The notes under the pieces are model-generated. The model worked only from the letters and a program-made list of their open reading frames with translations, was not told the origin of the DNA and did no database searches. From a virus (Duplodnaviria > Caudoviricetes): a stretch of DNA of 54,010 nucleotides. Location: positions 1 to 54,010 of the IMG/VR virus record IMGVR_UViG_3300036944_000329; one strand, written 5' to 3'. A program made the translations under genes and the position numbers. Shown here in pieces: positions 1-54,010 of the stretch (its first letter is position 1; each line of letters opens with the position of its first letter).

Positions 1-1
1 C

Positions 2-1588
2 ACTGCCGGTAACTTTGACTCCACCACTGCTACAGGTTTCTTTGGTGAAATTCCTGCTACAGACCTTGTTGATGATTATGATTATCGTGGCACATGGTCA
101 GCATCTATCGCATACACTGCTGGTCAGAGTGTTGTTTACAATGATGTTAAGTATGTTGCCCTGACATCTACCACAGGAAATCAGCCAGATATTTCACCAA
201 CACAATGGGGCGTGGATACACGGGAGAATCTCCCAACAGGACGTTGGTTGTTTGAACACATGGGCTTTGGTCAAGGCGTGTTACAGTTTGCTGGGAATAC
301 AGCATCAGATGCGGGTTGGCTTAAATTCTATAGTCACGGTAAGGTGTTGTATGTAGCTAAGAAACCTTTTGCTCACTCTATTTCTTGGGATGCGATTGCC
401 TGTCGAGATGGTGTGTTCGGTGATAGGACAGTTCGCATAGGCACTAAGTTATATAAAGTGAGACTGTTGACTGGTGCTGCATCTGACCCGATTGATCTAA
501 CCAACATTGTGGCTACAGATAGCTGTACTCAGAATTATGGCGGTGGGTCTGAATACAATGAACTCATCTACCGTATTCATCAGACTGTTGTGACATGTGG
601 TTCTGATACATACGATGGTGGCCCACAGGTGGGTGCGAATTGGGCTAGTTATACAGATACAGATTTACAAGTTGGTGGAACTCTGACTGGACGTGCTAAG
701 TGGACACAAGAGACCACATCAAACAACACCTCCTTTCGTGTCTTTCGTGGCTATGATCGTCTTTCTAACTTGGGTTCGCACACGTCCTCGAATGGGTTTA
801 CCGACTACGGTTGGCTGCCTGTCTTAGAACTGATCTCTGATGGCGATGAGCCATATAATAGCGCCGTGTTGGGCGTAGGCCCAACCCAGCTTACATACGA
901 TTTCCATACCGATACGGGTTATTTCGGCACTGTATCCTCAGCCGAATTCATATCAGGAAGTGCTTTAGCCTCAAGTATTGGTCTAACATCTGGTACAGCA
1001 ATCAATGACACAACAGATTGGTTAAAGTTTTATTGGCACGGACAGATCCACTATGTCCCGATGAAACCTCTTCGTCACAGTGTTAGTTGGGATCATATAT
1101 ATGACAGAGGTGCTGTGTATGGTGTATCTTCGATGGGATTGTTTGGCAAAGTAACCGCAGCTCCGAGTGTTGTCCAGAATCGTGAAGTGACAATCGGGAC
1201 AGATACATTCCGAGTGAAGCTCTTGAAAGGTGCTGAGAACGGAGATGTTGACGGAAGTACAAGTTTCCCTGCTGCCGACGAATCTGGTAGAAACTCCGAA
1301 TACAACGACCTCATTTATCGTGTTCATCAGGATGTTCCATCAAGCGCATCTGGACTAACTTATGATGGCGGCGGTCAGATCGGGGATAATTGGGCAAGCT
1401 ATACTGATACAGATCTTGTTATAGCTGCTGGTGATGGTCGTTATAAATGGGCTATTGAAAGACGTTCTGATTCCACCTCCGGTCGTGTCTATCGGGGCTA
1501 TGTTCGTCTTTCTGGCTTGCATTCGCTCACGTCCTCGGGTGTGTCTACCGACTTCGGTTGGCTGCCTTCGCTTGTCTTAAAGCCGTAA
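2..1588 (+). CDS. Virion/tail-associated protein, putative DGR target with two tandem domains each ending in a variable repeat; 5'-partial
   Basis: The frame is open from position 2 (TAGNFDSTTATGFFGEIP...), so the GTG at 212 is not the true start. Two homologous domains (G[YF]FG...WLKFY..G...P..HS.SWD.I...G.[FY]G...VRLL.GA...SEYN.LIYR.HQ...R..RGY.RLS...GWLP.L.L). A CBM5/12-like segment WSASIAYTAGQSVVYNDVKYVAL...PTQW is inserted in domain 1. Confidence 0.85.
   Translation, partial: TAGNFDSTTATGFFGEIPATDLVDDYDYRGTWSASIAYTAGQSVVYNDVKYVALTSTTGNQPDISPTQWGVDTRENLPTGRWLFEHMGFGQGVLQFAGNTASDAGWLKFYSHGKVLYVAKKPFAHSISWDAIACRDGVFGDRTVRIGTKLYKVRLLTGAASDPIDLTNIVATDSCTQNYGGGSEYNELIYRIHQTVVTCGSDTYDGGPQVGANWASYTDTDLQVGGTLTGRAKWTQETTSNNTSFRVFRGYDRLSNLGSHTSSNGFTDYGWLPVLELISDGDEPYNSAVLGVGPTQLTYDFHTDTGYFGTVSSAEFISGSALASSIGLTSGTAINDTTDWLKFYWHGQIHYVPMKPLRHSVSWDHIYDRGAVYGVSSMGLFGKVTAAPSVVQNREVTIGTDTFRVKLLKGAENGDVDGSTSFPAADESGRNSEYNDLIYRVHQDVPSSASGLTYDGGGQIGDNWASYTDTDLVIAAGDGRYKWAIERRSDSTSGRVYRGYVRLSGLHSLTSSGVSTDFGWLPSLVLKP
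728..820 (+). repeat. DGR variable repeat VR1 (internal)
   Basis: 93 nt, aligning ungapped with 1475-1567. There are 15 mismatches, 14 at codon positions 1-2, mostly in NNC/NNT codons. Confidence 0.85.
868..885 (+). other. GC-rich hairpin downstream of VR1 (candidate DGR target-recognition hairpin)
   Basis: GTTGGGC-GTAG-GCCCAAC, a perfect 7-bp stem with a 4-nt loop inside the coding sequence, about 48 nt after VR1. Confidence 0.55.
1475..1567 (+). repeat. DGR variable repeat VR2 (C-terminal)
   Basis: Second copy of 728-820, located at the 3' end of the gene as is typical for DGR VRs. Confidence 0.85.
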
Positions 1589-1617
1589 GGCTGTCTCTTA
1601 ACACTAACATCTAATAT

Positions 1618-1657
1618 GTGCGCGTTTAATGGCGGGGCTTGTCCCCGTCTAGCGCAC
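1618..1657 (+). other. Stem-loop/cruciform downstream of VR2
   Basis: Outer stem GTGCGC(1618-23)/GCGCAC(1652-57) and inner CGGGG-CTTGT-CCCCG(1633-47). A small AGCC-GTAA-GGCT hairpin also lies at 1581-1592. Confidence 0.6.
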
Positions 1658-1669
1658 TAAGGAATAATT

Positions 1670-1990
1670 ATGGTTGCTGATGGATTACTAGTGTTCTCTA
1701 AAGCAGAATCATTGTTCTACAGAATCTATCCATCTTTGATTAACTATCCTCGTGGTGAGAAATACTCTACGGTGGCTGCCATCAAAGATAACTTCATAGG
1801 ATTTCTCACAAGAATAAACCAAGCCAACTCTGTTAAGTCAAAACGTATAATGTATCTACAAGAGGATATTACCAGATGGTCTACTTCCAAAACAACGAAG
1901 CACAATTCTACACAACAAAAGCTATATTCACTGATACAGGCCATCCTGTTGAGCAATATACAAATGATCGTCAATACTATGAAAGCCTAG
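1670..1990 (+). pseudogene. avd: Truncated DGR accessory variability determinant (Avd, four-helix bundle)
   Basis: The first ~65 aa (L.VF.K...L...IYP.L.NYP+.EKY.....IK......L..I..AN.VKSKR..YLQE) resemble the Avd family. At about 1864 the sequence runs into the RBS (AAGAGGA) and ATG 1876 of the next gene, and the rest of the ORF is out-of-frame read-through. Confidence 0.75.
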
Positions 1991-2547
1991 TAGGACAATG
2001 GGGCCATCTGTCCAACCTATCCTTCGAGGATGTCGTCCCAACACAATCTCAGCAAGCTCGTCTAGTAGAACTAAATAACCTAGAAGTTCCTAACAAAGAT
2101 CTCTGGCAAGGCACCTGTGCTACATTCGTTGAGCATGGTATTATCCTCCCAGATGATTCTAGCCCACTATCTTCACTAGAACCTTCCTACAGAGAATCTA
2201 CACTCAATTTCTTCCGTGAAGAACGTAGGCAGATTCTCAAGCAAGAACGTGATGAACGTATCTCTCTTCCAATCAATAATGTTCAAGTGGGACGTATTGA
2301 GGACAGAGAGAACGTGACAGGTACTATCTCGAATTGGGATATTCTTGGTCTGACAACATCAATCAAATGGGTGATGTCTGATAACACGCTACAAGATCTC
2401 TCTAAAGCTGATCTGGAGGCTGTTGTAATTGGATATACACAACGTAAGGCTCAGACATTCTCTGCTTACGAACAGGCTGTGATTGCTTTACAGCAAGCAT
2501 CTACGATTGAGGAGATTATGGGTGTAATGTTACCGGAGGCTGTATGA
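1876..2547 (+). CDS. Tail-fibre assembly-like protein (C-terminal DUF4376-like domain)
   Basis: Motifs LK.ERD..I, W.M.DN....LS..DL and L..A.T.EEI. RBS AAGAGGA. Tail context. Confidence 0.65.
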   Translation: MVYFQNNEAQFYTTKAIFTDTGHPVEQYTNDRQYYESLVGQWGHLSNLSFEDVVPTQSQQARLVELNNLEVPNKDLWQGTCATFVEHGIILPDDSSPLSSLEPSYRESTLNFFREERRQILKQERDERISLPINNVQVGRIEDRENVTGTISNWDILGLTTSIKWVMSDNTLQDLSKADLEAVVIGYTQRKAQTFSAYEQAVIALQQASTIEEIMGVMLPEAV

Positions 2548-3053
2548 GGAAGGTAGTGGCTACATTGTTCTTAGGATCTGTCCTAACCGGGTGCTCCTTA
2601 GACACAACTAATCGAACACTCTCTGTTATAACTTCTGCCACAAACATTGCTTACACATATGAGAATGGACAGGCTGTTAAATTCATCGACAATGCCCCTC
2701 TGACAGACCTTGAGATAACAATGGTGTTGGAGGCTTTTGATCAAATAGACCGTTCGAAGTCTGTCCTAAAACACTACCGAGACAATCCAGACAAACTCGT
2801 TCTGAACATACAAGATGTATCATTTCAATATGCTAAGATCAAATCAGCCTACCTAAGCATTCGAGAGATAGTCTTGTCTCACAAGGATGCTTACAACGCT
2901 CCAGAATGGGCTGTATTCAAAGAGTTTGATCAGAGTGCATCCGTATTAGACAAAGAGTTTAGACAGCTTGTGGAGGCTGTAGAGGCCAATACAGCACTTA
3001 CTACAGCTATACGTCTGGCTGATACCGCTATTAAGATAGGAGCTATGTTGTGA
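2544..3053 (+). CDS. Putative lipoprotein
   Basis: Lipobox-like LTGC after a hydrophobic N-terminus; overlapping start/stop with neighbours. Confidence 0.6.
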   Translation: MRKVVATLFLGSVLTGCSLDTTNRTLSVITSATNIAYTYENGQAVKFIDNAPLTDLEITMVLEAFDQIDRSKSVLKHYRDNPDKLVLNIQDVSFQYAKIKSAYLSIREIVLSHKDAYNAPEWAVFKEFDQSASVLDKEFRQLVEAVEANTALTTAIRLADTAIKIGAML

Positions 3054-3562
3054 TCCCGTTCGACAGATCAAAGGATCAGATACTTCAGCACGGAATATCT
3101 GTCAGGTACTATCATGGACAATCCACCGAGGACAAGATTGTACTTGTTCCTTGGGTGTTGTGGTCAGCACGATTTCAGATAAAGATAATCATACCTCGCT
3201 TCTTTATCTACGATGGAGCGTCAGTCCCGAAGTCTTTACGAAGTATCGTGTCCAAAGCTGGTCCTCTTGAGATAGCATCTTTACCGCATGATTTCGGCTA
3301 TACACTCCCCGCATATCATCCAGACGAAACGGTTCTCACCCGAGATGAATGGGACTTAATCCTCAAGGACTTCTGTGAGCTTGAAGGTATGTCTTGGAGG
3401 CGTAGGCAATATGTGTACCTAGCCGTGAGGTCTGCTGGATATTTTGCCTATAACAACAAAGACAAGGCTTTCTTCTGTCCAGATGAACACAAGGATTGGT
3501 ATATCCAAGAATATTCATATCTAAACATACCAAAAGAGAATGGTGATTATAAAATAATATAG
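3050..3562 (+). CDS. DUF1353-family protein
   Basis: Pattern F.YDGASVP...A..PHDF.Y...R.E.D.IL. Confidence 0.7.
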   Translation: MIPFDRSKDQILQHGISVRYYHGQSTEDKIVLVPWVLWSARFQIKIIIPRFFIYDGASVPKSLRSIVSKAGPLEIASLPHDFGYTLPAYHPDETVLTRDEWDLILKDFCELEGMSWRRRQYVYLAVRSAGYFAYNNKDKAFFCPDEHKDWYIQEYSYLNIPKENGDYKII

Positions 3563-3571
3563 GAGAAAGCC

Positions 3572-4510
3572 ATGTCTAATTCTAACATGGTGGAAGTGTA
3601 TGTGGCAGGACACGGGGGAGATGTCCTACCTGTCCCAATCACTTCCGAGAATATCACTGTAACGAAACAAATTGAATACAGGGAGAATATACGCTCAGAC
3701 AGGTGTGTCAATAAATGGTCTGAAGTATCCTACACATCCTCTGCCCAAATAGATTTCCACCTAACCCTCAACCACGATTGGTTGTTTGAACACGCTCTTG
3801 GTGGGGATTGGCAAAATGGCGCATATTCTTCCTCTCTACAGTATTCAAATGCAATCAAACCGCTTGTTATTGGAAAGCATTTATCTGATCTCGATCACTG
3901 GGAGGTGTGTACGGATGCTTACCTAGACACACTATCCCTAGACGTGTCATACGGGAATATTGTCAACGGTTCTGCTACGTTTGTTTCTAATGGACATTCG
4001 TTTGAGAATGAGTTTAGCTCTACGCCAACAATAGAACATCAACCAGTGATTACAAGCAAAGATGTTGGTGTGATTGAAGTGGAGGGATATGACACTGGTA
4101 TGTTTATCGAGAGTCTAGATATGGTGATTAGTAATTCATACCAGCAACGCACTCCTATTGGTAATAAATATGTGTCTGGGTGGACGCCAACTAAATTCAC
4201 AGTGACTGGGAATATGAGCATCTACCTGACACAAGAATCTCTGAGCTTGTATAGAGAAAATTTCGAGACCAAGACATTCTCACTACGTTGGTGGTTACAT
4301 GCTAATGACACTATCTACGAATTCTTCCTCCCTGAATGTGTGTTAGATATCACAACACCTGTCGCTGAAGGGTTGGATACAGATATGTTTGTCAATGTCT
4401 CGTATTTTGCAATCTACTCTGAGACATTTGGTGGCGTGATGCAGATAAACAAATGGCGGGATATGTCGCTAGTGGATATAGCAGCCAACTCTCTATGGCC
4501 AAAAGCATGA
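3572..4510 (+). CDS. Phage tail-tube-like protein
   Basis: Beta-rich, with ENIRSDR, L.ISN....R..IG and F.VTG.+S+Y motifs resembling siphovirus tail tube proteins. RBS AGGAG. Confidence 0.55.
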   Translation: MSNSNMVEVYVAGHGGDVLPVPITSENITVTKQIEYRENIRSDRCVNKWSEVSYTSSAQIDFHLTLNHDWLFEHALGGDWQNGAYSSSLQYSNAIKPLVIGKHLSDLDHWEVCTDAYLDTLSLDVSYGNIVNGSATFVSNGHSFENEFSSTPTIEHQPVITSKDVGVIEVEGYDTGMFIESLDMVISNSYQQRTPIGNKYVSGWTPTKFTVTGNMSIYLTQESLSLYRENFETKTFSLRWWLHANDTIYEFFLPECVLDITTPVAEGLDTDMFVNVSYFAIYSETFGGVMQINKWRDMSLVDIAANSLWPKA

Positions 4511-4520
4511 GGAATTATAG

Positions 4521-5969
4521 ATGACAACATATAACACAGGGAATCCTGTTGGGAGTGCTGACCCAAAAGATTTCTACGACAATGCTGAGAACTTAGACTT
4601 AGCTATAAACGGAACAGGGGATATGTGGTTAGACCGCCTTGGCGTGTCACGCAAAAGCATAGCTGGATATAACAAGGATATGCAAGATCGAGTAAATGAG
4701 GCTGCTGCTAGTGCTAGCAAGGCTTCTATATCTGAACAGAATGCTTTAGCCAGTGAGCAAGCAGCAGCCTTGTCTGAATTAAATGCTTCAGCTAGTGCAT
4801 CTGCTGCATTAACATCTGAACAGAATGCTTTAGCCAGTGAGCAAGCAGCAGCTCTGTCTGAATCAAATGCAACCACATCGGAGGCGAATGCCCTAGCTAG
4901 TGAACAATCCGCAGCCTCCTTGTACGATCAATTTGATGATCGCTATCTAGGTAGTAGGGCAGACAACCCCACTGTAGATAATGATGGTAATACTCTCCTT
5001 GAGGGCGCTCTTTATTGGAATTCTACAGCTAAAGTGATGCGTGTTTGGGATGGTGTCATCTGGAAAGATATTGTCATCCCCGATTATGGCACTGCTGCAC
5101 TGGTTAATACAGGCACAGCCTCCGGCGAGCTAATCGGCACAGATGAGGCGAACGACTACTACGGCCTGCAATACAAGCCGTCCGTTGCACCCACAATGTC
5201 ATCCGATTTCTGTGCTAACGAACACAAACTCTACGAGCAATACGGCCTTGAGCCTAAAACCATCTTGCAGCAATGGGATGTAGTGCGTAATTCAGAGGCT
5301 ACCTATTTCGATGCAAACGGTGTGCTGCAAACGGCTGGGATCAATGAGCCTCGGATTGATTATGATCCGGCTACGGGAGAATGTCGGGGGTTGTTGGTTG
5401 AGGGGCAGCGTACAAATATCCAGCTTTACTCAAGAATGCAACAAGGATGGGAATTTACGGGGTACGATGAAGTATATAATGCAGCGATAGCGCCCAACGG
5501 TGAGATGGAGGCGCTAGAGGTTTATTATAACGGCGTAACGGCTATTAATATACGTTCGTATACCGCACCTTCTTCTACCCAGATGGTTTTTTCTATTTTC
5601 TTTAAAAACAAAAACTATTCAAAGGATTTCGTTCGGTTCTTAGTTAGAAACAACACAAGCGGAACAAATTTTATACAAGGCAACTTCGACTTAACTGATA
5701 ATAGTTTTCCAGATGGATCTCCTTGGCGCTCTGAATCTGTAGGTGACGGTTGGTATAGAATTTGGTTCACGACACCAATCGACATGGTTACACAGGGCGA
5801 CATTTTGTATTTCTATCTGGGTGAAACAGGGAGTGATATTTTCTTGGGAGCTGGCTCTTATTATTTTTGGGGCTGTCAGGCAGAGAATGGTACAGAGCCT
5901 TCTAGTTTAATTTATACCGCAGCATCTGCCGTAACCCGCGTAGCCGACATCATCACCCCAACAGTATAA
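4521..5969 (+). CDS. Tail fibre/spike protein
   Basis: N-terminal anchor MTTYNTGNPVGSADPKDFYDNAENLD, Ala/Ser-rich stalk repeats, FDDRYLG...DNDG..L..GALYWN module, and a C-terminal PRIDY...GLLVE..RTN...TR.AD domain. Confidence 0.8.
   Translation: MTTYNTGNPVGSADPKDFYDNAENLDLAINGTGDMWLDRLGVSRKSIAGYNKDMQDRVNEAAASASKASISEQNALASEQAAALSELNASASASAALTSEQNALASEQAAALSESNATTSEANALASEQSAASLYDQFDDRYLGSRADNPTVDNDGNTLLEGALYWNSTAKVMRVWDGVIWKDIVIPDYGTAALVNTGTASGELIGTDEANDYYGLQYKPSVAPTMSSDFCANEHKLYEQYGLEPKTILQQWDVVRNSEATYFDANGVLQTAGINEPRIDYDPATGECRGLLVEGQRTNIQLYSRMQQGWEFTGYDEVYNAAIAPNGEMEALEVYYNGVTAINIRSYTAPSSTQMVFSIFFKNKNYSKDFVRFLVRNNTSGTNFIQGNFDLTDNSFPDGSPWRSESVGDGWYRIWFTTPIDMVTQGDILYFYLGETGSDIFLGAGSYYFWGCQAENGTEPSSLIYTAASAVTRVADIITPTV
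4730..4852 (+). repeat. Intragenic direct repeat (84-bp period) encoding SEQNALASEQAAALSE
   Basis: ATCTGAACAGAATGCTTTAGCCAGTGAGCAAGCAGCAGC is identical at 4730-4768 and 4814-4852. Confidence 0.9.
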
Positions 5970-5979
5970 GGAGCACACA

Positions 5980-6231
5980 ATGCAGATTAACGATCAAGGC
6001 ACCTTCTACGTTGAGGGTGAATATACAAACGGTGAAGTAATTATGTCGGCAGGATCGTTTGAAATCCTTGCTGACGCTGACGGGTATAAAAAATACTGCG
6101 TTGGTTATGACGCAACCACCACGCCAAATCCTTCAGGGCAGATAATCCAGCTCGAAAATGGCCGCCACCGTGATTTCCGGTATTACCCATACAAACTGTC
6201 CGCTGCTGAAATTACGGAGCTGACACGATGA
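5980..6231 (+). CDS. Small tail-fibre-associated protein (resembles a detached fibre C-terminus)
   Basis: Own RBS AGGAG. Ends ...RYYPYKLSAAEITELT, like fibre C-termini. Confidence 0.55.
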   Translation: MQINDQGTFYVEGEYTNGEVIMSAGSFEILADADGYKKYCVGYDATTTPNPSGQIIQLENGRHRDFRYYPYKLSAAEITELTR

Positions 6232-6503
6232 TCAATTTAGACATTATCGGCACTATGTACGATCTGGATACCACTGATCCAGATAACCCAGTCAGCACTC
6301 CAATTGCAGGCTATCACGTTAATACCGACCATCCGATTACTGGCGCTGAAGAATATATAGTGGTGCCCAATAGCCCAAGCAGGGTGTTTGCTGGAGCGGA
6401 TACACTGTTCTACAGCTTCCCGGATGAGGATACGTTCAAGGGTTTCTTCCCTGAATTGTATCCGCCTGAGTTGGAGGTTCTACCTGATGAAATTCAAGCG
6501 TAA
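6228..6503 (+). CDS. Small tail-fibre-associated protein
   Basis: LDIIG...GYHVN...V.P.SP.RVFAG pattern, typical of genes that follow such fibres. Confidence 0.6.
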   Translation: MINLDIIGTMYDLDTTDPDNPVSTPIAGYHVNTDHPITGAEEYIVVPNSPSRVFAGADTLFYSFPDEDTFKGFFPELYPPELEVLPDEIQA

Positions 6504-6819
6504 AACAATCCTCACACTAGCATGGGCGCTGCTTCTAGCGCCTGTGTTTGTGCTGCTTCTAGCTGGGTGCTCCGCGACAAAGGATCAATTCCCTGAGCGT
6601 AAACGTGACGCTATCTTTGCCGAGATATTTGTCGTTGACGAGATACCGAACGCCAAGTCTGATGTATTAGGCCAAGCTAAATGGTCGGGTAACAGATGTA
6701 CTGTCTACGTCCGCTCAGATATCTATCCGTATGCTATGACACATGAGCTAATGCACTGCTTCAGCGGCAATTGGCACGAGGGCAATAAGTCGGCAGAGTA
6801 TCAGCATATTGTGGACTAA
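6487..6819 (+). CDS. Putative lipoprotein with an HExxH motif
   Basis: Start MKFKRK at 6487 (RBS GGAGG), lipobox LAGC, and HELMH. Confidence 0.6.
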   Translation: MKFKRKTILTLAWALLLAPVFVLLLAGCSATKDQFPERKRDAIFAEIFVVDEIPNAKSDVLGQAKWSGNRCTVYVRSDIYPYAMTHELMHCFSGNWHEGNKSAEYQHIVD

Positions 6820-6830
6820 TAGGAGCCAAC

Positions 6831-7037
6831 ATGATCTCCCCAGAGCAATTCGATAAATGGCGTGTTGTGCCAAGACTTCTAACCGCACTCTACGGATGGA
6901 TATGTTATGACACACACATTTGGTTCCAGAATCTTCCTGCTCCAACGTCTGAGCAACAACTCTATGCCAATATCATCTGGGGAGCTGCTGCTGCTTGGTT
7001 TGGTCTATATGTAAACTCTGGCAACAGAAAGGAGTAG
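6831..7037 (+). CDS. Putative holin
   Basis: 68 aa with two hydrophobic segments, a D.WRV.PR motif and a charged C-terminus; lies upstream of the spanin-like pair. Confidence 0.6.
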   Translation: MISPEQFDKWRVVPRLLTALYGWICYDTHIWFQNLPAPTSEQQLYANIIWGAAAAWFGLYVNSGNRKE

Positions 7038-7040
7038 TAT

Positions 7041-7385
7041 ATGTGGCTAAAACATTGGAAGATGATTCTTGTTGGAATTACTCTTCTCGGATCATTCTAT
7101 GCCGGATATGTCTATAGTACATACCAACACCAATCAGATGCTATCTCCGACATGATTGATAGGCAAGATATTCTTCGGGAGTATATGTCTAGAGAATCTG
7201 AGATAGCAAGTATTGTAGAAGAACGCCTGTCTACACTATCTGCTAATGAGCGTGTGCTAGAACGTGAACGTGTACGTATTGTCGAGAAGCCTGTCTACAA
7301 CATATCCTGCATAGACGAGGAAGGACAGGCTCTAATTAAGCAATACGCTCTAGGGGCTTCTATAGAGGGTGTAGGAGATGAGTAA
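7041..7385 (+). CDS. Putative i-spanin (Rz-like)
   Basis: N-terminal TM helix, coiled coil, and C-terminal ..PVY...C. Confidence 0.7.
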   Translation: MWLKHWKMILVGITLLGSFYAGYVYSTYQHQSDAISDMIDRQDILREYMSRESEIASIVEERLSTLSANERVLERERVRIVEKPVYNISCIDEEGQALIKQYALGASIEGVGDE

Positions 7386-7626
7386 ATCTAGGCAATACGT
7401 TCTGTTGGGGATGTTATTAACATCCCTCACAGGATGTTCTGCTAAGCCTGAGGTGTCTCCGCAAGTGATGCAGCAAACACTCCTTATCAAATGTCCATCT
7501 ACACTACCATATGACTATGGAACAGAAGGATCTGACTGGATGCTGATGGCTAAGGAGTGGTCTAGCTTATACCACGAATGTGCAACAAGACACAATGGTT
7601 TGATTGATGTATTAAATTCAAAATAG
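7378..7626 (+). CDS. Putative o-spanin (Rz1-like lipoprotein)
   Basis: Lipobox LTGC and C-terminal CP..LP...Y.EC..RH..L; overlaps the i-spanin end. Confidence 0.75.
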   Translation: MSKSRQYVLLGMLLTSLTGCSAKPEVSPQVMQQTLLIKCPSTLPYDYGTEGSDWMLMAKEWSSLYHECATRHNGLIDVLNSK

Positions 7627-7635
7627 GAGGGGAAC

Positions 7636-7929
7636 GTGAGTGACGGGGATGATTTACACAGGAGGGTGTCTAAGTTAGAATCTCAACACGATAGATTGCT
7701 TGAATCAACTCAGCAATTAGTTGTGTCAACGAGACTCTTAACAGAAAACATCACACAGATGTCTGAGATAATCAAGGAGCTGAAAGCCCTTGAGCCAAGG
7801 ATTCGGCAAATGGAGATGGACGTGAATAATAACAAGCTGATGTCCCGTGCATTAGTTTGGCTAGGTACTACTGCCGGTAGTGCTGCTGTTATCATGCTCA
7901 TCACGTATCTAGCTAATCTAGGCCAATAG
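7636..7929 (+). CDS. Coiled-coil protein with a C-terminal TM helix
   Basis: GTG start with RBS AGGAGG; coiled coil followed by a hydrophobic tail. Confidence 0.6.
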   Translation: MSDGDDLHRRVSKLESQHDRLLESTQQLVVSTRLLTENITQMSEIIKELKALEPRIRQMEMDVNNNKLMSRALVWLGTTAGSAAVIMLITYLANLGQ

Positions 7930-7945
7930 GCCAAGGCAGGAGAAT

Positions 7946-8320
7946 ATGTCACTATGTGTATTAGAGGCAATTCATTGGATCACCCTCTGCCTGTATTTGA
8001 TTGTAACGATTAAGGCAATATTGATCCTTCCACATGTTAAGCATTGTCCTCATAAACAGGATATGGGCTGGATTGTGTATGCCTATTTGTTCTGCCTAGT
8101 ATGTATGACAAGTGTGTTTATGTGGCTACAAGTGGATTGGATTGTTGCGAACTATGACCAAGCTGTTGAAACAGAACATGCCTACTTGTGGGCTATATAT
8201 GATGTAACCAACGCTTTTGTCCAGTTCTTCTATCTCCTAGGACTAGAGGTGTGGGTGAAATGGAAGTGTTTAGACAAGCAAGGGAATTATTGTCCAAGAC
8301 GTAGGCGGGATGATCCTTAA
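7946..8320 (+). CDS. Membrane protein
   Basis: Three hydrophobic segments; RBS AGGAG. Confidence 0.6.
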   Translation: MSLCVLEAIHWITLCLYLIVTIKAILILPHVKHCPHKQDMGWIVYAYLFCLVCMTSVFMWLQVDWIVANYDQAVETEHAYLWAIYDVTNAFVQFFYLLGLEVWVKWKCLDKQGNYCPRRRRDDP

Positions 8321-8362
8321 CGGAACGTGATCCCTAACAAGGTATTGCAGGTAGGGAGATTT

Positions 8363-8399
8363 AGGCCAGATGTCCGTATTGGATGTCTGGCCTTTTTTT
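8363..8399 (+). terminator. Rho-independent terminator ending the late module
   Basis: AGGCCAGATGTCC-GTATT-GGATGTCTGGCCT followed by a T run, at the junction of convergent genes. Confidence 0.85.
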
Positions 8400-8412
8400 G
8401 TTTGTCTACACC

Positions 8413-8643
8413 TCACCAATACTTGTTATCACCGTTAGACACTTTCACAAATACCTCCGCTTGACGATCATCTATCCATCTCACATCTAGTGGCAGAATG
8501 AATGCGTCCTTGTGATGAACACTCTTTAAATATCTCAAGCATGTCATCTCTATCTCAGAATCATCCATGCCTGCTACGTCACCAACGAGTATTCGGTATG
8601 TTTCTTCGCGATGTATTACGTTTGACCTTTGAATGTCCATCAC
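8413..8643 (-). CDS. Hypothetical protein
   Basis: ORF tightly packed in the minus-strand operon. Confidence 0.55.
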   Translation of the reverse strand: MMDIQRSNVIHREETYRILVGDVAGMDDSEIEMTCLRYLKSVHHKDAFILPLDVRWIDDRQAEVFVKVSNGDNKYW

Positions 8644-8837
8644 CTCTCCTCCACAAGAAATGTCAGATAGTAGATATTATCATCACTATCAATATCCAGA
8701 CAAGAGATTGTAGCAGAGGGGTACAGAGCCACTAAACGATCAAAACACAACTCCTCTACAACATCTTCGTCTACGTCTGTGACAACCAGTCTGTGTGTCA
8801 GAGATTTGTCGCTAATACTATCATTGATTACTTTCAT
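8640..8837 (-). CDS. Hypothetical protein
   Basis: 4-bp overlaps with neighbours; RBS GGAG. Confidence 0.55.
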   Translation of the reverse strand: MKVINDSISDKSLTHRLVVTDVDEDVVEELCFDRLVALYPSATISCLDIDSDDNIYYLTFLVEER

Positions 8838-9382
8838 ACAGACTCCTCCACAGAATATCGCATCATATGAGGTGTTCTGTCCTCGTACTCAATCCATTCT
8901 ACAATAAACTTTACATTATTGAAGAGGATGTGCTGCTTAATGAACTTTAACGGCCCTTCTCTGGGATGGACACACTCCTCAACAACATCCTCTCCGTATT
9001 TCTCACACAAGCCCTTATCTAGCCCCCACAAGTGATATGACCACTCTTGAAACGGGTAGTGGTGATTATCCAGCACAGGGTAGTATTCGTGCTCATACAT
9101 CCACAAACACCCTTCCCGCAAGTATGTGTCGTCACACATCAATGGGATCATATTGTCATCTTCTTCGTCAACACTTTTGAACGATAGACAGATGTGACCA
9201 CCTTTCCCAAGAGCCTCTTCCAAAGAGTCAGCAATATCACCATACATGTACTCAGCAATACCTTGTTTGGTGTAGTGCTGTTCAAACATACCGAATGATG
9301 ATGTACTGGAGAAGAAGATTATCGGCAACCCATCTTCGGGTATATCATCTAGTGACAATTCATGCAGTGTCAGTGTTTTCAT
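8834..9382 (-). CDS. Hypothetical protein
   Basis: 182 aa; overlapping start/stop. Confidence 0.65.
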   Translation of the reverse strand: MKTLTLHELSLDDIPEDGLPIIFFSSTSSFGMFEQHYTKQGIAEYMYGDIADSLEEALGKGGHICLSFKSVDEEDDNMIPLMCDDTYLREGCLWMYEHEYYPVLDNHHYPFQEWSYHLWGLDKGLCEKYGEDVVEECVHPREGPLKFIKQHILFNNVKFIVEWIEYEDRTPHMMRYSVEESV

Positions 9383-9798
9383 TCCACAATCTCCAATTCA
9401 GACATCTTCTCATAACTCCCGAACACAATATCATGTGGAATCAGCACCCACAAGTATTCATGCTTTAATGGAATCACCTTAGTAGTGTAGTATTTGTCAC
9501 ACTCCAACACAAGGTCTAGCTTCCACCAATCAGGATGGTTGTAATATGTATCAAGATCACAATCATCTGGATCCAAATAGTTTTCACCATCCCAGATTAT
9601 AGGCATGAAAGAGAGTCCTTGTCCTTTGTAATCCTTAGTGTTAGCCGACCATTCACCATCAATGTAATAATACTTGTCTTTTACAGTGAATCTTACAACG
9701 ATAATGCCATCAGGATGTTCTCGGCAGGATACTGTCTTGATAATATCACTGTAAGATATTGGTGTATTATGTACGAATCTATGTATGTGTAGCTTCAT
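9379..9798 (-). CDS. Hypothetical protein
   Basis: 139 aa; RBS AGGAGG. Confidence 0.65.
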   Translation of the reverse strand: MKLHIHRFVHNTPISYSDIIKTVSCREHPDGIIVVRFTVKDKYYYIDGEWSANTKDYKGQGLSFMPIIWDGENYLDPDDCDLDTYYNHPDWWKLDLVLECDKYYTTKVIPLKHEYLWVLIPHDIVFGSYEKMSELEIVE

Positions 9799-9843
9799 GT
9801 TTCCTCCTAAGTGTTTGGTTCAGACATCTGTAGTGTAGTCTTG

Positions 9844-10314
9844 TCAACTGTCTTTCAGCTTGAATCCAAACATAGTGCGTTCTGTATGCCCTAACGGATG
9901 TTCTCCCTGTTCCCACCAATCAGACATCTCAACAACACCACTCTTGTCGGAGAACACCTTAGCGTGACACATCCCTTTGCTAAGATTGTTCTTGTTGCAA
10001 TAGCGTTCAAGAGCATCTGTCAGCTCAAGTAGTGTATCTAGGTGCATCTCACCAAGTTCTAGCTGGCAATGTCCGTTGTATTCGTTGTCCTTGGACACAA
10101 TCATGTTGATCATGATGTCACCAAGAGCTGTGTTGGTGTTCTTGTCACCTTGATGCTTGAATGGTGTTGTCTTGACAATCTTAACAACATCGAATGAATC
10201 GCAGATGTGCTTTTCAGCATAATAAGCAGTGGATGCTACAATGTTTGAAGAACATCGTTCCCATTCACCTGCATCTTCATTTAGGACATCATACACGACA
10301 TTATATGTGTTCAT
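9844..10314 (-). CDS. Hypothetical protein
   Basis: 156 aa; RBS AAGGAGG. Confidence 0.6.
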   Translation of the reverse strand: MNTYNVVYDVLNEDAGEWERCSSNIVASTAYYAEKHICDSFDVVKIVKTTPFKHQGDKNTNTALGDIMINMIVSKDNEYNGHCQLELGEMHLDTLLELTDALERYCNKNNLSKGMCHAKVFSDKSGVVEMSDWWEQGEHPLGHTERTMFGFKLKDS

Positions 10315-10326
10315 TCGACACCCTCC

Positions 10327-10938
10327 TTATAAAAATCTTGTACATAATGCCTGAGCAATACGAGCATCTGTAACATATTCTGAATCAGCTAATTGACAAG
10401 CTAATTCGTGTTTTCGTTTTTTCCAAACTAAATGAGCTTGGTTAGGGTCGTTGAATAGACCTAGATATTCTCGTTTACCAGTGAAGGGGTTGCGGCATCG
10501 AGCCTGAAATTTACCTTTATAGGAGCTAACGCCTAGCGGGAATTCTCCACGAGCATTGCCGCTATCATTCAAAAAAGTATTCACAATAGATGTAACGAAT
10601 ACGCAAGTATCTGGCCCGTATTCTTTATTACCTACAACTAACAAGTCTTTATCTAGTTGTTTGTTCTCCCAAGATTGGGACTCCATCCAGCACTTGAAGT
10701 TTGAGAATGTTAACCATTCTTCACAAACAGAGCAGCCAATATAAGTAGGTTGCTTTTCATGGTACTTTTCAGAGTAACACCGTTTTAGCATATGGCACCA
10801 TCTAGCATAATACGGGCATACCCATACCATTTTCCGTTTACCATCCACATTTTCATACAAAGTCACATTGTAATTGGCATCATTTAAACCCACACCCTGT
10901 ACTAACTTATTCGTTGATCTTATTTTAATACCTATCAT
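10327..10938 (-). CDS. Free-standing HNH-like homing endonuclease (paralogue 1 of 3)
   Basis: W..ML.RCY...Y.GCSVC.EW..FSNF...LDKD...GNK.Y.P.TC.FV...VN, with an AP2-like C-terminus (.YLG.F....AH..W). Confidence 0.75.
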   Translation of the reverse strand: MIGIKIRSTNKLVQGVGLNDANYNVTLYENVDGKRKMVWVCPYYARWCHMLKRCYSEKYHEKQPTYIGCSVCEEWLTFSNFKCWMESQSWENKQLDKDLLVVGNKEYGPDTCVFVTSIVNTFLNDSGNARGEFPLGVSSYKGKFQARCRNPFTGKREYLGLFNDPNQAHLVWKKRKHELACQLADSEYVTDARIAQALCTRFL

Positions 10939-11189
10939 ACCAAATCCTCTTCAACAAGGTAGTCGCACAGTTCAGTATAACCACCAATGTATTCATTCCC
11001 GTACACAATCTGTGGCACTGTCTTAACCTCGACATTATCATTAACTAAACTAATGGTATCAATCAACTCAACCTTAGTTATATGCTCCCCAACCGAATAG
11101 TATTGATACGGGATGTTGTTGTCCTGAAGAATCTGGACAGCCTTAGTGCAGAACGGACAATCTGGTTTACCATATACTTTGAATAGCAT
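10935..11189 (-). CDS. Glutaredoxin
   Basis: CPFC active site, TVPQI and IGGY.EL. Confidence 0.9.
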   Translation of the reverse strand: MLFKVYGKPDCPFCTKAVQILQDNNIPYQYYSVGEHITKVELIDTISLVNDNVEVKTVPQIVYGNEYIGGYTELCDYLVEEDLV

Positions 11190-11192
11190 ATA

Positions 11193-11378
11193 TTATTCCT
11201 CCTTACAATTAGCAATACTTTTCAGATCAATCACAACAAGCACGTTCTCTTCATATACAGAATGAGTGATCATCAGATGCCTGAGATCAAGTTCTGATTC
11301 AATCACTCTTGCAACAACTGGTTGTGGACAGTGTTCTAGCCAGTCTTCTAATGGTGTTTCCACAATCATTCCTCCCAA
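11193..11378 (-). CDS. Hypothetical protein
   Basis: Packed in the operon. Confidence 0.45.
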   Translation of the reverse strand: MGGMIVETPLEDWLEHCPQPVVARVIESELDLRHLMITHSVYEENVLVVIDLKSIANCKEE

Positions 11379-11617
11379 ATAAATTCATCGTTAATTGTAA
11401 TCAGATAACACTTCTTCCATAGCTGAACAGACACAAATATAGAAGGTGTATCCAGACTAACATTCATGTTCAGACCAAAGCTGCGATCACAGACATCGTA
11501 CACACCTAATGTGAGCAATGCTTTGTTGCCGTAGATACCTAGCCCATACTCTCGGTAAGAACCTCGATCATGTATGCTTTTGGCGAATAGTTTGTCAAAG
11601 AACATCATTGTCACCAT
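11366..11617 (-). CDS. Hypothetical protein
   Basis: Packed in the operon. Confidence 0.5.
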   Translation of the reverse strand: MVTMMFFDKLFAKSIHDRGSYREYGLGIYGNKALLTLGVYDVCDRSFGLNMNVSLDTPSIFVSVQLWKKCYLITINDEFIWEE

Positions 11618-11945
11618 TCATCATCAGGAATACGATCATAGCTGCACGGAGAGGGTTCTCATCTGTGTAAATGTATTCATCATACTCTGCTATAGGCAAC
11701 ACACCGTACTGAAAATCGATATTGATCTTATTTTCAACGATTATAGGCCAAGCGTCTGCTGGGTTGTCGCAGTAGTCCTTTAGTTCTATTTTGTAAAAAG
11801 CATCTCCAACAGGCCCACAGTCGTACAGATATGTACCGCAATTAGATAGCGACCAATAATCAACGACATCCCCGTACAGAACTCTCAAGACTTCGGTGTT
11901 AATATCCTCATCACTCATTTGTTCGTATTTGTCCATCATCCACAC
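11595..11945 (-). CDS. NinX-like (DUF2591) protein
   Basis: DYC.NPADAWPII.ENKI.I and NPLRAAMIVFL motifs. Confidence 0.8.
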   Translation of the reverse strand: MWMMDKYEQMSDEDINTEVLRVLYGDVVDYWSLSNCGTYLYDCGPVGDAFYKIELKDYCDNPADAWPIIVENKINIDFQYGVLPIAEYDEYIYTDENPLRAAMIVFLMMNGDNDVL

Positions 11946-12142
11946 TCCTTATCAAAATCACTCTTCAAAGTGGCTTTGGTCAGATCATCTAGTCTAATCC
12001 AATGTAGCTGGTCTTTCAACAAGTGTTTCTCGTCCTCAATGTCACCAATACGTTCTTGCTGGGTGATACAGACACCAGCTAAGTATAGGACTAAGATGAC
12101 CAAGAAGACAAGTAGTGATGTCATTACAATGTTATATGGCAT
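11936..12142 (-). CDS. Small membrane-anchored protein
   Basis: N-terminal TM helix plus coiled coil. Confidence 0.5.
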   Translation of the reverse strand: MPYNIVMTSLLVFLVILVLYLAGVCITQQERIGDIEDEKHLLKDQLHWIRLDDLTKATLKSDFDKECG

Positions 12143-12143
12143 A

Positions 12144-12455
12144 CTATTCCCTCTCATACATATCGGCTGAAGTGCATTGCCAGATGTTATGAATGAATTG
12201 CTCTAACCAAGCAACATCCTTTACACATTCAATCTTAACATCCATGAATTCATCTCGTCCAGACTCTTTGTATTGGAATTGTGCATCCGCAGTGTAGCTG
12301 TTCATTTCACGATACCAATAAATGTTGATGAAATACATCCTGTTGTGTTGATCATCACGAATACACTTCTGGTAAGCCTTACTCGCATACTCTGGACAGA
12401 ATGGTGATTTAGGGAATTCTTTGTAACCATTATCAATAAGGGTTTGTTCGTTCAT
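12144..12455 (-). CDS. Hypothetical protein
   Basis: RBS AGGAGG; 103 aa. Confidence 0.6.
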   Translation of the reverse strand: MNEQTLIDNGYKEFPKSPFCPEYASKAYQKCIRDDQHNRMYFINIYWYREMNSYTADAQFQYKESGRDEFMDVKIECVKDVAWLEQFIHNIWQCTSADMYERE

Positions 12456-12456
12456 A

Positions 12457-12876
12457 TCAACCTCCTACAAATTCTTTAGCCACACCAACATCTGTGGTGT
12501 AGATTATCTCTTTCACGCCAGCATCTGCTAAAGCTCGCATACAGATGCGACATGGCCTACACATCTTAACATCACCATCTAGTCCACGTCTAAACACGTA
12601 CACAGAAGCTCCTGTCAGATCCACCCCTTTAGATTTAGCCTCTACGATAGCAGTCATTTCAGCGTGCAGGTAGATGGCGTCAGGCTTCCCTACAAGTGAT
12701 GCGTAATGATGTTGTAGAGGGTGGGTTTTGGTTAGCGTGTTGTAGCCAGAGGCAACCAATCTACGATTTTGTGCAATGACACAGCCGATATGGAATCTGT
12801 AGTGGTCTGATTGCTTAGACTCCTTTTCGGCTAGATGTAGGAAACGATTGTCTCTGGCTGAAAGCATTCTAATCAA
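12457..12876 (-). CDS. Cytidine/dCMP deaminase-family protein
   Basis: HAE and RPC..C zinc motifs; IGCVI.....ASGYN. Confidence 0.85.
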   Translation of the reverse strand: MIRMLSARDNRFLHLAEKESKQSDHYRFHIGCVIAQNRRLVASGYNTLTKTHPLQHHYASLVGKPDAIYLHAEMTAIVEAKSKGVDLTGASVYVFRRGLDGDVKMCRPCRICMRALADAGVKEIIYTTDVGVAKEFVGG

Positions 12877-13139
12877 GCCTCCACATCAATATGCAATTCA
12901 TTCACAATACGTTCACGAAGATTCTGTTCACGTTCGTAGATGGTGTTGTGCAGAATGTTCATTAGCATTTTTGTCTCAAGAGGTGTTAGTTCAAGTTGGT
13001 CGTGAAAGCCATCTTTAGCAACACGTACAGTGACAACACTATCTGGTGAGAGATTGTTGGCAACATCGTTCACGGCACGGATACGATCTGTGCATTCACG
13101 CCAATTTTTGATCAGACGTTCAGCTTCGGTTAGGTTCAT
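12873..13139 (-). CDS. Hypothetical protein
   Basis: Start MNLTE with RBS AGGAG, downstream of a promoter. Confidence 0.6.
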   Translation of the reverse strand: MNLTEAERLIKNWRECTDRIRAVNDVANNLSPDSVVTVRVAKDGFHDQLELTPLETKMLMNILHNTIYEREQNLRERIVNELHIDVEA

Positions 13140-13172
13140 TTGGGATTCTCCTGTCTCAATTGATTTAGACAT

Positions 13173-13201
13173 AGTGTAGGGGATGGATTGGTCTGGGTCA
13201 A
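13173..13201 (-). promoter_or_regulatory. Sigma70-like promoter
   Basis: TTGACC-N17-TACACT on the minus strand. Confidence 0.65.
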
Positions 13202-13294
13202 GGGGTTTGTGCAGATTATTTCTCCCATAGCTCTCCCTTGAATTACGGGCAAAAGAAAGCCCAGAAATCCTAGGGAGGAAGTCTGGGCGGGAGG

Positions 13295-14386
13295 TTAGAA
13301 GTCGAATTCTTCGTCAACACCATCGCTGTCTACATTGCCAATCAAGTAGGAGATATTCTGAATCTCTTGGTTAGCACCTTGTACTAGATTTCGGTCAATA
13401 TATTTGTCCACGAATGGTAGTGGGTTCTGACTCACCACAGGATATTCCCAATCAAGACCCAAGTAATCAAAGACTGGTTTTGCTATATGATACACGTAGT
13501 CCTTCAACAAGGGTTCATTCAGACCAAGTACCTTACGACCTTCACTGAACACGTATTCAGACCATTTTAGCTCTTGATCGACAATTGCTGTAAATATAGC
13601 GCCAATCTCATCTTTGATCTCAACGTACTCTTTACGATAACCCTCCCTATTAAACATGGCATCAAACACCTTACGATCCCCCTCAGCGTGGAGTAGTTCA
13701 TCGGCACAGATGAGTGATACCAGTTTACCAATGCCCTGATATCGACCTGTCTCAGCCAGTGCAAACGTGCAAGCAAATGATGCCATGAATGAGATTGCCT
13801 CTAGTCCATACAAGACAGCCATATTTTTCAGGATTTGTTTACGCACAACACCTTCGTCAACAATATCACCTTGCGACCATTTTACCCCGATTTCATAAGT
13901 ATCGTTAAACACCTTACCAATAATACCAGTCCTATACTGAACCATCACATCATTCTTGCCTTTCTCAAGTACAGCATTGCTGTCTACAAAACAATTGCGG
14001 ATGATGTGGGAATATGTGCGAGCGTGAATCACCTCAAACATTGACTGGATTGATAACCACTCATGCAGTTCAGTGTTGCTGATAAATGGGCTAAAGGTCT
14101 CAAGGATACCTCTGGAAGCTGTGGCATCAAGTAGCCACTGAGCCAGCAGATTGAGCACCATAACATCCTTCTCGCTATCAGGTGCCTCCGCCAAGTCCAG
14201 CCTGTCTTGTGACAGAGTGACTTCTGATTCAGTCCAGTATTGGGCACGTTGAGATAGATACATCTCCTCAATCTCTGGATAGGTCACATTGATCGTATCT
14301 GAGAACCCAAGATCATCGCCAAGAAACAAAGGGTAGTTTCCTGATCGGTTGTTGTTGTTACTAACATTCATCAGGTTTTTTGACAT
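13295..14386 (-). CDS. nrdB: Class Ia ribonucleotide reductase beta subunit
   Basis: W...EV, E.IH.RTY, E.I.F..SF, I..DE.LH and ANQE....SY. Probable start MSKNL with RBS GGAGG. Confidence 0.95.
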   Translation of the reverse strand: MSKNLMNVSNNNNRSGNYPLFLGDDLGFSDTINVTYPEIEEMYLSQRAQYWTESEVTLSQDRLDLAEAPDSEKDVMVLNLLAQWLLDATASRGILETFSPFISNTELHEWLSIQSMFEVIHARTYSHIIRNCFVDSNAVLEKGKNDVMVQYRTGIIGKVFNDTYEIGVKWSQGDIVDEGVVRKQILKNMAVLYGLEAISFMASFACTFALAETGRYQGIGKLVSLICADELLHAEGDRKVFDAMFNREGYRKEYVEIKDEIGAIFTAIVDQELKWSEYVFSEGRKVLGLNEPLLKDYVYHIAKPVFDYLGLDWEYPVVSQNPLPFVDKYIDRNLVQGANQEIQNISYLIGNVDSDGVDEEFDF

Positions 14387-14436
14387 ATTACCTCCATAAA
14401 AGAATAAGGGAGTCACTAAGGACTCCCGTTATCATA

Positions 14437-15390
14437 TCACAATGTACAGCTTTCACAAGCAGCTTCTTCTACTTCTCGAACAGTATCTGAATCGTCCTTA
14501 CTAGGCATTCTGAAGTTGTGATAATACCAAGTCTTCATCCCAAGTTTAGCGGCTAGGAAGATAGACTTCATCATCTCTGCATCAGAAAATGGGCCTTTGT
14601 TATAGTCATGGTAGAAGTCAGCGCTAATCCCCTGACTGCACCATTTCTGCACAATCGCATACACTTTAACCATATCTTCTGAAGCGACATCCCAAGCATA
14701 TTGGTACTTAACAGTGTCCATATCAGGTGCCCGGAAGTAAACGCTACCCTTGCGGGAGTTCTTATATATTTCTAGGTCACGCACTGGATAGAGACTATTC
14801 GTGCTACCTGTTACGAGAGAACTACTCTCACACGGCATGTAGCTCTCTAATACACTGAACCGAACACCGTGTTCCAGAATGTCCTTCCTGAGACTTTCCC
14901 AATCGTAAACATTGTCTTGTGAATGATACATATCTACAGTTTTGGTGTATGTGTCAGAAGGAATCCATCCCTCTGCGTATTTGGTACGATCCATGTACTC
15001 ACACTTACCCTTCTCCTTTGCCAGACGAACAGACGCTTTATGTAAGAAGTAGGAGTGTCGTTCAGCAAGTCTGTGAAGTGCGTTACGTCCTTCCTCTGTA
15101 TCGTAGCGGTAGCCATTCTTAGCCATCCAGTGAGCTACGTTAGTCATACCTACACCAATTGACCGATACCCTTTCGCTGTGGCCTCCATACTCTCGAATG
15201 GGTACTTCGTATCATCAATTGTGTTGTCAATAATCTTGCAAAGTGTGTAAGCAAGATCTTCATACTCCGCATCAGTGTAATCGTCCACTACGATACTGCC
15301 CAAAAAACACAGTGCGATTGTCCCGTCTGCATTCTCCTTGTAAAGCTCTCTTGGACTTGAGAACGGTTTAGTCGGTAGCAACACCTCTTG
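14437..15390 (-). CDS. nrdA: Ribonucleotide reductase alpha subunit, exon 2
   Basis: Begins QEVLLPT; contains RSIGVG, MP.ESSS, QGISAD, KTWYY and a C-terminal CESCTL. Confidence 0.93.
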   Translation of the reverse strand, partial: QEVLLPTKPFSSPRELYKENADGTIALCFLGSIVVDDYTDAEYEDLAYTLCKIIDNTIDDTKYPFESMEATAKGYRSIGVGMTNVAHWMAKNGYRYDTEEGRNALHRLAERHSYFLHKASVRLAKEKGKCEYMDRTKYAEGWIPSDTYTKTVDMYHSQDNVYDWESLRKDILEHGVRFSVLESYMPCESSSLVTGSTNSLYPVRDLEIYKNSRKGSVYFRAPDMDTVKYQYAWDVASEDMVKVYAIVQKWCSQGISADFYHDYNKGPFSDAEMMKSIFLAAKLGMKTWYYHNFRMPSKDDSDTVREVEEAACESCTL

Positions 15391-15618
15391 CGAGGAACCT
15401 AATGCTTTCGCACTAGCTCGGACTATATCACCATCCCATAAGGATGCCGGACGCTAATCTTGTCTTACGATCTACGCTTAGATCACCAAGTAGTCTCTAC
15501 ACCTTCCTGACAAGATCGTGTCAGGCTTGGCTCGGTATTGCCATCACCATTACGTGTTAAGGTTTCACCGAATTCATCCGGTTATTCGAGATACATTGCT
15601 GTATCAAGCTGCCAATTG
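15391..15618 (-). ncRNA. Group I self-splicing intron (228 nt, no internal endonuclease)
   Basis: 5' exon ends in U (TGT, Cys) and the intron ends in G. P1 CUGUC-AAUU-GGCAG has a U.G pair at the splice site. Core elements GAAUUCGGUGAAACC, GGCAAUACCGAGCCAAGC, GAAGGUGUAGAGACU and GAUAUAGUCC are present. Splicing restores SNLC-QEV. Confidence 0.93.
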
Positions 15619-16881
15619 ACAGAGGTTGCTCAACCTAATTTCCTCTTTGAACGGAGTGTGCTTGTTCACATTATTAATGAATGTGATGTAGTTACGCCCA
15701 GTGTCCCTACGGGCTTCTACGAGCTGCTTCAGGATACCACGAGCATCTACCACTTTCTTCTTAACGTCACTAGCCAGCACACGTTCATATTCTTTCTCAA
15801 AAGCACCTTCATCTTCGCTGTAGAACAGCTCCCACAACTTAGGTGCGTAATAGGGACTGACGCACATCCAAGGTTCTTTCTTAGCTGCTTTCTTCAAGAA
15901 CAGGTTATTGACCGCAATCGAATAGTCTAACGTATCAATCCGGTAGTTCTCTGGTGTACGTTGTTGCTTCATTGTAAGCAGTGCATCAACTTCAGGGTCA
16001 AGAACCGTATAGGTCACTGTACTAGAGCCACCACGAGTCACCTGAGAGTTTGCTGCAACAGCACTGGCAATGTGCTTATAGTATGAATGCTTACCAGAAT
16101 GAGTCACCATACCCCCCTTAACAGGGTCTTTAGGTGCTCGTGTAGTCAATTCAATACCAATACCACTACGCTGTGCTGTCAGCTTGTATGCTACATCAAT
16201 CGCTGCCTGAATACTATCTACAGTGTCCCCTCCGCTCATAACCGCACAACTGGGGGAGGATTCTAGCAGAGTACGGCTTCCGTTTAGCGTTGGTGTGGGC
16301 AAGTTTAACTTCAGGTTACTCAGCTTTTGGTACGCACTAATAACTTCTTGCAAACGATTGTCTTCGTTACGCATTTGGTTCATAGCGACACCCATAAATA
16401 ACATCTGAGGAGACTCTACGACACCTTCTGACATATTCACTAGGTACTTATCGTATAGTTGTTTCAATGTCGCGTATGTGTAAGTGAAATCCTTAGTGTG
16501 GTCAATTACGTTGTCAAGTTCAACCAGTTCGTAATCTGTATAGCCCATATCAACCCACCAACCATTCTCAACAGCTTCTTCATAGAAGTCTTTAAGGGAT
16601 GGGATTGAAAAGCACTTATATGCCTCCTTATAAATGTGTCCAACAAGCAGTCTAGCTGCCATTCGTGTATGCCCGTCTGTCCGTTTGGACAAGCAAGAGT
16701 TAATGAGTGCATTGTGCAGATCTACTGTTGTACAACGCTCAGACAGACCACGAACAGCATTGAATACAACAGATGACCAATCAACACCGCATTCCTCAGA
16801 TGCCCAGCTAGACCATTTGTTCAGGTTGTCTACGTCAAACTCTGCAACAGAACCATCTCGTTTAATAATCTCTTTAATCAT
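15619..16881 (-). CDS. nrdA: Ribonucleotide reductase alpha subunit, exon 1
   Basis: ATP-cone-like start (IIKRDG...FD), ESPQ, LPTP, SC, GIG and RGG; ends SNLC. Confidence 0.93.
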
Positions 16882-17651
16882 TAAATTGTTTCTCCTTTAC
16901 CATCACTATACTCCTCATAAGCATCATTCACGATCTGCACAATTTCAGACCGCATGTTATATTTATTACTAAATCTGTAGAATGCAAGATTATCTTCCCA
17001 CACGTCTTTCCGAACACAACCCAATTCATCAAAGAACACCTTAACTGCGGCAGCAAGTCCATTACGGCGACCGTCCGTTGTATACATTTGCGTACTATCC
17101 CCCTCAACACAGCATGTGGAGTTACGCCCAATACGTTCAAGTAGCATCTTCAAGATCATTGGTGGCATCTGTTGCGCCTCTGTGATTAAGATGAGGCTGT
17201 CATGCAGTGACCGCCCGATTGCATAGTTACTTGGCATAAAGTGGATTCGCTTGTTCAAATCACATTCTACCTTACCTTTACTCAAAAGCTCCTCAAGGAT
17301 GTCTCGATAGGCTATGAAGTGAGGCTCCAGCTTCTCATCGAGGCCATTCGGAAGACTGCCAATTTTATCTGGGCCAACCTCAACAGGTTGACGGATAATA
17401 ACAATCTGCTTGTACTTATCTTTAAGATATTGCTCAATATAAGTGTAGAGGATTGAACTACTCTTCCCAACGCCTGCCTTAGAATCGACAAACACGATGT
17501 CCTTTTCGTACAGAAGTTTTCGTAACTCTTGCTGCTCATCATTCAACACCCACTCGTTGATACCGTACATATCCCCGCCGTAACTATGACGTGGGTCTAC
17601 GTTGTCTGCTTGCTTACGCTTACGAGTCATACGATCTTTCTGTCCAGCCAT
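16881..17651 (-). CDS. phoH: PhoH-like protein
   Basis: AG.GKS, IG.LP...EK..P, GRS, EAQ, RIG..S.....GD..Q and RS.IV motifs. Confidence 0.85.
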   Translation of the reverse strand: MAGQKDRMTRKRKQADNVDPRHSYGGDMYGINEWVLNDEQQELRKLLYEKDIVFVDSKAGVGKSSSILYTYIEQYLKDKYKQIVIIRQPVEVGPDKIGSLPNGLDEKLEPHFIAYRDILEELLSKGKVECDLNKRIHFMPSNYAIGRSLHDSLILITEAQQMPPMILKMLLERIGRNSTCCVEGDSTQMYTTDGRRNGLAAAVKVFFDELGCVRKDVWEDNLAFYRFSNKYNMRSEIVQIVNDAYEEYSDGKGETI

Positions 17652-17675
17652 ACCCTACATCTCCTTCTGTCTTAG

Positions 17676-18182
17676 TTACACAATCACCAGCTTACCTTTA
17701 AGATCCCCTCTAGTCAAGGCTTCTCTGATCTTATCTGTGTCGGCTTCTGAATAACTGACTAGCACACTAGGTGCATTGCTAGTCCCCCCCTCAACACCAT
17801 CTACATGCCAAAACTTCAGGCGTCCTTTAAAGAACATCACGGAGTGTGCTTTGTTCCAAACACTTTCGTGGAAACCAATCGTCTCTGTACGTGCAAAGAT
17901 AAGTGCTATCCCTGAACCATGCTCAGCTAGTTTATCCAGCCACTTAAATGTCTCTCTACCATAAGGAGGGTTACACCACACACGTCCGAACCAATCTTCA
18001 GTGAGGCCATCTTTAGGATTCTCGGAATCAATCCCCCAATGCTCTTTTGCTGTATCCCACGGACGCCTCTCTGCTGGACTACAAGGGTCTAGGTCAAATG
18101 CTCCAAGACAATCTATAATGTATTTTGGAGTGAGCCATTCATCTTTATTGTCCGTGTTTGTGTTAAAATTCTTAGTACTCAT
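17676..18182 (-). CDS. Phage DNA N6-adenine methyltransferase (Dam-like)
   Basis: DEW.TP, FDLDPC, DGL...W...VWCNPPY, ART.T and GRLKF. Start MSTK with RBS GGAGG. Confidence 0.85.
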   Translation of the reverse strand: MSTKNFNTNTDNKDEWLTPKYIIDCLGAFDLDPCSPAERRPWDTAKEHWGIDSENPKDGLTEDWFGRVWCNPPYGRETFKWLDKLAEHGSGIALIFARTETIGFHESVWNKAHSVMFFKGRLKFWHVDGVEGGTSNAPSVLVSYSEADTDKIREALTRGDLKGKLVIV

Positions 18183-18250
18183 ATACACCACCTCCAAAAG
18201 AAAGTCGGGGCACATATCATGCCCCGAATACATCATCCTAAATTGTCCTA

Positions 18251-18691
18251 TCAAACACCAGTGCTACCAAACCCACCTTCACCACGATCTGTCTCATCAA
18301 GATCATCCACAACCTCAAATTCTGCCTTCTCGTATTTCTGCAAGACAGCCTGAGCAATACGTTCCCCATCCTTAACTACGAATGGCATTGTTCCGCCATT
18401 ACTCAGGATGACACCAATCTCGCCCCTGTAGTCCTGATCACAGAGACCTCCGATAGCGTGTACGCCATGTTTAGATGCCAATCCTGAACGAGATTTGATC
18501 TGAACATAATACCCTTCTGGGATAGCCATCGCAACACCCGTCTTGACCACAACCTGTTCCTGTGGTGCTAGGACAAAATGTCCTTTACCTGTCTTACTCA
18601 GATCAGCGTACAAGTCAAACCCAGCTGCACCTTCTGATCCATATGTCGGGATGATTGCATTATTTGTCAGTTTCTTGATCTGTACTTTCAT
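18251..18691 (-). CDS. dut: dUTPase
   Basis: AGFDL, RSGLA, D.DYRGEI, RIAQ and RGEGGFGSTG. Confidence 0.95.
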   Translation of the reverse strand: MKVQIKKLTNNAIIPTYGSEGAAGFDLYADLSKTGKGHFVLAPQEQVVVKTGVAMAIPEGYYVQIKSRSGLASKHGVHAIGGLCDQDYRGEIGVILSNGGTMPFVVKDGERIAQAVLQKYEKAEFEVVDDLDETDRGEGGFGSTGV

Positions 18692-19137
18692 TCTGAATAC
18701 CCCTCCATATTAACTCCTACGAAATCAACTGACTCAGAATAGTATCCGTTGGATTCACCCAACCAACGCATCCATAGACCGCCTTTAGTTGTTTCAATCT
18801 TGTAGAATGTATAGGTGTAGGATTCAAAATGGTCTACACCAAACTCGTCCGTGCCATTGTAACCAGACTCACTTGACACTTCTTCAGCTGACAGGATTAC
18901 ACCACCAACAATACTCTTAGGGTCTTCATCCACATCTGCAATCAAAACACACTCGCAGCAATCTTGATCGTGGTACAAACAATAAACCCAGCCGTCCGTT
19001 GTTTCAATCCAGAACTCGTCATCATCAATGTTGCCTTTATCGACACTCTTTACAACCTTGCCAACCATATGATTAAGATCGTTTGTTTTGTGTTTGTTCG
19101 GAATCGCGTATTCAAGATACGGTTTAAATTGTTTCAT
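18688..19137 (-). CDS. Conserved phage hypothetical protein
   Basis: H.QDCCE.V and W.GESNGYYSE motifs, common in phages. Confidence 0.65.
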   Translation of the reverse strand: MKQFKPYLEYAIPNKHKTNDLNHMVGKVVKSVDKGNIDDDEFWIETTDGWVYCLYHDQDCCECVLIADVDEDPKSIVGGVILSAEEVSSESGYNGTDEFGVDHFESYTYTFYKIETTKGGLWMRWLGESNGYYSESVDFVGVNMEGYSE

Positions 19138-19349
19138 TCCATATTCTCCTTCTCAAATTTAACAGGCCAATAATTCTCACACACTACATCGTAATCTTGA
19201 TCAAATGAATTCCATACAAGATCATACATATACATCGCATAACTTTGCCAATATGGGTGTGGTGTAGCTTGGTTCCGATGACACATCCTTGCCAGAGGAC
19301 ATTCGTCATTCTTACACATTGTAATGTCTGCCACAAGGGGTCTCCTCAA
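19134..19349 (-). CDS. Small Cys-rich hypothetical protein
   Basis: DITMC....CP....C.R motif. Confidence 0.6.
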   Translation of the reverse strand: MRRPLVADITMCKNDECPLARMCHRNQATPHPYWQSYAMYMYDLVWNSFDQDYDVVCENYWPVKFEKENME

Positions 19350-20314
19350 ACATTCATCAATGTGTACTGCATCTGCTCTTTCGTCTTCACATTCTTGCGG
19401 CTACGCTTAATCGACCCACAATTCCCGCAACGATATGTCTCGAACTTAGACAGGTTAGTGTAAGCATGTTTACCAACCATCTTGTCCATATCATCACTTC
19501 CACAAGAATTACATCGTACACGATCATCATTGTGATGTAAAGCTACGTTTGGATGATTCTTCATAAATGGTCTCACCTTGTAATACAGGCTAACCAGCGT
19601 GGGTATGTCGCCACGATTGTATTCAAGCAGCTGGTTCATAGCCTCAGAATCACCATTCATGCAATCAAGCCACAATCCTATACCAGACGTACTCAACTTA
19701 CGCTCTAGCTCAAAATACCGTGTAGCACTGTCTAGGCTATTCGATGGCAGACTGAAATGCTTGCGTAATGCTTTCAGCGTACACACCACCTTGTAAGGAG
19801 ATGGTGGCGACATTCCGTGATAAGCAAATCGTGTATTCATCCAGCCATCATCAAAACTAGCATTATGAGCAATAATGATATCAGCTTCGTCTAGTAGTTC
19901 CCACAGCTGTTCGATCAAGAGAATGTCGTTTGCATAATCTCCGTCACGCCATGTTGGTAGCTGATGTAGACCAAGAGAATCGTATTCAGCATTATGTGGG
20001 GTTGATGTATTCAACTTAGCCCAAGCTGCTGTCAGGACATACGGTTCCTGAATCACTGCTTGTGGGCTGATGTTAGCCTTGAATCGAGGGAATGTAGCTG
20101 CAATTGTAGCACTCACCTCTAGGTCAATAAACAGGATATTGGCCCCGTCTTTAGCCTCAACCAACCCGGTATCTTCTCGCATTCGAGCAAGAATATCATT
20201 CACACTACTCTTCTTGCTAGGACTTCCCCACAATGCGTGTGAGATTTGTCGGGAGGACATCCCTTGCTTGGACATCTTTAGAATCTGTTCCACCGTGTTA
20301 TCATCGTGCTTCAT
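19346..20314 (-). CDS. RNase H-like/DnaQ-like 3'-5' exonuclease with N-terminal HTH and C-terminal Zn ribbon
   Basis: LFIDLE, AHNA.FD, YN.GD and CxxC...CxxC. Confidence 0.75.
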   Translation of the reverse strand: MKHDDNTVEQILKMSKQGMSSRQISHALWGSPSKKSSVNDILARMREDTGLVEAKDGANILFIDLEVSATIAATFPRFKANISPQAVIQEPYVLTAAWAKLNTSTPHNAEYDSLGLHQLPTWRDGDYANDILLIEQLWELLDEADIIIAHNASFDDGWMNTRFAYHGMSPPSPYKVVCTLKALRKHFSLPSNSLDSATRYFELERKLSTSGIGLWLDCMNGDSEAMNQLLEYNRGDIPTLVSLYYKVRPFMKNHPNVALHHNDDRVRCNSCGSDDMDKMVGKHAYTNLSKFETYRCGNCGSIKRSRKNVKTKEQMQYTLMNV

Positions 20315-20748
20315 TCAGTTTCCTCCGAATAATCCATCTCATTGTCAAAATCCAAAGTCCTCTTGGTAATAATGTTTGAGATATTACCTTGCGAATCGTT
20401 GAACATCTTACCAAGTTCAACTTGTGTATGTTCACCGGATGAGTATGCTGCTCTGATGAACTCAATGTCAGATCGGGTATATTTTGTTTCTCTTTTATTC
20501 CTAGCTTGAGTTTTTCTGTCAGCCCATCTACAATTATCTTTGTTGTAATTTCCATCGTTGTCGATTCTATCGAGTGTTGCGTTCTCAAACCAAGAAGGCC
20601 CCATATCCTCTAGGAAATCTGAAAAGGAGTCCCACTCACACTTTATCCCACGACCGCCGTAATCTTTATACCGTTTTCCCTTCGTGTAGTTACATCTCTG
20701 CCTCATAGCAGCGTATGAGTTATGAATCTGAGTGCCTTTGTAAGCCAT
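20311..20748 (-). CDS. HNH-like endonuclease with C-terminal HTH
   Basis: M.QRC...YGGRGI...W..F..F..DMG...TLDRIDNDGNY...NCRWA....Q..N. Confidence 0.8.
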   Translation of the reverse strand: MAYKGTQIHNSYAAMRQRCNYTKGKRYKDYGGRGIKCEWDSFSDFLEDMGPSWFENATLDRIDNDGNYNKDNCRWADRKTQARNKRETKYTRSDIEFIRAAYSSGEHTQVELGKMFNDSQGNISNIITKRTLDFDNEMDYSEETE

Positions 20749-21307
20749 TCTTGCCCTCCTCTAATTTAGACTTCTCTTGAACTACCAGTCGGTTGCCGAA
20801 GTATACAACTTTCTCAGCGTCATACAATCCCTTATCGTAACCAGCCTTTGCTTTGCCAAGATGCTGTGCGGCACACTTACGCCAGATTGCTTTGAATGCG
20901 TTTCCTTCGGCGTAGTTCATGCAGAGTGCTTCAATAATCTGATTGCACTCAACCTTTGTACCATCAGGTAACTCCACAGTGTAGTAGCTAACAGACCCAC
21001 CTGTGTACTCTTTCTCAGGCACATCCTCCACTAGTGACACAGACTCTTTCTTACCCTCTATTGGAACATACCAAGGTTTGTCTGGGATTGGTACTGATCC
21101 GAGTTCACAGAGGGTATGGTTTCGGCACTTCATCCACCCCGTACCTGACCAGTAGTGTAAAAAACCATCCGAGCAGTAAGTCATATAAGACGTCGGATTG
21201 TCGTCGTCTAAATCAAAGTGTGTAGCCCCCGCTGGCGGTTCTCCACAAGATTTAATTAGAGCACAAAAATGATCCTGTTGCTCTTTAGTCAAGTCATCCC
21301 ACTTCAT
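20720..21307 (-). CDS. Two-domain protein; C-terminus DUF3310-like
   Basis: C-terminal GGSV.YY...EC..IIEAL.M...EGNAFKAIWR...YDAEK. The N-terminal domain is shared with 21852-22436. Confidence 0.6.
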   Translation of the reverse strand: MKWDDLTKEQQDHFCALIKSCGEPPAGATHFDLDDDNPTSYMTYCSDGFLHYWSGTGWMKCRNHTLCELGSVPIPDKPWYVPIEGKKESVSLVEDVPEKEYTGGSVSYYTVELPDGTKVECNQIIEALCMNYAEGNAFKAIWRKCAAQHLGKAKAGYDKGLYDAEKVVYFGNRLVVQEKSKLEEGKNGLQRHSDS

Positions 21308-21855
21308 ACTTTACCCTCCTCCACTAACTCTCGAACACTTTGCTTACGAACACTTGCATTATTACTTGGCTTGTTATGTTTTGCAAGCAATGCCTGCAAT
21401 TCTTTCACAGGCAATTTTGTCAGCTCAATAATCCGCTTCTCAATCACAGCCTGTTCAAATGATATGCCCATACGTTCAGCGTATGACTTAATCTTATGAG
21501 CCTCTTTGTCCACCACTTGTAGCTCGTCACTTGTAGCAAGGAGGTGGATGATGTACGGGATAATATCATCTTCACAAAGCAAGCTCTTATGCCCTTCTTT
21601 ATGATCCACCTCAGCCTTGCTCGTCATCACCCATTCGCCTGTTAGGGCACAGATGTGACCTTTCTTACCACGTCCCTTGTAATCAGGGGGTGGTGGAATG
21701 GCTGATACCTGTTTAGCCCGTAGCTTCATAGGACTCTTTGACCACAAGGAACGCCGTAGCGCCCCTCTCAGGTATGACCAGAACTTAGCCTCTGTCGGGA
21801 ATAGGTCTGGGTACATTTCCATTAGTTTCTGGATATGGGCCTCCAAGTGTGTCAA
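21304..21855 (-). CDS. HNH-family nuclease (core-type, possible resolvase)
   Basis: LRG.LRR..W, CALTG, EVDH and LQ.V.K.AH..K. Confidence 0.7.
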   Translation of the reverse strand: MTHLEAHIQKLMEMYPDLFPTEAKFWSYLRGALRRSLWSKSPMKLRAKQVSAIPPPPDYKGRGKKGHICALTGEWVMTSKAEVDHKEGHKSLLCEDDIIPYIIHLLATSDELQVVDKEAHKIKSYAERMGISFEQAVIEKRIIELTKLPVKELQALLAKHNKPSNNASVRKQSVRELVEEGKV

Positions 21856-22436
21856 AACACATCCTCCACATCATATTCGTATTCACCACAATCAACTCCC
21901 ACGTTTACATCAGCGAATAAGTCAAAGTGTAACACGTCATCGGATTCCCAGCTAGACATTAACGTAAGACCAGCACTGCTTATATAACTAACACCATCAA
22001 TCTCACCAGCATCATAACGCTTGATCAAATCCTTCATCCAGCGTCTTACGTCTAGGGGGAGCTTGTTTCGCCAATCCTCTTGTGCGTATGGACTGTTGGC
22101 TACAATCCAGTCGATAGCTCGGTTGAAAGCATCTCGGTCGTAGACAATCTTGCGGATTTTTGGTTTGGATGTTAGGGCTACGTCAGCAGGACGATACCAA
22201 GGCTTGTCTGGGATGCTAACAAACTTAGCCCCCTCTAGTGTCCTAGGGTTATATCTAATCCACTCAGTATCTTGTCTACACCAATACTGCCAGACGCCTG
22301 CGTGAATCCTGCTCCAGCTACTAGAGTAACAATCCATGATGTCAAAGTGTGTTGCCTTTGTAGGCGGTTCACCATAGCACTTAATCAACCCGTCAAAATG
22401 CTCTCGCTGCTCTTTAGTCAAGTCAATGTATTTCAT
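21852..22436 (-). CDS. Hypothetical protein
   Basis: N-terminal ~85 aa homologous to 20720-21307. Confidence 0.65.
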   Translation of the reverse strand: MKYIDLTKEQREHFDGLIKCYGEPPTKATHFDIMDCYSSSWSRIHAGVWQYWCRQDTEWIRYNPRTLEGAKFVSIPDKPWYRPADVALTSKPKIRKIVYDRDAFNRAIDWIVANSPYAQEDWRNKLPLDVRRWMKDLIKRYDAGEIDGVSYISSAGLTLMSSWESDDVLHFDLFADVNVGVDCGEYEYDVEDVF

Positions 22437-22542
22437 ACGTTTCCTCCGTAATACCAGACAGACATCTTGTAAATGTAATTGGACACGATTATGGTGCTGG
22501 AAAGTGTGGATATTGTTAGTAGATAGGGTAGGAAAAGTGTGT

Positions 22543-23580
22543 TCATTCGTTTGTATCCTCCAATGTTTTCAGTCCGATTCGCTTCTTATAATCAGGCCAT
22601 ATCTCATTTTTCTTACGCATCATATAAACGAGGCTCAACTGCTCATCGGCCAATTCGACATACGTCCTTGTGACAGTGTTGCCCAGCCAGTCCTTGTATG
22701 TATGTGTGTCACCGTAATGCCCTTTGTAAGCTTCTAAAACCCTAGTATATATCTCTTGTAGAGATTTGCAACCCTCCAGATACTTTCGAGCCGTCTTTTC
22801 CCCGACACCTTTATAGTTACCCAGATCATATTTCTTACGAATCTCTTGCGGCATGTTGGGCAAGCCGGGTATTGAGTCTGTAGGGTCGCCCATTAGCGCC
22901 TGAACCCCCGTCCAGATGTTTGCCTCAAGCTCAGTCGTACACTTGAATTCGTCTTTAATAAATTGATAGGTGCACCCGGCTACCCCGAAAAGGTCTTTAT
23001 CGATACTTGCAAGACAAACATCCGTATCCACACCACATCTCTCATAACTCTGGTACAGAGCACATGCGATAGCATCATCACATTCGCAGTCTGGTGTCAC
23101 CCTTGCACCATATTTGTCAATCAAATGCTGCCTGATTGCTTTCAGGTGAATGGGCTTTGCGTTATTCTTGCGTGCATGTTTATACTCAACAACACTGGCA
23201 ACATCTTTGCGGAAATTCTTATCCCCGCTCAAGTAGTAAATGTATTTACCAGCTTTGACGTTCTTCTCGATGAACTTGCAGAAGTTATCGCACACCTTTT
23301 TAGCATCGTCTAATTCGCCATATACTTTCCGACTCTTACGCACCCAACCAGAAGTGTCTATGTTGAAGAACTCTCTGGCCTCTTCTTGGTGAATCTTGCA
23401 AGACACTGCTGAATCAAACTCTTGGATCAGATCATCGTCTTGATCGTATAGTTCATAGATCGTGTTCTCAACTGCTGCTGCTGACCGGTATGCAATAATG
23501 TCAGCATCAACCACACAATACTTGTATGTCTTGTCTCGCATCTGCTCTTCAGATGGACACTCCTGATACTCTGTTTTCAT
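22543..23580 (-). CDS. 5'-3' exonuclease (T7 gp6/FEN-like)
   Basis: VDAD..AY, NFR..VA....YK..R, E.DD, S.DKDL and GD.TDSIPG...GVG.KTA. Start MKTEY with RBS AAGGAGG. Confidence 0.9.
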   Translation of the reverse strand: MKTEYQECPSEEQMRDKTYKYCVVDADIIAYRSAAAVENTIYELYDQDDDLIQEFDSAVSCKIHQEEAREFFNIDTSGWVRKSRKVYGELDDAKKVCDNFCKFIEKNVKAGKYIYYLSGDKNFRKDVASVVEYKHARKNNAKPIHLKAIRQHLIDKYGARVTPDCECDDAIACALYQSYERCGVDTDVCLASIDKDLFGVAGCTYQFIKDEFKCTTELEANIWTGVQALMGDPTDSIPGLPNMPQEIRKKYDLGNYKGVGEKTARKYLEGCKSLQEIYTRVLEAYKGHYGDTHTYKDWLGNTVTRTYVELADEQLSLVYMMRKKNEIWPDYKKRIGLKTLEDTNE

Positions 23581-23590
23581 ATACGCCTCC

Positions 23591-24193
23591 TTATAAGTAA
23601 CGTGTACGTAATGCCTGAGCAACACGTTCATCAGTTACATATGCTGATTCGACTAACTGGCAAGCTAATTCGTGCTTGCGTTTCTTCCAAGCTAGATGTG
23701 CTTGGTCTGGGCAGTCGAATAGTCCGAGGTATTCTCGTTTGCCCGTGAACGGGTTTCTGCACTGAGCCTCAAACTTCTTTGCCACATTATGAAAACGAAC
23801 TCCGAGCGGATAGGCTCCACGACTGTTGCATCTATCTAGAGTAAAGGTGTTCACAACGGATGTAACGAATACGCAAGTTTCTGGCCCGTATTCTTTATTA
23901 CCACTGATTAATAAATCTTTATCTAGTTGTTTGTTCTCCCAATCCTGTTGCTCCATCCACAGCTTAAAATTACTAAACGTCAACCAGTCTTCACAAACTG
24001 AACAACCTGAGTATGTTGGATAATGTTCATGATACTCTTTAGAATAACAACGTTTTAACATATGACACCATCTAGCATAATATGGACATCGCCAAACGAT
24101 TGTCTGTTTCCCATCTATCCGCTCATACAGAGACACTTTATAACCGGCGTCATTAATACCGACACCATACACCTTACTACATTCCCTTCCCAT
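23591..24193 (-). CDS. HNH-like homing endonuclease (paralogue 2 of 3)
   Basis: Same motifs as 10327-10938. Confidence 0.75.
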   Translation of the reverse strand: MGRECSKVYGVGINDAGYKVSLYERIDGKQTIVWRCPYYARWCHMLKRCYSKEYHEHYPTYSGCSVCEDWLTFSNFKLWMEQQDWENKQLDKDLLISGNKEYGPETCVFVTSVVNTFTLDRCNSRGAYPLGVRFHNVAKKFEAQCRNPFTGKREYLGLFDCPDQAHLAWKKRKHELACQLVESAYVTDERVAQALRTRYL

Positions 24194-24261
24194 CCCCTCA
24201 CCTCCTTAGACAAGGAAGCCCCGCCAGATCACTCCAGCAGGGCTTTGGTTCGTGTTAGTTA

Positions 24262-24948
24262 TCAGTACAGATCGTCATCAGAGTCCACTTCAAATGGTAC
24301 ATCATCATCGAAATCGAACCCAGTGTCCGGCTTAGACTCCTTAGCTTGTGGGATCTCATAAGAAATACCCAGCTCGTTGTCTACAATCTGACCACCAGAA
24401 CCGCCTTCGTATGGTACATGCTCAACCACTTGAACAAGGTTCAGGCTAACAACCAGTTGGTCATCTCGGTTGGTATAGCCGAAACACTTGATATTGCAGA
24501 TAGAACCATTCCCGATGTTCTCTTCGAACGGTTTACCATCTTTACCAACAACGATCAGTTTGGCTGGTTTACCTTGGTTTGTTAACTCGTTCAGAGTGAG
24601 GCTAATGCCGTGCATTCCATCAACATCATCGTAACTCACCTTCTCGTCTTCTTTCAGTTGAGATGACAGGGGGTACTTAATTTTGCGCTTTTTCGTCTTG
24701 TCTCGCCCAACAGCCATCACCTGTTTATTGATCAGAACAGTGTCCTCAAGGTATTCACGGGTATCTGAATCAACAAATGCGGTCAGTTGGTATTCGCGCT
24801 TAGACTGATTCTTAGCATCTGGTAGTGGCTCGGAATACTTCTTCTTTGGCTCATGTACTGATACGAAGTACACAGGTACATTCTTCAGGTACAGGAATGA
24901 GAACTTGCCATCTTTGACCAGTTTAGCTGCGGTTTTAGTAATCGCCAT
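24262..24948 (-). CDS. Single-stranded DNA-binding protein (T7 gp2.5-like)
   Basis: IGNGS..., L..VQV.E...Y motifs and an acidic tail ending in an aromatic residue (DDDLY); replication-module position. Confidence 0.7.
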   Translation of the reverse strand: MAITKTAAKLVKDGKFSFLYLKNVPVYFVSVHEPKKKYSEPLPDAKNQSKREYQLTAFVDSDTREYLEDTVLINKQVMAVGRDKTKKRKIKYPLSSQLKEDEKVSYDDVDGMHGISLTLNELTNQGKPAKLIVVGKDGKPFEENIGNGSICNIKCFGYTNRDDQLVVSLNLVQVVEHVPYEGGSGGQIVDNELGISYEIPQAKESKPDTGFDFDDDVPFEVDSDDDLY

Positions 24949-24991
24949 AATATATTTCCTCCGGAATAATTTGTCTAAATGAGCCTGCCTG

Positions 24992-25020
24992 AGATTACAT
25001 CAGACTGGTGTTCATGTCAA
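24992..25020 (-). promoter_or_regulatory. Sigma70-like promoter
   Basis: TTGACA-N17-TAATCT upstream of the SSB gene. Confidence 0.75.
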
Positions 25021-25027
25021 TACGTTC

Positions 25028-25303
25028 TTAAAGACTCTCTACAAGATCTAGCAGCTCTTTGTCTGCTTCAATCTTCTCAGCTTTTTTCCGCTCATTATAC
25101 TCGATGTCATACTTGATCTGAGCAATGTTGTTCACATACCCTCCATCAACACCATATTTGTCCTGAACATACGTCTTGCTGTCTTTGATCAGATCCTTAG
25201 CTGAATCAATCTGAAGCATAGCATCCACAATCGTATCAACTTGCGACAGAATGTTCTTGCGTGATTCGTTATCGTTCGGTAGTTCTTTTAGAAATTTGCT
25301 CAT
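25028..25303 (-). CDS. Putative dsDNA-binding protein (T4 DsbA-like)
   Basis: Helical 91-aa protein with an I......IKD........YG+......A...Y pattern. Confidence 0.45.
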   Translation of the reverse strand: MSKFLKELPNDNESRKNILSQVDTIVDAMLQIDSAKDLIKDSKTYVQDKYGVDGGYVNNIAQIKYDIEYNERKKAEKIEADKELLDLVESL

Positions 25304-25509
25304 TCAGTTTCCTCCTGCTTATTGTTACGTTTGCGGCGGGTGTTGCGCTTGGGTTTTTCTTGTTCAGCATCTTCCTGCACATGTGCCTGAGGTACACCCT
25401 TCTGCTGCTTAGATCGCCGTTCAATCTCCTTTCGTGCAGACAGTCCACGAGGACTACTTTCTTCAGCCATTACAGCCAGTTGTTTGTCAGTGAATGTAGT
25501 CATGTTCAT
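25300..25509 (-). CDS. Hypothetical protein
   Basis: RBS AAGGAG downstream of a promoter; basic C-terminus. Confidence 0.55.
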   Translation of the reverse strand: MNMTTFTDKQLAVMAEESSPRGLSARKEIERRSKQQKGVPQAHVQEDAEQEKPKRNTRRKRNNKQEETE

Positions 25510-25540
25510 TTTGCATCTCCTTCTCGGTTAGTGTTGGTGT

Positions 25541-25569
25541 AGATTACATGGATCAGATTGTTGTGTCAA
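25541..25569 (-). promoter_or_regulatory. Sigma70-like promoter
   Basis: TTGACA-N17-TAATCT. Confidence 0.75.
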
Positions 25570-25584
25570 CATAATTCGTGGATA

Positions 25585-25650
25585 TATTTACGCTGGTGTA
25601 AAGTATTTACGCTGGTGTAAAGTATTTACGCTGGTGTAAAGTATTTACGC
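25585..25650. repeat. 19-bp tandem repeat x3.5
   Basis: TATTTACGCTGGTGTAAAG at 25585, 25604 and 25623, plus a partial TATTTACGC at 25642. Confidence 0.95.
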
Positions 25651-25865
25651 CACACTTCCTTGATTTCATACTCTGACGTATGATCTTGTGCATGAATCTC
25701 GAACAATGTCTGGATGAATTGTTCAGCCTGTTCTCTGGTGGAGCATGTGCGCAGGTATGTCGTCTCGAATTCTTTGCTAGATTGATCTAGGTAGGTACGA
25801 TAGATGTCGTACACACATTCGATTATTGGTTGCATCTGGGATCTCCTGTCAGATGGTTTGGACAA
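25626..25865 (-). CDS. Hypothetical protein (likely start MQPII)
   Basis: Downstream of the promoter at 25875-25903; RBS AGGAG; 3' end lies within the 19-bp repeat. Confidence 0.55.
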   Translation of the reverse strand: MSKPSDRRSQMQPIIECVYDIYRTYLDQSSKEFETTYLRTCSTREQAEQFIQTLFEIHAQDHTSEYEIKEVWRKYFTPA

Positions 25866-25874
25866 TATCGGTGT

Positions 25875-25903
25875 AGATTACCTTTGTTAGCTTCCTGTGT
25901 CAA
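25875..25903 (-). promoter_or_regulatory. Sigma70-like promoter
   Basis: TTGACA-N17-TAATCT. Confidence 0.75.
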
Positions 25904-25928
25904 TAGTTTTTTGTTCAAATGCAGCTTA

Positions 25929-26522
25929 TTATAGATACCTTGTACGTAATGCTTGCGCAACACGTTCATCGGTTACGTGTTCTGAATCAGCTAGTTGGCA
26001 AGCTAATTCGTGCTTACGTCTTTTCCAAGCAAGGTGAGCTTGGCTAGGGCATTCGTACACACCAAGGTGCTCTTGTTTCCCAGTAAATGGGTTGCAGCAC
26101 CGAGTCCTAAACTTCTTCGCCAGTTTATCAAAATGAACTCCAATCGGATATTCTCCTCGACTATTGGCACTGTCAGTTAAAAAAGTGTTTACTATTTGTG
26201 GAACAAATACACAGTTGTCAGGGTTGTATTCTTTATTGCCAACCTTCAATAAGTCTTTATCTAGGTGTTTGTTCTCCCAATCATGTTGTTCCATCCATGC
26301 TCGGAAGTTCGAGAACGTATGCCACTCTTCACAAACAGAACAGCCTATATAAGTAGGTTGCTTCTCGTGGTACTTGCCAGAATAACAGCGTACCAACATG
26401 CTCTGCCACTTATTGTAAAACGGGCACACCCACACAACCTTCCGTTTTCCATCAACATTTTCATTCAAAGTCACATCGTAATTTGCATCATTAATACCTA
26501 CGCCTGCTACTAATTTAGCCAT
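25929..26522 (-). CDS. HNH-like homing endonuclease (paralogue 3 of 3)
   Basis: Same motifs as 10327-10938; immediately downstream of the DNA polymerase gene. Confidence 0.75.
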   Translation of the reverse strand: MAKLVAGVGINDANYDVTLNENVDGKRKVVWVCPFYNKWQSMLVRCYSGKYHEKQPTYIGCSVCEEWHTFSNFRAWMEQHDWENKHLDKDLLKVGNKEYNPDNCVFVPQIVNTFLTDSANSRGEYPIGVHFDKLAKKFRTRCCNPFTGKQEHLGVYECPSQAHLAWKRRKHELACQLADSEHVTDERVAQALRTRYL

Positions 26523-26535
26523 ATATTCCCCCTTA

Positions 26536-28647
26536 TTAGTGAATCGAATACCAGTCTGGGCCAGCTTGAGCCGTGCCCGTTACCAACACATCCAAGCCAA
26601 TTCGCTTTGACGCCTCGCCATACATATCTGTCATAAGTTTCATACCGATTTCCTGTTCCTCTAAAGGGAACTCCGCAGTCAATTCATCGTGAATTGACAG
26701 TATTTGATGGCCTTTTAATCCCATCTGACCCATCTTGTGATTAAGCCAGCAAACAGCCTCATTTTGCAGTACCGCCTCTGAAGCCATCAGCAAATAGTTG
26801 AGAAGCTTGTGCTCTGACATGCAGTACACCCAAGTATTCCCAGCAACTTGTATGAAACCACCTCGTCCGTATGGGTGTTCTTTGAACACCTTGCGTAACC
26901 GCTCTTGTAAGTCACCCATTGCCGGAAGCTCCCTTGTGAATCGCTCCTTGATGGCCTTGCCTTGTGCTGCTGTTTTTAGCTTCAGGGTTGTCGCAAGCTT
27001 TTCGTCACCGCCTCCGAAGAGGTAGCAGTATATCCCATTTTTGCTGTACTTCCGTATGTCCGTCAACTGTTTAATGAGTGAAGCATCTTGTGTCTCTCTT
27101 GCCTCCTGTACCATATCACTACTCATTACACCAAATGCTTGTGCGTTCAGTGTGTGAGGGTCTGTACCTACGTAATTGTGGTTCTCATCAAACTCTTGCC
27201 CAGACAGTACAGCGTGTGTATATGCCGGATCGCCCATGAAGTTAGCAAGCAGTCGTAGCTGTGCTGAATCCATGTCAACAGACACAAGGATCTTACCCTC
27301 ATCTGCTACCCAAGATTTCCTCATTTCCGCTCCATAGAGTGCTGACGGACTCGGCACGTTTACGATACCCCTCTGGGCCGCTCTACCCGTGCTGGTCGAC
27401 CACGCCATACAGCCCGATGCAATGCGCCCATCTGCACGTAACTGGTTAATCCACCCCTTTTCATCACTCTTTTCATTAGCGAATGTCCTGCGCCGATGCA
27501 CATAAGTGTTATACTTGGCAATCTTTTCACCCAAGTCTCCACTGATACTGTCGAAGCTATCCTCAGTGAGCTTAGGGGATTTGGGGATCATCTTACCCCT
27601 CTCATCACGGACAAACTTGCCCTCAGAGTCCTTCTCATAGTTCCATTGCGTAGGCTCCCAGCCGATACTAAGTAGATATTCCTTGATAACAGCATGTTGA
27701 GACATCTTGGCCTCTAAGTAATCAATCTTTGTGTACGGGCCTGCAACTAAACGATCTGACTCATCAGGCTCTTGGCTGATGCCAAAATGTGTTGCAGTGT
27801 GCTTGTCGTAATTGCCATTCTTCAGGAACACCTTAGTTGTTGGCATGTAAGCATCCTTGATGACTTTGCCGCTCTCATCAAACTTATTAGGTGGTGTCTT
27901 ACGGAAGAACGCAGTCCACTTGTTGCTTACATCTGACCATGTACATTTAGGTGCCTTGACTTTAAGCTGCTTAGGCAGCAATGGCTCAATATCCTTCCTA
28001 AGATCCTCAATGAACCCATCTAGCTCTTCAACACACCTGAGCATGTGATCTTTGTCACCCTTTGTACCATACAGCTCTTGCTTAGTGTACCAGTAAGATG
28101 TTGCTTGTGTACGCCTGATGGCCTCTACAAAGTTCAGTCCAGTCTTCTCAGCCTCATTGTTGAGGTATTTGTATGTCCGTAAGTTGATCTCAATATCAAC
28201 CAACACACGGTTGAGCTTCTCAGCGTCCCAGTACGTCCAGTCGTCAATCGGAGGTTTTGGGTACTTGAACAGTTGCCCGTAATACTCCAAGCCATGATTT
28301 CCACTAAGCCCTTTCAAGCGAGGACGATCATAGATCTGACATTTAGACTGAATGAAAGTATCCCAGCACTTGCTGAACGGAACGGTTGCTCTTGTCCACA
28401 AATGCGGGAAAAACTTTTCTAACACATGGTAGTCGTAGCCGAGAAAGTTGTGTGCAACGATCTTGTCATAGCTCATCAAGAACTTGACACCATCCTCAAG
28501 AGTGCCATCTACTTTATGATTGCCGCAATCTTGTTCTGTAAAAACATATGATTGCTTTGTCTCAGCATCAACTGCTGCAATCACCCAAATCGTAGTAATC
28601 TTGTCGAGAAGCGCATCCGCCTCTATATCAAAAACAACAGTCCTCAT
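26536..28647 (-). CDS. polA: Family A DNA polymerase with 3'-5' exonuclease
   Basis: ExoI FDIEAD, ExoII HN..GYD, TGR, motif A D...AQLR, motif B R...KNGIY..LFG, and motif C IHDE. Confidence 0.93.
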   Translation of the reverse strand: MRTVVFDIEADALLDKITTIWVIAAVDAETKQSYVFTEQDCGNHKVDGTLEDGVKFLMSYDKIVAHNFLGYDYHVLEKFFPHLWTRATVPFSKCWDTFIQSKCQIYDRPRLKGLSGNHGLEYYGQLFKYPKPPIDDWTYWDAEKLNRVLVDIEINLRTYKYLNNEAEKTGLNFVEAIRRTQATSYWYTKQELYGTKGDKDHMLRCVEELDGFIEDLRKDIEPLLPKQLKVKAPKCTWSDVSNKWTAFFRKTPPNKFDESGKVIKDAYMPTTKVFLKNGNYDKHTATHFGISQEPDESDRLVAGPYTKIDYLEAKMSQHAVIKEYLLSIGWEPTQWNYEKDSEGKFVRDERGKMIPKSPKLTEDSFDSISGDLGEKIAKYNTYVHRRRTFANEKSDEKGWINQLRADGRIASGCMAWSTSTGRAAQRGIVNVPSPSALYGAEMRKSWVADEGKILVSVDMDSAQLRLLANFMGDPAYTHAVLSGQEFDENHNYVGTDPHTLNAQAFGVMSSDMVQEARETQDASLIKQLTDIRKYSKNGIYCYLFGGGDEKLATTLKLKTAAQGKAIKERFTRELPAMGDLQERLRKVFKEHPYGRGGFIQVAGNTWVYCMSEHKLLNYLLMASEAVLQNEAVCWLNHKMGQMGLKGHQILSIHDELTAEFPLEEQEIGMKLMTDMYGEASKRIGLDVLVTGTAQAGPDWYSIH

Positions 28648-29246
28648 ACAACCTCCTTGTAATTTTTATTACGAAGAATCTTCCACATTGTCTGATATTT
28701 TATCCCGAACTCATCTGCGGTCAGTTGTATGTTGCCACAATTCTCATAAAACTCCCTCGCGGCTACCACCTGTTCGTTTGTCATTGTTGCTCTTGGATGA
28801 CGTTCGCACTTGTTTGACGCCAATCCTGTATCGTAACTGTGTCTCACATTCTCTTGTGGCGTGACCCATTCCAAATTCGACGGGGTGTTGTTCTTTTTAT
28901 CGCCATCGATATGGTTCACTTGCGTGTTAGTGTCCTTGTCTGGGTTGTCGACCCACAGAGTTGCCACCAACCTATGGACAAAAATAGATTTCTTTATCTT
29001 CTTGCCTTTGACTTTTCTACTGACATGGAGTACGGAATACCCGTCAACTGATGTCTGTAGTTTACACATCTTCTGTTTAGTCGTGTAGCTGAAATAGCCG
29101 TTTATGTTTCTGCTTGTCTTTTCGTATGGAACTGATCTAACCCTTCCGAAGTTAGAGACCTCGTATCTATCAGAAAGACAAACATCACCAGCGATATCAG
29201 GTGCCGGTGCCCAAACTTCCTCTATGTCAAAAACCACTGTACTCAT
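28644..29246 (-). CDS. NUMOD4-HNH homing endonuclease
   Basis: YEVSN.GRVRS, VHRLVA and VNHIDGDK.NN...NLEWVT..EN..H. Confidence 0.9.
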   Translation of the reverse strand: MSTVVFDIEEVWAPAPDIAGDVCLSDRYEVSNFGRVRSVPYEKTSRNINGYFSYTTKQKMCKLQTSVDGYSVLHVSRKVKGKKIKKSIFVHRLVATLWVDNPDKDTNTQVNHIDGDKKNNTPSNLEWVTPQENVRHSYDTGLASNKCERHPRATMTNEQVVAAREFYENCGNIQLTADEFGIKYQTMWKILRNKNYKEVV

Positions 29247-29310
29247 CTTTCCTCCGTCATCAATATATCATTTGAATCAGTTAGTGATTATAAGCATATA
29301 CCTGTGAGTG

Positions 29311-31119
29311 TCAATACAAATCATCGAATACAGGTTCATCAAAAGACTTCTCCGTATCCTGATTCTCAAACACGCTCATGTCAGCATCTTCCTCCAAGTC
29401 CTTAACCTCGACAAGTTCTCCTGTCACATTGTTATACAACACCCTTGCCGCAACAGAGGTATTGCCGCTATATCTATTTTTAAGCACTCGGATGGTTGTC
29501 GTGTTGCGTTCAACCGGGTCGTCTGCTTGCCCGTTACGTTCAAACCCAATCACCATATCCGACAACTGAGCAATGCCTGCACTTCCTCGAAGTTGTGCCA
29601 GAGACGTTGCAGCACCCTCTTCATGCCCCTTACCATCACCGGGACGTTTAAGGTGGCTGATGATGAACAGGCAAATATCCAACTCTTGCACAAGTGTACG
29701 CAACTTCGTGCAGATCTCGTCTAGAGCCTTCCGCTCGTCTCCATAACCACCTGCCGACACCATGATCGAGATGTGGTCTAGGAAAATGTATTTACAATCT
29801 GCTGCCCTGACAAAATATGTGATGTTCTCACAAATAGTGTCAATATCTGCGGCACCGAAGTGGTCATAAAGGAACACACGGCCTGTTCCTAGTGTGGCAT
29901 CAAAAGCCTCCTTCATCTCTTCTGTTGTTCGCTCTACGTCTGGCAGATGTAGCAGCTTGTTTGCTTCCATAGACATAATGGAAAGAGCTGTACGCTTAAC
30001 GCTCTCTTCCAAGAACATACCGCCAACATTTGAATCTGTCGTCTTCAAAATGTGGTGCAGGATTTTGCGGGCAAATGTGCTCTTTGCTACGCCGCTACCC
30101 GCCGTTAGTGTCACCATCTCCCCAGTACGGATGCCGTGTGTCACCTTAGTAAGTCCCTCCCAAGGGTATGGGATAGATTCTACACCGTCTACGGATGAAA
30201 CAGTCTCCCAAAGACCACGACCATCCAGAATACCGGCTGGTGAGTAGTCCTCTGCATTCCAGAAGGCTGAATAGAACTCCTTACCCTTCCCTTTCTTCAA
30301 CATATCGCAAGGGTCTTTCTCGCTGAAAGACATAATCTTAGTCTTACCTAGCGGCAGACACTTGCAAATGTCACGAGCACCTTTCTTGCCTACATCATCC
30401 TGATCAACACATACCAACACCTTCTCAAAAGAGTTTAAGAAGTTGTAATTGGTCTTTACAGACTTTGTGTTAATACCGTTAGGGAGGCTCACAACGGCTG
30501 TAACATAACCTTCACGATTAGCGTTATCCTGCATCATCTTCTGAGCTGCAAGCATATCCAAGTAGCCTTCTGTCAGAATAAGGAACTTCTTACCAGCCTT
30601 GTTCTCGTACTCACCACCCTTATCAAAGAGGTGTTGCCCTTGCAGCTCACAATTCTTTACATCACCAATCGCACTAAACTGCTTGGGGAGAGTTCGTTTG
30701 AAGTATCCAGTGATGTGTCCTTCCTTCGTTACAGGGTAGTAGTGGGCATCAATCTCACCAGTCTCTTGATCGTAAGAAACTTTCATGCCGTACATCTCTG
30801 CGATGTTTAGAGGAAGCTTGCGCTCCCGAACACCCCGCACATCATAATTCTCTGTGATTTCCTTTACCAGCTCTACGTCTGACATGCTATCTTCATCCTC
30901 CTGTTCAATAACGTGAACGTAACCTGTTTCATCTACTAATTCGTTAGCAAGCAGTCTTTGGTGGCTAGACCATTGCTGGCAACTGAAACAGAAGCCCGTG
31001 AAATACTCTTCACCAGAATCAGTGAAGTGTTGGTAGATACCGTGTGCATCACTACTACTGCAATGTGGACATTCTGTGTGACCTAAGAACGTACCCTCCA
31101 CCATCTCTTTCTCCCCCAT
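29311..31119 (-). CDS. Primase-helicase (T7 gp4-like)
   Basis: Zn finger CPHC...CFSC, TOPRIM TEG..D and D.D..G, Walker A AGSGVAKS, DHIS, LRGS..I.QLSD and KNR.SG. Confidence 0.93.
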   Translation of the reverse strand: MGEKEMVEGTFLGHTECPHCSSSDAHGIYQHFTDSGEEYFTGFCFSCQQWSSHQRLLANELVDETGYVHVIEQEDEDSMSDVELVKEITENYDVRGVRERKLPLNIAEMYGMKVSYDQETGEIDAHYYPVTKEGHITGYFKRTLPKQFSAIGDVKNCELQGQHLFDKGGEYENKAGKKFLILTEGYLDMLAAQKMMQDNANREGYVTAVVSLPNGINTKSVKTNYNFLNSFEKVLVCVDQDDVGKKGARDICKCLPLGKTKIMSFSEKDPCDMLKKGKGKEFYSAFWNAEDYSPAGILDGRGLWETVSSVDGVESIPYPWEGLTKVTHGIRTGEMVTLTAGSGVAKSTFARKILHHILKTTDSNVGGMFLEESVKRTALSIMSMEANKLLHLPDVERTTEEMKEAFDATLGTGRVFLYDHFGAADIDTICENITYFVRAADCKYIFLDHISIMVSAGGYGDERKALDEICTKLRTLVQELDICLFIISHLKRPGDGKGHEEGAATSLAQLRGSAGIAQLSDMVIGFERNGQADDPVERNTTTIRVLKNRYSGNTSVAARVLYNNVTGELVEVKDLEEDADMSVFENQDTEKSFDEPVFDDLY

Positions 31120-31164
31120 ACAATCCCCTCCAAATTATCCGGGGCCATCTCTGGCCCCTAAATC

Positions 31165-31344
31165 TCAGCCCAAATAATACTCAACCGGATCATTCAGAAC
31201 AATCATACAAGCCTTACCTTTCTTGTCCAGCCACTTCCATGTAATACTCTGTTCCCGACCACTCCACTTAGGTGCTCGATCAAGAGCTGCTGTCACATTG
31301 TCCTCATACCACTTGTCGAATTGTTCTTTGCTGACACGTTTCAT
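31165..31344 (-). CDS. Small hypothetical protein (59 aa, below the ORF-track cutoff)
   Basis: MKRVSKEQFDKW...VEYYLG*; overlaps the stop of the ClpP-like gene and fills the gap. Confidence 0.5.
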   Translation of the reverse strand: MKRVSKEQFDKWYEDNVTAALDRAPKWSGREQSITWKWLDKKGKACMIVLNDPVEYYLG

Positions 31345-32264
31345 TCATCGTCCCCTGACGATACAAGCTCAAGTTCCTCTGGTTCATAACACCAGCCAGA
31401 TTGTAGGAAGTGCATTGTCTCGTCAATATCAACGATGAAGTCTTTGTGTCCAATATCATCCCCGCCACCATTCTCTGTTGAGATAACACGGACATGATCA
31501 CCCACTTTAAACTTTGGTGGAGTCTCTTGTTTAGACTTGCAATCACAATCCTCACACCCTCCACAATGCTTGTTCAGATCAGATCCTAGCTGGTATTCGT
31601 GACCAGACGTATCCTCAGAACCCTCCGCATCAAACTCGTCACAACCGTCTAGTTCATCCTCAATGAATGCCTCAGCCTGTTCTTCGGCTTCTTGCTGACG
31701 GATCTCCACCATGCGCTGTAGACGTTCTTCGATCTGATCCTTATCTAGCCATAGATCAATCCCTCGTAACACATCGTCAATCTCTTCAGCTGTCAGGAAA
31801 TCCTTATATACAGCATGAAACAAACGCGTGTGATGTTTACGATCATGGTCTGTCTGGCTGAACAAGTCGGAAGTTTTCCCTGCTGCACCATTCGACCCAT
31901 TGTGCACTAGCATCTCAGCAAAGTCTCCTAGACTAAATGAATGCCCAGCCAAGAAGATGATACTCCCTGCTGAATGTGCTGACCCAGTGATACGTGTATG
32001 GATGTGCCCTTCGCATGTAGACATTGCATCCAGAAACTCCATCGCTGTAGCTAGATAGCCTCCGCCAGTGTTGATTAGGATCTCACATGAATCATTCTCT
32101 GTCATATTGTGTAGGATATTAAGCTCCTCGTTAAAATCCTCTGGGGCTGTAATGTCACAATTCAAACGGATTACGTGATGATTAGCCTGCATTGACTGTG
32201 TTTGCACACGGCCTTGCTGTGGCATACCCATAACGATGGCTTCACCTAGGTTGTTCTTGCTCAT
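31341..32264 (-). CDS. ClpP-like protease with acidic linker and SH3/KOW-like C-terminus
   Basis: INT.GG, A.SAG..IFLAG, ML+H and D.WL; C-terminal FKVGD.VRV. Start MSKNN with RBS AGGAGG. Confidence 0.8.
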   Translation of the reverse strand: MSKNNLGEAIVMGMPQQGRVQTQSMQANHHVIRLNCDITAPEDFNEELNILHNMTENDSCEILINTGGGYLATAMEFLDAMSTCEGHIHTRITGSAHSAGSIIFLAGHSFSLGDFAEMLVHNGSNGAAGKTSDLFSQTDHDRKHHTRLFHAVYKDFLTAEEIDDVLRGIDLWLDKDQIEERLQRMVEIRQQEAEEQAEAFIEDELDGCDEFDAEGSEDTSGHEYQLGSDLNKHCGGCEDCDCKSKQETPPKFKVGDHVRVISTENGGGDDIGHKDFIVDIDETMHFLQSGWCYEPEELELVSSGDDE

Positions 32265-32289
32265 ACTCTTTCCTCCTACGTTGATTGAA

Positions 32290-32574
32290 TTATTCACCAA
32301 TATCACTAATTACAATGTCACATCCCACCACCTTACCAGCCTTCTTGACCAACTTCGGGTGATAACTATACCGATAACTCTTGCCAATATCAACCTTATC
32401 CAGATCAATGTTATCCTTCTCTGTCTGATCCAGACCATTCCACCAATCAATTGCCTCGCAGATGTCAACGAGTAGTTTGGCTGCTTGTGGTGAATCAAAC
32501 TTGATTGGATCACTGTACTTGACTGACTCTTGACTGATATAGCCTTCTTCTACTGCTTGGATTTCGTATGACAT
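32290..32574 (-). CDS. Hypothetical protein
   Basis: RBS AAGGAG; packed. Confidence 0.55.
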   Translation of the reverse strand: MSYEIQAVEEGYISQESVKYSDPIKFDSPQAAKLLVDICEAIDWWNGLDQTEKDNIDLDKVDIGKSYRYSYHPKLVKKAGKVVGCDIVISDIGE

Positions 32575-32575
32575 A

Positions 32576-33052
32576 TCAGTATTTCTCCTTCATAAATGAA
32601 TGTTCGCCTATCATAGCAACAACATTCATTCGCTGCAACCACTTTGGCCTACGTTCTAGCTTAGACTCATTCACATACCACTTAGCTCCGTTGGTATAAT
32701 CAGCAATATACCCGTTCTGAACATCCAATGCAACCCTTGTGGCCCACCATAGTGCATCTGCATCTGGGACGGACATGTTGCTAAGATGTGTGACAGGTTG
32801 ACCATTGTTACGATAGCTGTATTGGTATGGCTGAGACAGCACACCACAATACGTATCAGGGAAACGATCACTCTCTACACGATTCTTAGCCACAAGAGCT
32901 ACAGCATACTGTCCTGACAGGGGTTCTCCTCGTGCTTCGTGATAAACCATCTCAGCCAAGCACAACACCTCACCAAGAGGCTCTGTAGGACTTTGTGGAT
33001 AGGATGATAGTGCCTGAGCTATCACTACAGATGCGATTGTGTTTGTTAGCAT
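32576..33052 (-). CDS. Cell wall hydrolase (SleB/Hydrolase_2-like)
   Basis: CLA..VYHEARGE...GQ.AVA.V..NRV....FP.T.C.V..QP.Q+S and IG.H.F. Confidence 0.9.
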   Translation of the reverse strand: MLTNTIASVVIAQALSSYPQSPTEPLGEVLCLAEMVYHEARGEPLSGQYAVALVAKNRVESDRFPDTYCGVLSQPYQYSYRNNGQPVTHLSNMSVPDADALWWATRVALDVQNGYIADYTNGAKWYVNESKLERRPKWLQRMNVVAMIGEHSFMKEKY

Positions 33053-33105
33053 ATTTGTGTCCTTTTAATTACGGTCGCATAATATATAGATGGATGTAAT
33101 CCAGA

Positions 33106-33603
33106 TTATCTGGACAAGAGTATAGCATCTAGATCATCTTCATCAAAGTAATCATCGCACATTGCTGACACAGCCACTTTATCTCGCTCAATAAATTCAA
33201 GGGCCAGTTCACACGCTTGCAGATACCTGCGTGATTGTCTCTCCTCAATGTCTAGGAACCAAGAAACTTTGCTTGCAGTGATCTCGTCAAACTTACCTAA
33301 CAGGTATACAAGTTTACGTAGCGATAGAGGTCTTTGCTCACCGTTCTTTCGGTACCAATTCACACGACAAACGCCTACAAGGATGTTCTCAACTCTTGGA
33401 TCTAGACTAGATATAGACCTGTTACCAAAGCTTACAAAATAATCACGGTATTTGTTTATGATCACTTTTGGCTTACGCCCTTTGCAAGACACCTTATCTA
33501 CATTATCAGGATACTCTTCTCCAGAGAAGCGCATCTTCAATTTAGTCTTTTCAGACATTGTGCTCATCTTACTCAACGGAAGAATCTCTTTAGACCAGCT
33601 CAT
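33106..33603 (-). CDS. Hypothetical basic protein, possible C-terminal HTH
   Basis: 165 aa; ITASKVSWFLDIEERQSRRY resembles an HTH. Confidence 0.55.
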   Translation of the reverse strand: MSWSKEILPLSKMSTMSEKTKLKMRFSGEEYPDNVDKVSCKGRKPKVIINKYRDYFVSFGNRSISSLDPRVENILVGVCRVNWYRKNGEQRPLSLRKLVYLLGKFDEITASKVSWFLDIEERQSRRYLQACELALEFIERDKVAVSAMCDDYFDEDDLDAILLSR

Positions 33604-33866
33604 TACACACTCTCCTCTCGTTTCAAGTTAGTCCACATTACATCATACACTCTGACTGATTGCAACATCCAATTCAGAATATCTTGTTCATACACTGACA
33701 AGGATTTCTCTGTCAGACGGTAGTAGTGGATGGTAGCAGCACTAGCCTTGTCTAACATTCCACCAGCTTCATTCCAAGCATCCATTTCAGCATTAGCAGG
33801 CACCCCTCCTACCCAATGTTGTATCTTGTGTTGTTCCATCACGTTCTCCTGTTCGATGTCTGACAC
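33603..33866 (-). CDS. Hypothetical protein
   Basis: Packed against the next gene; likely start MEQHK (RBS AGGAG). Confidence 0.55.
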   Translation of the reverse strand: MSDIEQENVMEQHKIQHWVGGVPANAEMDAWNEAGGMLDKASAATIHYYRLTEKSLSVYEQDILNWMLQSVRVYDVMWTNLKREESV

Positions 33867-33924
33867 AATCTATCTGATCACGATTGATGAGTCAATGGTT
33901 GTTAGTCACAATTGTACTCAGACA

Positions 33925-34333
33925 CCCAGACTAGATGTCTAGACTAGATATCTAGTTTAGATATCCTATCTAAATATCTTATCTAGATATATAGTATTTA
34001 TAAGTATAATAGTAACTAAATAATACTAGCTAATATATCTTGTTAAGAAGTCTAGTCTAGATATCCAGTATAGATGATCTAGTCTAGATATCTTGACCAG
34101 ATCGCCTAAGCGAAGCGTACATCTTCTGTGATAGTGTTGTCAATACCCTTTTCAAAGATTCTTAACAAAATGTCTTGTTAAGATGTCGTAGTAAGCATCA
34201 TATGTATATGTAAATACTTGTTATTACTAGTGATTCCTTGTTAGAGATGGTGTCATCCCTTGTGATCAGATGTGTAGGCTTCGCCTGAATGTGATCAAAA
34301 TGTCTTGACACAACATCCGGACAAGACTAATCT
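33925..34333. repeat. AT/CTAG-rich divergent-promoter element A (inverted homologue of 52598-52990); candidate replication origin
   Basis: The reverse complement contains AAGAATCTTTGAAAAGGGTATTGACAA and ATATCTAGACTAGACTTCTTAACAAGATAT, both also found at 52744-52860. Promoters: TTGACA-N18-TACGCT (minus, 34114-34143) and TTGACA-N17-TAATCT (plus, 34305-34333). Confidence 0.75.
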
Positions 34334-34364
34334 AGTCAAAACATCCAAACAAGAGGGCTTAACC

Positions 34365-34673
34365 ATGATCGTAAACGTAACAGAAACATTCCGTGTGAAC
34401 ATTGATACCTACGGGAATCATCAACCAGAGTTCTTCAAACCATCCAGCCTGATTGAGAAGGGCAAGAATGCTGGTGAGATGTCTGAACCAAAGTGGGTGA
34501 GCGCTGGTAAGTATTACCGCAATGTAGCTCAGGCTATCTGGTGGGGTATTGAGAACGGATATCTTGGTGAGGACAATGTTGCTGATGAACAGTCTCTGAA
34601 ACAACACCTAGATACGCTTGAGGCTAGAATTAGCTTGCTAACATCCCTGCTTAACAGTATACAGTCAAAATAA
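34365..34673 (+). CDS. Hypothetical protein
   Basis: Start MIVNV after the promoter at 34305 and RBS GAGG. Confidence 0.65.
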   Translation: MIVNVTETFRVNIDTYGNHQPEFFKPSSLIEKGKNAGEMSEPKWVSAGKYYRNVAQAIWWGIENGYLGEDNVADEQSLKQHLDTLEARISLLTSLLNSIQSK

Positions 34674-34799
34674 GCCTCCAGAATAGCCCTGAGGCTTACG
34701 AAAACAGGGGTAGAAGGCACGATCTAGGTTCCACCTAAGCCAACGTATAGGGTGAATTAAAACAGGCTAATTTCCTTAGTAGATTCTATCAGAAAGTGT

Positions 34800-34828
34800 T
34801 TGACACCACTCTGGTGATGGACTAAGAT
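34800..34828 (+). promoter_or_regulatory. Sigma70-like promoter
   Basis: TTGACA-N17-TAAGAT. Confidence 0.7.
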
Positions 34829-34863
34829 ACAAACATACAGGAAAGACATTTGGAGGAAAAACC

Positions 34864-35088
34864 ATGACGCCGTTTGAACTGAACAAGATCAAGCCTCAAG
34901 TGATCACTAACGAATGCTCCAAACAACACGTAATCAACGTGATGCAGAACCAGATTGACTTGCTGAAGATCGCCAAGGAACTTGCCGAACAAGTAGATTC
35001 ACTTAATGAAAAATCTGGTGAAATTGGTGCTGGAAAGTGTTTGACAATGAAATCTCTCGCATCTACACTACTCACATATCTTAAATGA
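34864..35088 (+). CDS. Hypothetical protein
   Basis: RBS GGAGG. Confidence 0.6.
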   Translation: MTPFELNKIKPQVITNECSKQHVINVMQNQIDLLKIAKELAEQVDSLNEKSGEIGAGKCLTMKSLASTLLTYLK

Positions 35089-35103
35089 CTCGGAGGAAAC
35101 AAC

Positions 35104-35415
35104 ATGTATACAATCAACTACAGCCTGATCAAAGGCACTGGCGAAGAACTCTTGTACGAAGTGTTGGTGAATGTTAGTCGCTATGAGAACGTGAAAGGCA
35201 ATCCTAGCACCTACGATAGCGATTGGGATTATCACGGCTACACTGACATTGATTGGGATATTGTTCGTACAACATGTACCAACGAAGATGACAACGAATG
35301 GATTGTAGATGACATTGATGCTGAGTTGACAGATGAAGAGATTGAAGAGTTTAATGAGTACGTGACAGAGAATCTGATTCAGATGATAGCTGAGGAGGAA
35401 CGTGATTATGAATAA
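35104..35415 (+). CDS. Highly acidic hypothetical protein
   Basis: RBS GGAGG; DSDWDY.GYT motif; Asp/Glu-rich. Confidence 0.65.
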   Translation: MYTINYSLIKGTGEELLYEVLVNVSRYENVKGNPSTYDSDWDYHGYTDIDWDIVRTTCTNEDDNEWIVDDIDAELTDEEIEEFNEYVTENLIQMIAEEERDYE

Positions 35416-35560
35416 ACCATCCCTACACCAAGACGCTCGCATCTACATCCCAAAAGAACGTCTAGAGGTGTTGACAGCATACGAACAATACGTAACAATG
35501 AACACCAAGCTAGAGCGTAACAGCTTCAGCAAGCTGGCTAAGCAATTTCGGAGGAAATGA
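35408..35560 (+). CDS. Small hypothetical protein (50 aa)
   Basis: MNKPSLHQDAR...QFRRK*; overlaps both neighbours. Confidence 0.45.
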   Translation: MNKPSLHQDARIYIPKERLEVLTAYEQYVTMNTKLERNSFSKLAKQFRRK

Positions 35561-35820
35561 TCATGTGGTGTAAGACAATCTCAGACAATAACCTCAAGAA
35601 AGGCCTATCACCTGTACGGAATAATCTGGCCCGTAGTCTACGCCAATACCGCAAGCTGGTACGATCTGGACAGCGTTACACGTATGAGTGTGGCATCCAA
35701 TACGGCATCTGTCTTGGTGAACAGGCCCAAGTGATGATGGCTGAACGTATTGCACGGGATGTGCGAGTGAAGACTATGTGCGAGATGTACGAGGCAAAGG
35801 AAAAGGGTGAGTTCATGTGA
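35557..35820 (+). CDS. Hypothetical protein
   Basis: RBS GGAGG; packed. Confidence 0.55.
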   Translation: MIMWCKTISDNNLKKGLSPVRNNLARSLRQYRKLVRSGQRYTYECGIQYGICLGEQAQVMMAERIARDVRVKTMCEMYEAKEKGEFM

Positions 35821-35946
35821 GAAAGGATTGTCTAGCCAAGGATGGCTTACGCAAGAACAGGTTTTGAAAGTAGAATTTGTGCTGGACATTCCTGATTGGG
35901 TTGGTGATAATGTCTGTATGTTGATGGATAACTTGGAGGCAGTAAA

Positions 35947-36147
35947 ATGAAATATGTAACAACAAAAGAGATGCATATGCGGATGGGCTTTAGCGCATTT
36001 ACTCTACCAGTTGGGTCTACTGTCGAAATTAATCAGGTAGATACAGAACACAGAAAAGTCTTAGTAGAGGTTGGTAGAGATATTGACTGGGTCTCTGATA
36101 GAATCATTCAATCTTTGGAATTGGTGAAGGAGAAACAAAATGACTAA
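35947..36147 (+). CDS. Small hypothetical protein (duplicate copy 1)
   Basis: Near-identical to 36732-36917. Confidence 0.7.
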   Translation: MKYVTTKEMHMRMGFSAFTLPVGSTVEINQVDTEHRKVLVEVGRDIDWVSDRIIQSLELVKEKQND

Positions 36148-36460
36148 AGATTTTCGAGATGAGATGGTCGTGGGCGTAGATAGTGAACACTACCCTCGTG
36201 CAAAAAGACTTGATATTACAGACGAGCTATCTATTAGTATCCAAGCAAACCAAGGAGCTTACTGCCAACCTAGAACTAACCTACCATCCTACAAGGACTA
36301 CTATGAGTTTGAACTGGGGTTCCCAAACTTTGTCCCACCTGCTTATATCATGCAATATGCAGAAGACAGTTTATACCCTGAAGATACAGTGTACGGATAT
36401 GTGCCTTACGATTTGATCCAAAGAATGATTAATGAGTTGCGAGGAGGAGAAACAAAATGA
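36140..36460 (+). CDS. Conserved phage hypothetical protein
   Basis: SIQA....YC.PR...E+GFP...Y.E....TVYGYVP motif. Confidence 0.65.
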   Translation: MTKDFRDEMVVGVDSEHYPRAKRLDITDELSISIQANQGAYCQPRTNLPSYKDYYEFELGFPNFVPPAYIMQYAEDSLYPEDTVYGYVPYDLIQRMINELRGGETK

Positions 36461-36735
36461 CTTGGAAACTTACAGATGAACCTAACAGTACGTTCATTTA
36501 CGAACTGAATGAGAAAGGTAGCAATATCTGGTTTGCTAATGTTCAACCGGGGTTTGATAACAATGGTAAACGTGGCACTGAAGATTATCTGCATAAAATT
36601 GCCAGCAAAATGTCTCATGCGGAAGATATGTACGATCTGTTAAAGGACATTCTGAATTCAAATTGCAGAACATCTGAGTTTAATGACGATATCGAAGATC
36701 TAATGGAGCGGATCAATACAGGAGAAAGAAAATGA
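36457..36735 (+). CDS. Hypothetical protein
   Basis: RBS GGAG; overlaps neighbours. Confidence 0.6.
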   Translation: MTWKLTDEPNSTFIYELNEKGSNIWFANVQPGFDNNGKRGTEDYLHKIASKMSHAEDMYDLLKDILNSNCRTSEFNDDIEDLMERINTGERK

Positions 36736-36917
36736 AATATATAACAACAAAAGAGATGCACATGAGGGTGGGTTTTAGCTCATTTACTCTGCCAGTCGGG
36801 TCTACTGTCGAAGTTAATCAGGTAGATACAGAACACAGGAAAGTCTTAGTAAGGATTGGTAGAGATATTGATTGGGTGCCTGATGTAATCATGCAATCTT
36901 TGGAATTGGTTAAGTAG
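36732..36917 (+). CDS. Small hypothetical protein (duplicate copy 2)
   Basis: Near-identical to 35947-36147. Confidence 0.7.
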   Translation: MKYITTKEMHMRVGFSSFTLPVGSTVEVNQVDTEHRKVLVRIGRDIDWVPDVIMQSLELVK

Positions 36918-36930
36918 GGGGTGTAGTTAG

Positions 36931-37272
36931 ATGAAACTGTCAAAACAATTGATCAAACGATTCAAAAATCCTAACATCGCAGTCAGGTTGATAAATGGTC
37001 GCTACAAAATGGCTACGGCGACAGTTACCTACTCAAATGGTTGTACATATATTGTTGAAGTGACTAGAGTACACAAACTCACGGAGATGTTTGGAGGCAA
37101 GGAATATCGTAAATTCTTGTCACCTACCTCTAAGAACTCACACGATGTAATTGACGTACCTCCAGAATTAGAATGGGTAGCTGACAAGTTGTATGAATTG
37201 GCATACATTTCGGATGAAGATGCCCTTTTAAATCGAGAGAGCATCTTAAAACTTCTTTCAGATCATTTTTAA
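36931..37272 (+). CDS. Hypothetical protein
   Basis: 113-aa ORF in the operon. Confidence 0.55.
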   Translation: MKLSKQLIKRFKNPNIAVRLINGRYKMATATVTYSNGCTYIVEVTRVHKLTEMFGGKEYRKFLSPTSKNSHDVIDVPPELEWVADKLYELAYISDEDALLNRESILKLLSDHF

Positions 37273-37286
37273 GTAGGAGACTGTCA

Positions 37287-37514
37287 GTGACGCTATTACA
37301 GATTTACATCCTGTTACATACCCTTTGCTCGATAATCTGCTACGGAGCCGTGTTCGGATATTGGCAAGGTAAATACGAGATAATCAGAAATGAACATTAC
37401 ATCTTTGATATTTTATTCTCAATGTTCTGGGCACTTTTTGGCCCACTAGGTTTGTTAAGTGCATACAGTTTTTCAAAAGGTACATTGTTCAATTACGGGT
37501 TCAAGTTCTATTAA
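37287..37514 (+). CDS. Small membrane protein
   Basis: Two hydrophobic segments; RBS AGGAG. Confidence 0.55.
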   Translation: MTLLQIYILLHTLCSIICYGAVFGYWQGKYEIIRNEHYIFDILFSMFWALFGPLGLLSAYSFSKGTLFNYGFKFY

Positions 37515-37517
37515 TAG

Positions 37518-37754
37518 ATGGAGACTGAAATGTATTACATAATCATCCTAACAGACACATCTGGTAAAGAAATCGCTCAAAGAGCAGTGTCTAATGAATT
37601 GAACGACTATTGGTTGAAGATGGTAGCTCAAAATATGCTGGATAAGTATGGACGGAGCATTGCTGATACGATTGTGTCAGTGGTGCGATGGGATGGGAAG
37701 TGTTATGAAATTGTTGAAAAGAATTTGTTGAAAGGTGTTCCGAAAACGAAATAA
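37518..37754 (+). CDS. Hypothetical protein
   Basis: Packed in the operon. Confidence 0.5.
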   Translation: METEMYYIIILTDTSGKEIAQRAVSNELNDYWLKMVAQNMLDKYGRSIADTIVSVVRWDGKCYEIVEKNLLKGVPKTK

Positions 37755-37821
37755 ACATGTTGCACAAGAGGAATGTGTGGGCTAGAATGTCTTTAACGAA
37801 TCAAGCAACAGGAGAATCCAA

Positions 37822-38112
37822 ATGAAACACATTACCAAACAAGAAGCTCTGAACAAGATCAACTCCAGCAACGGACGTGTGTTCGGGGTTGTGTTTGAGA
37901 AGGCTGACGGAAGTGTGCGTAAGATGTCTGGACGTATTGATGTGACCAAACACCTCAAAGGAGGGGTGGCTACATATAAGGGGAAGGATGGATCTAAGCA
38001 GAATGTCGGTCTGTACGAGATGGCTGGCAAGAAGAGTGGGTATAAGTGTTTTAGTCTGGATCGTCTGAAAGAGATTCATATTGATAACGAAGAATATGTG
38101 GTGGAGGAATAA
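37822..38112 (+). CDS. SH3-like beta-barrel protein
   Basis: F.V.F.K.DGS.R.M...L/V.+.....GY+.F.L..L pattern. Upstream TTGCAC-N17-TAGAAT and RBS AGGAG. Confidence 0.55.
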   Translation: MKHITKQEALNKINSSNGRVFGVVFEKADGSVRKMSGRIDVTKHLKGGVATYKGKDGSKQNVGLYEMAGKKSGYKCFSLDRLKEIHIDNEEYVVEE

Positions 38113-38115
38113 GGT

Positions 38116-38448
38116 ATGAACAAGATTCTTATTGCAAGCATTGTTCTGACAGGGGTGGCTTCCAGTGTTCAGGCAAATCCAATCGCTGACGGGTGTCGGG
38201 AATATGAAGGTCTGGCTAAGAGTCTTATGCAACATCGTCAAGAAGAAACGTCTATGTCCAAGCTTTTTGGTATGATTGATACAGGTGATGCTAAAGTGGA
38301 TAATGTTGCTAAGCTGATCTTGCTTGATGCTTATGAACAGACGGGGTGGGCTAGTAAAGATCGTCAGGATAAGGCTGTTCGAGAGTTCGGTAATAAGTGG
38401 TGGAAAGAGTGTGTCAAGAATCCTGAAATGTTCTTTGATTTGGATTGA
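38116..38448 (+). CDS. Secreted/periplasmic hypothetical protein
   Basis: Signal peptide MNKILIASIVLTGVASSVQA and a Cys pair. Confidence 0.6.
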   Translation: MNKILIASIVLTGVASSVQANPIADGCREYEGLAKSLMQHRQEETSMSKLFGMIDTGDAKVDNVAKLILLDAYEQTGWASKDRQDKAVREFGNKWWKECVKNPEMFFDLD

Positions 38449-38636
38449 TAGGGGTGTATCTCAGGGAGTCTTGCAACGATTTAATGTAAAAGTTCGGCAG
38501 GATAAGATACCGGGTAGTTCCTCATTTGGTGGCGAACCATTTAAGGGGAGAGTTCGACAAAATCCGTTTGTAAGGGGTGTCATCAGAATTTCAGGGCCGA
38601 GGATTTAAGATAAAATTTCCATAAAAAGGAACACAC

Positions 38637-38990
38637 ATGCAACTACAGAAGCTAGACAATGGTGATGTCTTGATCAAAGGTGGTCACAACGGTAAGTGGC
38701 AGGAGGAGATTCTAGTTAAGAGTCATTTGGTTCCTATCTTTGAAACCATCATTGGCTTGCTATATGACGAAGACATGTATATTGATACATACATATACGT
38801 AGGACAAGAATCAGATCAAAGCGATGATGATTGGGATGAGCAACAAATAATGATCTCTCAGAGTGCTAGACAGCTACACCTATCACAAGACCAGTCTGTG
38901 AGTAACACACGAGCAAGACTGCATAATGTCACATTAGATATGAAGCAGCAGCTAGAATTGCTTACATGGTTAGATCAGGAATACAAATGA
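38637..38990 (+). CDS. Hypothetical protein
   Basis: RBS AAGGA; followed by a terminator. Confidence 0.55.
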   Translation: MQLQKLDNGDVLIKGGHNGKWQEEILVKSHLVPIFETIIGLLYDEDMYIDTYIYVGQESDQSDDDWDEQQIMISQSARQLHLSQDQSVSNTRARLHNVTLDMKQQLELLTWLDQEYK

Positions 38991-39002
38991 GACAGAGTAT
39001 TT

Positions 39003-39038
39003 AGGCCAGATGTCCTTGATTGGATGTCTGGCCTTTTT
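39003..39038 (+). terminator. Rho-independent terminator (near-copy of 8363-8399)
   Basis: AGGCCAGATGTCC-TTGATT-GGATGTCTGGCCT followed by TTTT. Confidence 0.85.
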
Positions 39039-39244
39039 GTTTGTGCGATGGGTGGAGCAGGTCGATTTTGGCTGAGGGGAGGCTAGATTGATTTGGCCAG
39101 ATTTTCTTGAATGGGAATTTGGGTAAGGTCGGTTTCGGTTGAGGGAGCAAGGAGATGAAATGCTGAAATTCTCTGAGCTAAAATTTTGGGTAAGGTCGGT
39201 TTTGTTTCAGGAAAACCAGTTTTCAAATCCCCAGATTTTCTGGC

Positions 39245-39358
39245 CTAAATTAACTCTTACTAAATTAGCATCTACTAATAAATCCCTAGCTAAATTAGCA
39301 TTGTCTAAATTAGCTCCAGCTAATATAAACATGCGTAAATTAGCCTTTACTAATTTAG
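39245..39358. repeat. Degenerate 15-bp-period array of CTAAATTAG-like motifs (8 units)
   Basis: Motif starts at 39245, 39260, 39275, 39290, 39305, 39320, 39335 and 39350. Confidence 0.85.
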
Positions 39359-39657
39359 TAAATTACAATATACGACTAATTCTCATTTGCTATCTTTCGG
39401 GCACGGTCGGCCCTCCCCCGCTGGGGTAGCAAAAATATCCGTCCACAATGCAATTATGCCATATCATTACCAGCGAATGCAAGCGCATACTCTAAAATTT
39501 ATTTTCCCGGTTATCTGGTCAAAATGTATTGACTGTATCGCCCCTTTCGTGCTATTCGCGTGCGTGCGCGTGATATATAAGGTGACTATAGCTGAATGGT
39601 ATATGTATATATGAATACGTAATAAGCAAATTATTCTAAAATTTTCTGTTTTAGTTG

Positions 39658-39685
39658 TTGACGCCGTGTCTGATTGCTTTATACT
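39658..39685 (+). promoter_or_regulatory. Early sigma70-like promoter
   Basis: TTGACG-N16-TATACT with an AT-rich upstream tract. Confidence 0.65.
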
Positions 39686-39853
39686 TAGTTACATAAGGTT
39701 AGCGACCTGAACAGCCCGGACCTGATGACCATGGTAGACCATGCGAGGCGTTCCGTTCCGAAAGGATAAAACAGCGCGGGGCTTGAGCCTTAAAGCGTAT
39801 TCTAATTAGAGTGTGCTTTAAAACTTAAACCAGAAAATGTAACAGGTGAAAAC

Positions 39854-40093
39854 ATGAATATTAACATTGATCCACGTTTTAACGTTCTGCTAGAAAACGA
39901 TGAGGACAATTCTTTTGCCATTGAAGTGGCTGAGGTGATTCAGGACATGCTCGAAAGTGAGGAGGTTAGCGCAGGAGAGAAGGGGCGCTGGTTTAACTTG
40001 AAAGAGGACATGCTTAAAGCGGTCGAGCTGAGCAAATCCCTTGAGCATGATTGGATTGAATCGGAGTTAGAATTCTGGGGATTGAACTATTAA
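39854..40093 (+). CDS. Acidic early protein
   Basis: RBS AGGTG; Glu/Asp-rich. Confidence 0.65.
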   Translation: MNINIDPRFNVLLENDEDNSFAIEVAEVIQDMLESEEVSAGEKGRWFNLKEDMLKAVELSKSLEHDWIESELEFWGLNY

Positions 40094-40174
40094 GCGTAGA
40101 ATTATCCGGCTGCATTCTTTCGAGTGCAGCCCAGTAATTCAATGCAACACAAACAAACGAAAAGGTATAAGCTT

Positions 40175-40567
40175 ATGCTTACAAATAAAGAATACTGGGT
40201 CGAAGTAAACGCCACTGCTGAAACAGTAGTGGAAACAGCATTTGATATCCTGCAATATGATGGGATTGAATCGCCCACTATTAAACAAGTGTATGACACT
40301 ATTTTCGACAGTGTACTTCATGAAACGGTGGACGCGCATCAATGGGTTATTTATACCGCATACCATTTACCAATTCTACAGCATACAGATAATGCTGAGT
40401 ATATGGTGGACAATTTCGGCGGTGATTATGTCGAGCACGCTGTAAAGGAATCAGGTGTTGGTGGATTGCATCAGGCAATGGCTTATTGGGCACTGTATGC
40501 CGATATTGCAGATAAAATTGATTCTGATTTTATTGCAGAAACTTTGGGCGATAAAGTAAGCGAGTAA
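40175..40567 (+). CDS. Ocr-like (DNA-mimic) acidic protein, putative anti-restriction
   Basis: AFDILQYDGI...DSVLHETVDAHQWVIYT resembles T7 Ocr helices as recalled (AYEMLKENIRYDDI...DAIHMAAD.AVPHYY); acidic; early position. Confidence 0.5.
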   Translation: MLTNKEYWVEVNATAETVVETAFDILQYDGIESPTIKQVYDTIFDSVLHETVDAHQWVIYTAYHLPILQHTDNAEYMVDNFGGDYVEHAVKESGVGGLHQAMAYWALYADIADKIDSDFIAETLGDKVSE

Positions 40568-40627
40568 CCATTAAACGCGCCTACTATTTGTGGGCGCATA
40601 TTTTCCTAAAGTGTAATAGGTGAAATT

Positions 40628-41176
40628 ATGTCAATTAAAAAACTTATCTCCGATATTAATAAGGCTGTAGAATGGTGGACTGATTATCAGGAGGACAACC
40701 GCGCTGGCGAGGAGTGTATTCCTTTCGATTGTATCACTGATGCATATGCTTATCGTAAAAACGATATCGATCAATCACTAATTGATACATTGGCTGAGGC
40801 TGGTATCAACACAGACAATATTGATCTGGATCGTTTAGTTGATCGCCTCTTACACTTTCATCTTGAATATGAAACGGGGCACATATTTAGTGGGCATGAC
40901 AATTACAAGGTTTATTTTGATCACTGGCCATTGCAGGAGCATCATACGCAGTTCGATATTAACTCAGATGAGCATGGTCGAATAACTCCTGCACGTCTTA
41001 AGGTGTTACAGCGTAATATAGACGCCTGCATATCCTCTTATCAGGAATACAAAACAGACAACACTATACAATCAATTGACCTTTGCTGGACTACGGATGC
41101 CGTTTGGATTGTATACGTCAACAAGGATGCGATTATAGAAGCGTACACCGATATAACAGAAGAGGTTGAAGAATAA
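40628..41176 (+). CDS. Acidic early hypothetical protein
   Basis: RBS AGGTG; 182 aa. Confidence 0.65.
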   Translation: MSIKKLISDINKAVEWWTDYQEDNRAGEECIPFDCITDAYAYRKNDIDQSLIDTLAEAGINTDNIDLDRLVDRLLHFHLEYETGHIFSGHDNYKVYFDHWPLQEHHTQFDINSDEHGRITPARLKVLQRNIDACISSYQEYKTDNTIQSIDLCWTTDAVWIVYVNKDAIIEAYTDITEEVEE

Positions 41177-41349
41177 TGAAAATAAAAACAGTACAAGGTT
41201 TTCGGGGTTATTGGACGGCAACCAAAGGAACCAAAGTGATTGCACGGCATAACAGCCTTACACTACTTGAGCAGGAACTAAAGGCCCAAGGATATACGGA
41301 ACACAGGGTGAAATTTTATAAAGGCGGCGAACGTGTGTACTCAATTTAA
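41176..41349 (+). CDS. Small basic hypothetical protein (57 aa)
   Basis: MKIKTVQGFRGYW...RVYSI*; TAATG overlap with the upstream gene. Confidence 0.5.
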   Translation: MKIKTVQGFRGYWTATKGTKVIARHNSLTLLEQELKAQGYTEHRVKFYKGGERVYSI

Positions 41350-41458
41350 AACCAGTGCAAAGGATGCGATTATAGGCGGTAGTGTGTGGGCCATAGTGGT
41401 GGCTGGATTGTTTCAAATTATTCTCATTAATGCTTAATCAATTCCAATAGGTAGAATC

Positions 41459-41647
41459 ATGATTATTTCTCAGTCCGTAGAGTTTGACGTTATTTTGAAA
41501 GAGAATCTCGACTATAAAGGGGAAAAGGTGTTCACTGTTATCTATGGATTGCAGGTGGAACAATTCAAGGATCTGCTAGTTGCTTTGGATGAATACACCT
41601 CATGCATCAGTCATGCCGCAGCTTGTGAAGGCTATTTTGGGGAATAA
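41459..41647 (+). CDS. Hypothetical protein
   Basis: F.V.YGLQ...A....CI.HA..C.G pattern; RBS AGGT. Confidence 0.55.
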   Translation: MIISQSVEFDVILKENLDYKGEKVFTVIYGLQVEQFKDLLVALDEYTSCISHAAACEGYFGE

Positions 41648-41651
41648 GACA

Positions 41652-41780
41652 ATGAAGGCTCAAATTACAAAAGAGACATTTTCCTCCCTGTATAAAGCCG
41701 CAGGGGATTTTATTGGTGGTATCTTTTGGGCCGTAGTAGTTGCTGGATTGTTTCAGCTTATATTGATTCGTGTTAAATAA
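41652..41780 (+). CDS. Small membrane peptide (42 aa)
   Basis: Start MKAQITK after GGGGAATAAGACA; one TM helix. Confidence 0.5.
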   Translation: MKAQITKETFSSLYKAAGDFIGGIFWAVVVAGLFQLILIRVK

Positions 41781-41799
41781 CGGTTGGAGACTATAGATT

Positions 41800-42108
41800 A
41801 TGAAAATCGCATATATTGAAACGCACAAATACGCACCCGAGCTGAACAAAGCTGTTTTACAGAACGGTGCAGTGTTGGACGCGCCATCATGCTATACAAT
41901 AAGGGATTTTCGAAAGACTAATTTTCCAATGGTGCGGAAGGGTCGATGGTGTAAGATAGAATATGTCAACCATGACATGCCTGGATTAAACCGCACCTAT
42001 AATGGGCACGCCAATTATAAGGGAATAATGGTTACACTGAAGGCATTAAAAAAGCGGCATAACATGCCCAATGGTCAATTCAAAATCAGCATTAAATATA
42101 TAGGGTGA
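41800..42108 (+). CDS. Basic hypothetical protein
   Basis: RBS GGAG. Confidence 0.55.
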   Translation: MKIAYIETHKYAPELNKAVLQNGAVLDAPSCYTIRDFRKTNFPMVRKGRWCKIEYVNHDMPGLNRTYNGHANYKGIMVTLKALKKRHNMPNGQFKISIKYIG

Positions 42109-42185
42109 TATTATGGCATGGGATACTAGAATTAGAAAATGGCGTATCAATTGAGACAATTAACCCAGTAATGGGGAATAAGACA

Positions 42186-42275
42186 ATGGCAATGATCACC
42201 ACCAAAAACCAGCGCAAGCAACACAAAGCACAACGTAAGGCCAGAAGGAATGCGCGTGGCAAGTTGTGGCAATGA
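42186..42275 (+). CDS. Small Arg/Lys-rich peptide (29 aa)
   Basis: MAMITTKNQRKQHKAQRKARRNARGKLWQ*. It is preceded by the same 16-nt initiation sequence, GGGGAATAAGACAATG, as the gene at 41652. Confidence 0.5.
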   Translation: MAMITTKNQRKQHKAQRKARRNARGKLWQ

Positions 42276-42294
42276 GTGACTAGTGTGAACAATG

Positions 42295-42333
42295 GCCCGG
42301 ATTATCTTAGTAGGTAGTCCGGGCTTTATTTTT
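42295..42333 (+). terminator. Rho-independent terminator of the early operon
   Basis: GCCCGGATTATCT-TAGT-AGGTAGTCCGGGC followed by TTTATTTTT. Confidence 0.8.
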
Positions 42334-42399
42334 GGCTGTAATAATGTATTTGAGATACATCTTTATCAGTGTTTCATGTGGAACATTTGCCACCATTGG

Positions 42400-42582
42400 T
42401 GCCTGAATCAATCCTTGCCTGAATCAATCCTTGCCTGTATCATCCTTGCCTGTATCATCCTTGCCTGTATCATCCTTGCCTGTATCATCCTTGCCTGTAT
42501 CATCCTTGCCTGTATCAATCTTGCCTGTATCAATCTTGCCTGTATCATCCTTGCCTATAGCATCCTTGCCTGAATCAATCCT
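42400..42582. repeat. Tandem repeat, 12 units of 15/16 bp (TGCCTGTATCATCCT)
   Basis: Two 16-bp TGCCTGAATCAATCCT units, nine 15-bp units and a final 16-bp unit. Confidence 0.95.
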
Positions 42583-43822
42583 TGAAAGGATAGCCCACTC
42601 CCCATCCAAGCCACTATACCCCACTAAACATGTCCACAAAATACACTTTTTGACATAGAATGGCATATGCCGGACATATGCCCAGATCATCCAGCCTAAA
42701 CATGTCTCCAAAATACATTTTGGACATAATCTCCAGCCTACATTATTGCACCTAAACATGTAATCGAGATACATTATTGCCAGATAACATGTATTACGTA
42801 TACATTATTGCAGCCTAGAATCCGCCTGTAAGCTTGCCTAAGACAATCTAGCCTGAGTATATACGCCACTATATGTAACAGGATAACGTGGCACACAATG
42901 TAAGATAGAAGGCCTCAGCGGCATAGTGGCGGGTAGTTTGAGGAGATTCTAACAGGATGAGATATGGTGGGAGGTGGCGTGTTAAACACCTCAAGTGATA
43001 TTGTCCAAATTACACCTCGAACGATATTGTCGAAATCTAGGTCTGGATGATCTTCACAGGAAACCAACTCAGAATTCCAGCCTCGATATGGGAGGGGGTG
43101 TTTTGGACAGAAATGCAGCCTAGAATTCCAGCCTAAATGTTCAGCCTAAATTTTACAGGGGAGAATTCTGGACAAGACGCCTGAACACTAGATATATAGG
43201 GACATCTAGCCTAGATATGCAGCCTACACTATAGGGGCAGGGGGTACTTTGGGATAGGCTCTGGCAACAATTACATAAGGGATATGTCTATCTATAGGAA
43301 TTATAAAGGGAAATTCTGGAGGGATGTCTGATCACGATGTTGTAGCAATGTATATATGTATTGCTATTACATGTATTGTAAAGAGTATTGTTGTTAGGAT
43401 GTATTTAGAATAGGGATATGTGCTAGAAATCTAGCCTAAATGTCTTGGCAAGGGTATGTGGCTACAAATCCTAGCAATAGGGACACACAAGTGTGCATAT
43501 GTGTATTTACGTGATTCCTATCTAGAGGGTCTTAGCCTATATCTTGTGCGGATATTTGTGCTGGATGTGTTGACTAGAATGCTGGTTAGAATAGGGGCTG
43601 GATATTGAGCACAGAGATGCGCACACGGATGTGGCTAGGTGGTCTTGGTAAGAAGGGGAGAATATAAATACACGTATTTCTCCCCATCTTGGTAGGATGT
43701 TCTTGTAAAAATCTCTCCCTGAGAATACTCTTCCAAGGAGGTCGGCAAACTCCCATTTTATGCGGGTTACAGACTAGCAAAATCCAATCTGTCCCCCACC
43801 CTTGGTCGGCAAACTATTTTGT

Positions 43823-45253
43823 CTAAATATCCATGCTGATCCTCTTCTTCAATGCACGTCCTCCAAATCGTAAGTATTCTTCAAATGTAAAGCACTTACA
43901 TTCAGGATTCCTTTCAATCCATCTCTGATAATCTTGTGTACGTCTTTTGAGTTTGATTGGATCTAGTCCAGAATCCTTCCCAGAATAATCTCCACCCAAC
44001 CATGACTCAAACAATCTCTGCATACGAGCACTGAGTATAGCCACTTTCATCGGTTGTCTGTTTCGAACACATCCTCTAAACAACCACTGCAACATCTCTG
44101 ACAAAGCATACCTGTCTTTATTCATAGGAACACCTTTGTGTGAGAAATAGGTGGCTACACTCTGATGAGGATGTTTGTTGATACAATATATCATCAGTTT
44201 CTTGTGACTATATTCATTAGTGGCTCTCACTGTATGTGATAGAAAACTGTGCCTACACTCTTCATCACCATCTTGATCTAAGAATGTGCAGTCCGAGCAC
44301 TCACCAATCTTAACCGTCTTTAGCCACTTCTCTGTATCGACCATCTTGCCATCAACATCTTTCCAAGATGAATACATAGTAAACAGAGTGTCCTCTAACC
44401 TTGTATCAGTCATGTCCATAAGATTCTTGATACAATTATTTAGCTCAGATCGTATTGAATCATGTTTCTGGTAATAACCCTTGGTTAATGCACCTTTGTC
44501 ATACCCATAACAACTACAATCAACAACTGTGATCAAGGATCTGAATGTTTCCATGATCTCATCCACTTTCCTCTGATCAATCTGATAGTAGTCAAAAGGT
44601 GTTTCATAATACTTGAAGTAGTGATACATGACACTTCCTTCAAACATATATGTCAGGATGACCACCTTATCGAATAGTTCAATAAGTCTTAGAGGAATCT
44701 CGAACACAAAGAACTTATCGTGTATCAGATATAGCTGTTCATTATCTGCTGCTGTCCATATATCACGATATCGTTCAAGACGTTTTCCTGTCCACGTTAC
44801 ACGCTTGTCATCTTCATTCACAGCAATGAATTGTGCTTTCAGAAGTGCTTTCGTATCTTCATTACTTACACCTGATTGAAGTGGCCTAACTGTCTCTAAC
44901 ACTTCGTCCATGACCAATATCTTCTTACCCTTTGTTGTCTTATATGCGATGCTCTTTAACATCTTCTGGGTAAGGTTCTCGAACATAGCATGTGACGTAA
45001 CAACACTCTTGTCCGTGTGTTCTAGCAAGTGTTCTAGTGATTGTGTTTTTGTATGTTTCTCTGAAGATGGTTCAGTAAAGTCTATTTCAGGACAACTCTG
45101 AATATACCTACTCACTTCTGATAGTAGTGGTGTGAATACAAAGTAGAAGTTGTCTGGATTATTATTTATCTCTTGTATTACTTCGTTAGTCTTGCCGTAA
45201 GACATCGGTGCATCATATACTAATATCTTTTTCTTGTGGTCAAACAATCCCAT
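43823..45253 (-). CDS. SF2/DEAD-like helicase, possible origin-binding protein
   Basis: DAPMSYGKT, +TP.LSEV.R, MDEV, LTY+F.GS, RATN.Y and SEM.QW+FR..+R. Probable start MGLF. Confidence 0.75.
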   Translation of the reverse strand: MGLFDHKKKILVYDAPMSYGKTNEVIQEINNNPDNFYFVFTPLLSEVSRYIQSCPEIDFTEPSSEKHTKTQSLEHLLEHTDKSVVTSHAMFENLTQKMLKSIAYKTTKGKKILVMDEVLETVRPLQSGVSNEDTKALLKAQFIAVNEDDKRVTWTGKRLERYRDIWTAADNEQLYLIHDKFFVFEIPLRLIELFDKVVILTYMFEGSVMYHYFKYYETPFDYYQIDQRKVDEIMETFRSLITVVDCSCYGYDKGALTKGYYQKHDSIRSELNNCIKNLMDMTDTRLEDTLFTMYSSWKDVDGKMVDTEKWLKTVKIGECSDCTFLDQDGDEECRHSFLSHTVRATNEYSHKKLMIYCINKHPHQSVATYFSHKGVPMNKDRYALSEMLQWLFRGCVRNRQPMKVAILSARMQRLFESWLGGDYSGKDSGLDPIKLKRRTQDYQRWIERNPECKCFTFEEYLRFGGRALKKRISMDI

Positions 45254-45294
45254 CCATATCTCCCATATAATAAAAGAGGACAAAGCCCTCTCGG

Positions 45295-45930
45295 TTAAAC
45301 TGATTTAGGTCTCTTGTTGTAGAGGTCAACACCTGACTTGAAGTATTGTATGATTGTCTTACGTTCTAGTTCCAGTGCCTCACCTTCTAAAAGATTTTCA
45401 GCGACCTTTCTAACCTCCACACTCCCACCACTTAATACAGCTGCGTTCAATTTCTTAGATGAAGATCTTCCGCTTGATACATGCAGGAGTCTATTTCCCT
45501 TCCCCTTTCCGACATACTTTATCTCCCCGTCCACTAATGCCTCATACACATAGTAACCTCTGAGGTCTTCGTAAAGGATGTGGAACAGTGTAGTGATCGC
45601 AGGGCTTATCATGATCTTAGTGAGTTCACTATAATCTATTTCATGATACTCGAATACCGATTTGAACCGTTCCTCGTCTATCAGATCTTCTACCAAGTTC
45701 ATACCGACAGCAACCCCCTGTGTAAAAGCAAGAGCCTGCTGTAATTTTGTGGCACTACTCGCATCGCTATAATCCCACCTCCGGTTACAAAGATCTTCCC
45801 CATTAGGGTACGAGGCAATTATTGGATAAATTGCTTCAGAGTAAGTCGTTGGTGAGTGCCCCTCATCTTCAAAACACTCCTCATAATCTTCATAAACTCG
45901 TTCTACAATCTCTAATGCCTTGCTTTTCAT
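45295..45930 (-). CDS. Protein with a C-terminal GIY-YIG-like nuclease domain
   Basis: YYVY.......YVGKG...R...H...E.EAL.LE...I......LYN. Confidence 0.65.
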   Translation of the reverse strand: MKSKALEIVERVYEDYEECFEDEGHSPTTYSEAIYPIIASYPNGEDLCNRRWDYSDASSATKLQQALAFTQGVAVGMNLVEDLIDEERFKSVFEYHEIDYSELTKIMISPAITTLFHILYEDLRGYYVYEALVDGEIKYVGKGKGNRLLHVSSGRSSSKKLNAAVLSGGSVEVRKVAENLLEGEALELERKTIIQYFKSGVDLYNKRPKSV

Positions 45931-46003
45931 GGAACCTCCTATACAAGAAAAGGGAGCCGTATGCTCCCGTCAAGATCATCCTAACACTCTCTATCCATCC
46001 AAG

Positions 46004-46303
46004 TCAACCCCCAGCCCAAAAGTCCCACACACCATTCTCTTGAGCCTCAATATCCGTCAAAACCATCTTATTCCCAAATGCTTGCATTGTATCCCCCATC
46101 GGCATATTCCATGTGCGTTCGCTGATCCAACTCTTACCCACTTCTCTGATGACGATTGTACCGAAGCACTCTTCCAGCTCATACACTGTGTTTGGTTTTA
46201 GCATGGATTGATCTTTCATACACACGCCAACGAAGATGTCTGGCTTACACTCCTCATCACCGGGTTGTGATGGACGTGTTACGAATCGTGCTATTGAGTT
46301 CAT
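46004..46303 (-). CDS. Hypothetical protein
   Basis: RBS GGAGG; followed by a GGGAGC-N5-GCTCCC hairpin and U tract. Confidence 0.55.
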   Translation of the reverse strand: MNSIARFVTRPSQPGDEECKPDIFVGVCMKDQSMLKPNTVYELEECFGTIVIREVGKSWISERTWNMPMGDTMQAFGNKMVLTDIEAQENGVWDFWAGG

Positions 46304-46521
46304 CTCATCAACCCTCCAATAATCTCACCAATACTATCATCATCCAAACCCTCCCACTCACACCACTGATCTTCCGTGATCAGCTTGGATAGATAGAATT
46401 GTTCAAGAACATCCTTGTTTGAACACAGTGGTTTGTATTCACCTAGTTTGTGGTGCTGCCTGTATGCTCTAGCTATCTCTGTTTGAATGTTGTTCACCAA
46501 CCTTTCTCCCAAGTTCTGCAA
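46300..46521 (-). CDS. Hypothetical protein
   Basis: Packed in the operon. Confidence 0.45.
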   Translation of the reverse strand: MQNLGERLVNNIQTEIARAYRQHHKLGEYKPLCSNKDVLEQFYLSKLITEDQWCEWEGLDDDSIGEIIGGLMR

Positions 46522-46753
46522 TAATCTTACGACATTCCATCACTTCACAGTATAGTAGAGCAGCAATCTCAATCCCACCATTGTCACAAAACTGATCGTA
46601 AGCAACATCTCCACCAAAAGCAGCCTCCGAGATTATGTATTTAAAGTTATTAAGCGTTCTTTCTGAAAGACCATTTGGCGCAAGCATCTTGTAGTCTTCT
46701 AGGTGGACAATATCCTCTTTAATGTTCTGCACAATACGTAGTTCTATGCTCAT
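46469..46753 (-). CDS. Hypothetical protein
   Basis: Likely start MSIEL (RBS GAGG). Confidence 0.5.
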   Translation of the reverse strand: MSIELRIVQNIKEDIVHLEDYKMLAPNGLSERTLNNFKYIISEAAFGGDVAYDQFCDNGGIEIAALLYCEVMECRKIIAELGRKVGEQHSNRDS

Positions 46754-46907
46754 TTGCCACCCTCTTGCATATGTTCCTTCATCCAATCCAGCCACACTTG
46801 TGACCAAACACCTGTCACCGTAGGCATCTGTTCATAGAAAGCCTTTTCCAGCTTGTCTGCACCAAGAATCTCTTTCAGTTCTGCCGGTGATATATCTAGT
46901 GTGATTT

Positions 46908-47111
46908 TCATACTACATTCTCCTCATCTTCTATATCGTAGAAGTACTTAACTCTCAATTTTCCGTGAATACCAACCTCAAACTCTCTCCAGACAACACA
47001 GTCTAGGTCATCATCTACATTCCCAGTCGCATCAGGAAACAGTTCCCAAAGCATCCCAATTTGCTTTAGCGTTCCGTATTCCTGCAAAGACAATTCACCA
47101 AGTTGTTTCAT
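46908..47111 (-). CDS. Hypothetical protein
   Basis: G+LWE.FP.ATG...D motif. Confidence 0.55.
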   Translation of the reverse strand: MKQLGELSLQEYGTLKQIGMLWELFPDATGNVDDDLDCVVWREFEVGIHGKLRVKYFYDIEDEENVV

Positions 47112-47429
47112 TCAATATCCCCCACAAACACACTCGTTCTCATTCCATGCCTCGCATATACATACACGACCGATTATCTCCAGTGTGTCCGGATCAACAC
47201 TATAACCAACACTGTGACCAGCCTGTTGCATGACAAGGATCGGTCTAGCACAAGCATAATCATATTCGTGATAATGAATGTAAGCATTGATCTTCATATT
47301 CCTAGCCACACAATTTAGACAGAGGTGTTCTTCGTTCTTGTCTGGCAAGATTGGTGCAGGCTCTTTGATGATAACAGAACACTGGTCACAGATGATAGCA
47401 CCATTACCGTTGTTGTATTTATAGGCCAT
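47112..47429 (-). CDS. Cys-rich hypothetical protein
   Basis: CxxC pairs; RBS GGAGG. Confidence 0.55.
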   Translation of the reverse strand: MAYKYNNGNGAIICDQCSVIIKEPAPILPDKNEEHLCLNCVARNMKINAYIHYHEYDYACARPILVMQQAGHSVGYSVDPDTLEIIGRVCICEAWNENECVCGGY

Positions 47430-47854
47430 TACAGTTCCTCCAAATAACCTCGTTCAAACAATCCATCCAGCATATCGGATACGTCTGTAACCAATGTGCC
47501 CAAATCTGCCCTGTAAAGGATACCATCGTAGCCAATCACATCCCCATAGAATCTCACCTGAGCATTCGGCAACCATTCTTCGTAAGATGTTTTGCCCGGA
47601 TTCACCTTGCTCAACAATGATGACAATGTGTTGTCTGACAGCGTGTTCGTATCAATCTCCACCATATCAAATCGAGAACTACACATCTTCTTGTTGGTGA
47701 GAGCATTGTAGAAAGCATCTCCTGTCAGGATGGTTGCTTGCCACTCATTGTCCAGATCCACCAGCATGGAATCAGACGAAGCAACACGAACACGTTTAGC
47801 CTCGACAGTGTAAGCTGATTCAATATCAGATACGATGATCAACACTTTCTTCAT
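47429..47854 (-). CDS. Hypothetical protein
   Basis: Likely start MKKVL (RBS GGAG). Confidence 0.55.
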   Translation of the reverse strand: MKKVLIIVSDIESAYTVEAKRVRVASSDSMLVDLDNEWQATILTGDAFYNALTNKKMCSSRFDMVEIDTNTLSDNTLSSLLSKVNPGKTSYEEWLPNAQVRFYGDVIGYDGILYRADLGTLVTDVSDMLDGLFERGYLEEL

Positions 47855-48099
47855 GTGCGTCTCCAAAGTAAGTCAAACAGATATGGACAGGATGTGTAGT
47901 CAATACGTTTGTGCTGATACATCTTGTCATGCTTTGTCTCATCAATATTCCATACACGTTGGTAGCGAAAACCATCTCCAATACATGTGATAGTGTACGT
48001 CATCTTGTCTGGATTGAACGTGTAGCTACGATGTGTTGGTTCAGTGGATGCCCAGACACGTCCCCATTTATGCTCGCTAATTTGTTTAGTGCTGATCAT
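47851..48099 (-). CDS. Hypothetical protein
   Basis: Likely start MISTK (RBS GAGGAGG). Confidence 0.5.
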   Translation of the reverse strand: MISTKQISEHKWGRVWASTEPTHRSYTFNPDKMTYTITCIGDGFRYQRVWNIDETKHDKMYQHKRIDYTSCPYLFDLLWRRT

Positions 48100-48304
48100 G
48101 TGTGTCCTCCTCAATCTCTTGTGCCCAATGTACTAATACGAAATCAAGAATACAATCTTCTGGCGTAATGTCAATAGGATCAACTCCAGCAGACCATTGT
48201 GCTGATGACCAATAATTCCAGTAGTAGTCTAGAATGTCTTTCTCTGTCAGGATTTCCTCAACACCGTTGTTACCATCAAATCCTGTTACAATGTAACGTT
48301 TCAA
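48086..48304 (-). CDS. Hypothetical protein
   Basis: TTG start with RBS GAGGAG; YW.YW...CI.D+..VHWA motif. Confidence 0.55.
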   Translation of the reverse strand: MKRYIVTGFDGNNGVEEILTEKDILDYYWNYWSSAQWSAGVDPIDITPEDCILDFVLVHWAQEIEEDTHDQH

Positions 48305-49078
48305 TTATTTCTCCTCAAGTTTGTTAGCTATGGTGCTCAACACACGATCAGTGCCAATGTCGTAGTAGTGTGCATCCATCTCAATGCCGATGAACTTACG
48401 GTCAAGATTAACACAAGCAACACCAGTTGTGAATGATCCTGATGTGAAGTCTAATACAGTTTCACCTTCGTTGGTGTAGGTGCGGATCAGGTATTCCATC
48501 AACTCAACAGGCTTTTGAGTCGGGTGGATTGTACCTCGCTCAACTACTCCAAACTTTAACACCTGTTTGGGGTATCTGAATCCAGTGTTGTCATTCCTAA
48601 AGTTTGTATAGCTCCCATAGTTATCTGTCATGCTTGTACTAGCAGCATGATTCTTACCAGCTTTATCCTTGTACGGGGATCCCTCAGTCATCTGAGGATT
48701 GTATGTACATTGCTTTCTGTAGAATACAAGGATGTCTTCCTTGTCACGCATTGGCTGCTTCTTTGCATTAAGATGACCAGTCCCTTTAGGTTTCATCCAA
48801 ACCCAGTCGTACTTGAATTGTTTGATGTTACTGGCAACTAACACTGATGTGAATGGTTGTGCTGCGTGGAGTACAATGGCGGCATTTGGTTTACACACTC
48901 TACTAATCTCTGACCACATACAATCTAGGTCAATCACTGAATCCCACTTATTCTGAGTTGTACCGAAAGGAGGATCAGTCAGAACCATATCCACACTACC
49001 ATCAGGGATCTCTTTCATCCGTTCAAGGCAGTCACCCTTCATAAACCAAAGCGAATCTGTTTTGTAATCTTCTTGCAT
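48305..49078 (-). CDS. DNA N4/N6 methyltransferase (beta class)
   Basis: GDCLE.M..IPD.SVD..LTDPPF, HPTQKPV.L.EYLI.TY...G.TVLD...GS.TT and FIGIE. Confidence 0.9.
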   Translation of the reverse strand: MQEDYKTDSLWFMKGDCLERMKEIPDGSVDMVLTDPPFGTTQNKWDSVIDLDCMWSEISRVCKPNAAIVLHAAQPFTSVLVASNIKQFKYDWVWMKPKGTGHLNAKKQPMRDKEDILVFYRKQCTYNPQMTEGSPYKDKAGKNHAASTSMTDNYGSYTNFRNDNTGFRYPKQVLKFGVVERGTIHPTQKPVELMEYLIRTYTNEGETVLDFTSGSFTTGVACVNLDRKFIGIEMDAHYYDIGTDRVLSTIANKLEEK

Positions 49079-49115
49079 AAGTGTCTCCTTAAATGTCTTG
49101 TTCAGATACTAGGCA

Positions 49116-49143
49116 ATCATAGCACACGAGATGTCGGTGTCAA
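49116..49143 (-). promoter_or_regulatory. Sigma70-like promoter for the MTase gene
   Basis: TTGACA-N16-TATGAT with an extended -10 TG. Confidence 0.6.
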
Positions 49144-49193
49144 TACTCCAGACAAAGAAAAACCCCAAGCATTTCTGCTCAGGGTTCATCGTC

Positions 49194-49469
49194 TCAGCCA
49201 TTCCTTGCTCTGTAATCTTCGTACCAACCTTTCACCACATCATCTTGTGGGAAGTGCTGGCTAGTGTATGTCCAAGCATCATCCTCAATGAACACTTCTG
49301 GATAGACGCTGGAATGATCCCATAGATCAGGATAACGCTCACACATCGTCTGCATATACCTCACTGAGAGGTCGTATATGTGGTCGCTGATCCATTGTTG
49401 ACCTGTGTTGTACGCATACGCTGCTGCTAACAGGAAACGCTGGTCATTCTCTATGTCAGCTAGGGTCAT
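49194..49469 (-). CDS. Stand-alone protein resembling NAD-dependent DNA ligase domain Ia
   Basis: Start MTLAD; A.AY......ISD..YD......YP pattern. Confidence 0.5.
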   Translation of the reverse strand: MTLADIENDQRFLLAAAYAYNTGQQWISDHIYDLSVRYMQTMCERYPDLWDHSSVYPEVFIEDDAWTYTSQHFPQDDVVKGWYEDYRARNG

Positions 49470-50418
49470 ACTTATTACACACGTTGTCTTCAATAAGTTG
49501 TCTGTGCTGAATCCATCCTTTGAAGTTCCCTGACCAAAGATTACCTGAAGAGTCTTGATGAGTGACGCCTTCAGTACTATTCCAATCATCCCAATAAAGT
49601 CCGTCAATGTCATTACTGACAGGCGTTGCTTGGTGCTCGAACGGAGAAGCATGAACAGGTTTAGACTTAACCAACTTATCGTAGATGTCTAGCGCCTTGT
49701 CCAAGCTATCATCCAACACGCGGTAACTAACCTGAGCACAACAAGATGCTGAAACTTTCAAGGCAACTTCAAGAGTGTTACCAACATCATCCAGAGATTC
49801 TGACTTCTCTGTCCAATACCCTGATTCATAATAAGGTGTGTGCCAATCATTTGCAGAAAGCAATACTGGTGCAGATTCTTGCATTGCTTTGTACATACAA
49901 TCAGCAAGCTCCTTGATTTCAGGTTGTGCATCTTTGTGACAACGCAGCCAGAAGAAGTTGTCAAACTCTGTGGATGTCAGCACTGTTTTCATCATCTGGA
50001 ATGGCTCTAGTAGGCGATTGACAATCTGCTTATGATAGCCCGCATCAGCAAATCGCTCAGCCATATCAGCAGCTTTGTGGGCACTGACCATCCAAGCAAC
50101 CTTGGCTGCATGACTTGATTGCTCATCAATCTTAACCAGAGTAGTGCATTCGTTTTCAGCTTGCATTCCTTGTTGATTGGCTCCCCAATGGATAGGCGTG
50201 GCTGGGTTGTTCCTTACCTGTTCAACCATCTTCTTGATCGGGACAGCGCGACTACTCATAGCATTACGGCTGCACAATCTATGGGTCATAAGTTCGCTAT
50301 GGATGAATCGCGGATACTCCAACTCAAACGTAGTAATGCGCTTATTACTCTCACTCACACTGTCTGCAACAATTCGAGCAACAATTCCACCCTTGCCTTC
50401 AACAACACTTTTGCACAT
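49456..50418 (-). CDS. thyX: Flavin-dependent thymidylate synthase
   Basis: YPRFIHSELMTHR..SRNA.SSRA, HKQ..NRLLEPF, AQPE and HASPFEHQA. Confidence 0.9.
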   Translation of the reverse strand: MCKSVVEGKGGIVARIVADSVSESNKRITTFELEYPRFIHSELMTHRLCSRNAMSSRAVPIKKMVEQVRNNPATPIHWGANQQGMQAENECTTLVKIDEQSSHAAKVAWMVSAHKAADMAERFADAGYHKQIVNRLLEPFQMMKTVLTSTEFDNFFWLRCHKDAQPEIKELADCMYKAMQESAPVLLSANDWHTPYYESGYWTEKSESLDDVGNTLEVALKVSASCCAQVSYRVLDDSLDKALDIYDKLVKSKPVHASPFEHQATPVSNDIDGLYWDDWNSTEGVTHQDSSGNLWSGNFKGWIQHRQLIEDNVCNKYDPS

Positions 50419-50437
50419 ATTCTCTCCTAAATAATTT

Positions 50438-50695
50438 CTACTGAATTGCTAGAAAGATCATACTAGCAATCAACGCAATAGGCAAGGCCCATACATTCAT
50501 CCCCACTGTAGCCAATGTCCTGAACGCACTCTCCATTGAGACACTCTTATTTGTAGATCGTTCAACAACACGCTTGTATGCGTCAGGATTGTTCTGCTTC
50601 ATCTGACCATGAATGAATCCATCCTTGATGAGCATGTTAAGAATGAATTGCCACATGATGTTAGTCACAGCATAGGTGAGCCATATACCCGTCAT
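50438..50695 (-). CDS. Membrane protein
   Basis: Two hydrophobic segments. Confidence 0.5.
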   Translation of the reverse strand: MTGIWLTYAVTNIMWQFILNMLIKDGFIHGQMKQNNPDAYKRVVERSTNKSVSMESAFRTLATVGMNVWALPIALIASMIFLAIQ

Positions 50696-51102
50696 TCATC
50701 ACCTCGCATCAACTGGAAGTGTGGGCCATCTTTGAAAGATTCCCAATCACCGCCCCATACAACCTCATACCCTAGCTCATCAGCAGCCTGCTTGAACGCT
50801 TTGGCAATCTTTTCGTAATACTCCCACTCCCAGCTAATCTTGCCACCAACATAAGCAGCAACATCCACAGCTCGTCCGTAATCATCACCAAAGCGAGGGA
50901 TATGGTAGCTCTTGTATGTCTGACTCTTACCTTGCTCAACAAGCTCTCGCTGACGAGCATTTGTACGCAACCCCTCTGTCACAGCAAAGTCCACCTCAGA
51001 CAGCTCTAGTGCACGGTAGGTGATACGGATCAGCTCAGGATGCACTCCGTACAGATTGTTCAGAGAACGTCTTGAAAAGACGAATCCACTCTTAGTTGTC
51101 AT
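50692..51102 (-). CDS. Endolysin, M15 family (L-Ala-D-Glu peptidase)
   Basis: FS.RS..NL.GVHP.L, EG.R...RQ, S.H, AVD, WGGDW and D.PHF. Confidence 0.9.
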   Translation of the reverse strand: MTTKSGFVFSRRSLNNLYGVHPELIRITYRALELSEVDFAVTEGLRTNARQRELVEQGKSQTYKSYHIPRFGDDYGRAVDVAAYVGGKISWEWEYYEKIAKAFKQAADELGYEVVWGGDWESFKDGPHFQLMRGDE

Positions 51103-51316
51103 TATTAATCTCCTTCAAGAATTGCTCAAACTCTGGCTCAGTGCTGTAGTAGCGAATCACCTCAAGCAAGGCTTCGTCAAAAGCGTCTGGATCAAAACCA
51201 ACCTCACGCCGTAGCCAATAGGTCTCTTGTAGATTATCTCGCACAAGAACGTCGATCACATCTGTATCAGATAGATCACGATAATTATCAATGTTACGAA
51301 TTGGGCCAAGAATCAT
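51092..51316 (-). CDS. Hypothetical protein
   Basis: Packed; AL..V..YYS motif. Confidence 0.55.
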   Translation of the reverse strand: MILGPIRNIDNYRDLSDTDVIDVLVRDNLQETYWLRREVGFDPDAFDEALLEVIRYYSTEPEFEQFLKEINNDN

Positions 51317-51317
51317 A

Positions 51318-51602
51318 TCAATGCACCTTCATAAATTCAAAGTTAATGTTGTCAGATTCCATATCAGCAATGACTTCTGCTTGCATTGCATCAAGGAACT
51401 CAATCACACTGTCTAGGTTATGCGTGGACGTATCTAGCAAAGAATACATCTCACCAAGACTCAGTTCAAGTTTTCCCTGTGATGCCAATCGCACATCATC
51501 ACGCATGACATCTAACACGTTACGAATTTTGTTCAATTCTGTCAGAGGGTCTTTATGTGGCAAGAAACTCTGGATGATTTCTGTTGTTGATTTAGTTTTC
51601 AT
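51318..51602 (-). CDS. Hypothetical protein
   Basis: RBS AAGGAGG. Confidence 0.6.
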   Translation of the reverse strand: MKTKSTTEIIQSFLPHKDPLTELNKIRNVLDVMRDDVRLASQGKLELSLGEMYSLLDTSTHNLDSVIEFLDAMQAEVIADMESDNINFEFMKVH

Positions 51603-51823
51603 CGTTATCCTCCTTGGGTTGCTGGCGAAGTTGGTTGGCGTAGTCTTGCATCCACTTAACCAGCTCAGCTCATTTGTAGTGGCTCGCTGTCATACCTTTC
51701 TCATAGAGCATGTTTGATAGCATCTGCTCAATCACTTCGGCATCATGGGCGGCGAGTGACGTATCCACATCTTCCTCTAGTTCTTTAATTCGTTTATCTT
51801 TGTTCATAACAAGTTCCTCCAAT

Positions 51824-52039
51824 TCAAATGTATGCCCAATACAAAGCCTTACCCAACTTCTCACCGCACTCTGCATCAATGTAATCGTAGCCATTATAAC
51901 TCTTGCTGTAGCCATTACGCAAGCCTTTTCTGATCACAAGGTCTGACGTAAATACCCAGACAATAGTCTCAGGTGGCTCAAGTTTACTATCACAACGATT
52001 CCATTTCAAGGATAAGATTTCATCTTTATAGTTCATCAC
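51824..52039 (-). CDS. Hypothetical protein
   Basis: W......P...VWV...WAY pattern. Confidence 0.45.
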   Translation of the reverse strand: MMNYKDEILSLKWNRCDSKLEPPETIVWVFTSDLVIRKGLRNGYSKSYNGYDYIDAECGEKLGKALYWAYI

Positions 52040-52323
52040 AATGGTGTTCCTTCAAAATAAGCCATCTGAATCTTGTATTCAGGACAGCTATCACCCATCT
52101 CAAAGTGTACGCCATCGAACACTGCCTTAACAGGTCTACCGAAATTATCGTAGCCAGAGAATTCAGGTAGTGTTACGTACACTCCCATTGCTTGCATCTG
52201 TCTCAAGATCAGCATCAACCGAGACTGAAAGTGTTTCTGAACACTACGGTCAGAGAAGTCTTGACCAGAGAACTCGTACAAGGTGTCTGCAAGAGCTTTT
52301 ACACGTTTTTTCATGTCACCCAT
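52036..52323 (-). CDS. Hypothetical protein
   Basis: RBS GGAGG; overlaps neighbours. Confidence 0.55.
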   Translation of the reverse strand: MGDMKKRVKALADTLYEFSGQDFSDRSVQKHFQSRLMLILRQMQAMGVYVTLPEFSGYDNFGRPVKAVFDGVHFEMGDSCPEYKIQMAYFEGTPL

Positions 52324-52537
52324 CCGAACGTACCTCCTCGTCTGTAAAACGGCTCAGAAGCTCTTCTAGGTAGCTTCTCGTCTGCATTGCTTGATGCAAT
52401 CTGTCTACACGCTCTTGTAGCAAGAGATTCTTTCGTTTTAGATCACTGATAACAACATCACGTTCCTGTAATTCTTTCTCAAGCTTCAGCAGAGATGTCT
52501 TGGCTGCTTTCAGCTCGTATTGCATGTGTTCGATCAT
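52316..52537 (-). CDS. Coiled-coil hypothetical protein
   Basis: RBS AGGAGG; first gene downstream of the promoter at 52598-52626. Confidence 0.6.
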   Translation of the reverse strand: MIEHMQYELKAAKTSLLKLEKELQERDVVISDLKRKNLLLQERVDRLHQAMQTRSYLEELLSRFTDEEVRSDG

Positions 52538-52597
52538 GCCTATCTGTACCTCCTGATTGCATTGTTAGTTTGTGTGTTTGTCTGTGTGTGTTTTCAT

Positions 52598-52990
52598 AAT
52601 TTACTCTTGTCAGGATGTATTGTCAATACCTTGTGTTCAAATACTTTGGTGCCTAGCACCAGATCACTGAACACAAGAGTGACACGAATCCTAGCACGAT
52701 TGATCACAGGAAAGCAAGAAGATGATGATCACAAGTAATCTTAAAGAATCTTTGAAAAGGGTATTGACAATGGTATAGCAGGTTTGGTACGCTACCGCTT
52801 GCGGTGTCCAGACAAGATTATCTAGACTAAATATCTAGACTAGACTTCTTAACAAGATATCTTAGCTAGTATAAATACTAATATAATAATACTTATTACT
52901 TATATATTATCTTAACTAGATATCTAGACTAGACTCTAGGCTAAACATCTAGACCAGAATTCTAGACAAGATCTCTAGTCAAGACATCCA
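52598..52990. repeat. AT/CTAG-rich divergent-promoter element B (inverted homologue of 33925-34333); candidate replication origin
   Basis: TTGACA-N17-TAAATT (minus, 52598-52626) and TTGACA-N18-TACGCT (plus, 52764-52793), followed by a hairpin, CTAG clusters and a very AT-rich tract. Confidence 0.75.
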
Positions 52991-53034
52991 GCCTAGAACT
53001 CTAGTCTAAACATCCTAACAAGATCTCTAGCAAA

Positions 53035-53082
53035 GAATCTTAGCAATGAATCTTAGCAATGAATCTTAGCAATGAATCTTAG
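53035..53082. repeat. 13-bp tandem repeat x3.7
   Basis: GAATCTTAGCAAT at 53035, 53048 and 53061, plus a partial GAATCTTAG at 53074. Confidence 0.9.
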
Positions 53083-53290
53083 TAAGATTACACAAATATA
53101 CTGTGATTACTATTGACATCGTTTCCTGACTAGCGTATAAATCATACTATGTGTTGTGTGAGTGTGTGTGTGATCTAGACATCTGGTGTGGGATGTCTAG
53201 GCAAGATGTTTAGCCTGTGTGTCTGGCTAGGATATTTAAACAAAATAAATAGGGAGACATTCCCGTGTAAAAGTATTGGAGAAATGATTT

Positions 53291-53617
53291 ATGTATTGTA
53301 AAGCATGTAATAACTACGTTGGGTATAAGCGAAAGAAACCTGCTACGACATTCACAACGGTAGATTCAGTTACGAAGGAATCAGTGATCGAAGGATTCCC
53401 GAAGAAAGAGGAAGAGGATCTCTGTAACACATGTCTACGAAGTATTCGTGATATGAACTCTGATCTGTCAAATGTGGCTGGGCATCTATTCTTCGATATG
53501 GCCCCTTCGTATATCCTGACCGAGAATTATCAGGACAAGTTTGAGACAGAGTTATCTGAAGCGACTCTGGACACGACATTCCGGTACGTAGAGGATGTTT
53601 ATAATGGTTACAAGTAG
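53291..53617 (+). CDS. Zn-finger-like hypothetical protein
   Basis: CKAC...LC..C; RBS GGAG; upstream TTGACA-N17-TATAAA at about 53113. Confidence 0.6.
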   Translation: MYCKACNNYVGYKRKKPATTFTTVDSVTKESVIEGFPKKEEEDLCNTCLRSIRDMNSDLSNVAGHLFFDMAPSYILTENYQDKFETELSEATLDTTFRYVEDVYNGYK

Positions 53618-53638
53618 TTATTGTAAGTGTTATTGCTA

Positions 53639-53667
53639 TTGACATACATAAACTATATCTCTACTAT
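53639..53667 (+). promoter_or_regulatory. Sigma70-like promoter preceding a non-coding structured region
   Basis: TTGACA-N17-TACTAT. Confidence 0.65.
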
Positions 53668-54010
53668 AGTATCACTGAGGCGGGGAACGTTTCAAAAGAT
53701 CCCAATGACCAGAATGATTCGCTACCGTTCTGGTCTCTATCTTGGGGCCGTATCCCTGAGCATGGATTCAAAAGGCTCAACTAATTCAAATACACACTAA
53801 GCCTCTGAACACATCATCCCTAGTGTTCATAAACGATTGCAGAGAATTGATACAGCGAAACAATCAGCTCAAATCAGTGTGTTAATTAAGTATCTCCGTG
53901 CCGATATGGGTTAAGTCGGATTGTCTTGTTTGTGTAGGGACTTACAGGATGATGCTCCAGCTCAATTCCATGTGTGCTTACATTTAATTAGCTCACAGGT
54001 CTAGGAGACA

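What the first reader, a model, noticed from the sequence alone, without database searches (positions are those of the whole stretch)
2..1990. Orphaned diversity-generating retroelement in an apparently virulent phage: target, hairpins and half of avd remain, TR and RT are missing
Seen: a target-like gene with two VR-like copies, GC-rich hairpins after each, and an Avd-like ORF that breaks off after about 65 codons. At that point (...TATCTACAAGAGGATATTACCAG-ATG, ~1864-1876) it abuts the RBS of the DUF4376-like gene. No RT ORF and no third, AAY-rich copy of the repeat were found by eye on either strand. Established: DGRs are typically target-hairpin-avd-TR-RT and are best known from temperate phages. 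Inference: a single deletion removed 3' avd, TR and RT, freezing a selected receptor-binding variant. Alternatively, the locus is diversified in trans by an RT/TR elsewhere in this genome, in the host or in a co-infecting sibling. A DGR footprint in a genome with a lytic-type replication module is unusual.
Basis: partly seen in the sequence, partly recalled or inferred. Interest (0 to 1): 0.9.

Follow-up and report, generated by a model that had tools for sequence, protein, structure and literature searches.

The report
Phage hypermutation cassette lost by deletion
This phage still carries a tail-fibre gene with two hypervariable receptor-binding patches, but a 1.4-kb deletion has removed the retroelement machinery that mutates them; close relatives keep that machinery at the same site, so this is a clear but not unprecedented case of such a system decaying.

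Summary
The deletion reading is strongly supported.

- **What the window holds.** Window 2-1990 carries the 3' part of a tail-fibre-like gene with two VRs (727-820 and 1474-1567), each followed by a GC-rich inverted repeat. Next come the first 63 codons of avd, then the last 24 codons of a reverse transcriptase (RT) overlapping the DUF4376 gene.
- **What relatives hold.** Three close relatives (L001, L002, L014) carry target-avd-TR-RT-DUF4376 at the same place. The window lacks 1,387-1,388 bp.
- **The junction.** It lies in a 7-nt repeat, CAAGAGG, which is also the ribosome-binding site of the DUF4376 gene.
- **The VRs.** They differ from the relatives' TR at 11 of 23 and 16 of 23 adenines, against 3 of 71 other bases each.
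- **Same-sample sibling.** Contigs of the probable source run hold an avd-TR form at about one eighth of the deleted form's depth.
- **Second haplotype.** A 69-aa protein on three other contigs carries the same junction peptide.
- **Frozen VRs.** Both VRs are identical in a strain that differs elsewhere; every other relative has its own VRs.
- **Not shown.** Selection, and diversification in trans.

Broken DGRs in phages, and DGRs in lytic phages, are already in print. Interest is moderate.

The parts
2..1588 (+). 3' part (528 codons) of the DGR target gene, a tail-fibre-like protein. The contig end cuts off its 5' end. Full-length relatives are 844-906 aa.
   Evidence: Model of the 528 residues: pLDDT 88, pTM 0.90. 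Residues 25-74 form a CBM5/12-like module (cyanophage A-1(L) tail fibre 8kec_a: Z 9.0, rmsd 1.0, 48 aligned; Pfam CBM_5_12 E 2.9e-4 below cut-off). Two C-type-lectin/FGE-like domains follow.
727..820 (+). VR1, an internal variable repeat at the end of the first lectin-like domain.
   Evidence: Against the TR of L001: 11 of 23 TR adenines changed versus 3 of 71 other bases; Fisher p 4.6e-6. One of the 3 is the GGT allele that the TR of L014 carries.
868..885 (+). GC-rich inverted repeat 47 nt after VR1, inside the coding sequence (7-bp stem, loop GTAG).
   Evidence: Conserved in L002; one stem base differs in L001. A role in homing is not tested.
1474..1567 (+). VR2, the C-terminal variable repeat of the second lectin-like domain.
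   Evidence: 16 of 23 TR adenines changed versus 3 of 71 other bases; Fisher p 4e-10.
1618..1657 (+). Nested GC-rich inverted repeat after the target's stop codon (outer 6-bp stem, inner 7-bp stem 1631-1649).
   Evidence: z -3.13. Interval 1568-1669 is 102 of 102 identical to L002.
1670..1858 (+). avd remnant: the first 63 codons of the accessory variability determinant.
   Evidence: bAvd profile positions 3-59 of 107 only. 186 of 189 nt identical to L002's avd, which runs on to 123 aa. Full-length 123-aa Avd proteins 100% identical over this part exist in public data (P0056-P0058).
1859..1865 (+). CAAGAGG, the deletion junction. It is a 7-nt repeat present once in avd and once at the RT 3' end of intact relatives, and is also the Shine-Dalgarno region of the DUF4376 gene.
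   Evidence: L014 has CAAGAGG at both sites; L001 and L002 have CAAGAAG in avd and CAAGAGG at the RT end.
1859..1934 (+). RT remnant: the last 24 codons plus stop of the reverse-transcriptase gene, overlapping the start of the DUF4376 gene.
   Evidence: tblastn: RT of L001 residues 319-342 match window 1860-1931 at 92%; alignment.
1670..1990 (+). Chimeric 106-codon ORF: 63 Avd codons fused to 43 codons in a third frame, which is neither the RT frame nor the DUF4376 frame.
   Evidence: Frames worked out from the alignment.
1876..2547 (+). DUF4376 gene, the conserved right-hand neighbour of the cassette. It is intact.
   Evidence: PF14301 E 4e-10; 98% and 95% aa identity to L001 and L002.

Best explanation
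The locus is what remains of a standard phage diversity-generating retroelement (order: target with two VRs, hairpin, avd, TR, RT). One illegitimate recombination or replication-slippage event between two copies of the 7-nt sequence CAAGAGG removed about 1,388 bp. One copy lay at codon 64 of avd and the other 17 nt before the start codon of the downstream gene. The lost stretch held the 3' half of avd, the TR, the spacer and all but 24 codons of the RT.

The retained repeat copy is the ribosome-binding site of the DUF4376 gene, so downstream expression signals survive and the phage should stay viable. Without RT, TR and a whole Avd, the phage cannot rewrite its two VRs by itself. The tail fibre is therefore fixed at the variant it carried when the cassette was lost.

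Shown:
- the anatomy of the locus;
- the deletion and its end points;
- the adenine-specific history of both VRs;
- the presence of an avd-TR form in the same run;
- identical VRs across two strains.

Inferred:
- the slippage mechanism;
- the loss of function;
- that the fixed variant was advantageous, rather than the deletion having drifted or hitch-hiked to dominance.
For: **Relatives with the intact cassette.**
- L001 and L002 (target 91% aa identical) and L014 carry avd, TR and RT between the same flanking genes. Avd is 123 aa, with bAvd E 1.9e-14 over profile 3-105 of 107. RT matches RVT_1 at E 2e-22.
- The three-way alignment shows one gap of 1,387/1,388 bp with CAAGA(A/G)G at both ends.
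- L014 has the window's exact 22 nt left of the junction and a perfect CAAGAGG.

**VR history.**
- Window VRs against the TR: 27 of 46 adenine positions changed, against 6 of 142 others.
- Both window VRs carry GGT where the TRs of L001 and L002 have GGC. L014's TR has GGT. The window's lineage therefore homed from that TR allele before the loss.

**Same-run contigs (run X1, the possible source).**
- One contig covers 1-1865 and stops there.
- A contig at depth 28.2 runs 1836-2996 with no mismatch. It holds the deleted junction.
- A contig at depth 3.9 starts with the same 30 nt and runs on for about 200 nt that are not in the window. A TR then follows, mapping on VR1 with 12 differences, and after it the post-TR spacer as seen in L001.

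**Second haplotype.** P0055 (69 aa; 3 JGI/IMG contigs, longest 36,357) ends in the junction peptide ...YLQEDITR. It has V for M at residue 61 and a stop where the window has W.

**Frozen VRs.**
- P0001 (844 aa) has both VR peptides identical to the window but differs at 3 residues elsewhere.
- There are 9 VR2 haplotypes among the 11 close sequences compared.
- Run X2 shows no difference at VR2 in the rows shown, and a contig identical over 635-837.
Against: **Fragmentary record.** The record is a fragment, 43% complete by CheckV. A second RT/TR elsewhere in the genome is not excluded.

**Limits of the run evidence.**
- Run X1 may be the sample the window was assembled from, so it is not independent.
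- The junction contig has only 23-30 letters left of the junction, under the tool's 31-letter rule for bridging.
- Depths are one figure per contig.
- For X2, whether the deleted junction is present was not among the rows shown.

**Database scans.** The 22-nt junction string found nothing in viral contigs or metagenome contigs.

**Recombination or recurrence.**
- The window is L002-like left of the junction (avd 5' half 98.4% against 76.7% to L001). It is L001-like right of it (DUF4376 99.0% against 95.1%). Recombination between genomes may have made or moved the deletion.
- The same junction occurs with M61 and with V61, and both alleles also occur with whole avd. The event may be recurrent rather than single.

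**No test of function.** Nothing here tests fitness, expression or infectivity.
Confidence: 0.92

Rival explanations
1. The cassette is gone, but the locus is still diversified in trans. When a deleted phage and an intact sibling infect one cell, the sibling's Avd-RT-TR RNA rewrites the VRs of the deleted genome. Deleted genomes would then act as free-riders on the population's DGR.
For: The acceptor side is untouched. The VR 3' ends match those of the relatives, and 1568-1669 with the inverted repeat is 102 of 102 identical to L002. An avd-TR form with the same 30 nt before the branch point is in the same run at depth 3.9 against 28.2. In Bordetella phage BPP-1, homing into a phage target was assayed with avd-TR-brt supplied from a donor plasmid, and IMH plus hairpin sufficed to target a foreign gene (PMC3240598; abstract and passages read).
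Against: Both VRs are identical in the window, in run X2 (rows shown) and in strain P0001, which differs elsewhere. Contigs cannot show rare variants, so low-level change is untested. Co-infection rates are unknown.
Confidence: 0.15
2. An RT and TR that serve these VRs lie in the unassembled 57% of the genome, so the DGR is merely rearranged and not lost.
For: The record is 43% complete. Remote targets are known for some DGRs (PMC5758913, passage read).
Against: The broken avd and the 24-codon RT stub show that this cassette was destroyed in place. The records of L001, L002 and L003 each hold exactly one RVT_1 match, at this locus, although they too are fragments (22-46% complete).
Confidence: 0.04
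3. The junction is an assembly artefact, and the real genome carries the intact cassette.
For: VRs and repeats are known to break or confuse assemblies (PMC8008677, passage read). An intact form is present in the same run.
Against: The shared repeat is only 7 nt. A second, independent assembly of k-mer contigs holds the junction in one contig with no mismatch over 1836-2996, at about seven times the depth of the intact branch. A different haplotype with the same junction peptide lies on 3 other contigs.
Confidence: 0.02

Closest known systems
Bordetella phage BPP-1 DGR (mtd-avd-TR-brt)
   Same: The intact relatives have the same order: target, inverted repeat, avd, TR, RT. The substitutions are adenine-specific. 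The VR sits at the C-terminal end of a C-type-lectin-fold receptor-binding domain (Mtd 1yu0: Z 5.8, rmsd 3.8, 118 aligned). The target is a tail-fibre-type protein.
   Different: One TR serves two VRs in tandem domains of one protein, one of them internal. The inverted repeats lie 47-50 nt after the VRs. Their loops (GTAG, and CTTGT in the inner stem) do not fit the GRNA consensus or the 4-34 bp spacing reported for phage DGRs (PMC3240598, passages read). In the window itself the avd 3' half, TR and RT are deleted.
Incomplete DGR cassettes of genus-I AlphacrAssvirinae (Morozova et al. 2020, PMC7290462)
   Same: These are a phage lineage in which whole, broken and absent DGR cassettes occur at one locus beside a tail gene. 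Of 91 genomes, 15 were complete, 66 incomplete and 10 had none (abstract, results passage and Discussion read).
   Different: That cassette has no avd and a different target. In the parts I read, no exact deletion junction and no co-occurring progenitor in one sample were described. Here the end points are known to the base. I could not see their Table S1 because supplements are closed.
DGRs of lytic or probably lytic phages (slurry virome, PMC7981956; Bacuni phages, PMC8143477)
   Same: DGRs that target tail proteins in phages without lysogeny genes. Bacuni phages also have two VRs.
   Different: Those are whole cassettes, and the Bacuni VRs lie in two separate genes (passages read).
DGR variable proteins TvpA (2y3c) and TaqVP (5vf4)
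   Same: The same FGE-like / C-type-lectin fold carries the VR. TvpA: Z 6.9, rmsd 5.2, 149 aligned. TaqVP: Z 5.4, rmsd 4.0, 139 aligned. TvpA is the top Foldseek PDB hit for the whole model (E 7e-3).
   Different: Sequence identity is 10-12% and no Pfam FGE-sulfatase match was found. The closest structural relatives are virion structural proteins of phiKZ-like jumbo phages (BFVD: E 1e-19 to 1e-12, TM about 0.7).

Membership tests
Diversity-generating retroelement (functional cassette) | A DGR-type reverse transcriptase gene | tested here: not met
   No RVT_1 match in the 54-kb record. Only the last 24 codons remain, at 1860-1931. Relatives L001, L002, L003 and L014 do have it. The record is 43% complete, so this holds for the locus and not for the whole genome.
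Diversity-generating retroelement (functional cassette) | A template repeat paired with the variable repeat(s) | tested here: not met
   Repeat family D11 has only the two VRs. blastn with L001's TR and spacer finds only the VRs.
Diversity-generating retroelement (functional cassette) | A whole accessory protein Avd (four-helix bundle) | tested here: not met
   Only profile positions 3-59 of 107 are matched, at 23.3 bits against a 40-bit cut-off. Relatives' Avd is 123 aa and matches 3-105 of 107.
DGR target locus (remnant of a DGR) | VR differs from the cognate TR almost only at TR adenines | tested here: met
   Against relatives' TR: VR1 11 of 23 A and 3 of 71 non-A; VR2 16 of 23 A and 3 of 71 non-A. 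Fisher p 4.6e-6 and 4e-10. The TR used comes from relatives, not from this genome.
DGR target locus (remnant of a DGR) | VR lies in a C-type-lectin (or Ig) fold ligand-binding domain | tested here: met
   Domain-2 model: pLDDT 81.9. In a search of 48,161 PDB representatives, the listed top 50 are lectin / FGE-like folds as far as I can judge from their titles. They include TvpA Z 6.9, Mtd Z 5.8 and TaqVP Z 5.4; the best is PvdO at Z 7.5. All Z are under 8, so the case rests on the uniformity of the list and not on any single score.
DGR target locus (remnant of a DGR) | IMH and a GC-rich hairpin/cruciform downstream of the VR | tested here: inconclusive
   Inverted repeats exist after both VRs and are conserved in relatives. 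Loop sequences and the 47-50 nt spacing depart from the published GRNA loop and 4-34 bp pattern (PMC3240598). The VR1 stretch is weak against shuffles (z -1.83).
Virulent (non-temperate) phage | No integrase or recombinase; own replication machinery | tested here: inconclusive
   No PF00589 or PF00239 match. A T7-like primase/helicase, DNA polymerase, ribonucleotide reductase and thymidylate synthase are present. Only 43% of the genome is held.

The most novel reading that the evidence does not exclude
The CAAGAGG pair may be a recurrent deletion hot spot that works as an off-switch. Because the repeat doubles as the next gene's ribosome-binding site, every such deletion yields a viable phage. 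Populations would then hold a shifting mix of diversifying and frozen genomes. Frozen ones could be re-diversified in trans, or repaired by recombination with intact siblings. The wider tail-fibre family would lose its DGR again and again by different routes: this deletion, replacement of the RT by an HNH homing-endonuclease gene in L005 and L006, and clean absence in the complete genome behind L004.
Probability: 0.15. Interest if true: 0.65.

Novelty: new member of a known kind. Interest (0 to 1): 0.4.

Why it matters
What a DGR costs a phage, and when it pays, is largely unknown. Here intact and deleted forms differ by one defined event. They appear together in one run, with the deleted form about seven times deeper by contig depth. 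The frozen VR pair can be tracked across samples.

The question can therefore be tested with data that already exist: raw reads and time series from these habitats. If the host is found, simple competition and trans-complementation experiments would also test it. The locus further shows that one TR can serve two tandem lectin domains in a single fibre.

The case is a clean example, not a new principle. Broken DGR cassettes in phages, and DGRs on lytic phages, are already described.

Tried and rejected
**Searches that found nothing useful.**
- blastn of window 1-4600 against 50,697 phage records: no match.
- The exact 22-nt junction string in viral contigs and in metagenome contigs: 0 hits each.
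- phmmer of the target against PDB sequences: only chance-level hits.
- Pfam finds no lectin or FGE family in the target.
- Foldseek on the whole two-domain model gave no hit at E 0.001 or better. The fold call therefore rests on the single-domain model.

**Readings rejected.**
- The two VRs are not merely an internal domain duplication. They are more alike than their domains, and they differ from each other and from the TR at TR adenines.
- The locus did not lack a DGR from the start. The avd and RT stubs rule that out.

**Not resolved.**
- For L004 and L007, which have no cassette, primary absence cannot be fully excluded. The fold is common in jumbo-phage virion proteins without known DGRs. 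L004's VR region still shows adenine-biased differences from the clade's TR (13 of 23 against 7 of 52, p 4e-4). L007 was not tested.

**Tools and literature.**
- Full-text searches for DGR decay or orphan VRs turned up only the crAss-like study.
- A word search of PMC8144416 for temperate, lytic and virulent found none of these words.
- Supplements are closed. Table S1 of PMC5758913 (multi-VR targets) and Table S1 of PMC7290462 (types of incomplete cassettes) may bear on the novelty rating.
Full report
**What the window is**

The window is a complete public virus record of 54,010 bases. It is linear, and CheckV estimates it at 43% complete. Its left end cuts into the gene under study.

**Anatomy**

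- ORF 2..1588 is open at its 5' end and encodes 528 residues.
- A model built from 44 aligned relatives has pLDDT 88 and pTM 0.90. It shows a small CBM5/12-like module at residues 25-74, whose best match is a cyanophage tail fibre (8kec_a: Z 9.0, rmsd 1.0, 48 aligned). Two similar larger domains follow.
- The second domain was modelled alone (pLDDT 81.9) and aligned to 48,161 PDB representatives. The list it gives consists, as far as titles show, of C-type-lectin and formylglycine-enzyme-like folds.
- That list includes three DGR variable proteins: TvpA at Z 6.9, Mtd at Z 5.8 and TaqVP at Z 5.4. The best hit is PvdO at Z 7.5. No Z reaches 8, so the fold call rests on the uniformity of the list.
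- Among viral models, the nearest are virion structural proteins of phiKZ-like jumbo phages (E down to 1.4e-19, TM about 0.7).
- Each lectin-like domain ends in one copy of a 94-nt repeat, at 727-820 and 1474-1567. The copies are 84% identical and are the only two in the record.

**Downstream of the target**

- A nested GC-rich inverted repeat lies at 1618-1657.
- An ORF starts at 1670. Its residues 8-65 match the first half of the bAvd profile (positions 3-59 of 107; E 9.3e-5, below the curated cut-off).
- The DUF4376 gene starts at 1876.
- The record has no RVT_1 match. It has no third copy of the repeat on either strand.

**Relatives**

A scan of viral contigs with the target protein gave 8 loci.

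- The two closest, L001 and L002 (91% aa identity), have about 1.68 kb between the target and the DUF4376 gene, where the window has 288 bp.
- In L001 this space holds three parts. The first is a 123-aa Avd (bAvd E 1.9e-14, profile 3-105 of 107). The second is a 94-nt TR rich in AAY codons. The third is a 342-aa RT (RVT_1 E 2.1e-22) whose last 59 nt overlap the DUF4376 gene.
- A metagenome contig, L014, has the same cassette.

**The deletion**

- The three-way alignment shows the window colinear with L001 and L002 on both sides of one gap of 1,387/1,388 bp.
- The gap is bounded by CAAGA(A/G)G in avd and CAAGAGG at the RT 3' end. The window keeps one copy, at 1859-1865.
- L014 carries the window's exact 22 nt left of the junction and a perfect CAAGAGG in avd. 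The repeat was therefore 7 of 7 in the likely parental type.
- The retained copy is followed by ATATTACCAG-ATG in all genomes. I read it as the ribosome-binding site of the DUF4376 gene; that reading is an inference from sequence.
- After the junction, the avd frame runs 43 codons in a frame that is neither RT's nor DUF4376's. tblastn recovers the last 24 RT codons at 1860-1931.

**VR history**

- Against the TR of L001, window VR1 differs at 11 of 23 TR adenines and 3 of 71 other bases. VR2 differs at 16 of 23 and 3 of 71. Fisher p is 4.6e-6 and 4e-10.
- The six VRs of L001, L002 and L014 behave alike.
- One of the non-adenine differences in each window VR is GGT for GGC. L014's TR has GGT. 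Both window VRs therefore received that allele by homing before the cassette was lost.

**Is it real, and how common?**

All 20 holder runs are kept only as k-mer contigs. I laid four of them.

- **Run X1.** This run may be the source and so is not independent.
  - A 2,372-nt contig covers 1-1865 and ends exactly there.
  - A contig at depth 28.2 covers 1836-2996 with no mismatch. It holds the deleted junction, with 23-30 letters to its left, which is below the tool's 31-letter rule.
  - A 349-nt contig at depth 3.9 begins with the same 30 nt and runs on for about 200 nt absent from the window. It then holds a TR (12 differences from VR1) and the post-TR spacer.
  - An avd-TR form with the window's own alleles is therefore present at about 12% of the summed contig depth. 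Depths are one figure per contig.
- **Run X2.**
  - It has a contig ending at the same base.
  - It has loose ends that match the post-TR spacer and the RT 3' end.
  - It shows the window's VR2 with no difference in the rows shown.
  - Its junction status was not shown.
- **Runs X3 (wastewater) and X6 (subsurface).** These hold intact relatives with other VRs.

Evidence from the protein collection:

- P0055 (69 aa; 3 JGI/IMG contigs) ends in the junction peptide YLQEDITR. It has V61, and a stop where the window reads W. It is thus a second haplotype with the same junction.
- Five clusters of whole 123-aa Avd are 97-100% identical to the window's remnant.
- P0001 has both VR peptides of the window but three differences elsewhere. 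There are 9 VR2 haplotypes among the 11 close sequences compared.

**Wider family** (target about 39% identical)

- L003 has the whole cassette.
- L005 and L006 keep avd and most of the TR. An HNH endonuclease gene (PF01844, E 2.2e-6) replaces the TR's 3' end, the spacer and the RT up to its last 14 or so codons. Their 114-kb record, 87% complete, has no RVT_1.
- L004 has only a 42-codon ORF between the target and the DUF4376 gene. It lies in a complete 57-kb genome without RVT_1. Its VR region still differs from the clade's TR mostly at adenines (13 of 23 against 7 of 52).
- L007 also lacks the cassette; its VR region was not tested.
- L008 ends at the contig edge.

**Life style**

The window encodes these replication and nucleotide-metabolism genes:

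- a T7-like primase/helicase, whose best phage matches are at 39-44% aa identity;
- a DNA polymerase with a separate exonuclease subunit;
- ribonucleotide reductase and thymidylate synthase.

No integrase or resolvase is found in the part held.

**Known work**

- DGRs on lytic phages are reported (PMC7981956, passages read).
- A crAss-like genus has 15 complete, 66 incomplete and 10 absent cassettes among 91 genomes (PMC7290462; passages and Discussion read).
- One target gene with three VRs is on record (PMC5758913, passage read).
- Published phage DGR hairpins have 7-10 bp GC stems, GRNA loops and 4-34 bp spacing (PMC3240598, passages read). The repeats here fit the stems but not the loops or the spacing.

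**Verdict**

The deletion reading is supported at about 0.92. Freezing is consistent with the data, but selection is unproven. Diversification in trans is possible but unsupported. The locus is a decayed member of a known kind of system, of moderate interest because the event is defined to the base and its likely parent shares the sample.

Noticed in passing
L005:2290-3133 (the same in L006): In a more distant relative, an HNH endonuclease gene (247 aa) replaces the 3' end of the TR, the spacer and nearly all of the RT. It reads into the last 14 or so RT codons. The avd gene is intact. This is a second, different route to DGR loss at the same locus.
   Followed up: partly
L004:10843-10971, in a complete 56,975-b genome with terminal repeats: The homologous tail-fibre gene is followed by a 42-codon ORF and then the DUF4376 gene. 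The whole genome has no avd, TR or RT, yet the VR region keeps an adenine-biased difference pattern against the clade's TR.
   Followed up: partly
window 1-2700 against L001 and L002: The window is mosaic. It is nearest L002 from about 820 to the junction (98-100%) and nearest L001 from 1935 onward (99-100%). The avd 5' half exists as two alleles only 77% alike.
   Followed up: partly
window 665-700: Just before VR1 the window differs sharply from L001 and L002. Their sequence there resembles the stretch before VR2, which suggests gene conversion between the two domains in one of the lineages.
   Followed up: no
L014:668-761 against L014 TR at 2005-2098: In this intact relative, VR2 carries the TR's GGT allele near the 3' end but VR1 keeps GGC. 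The two VRs are therefore not overwritten to the same 3' boundary, or not equally often.
   Followed up: no
window 14437-16881 (- strand): The ribonucleotide reductase large subunit is in two ORFs, separated by 219 nt. One covers profile positions 61-489 and the other 500-795 of 975. The cause could be an intron, a frameshift or a true split; it was not examined.
   Followed up: no
window 10322-10938, 23586-24193, 25924-26522 (- strand): Three paralogous ORFs of about 200 codons (73-80% nt identity) have no Pfam match. Two of them lie between the DNA polymerase exonuclease gene (19346-20314) and the polymerase gene (26536-28647). An HNH_3/NUMOD4 endonuclease gene lies at 28644-29246.
   Followed up: partly
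window 33921-34126, 43201-43452, 52817-53074: Intergenic arrays of a 13-nt unit of the type TCTAGACTAGATA occur, some in tandem at 13-nt spacing. They may be promoter or regulator sites.
   Followed up: no
window 42397-42606: About 14 tandem copies of a 15-nt unit (ATCCTTGCCTGTATC) lie inside a minus-strand ORF (42424-42774).
   Followed up: no
model of window 854-1588: The VR-bearing domain is structurally close to a multi-copy family of virion structural proteins of phiKZ-like jumbo phages (PhiPA3, Noxifer, EL, PhiEaH1, RSL2). This suggests a shared receptor-binding module.
   Followed up: no
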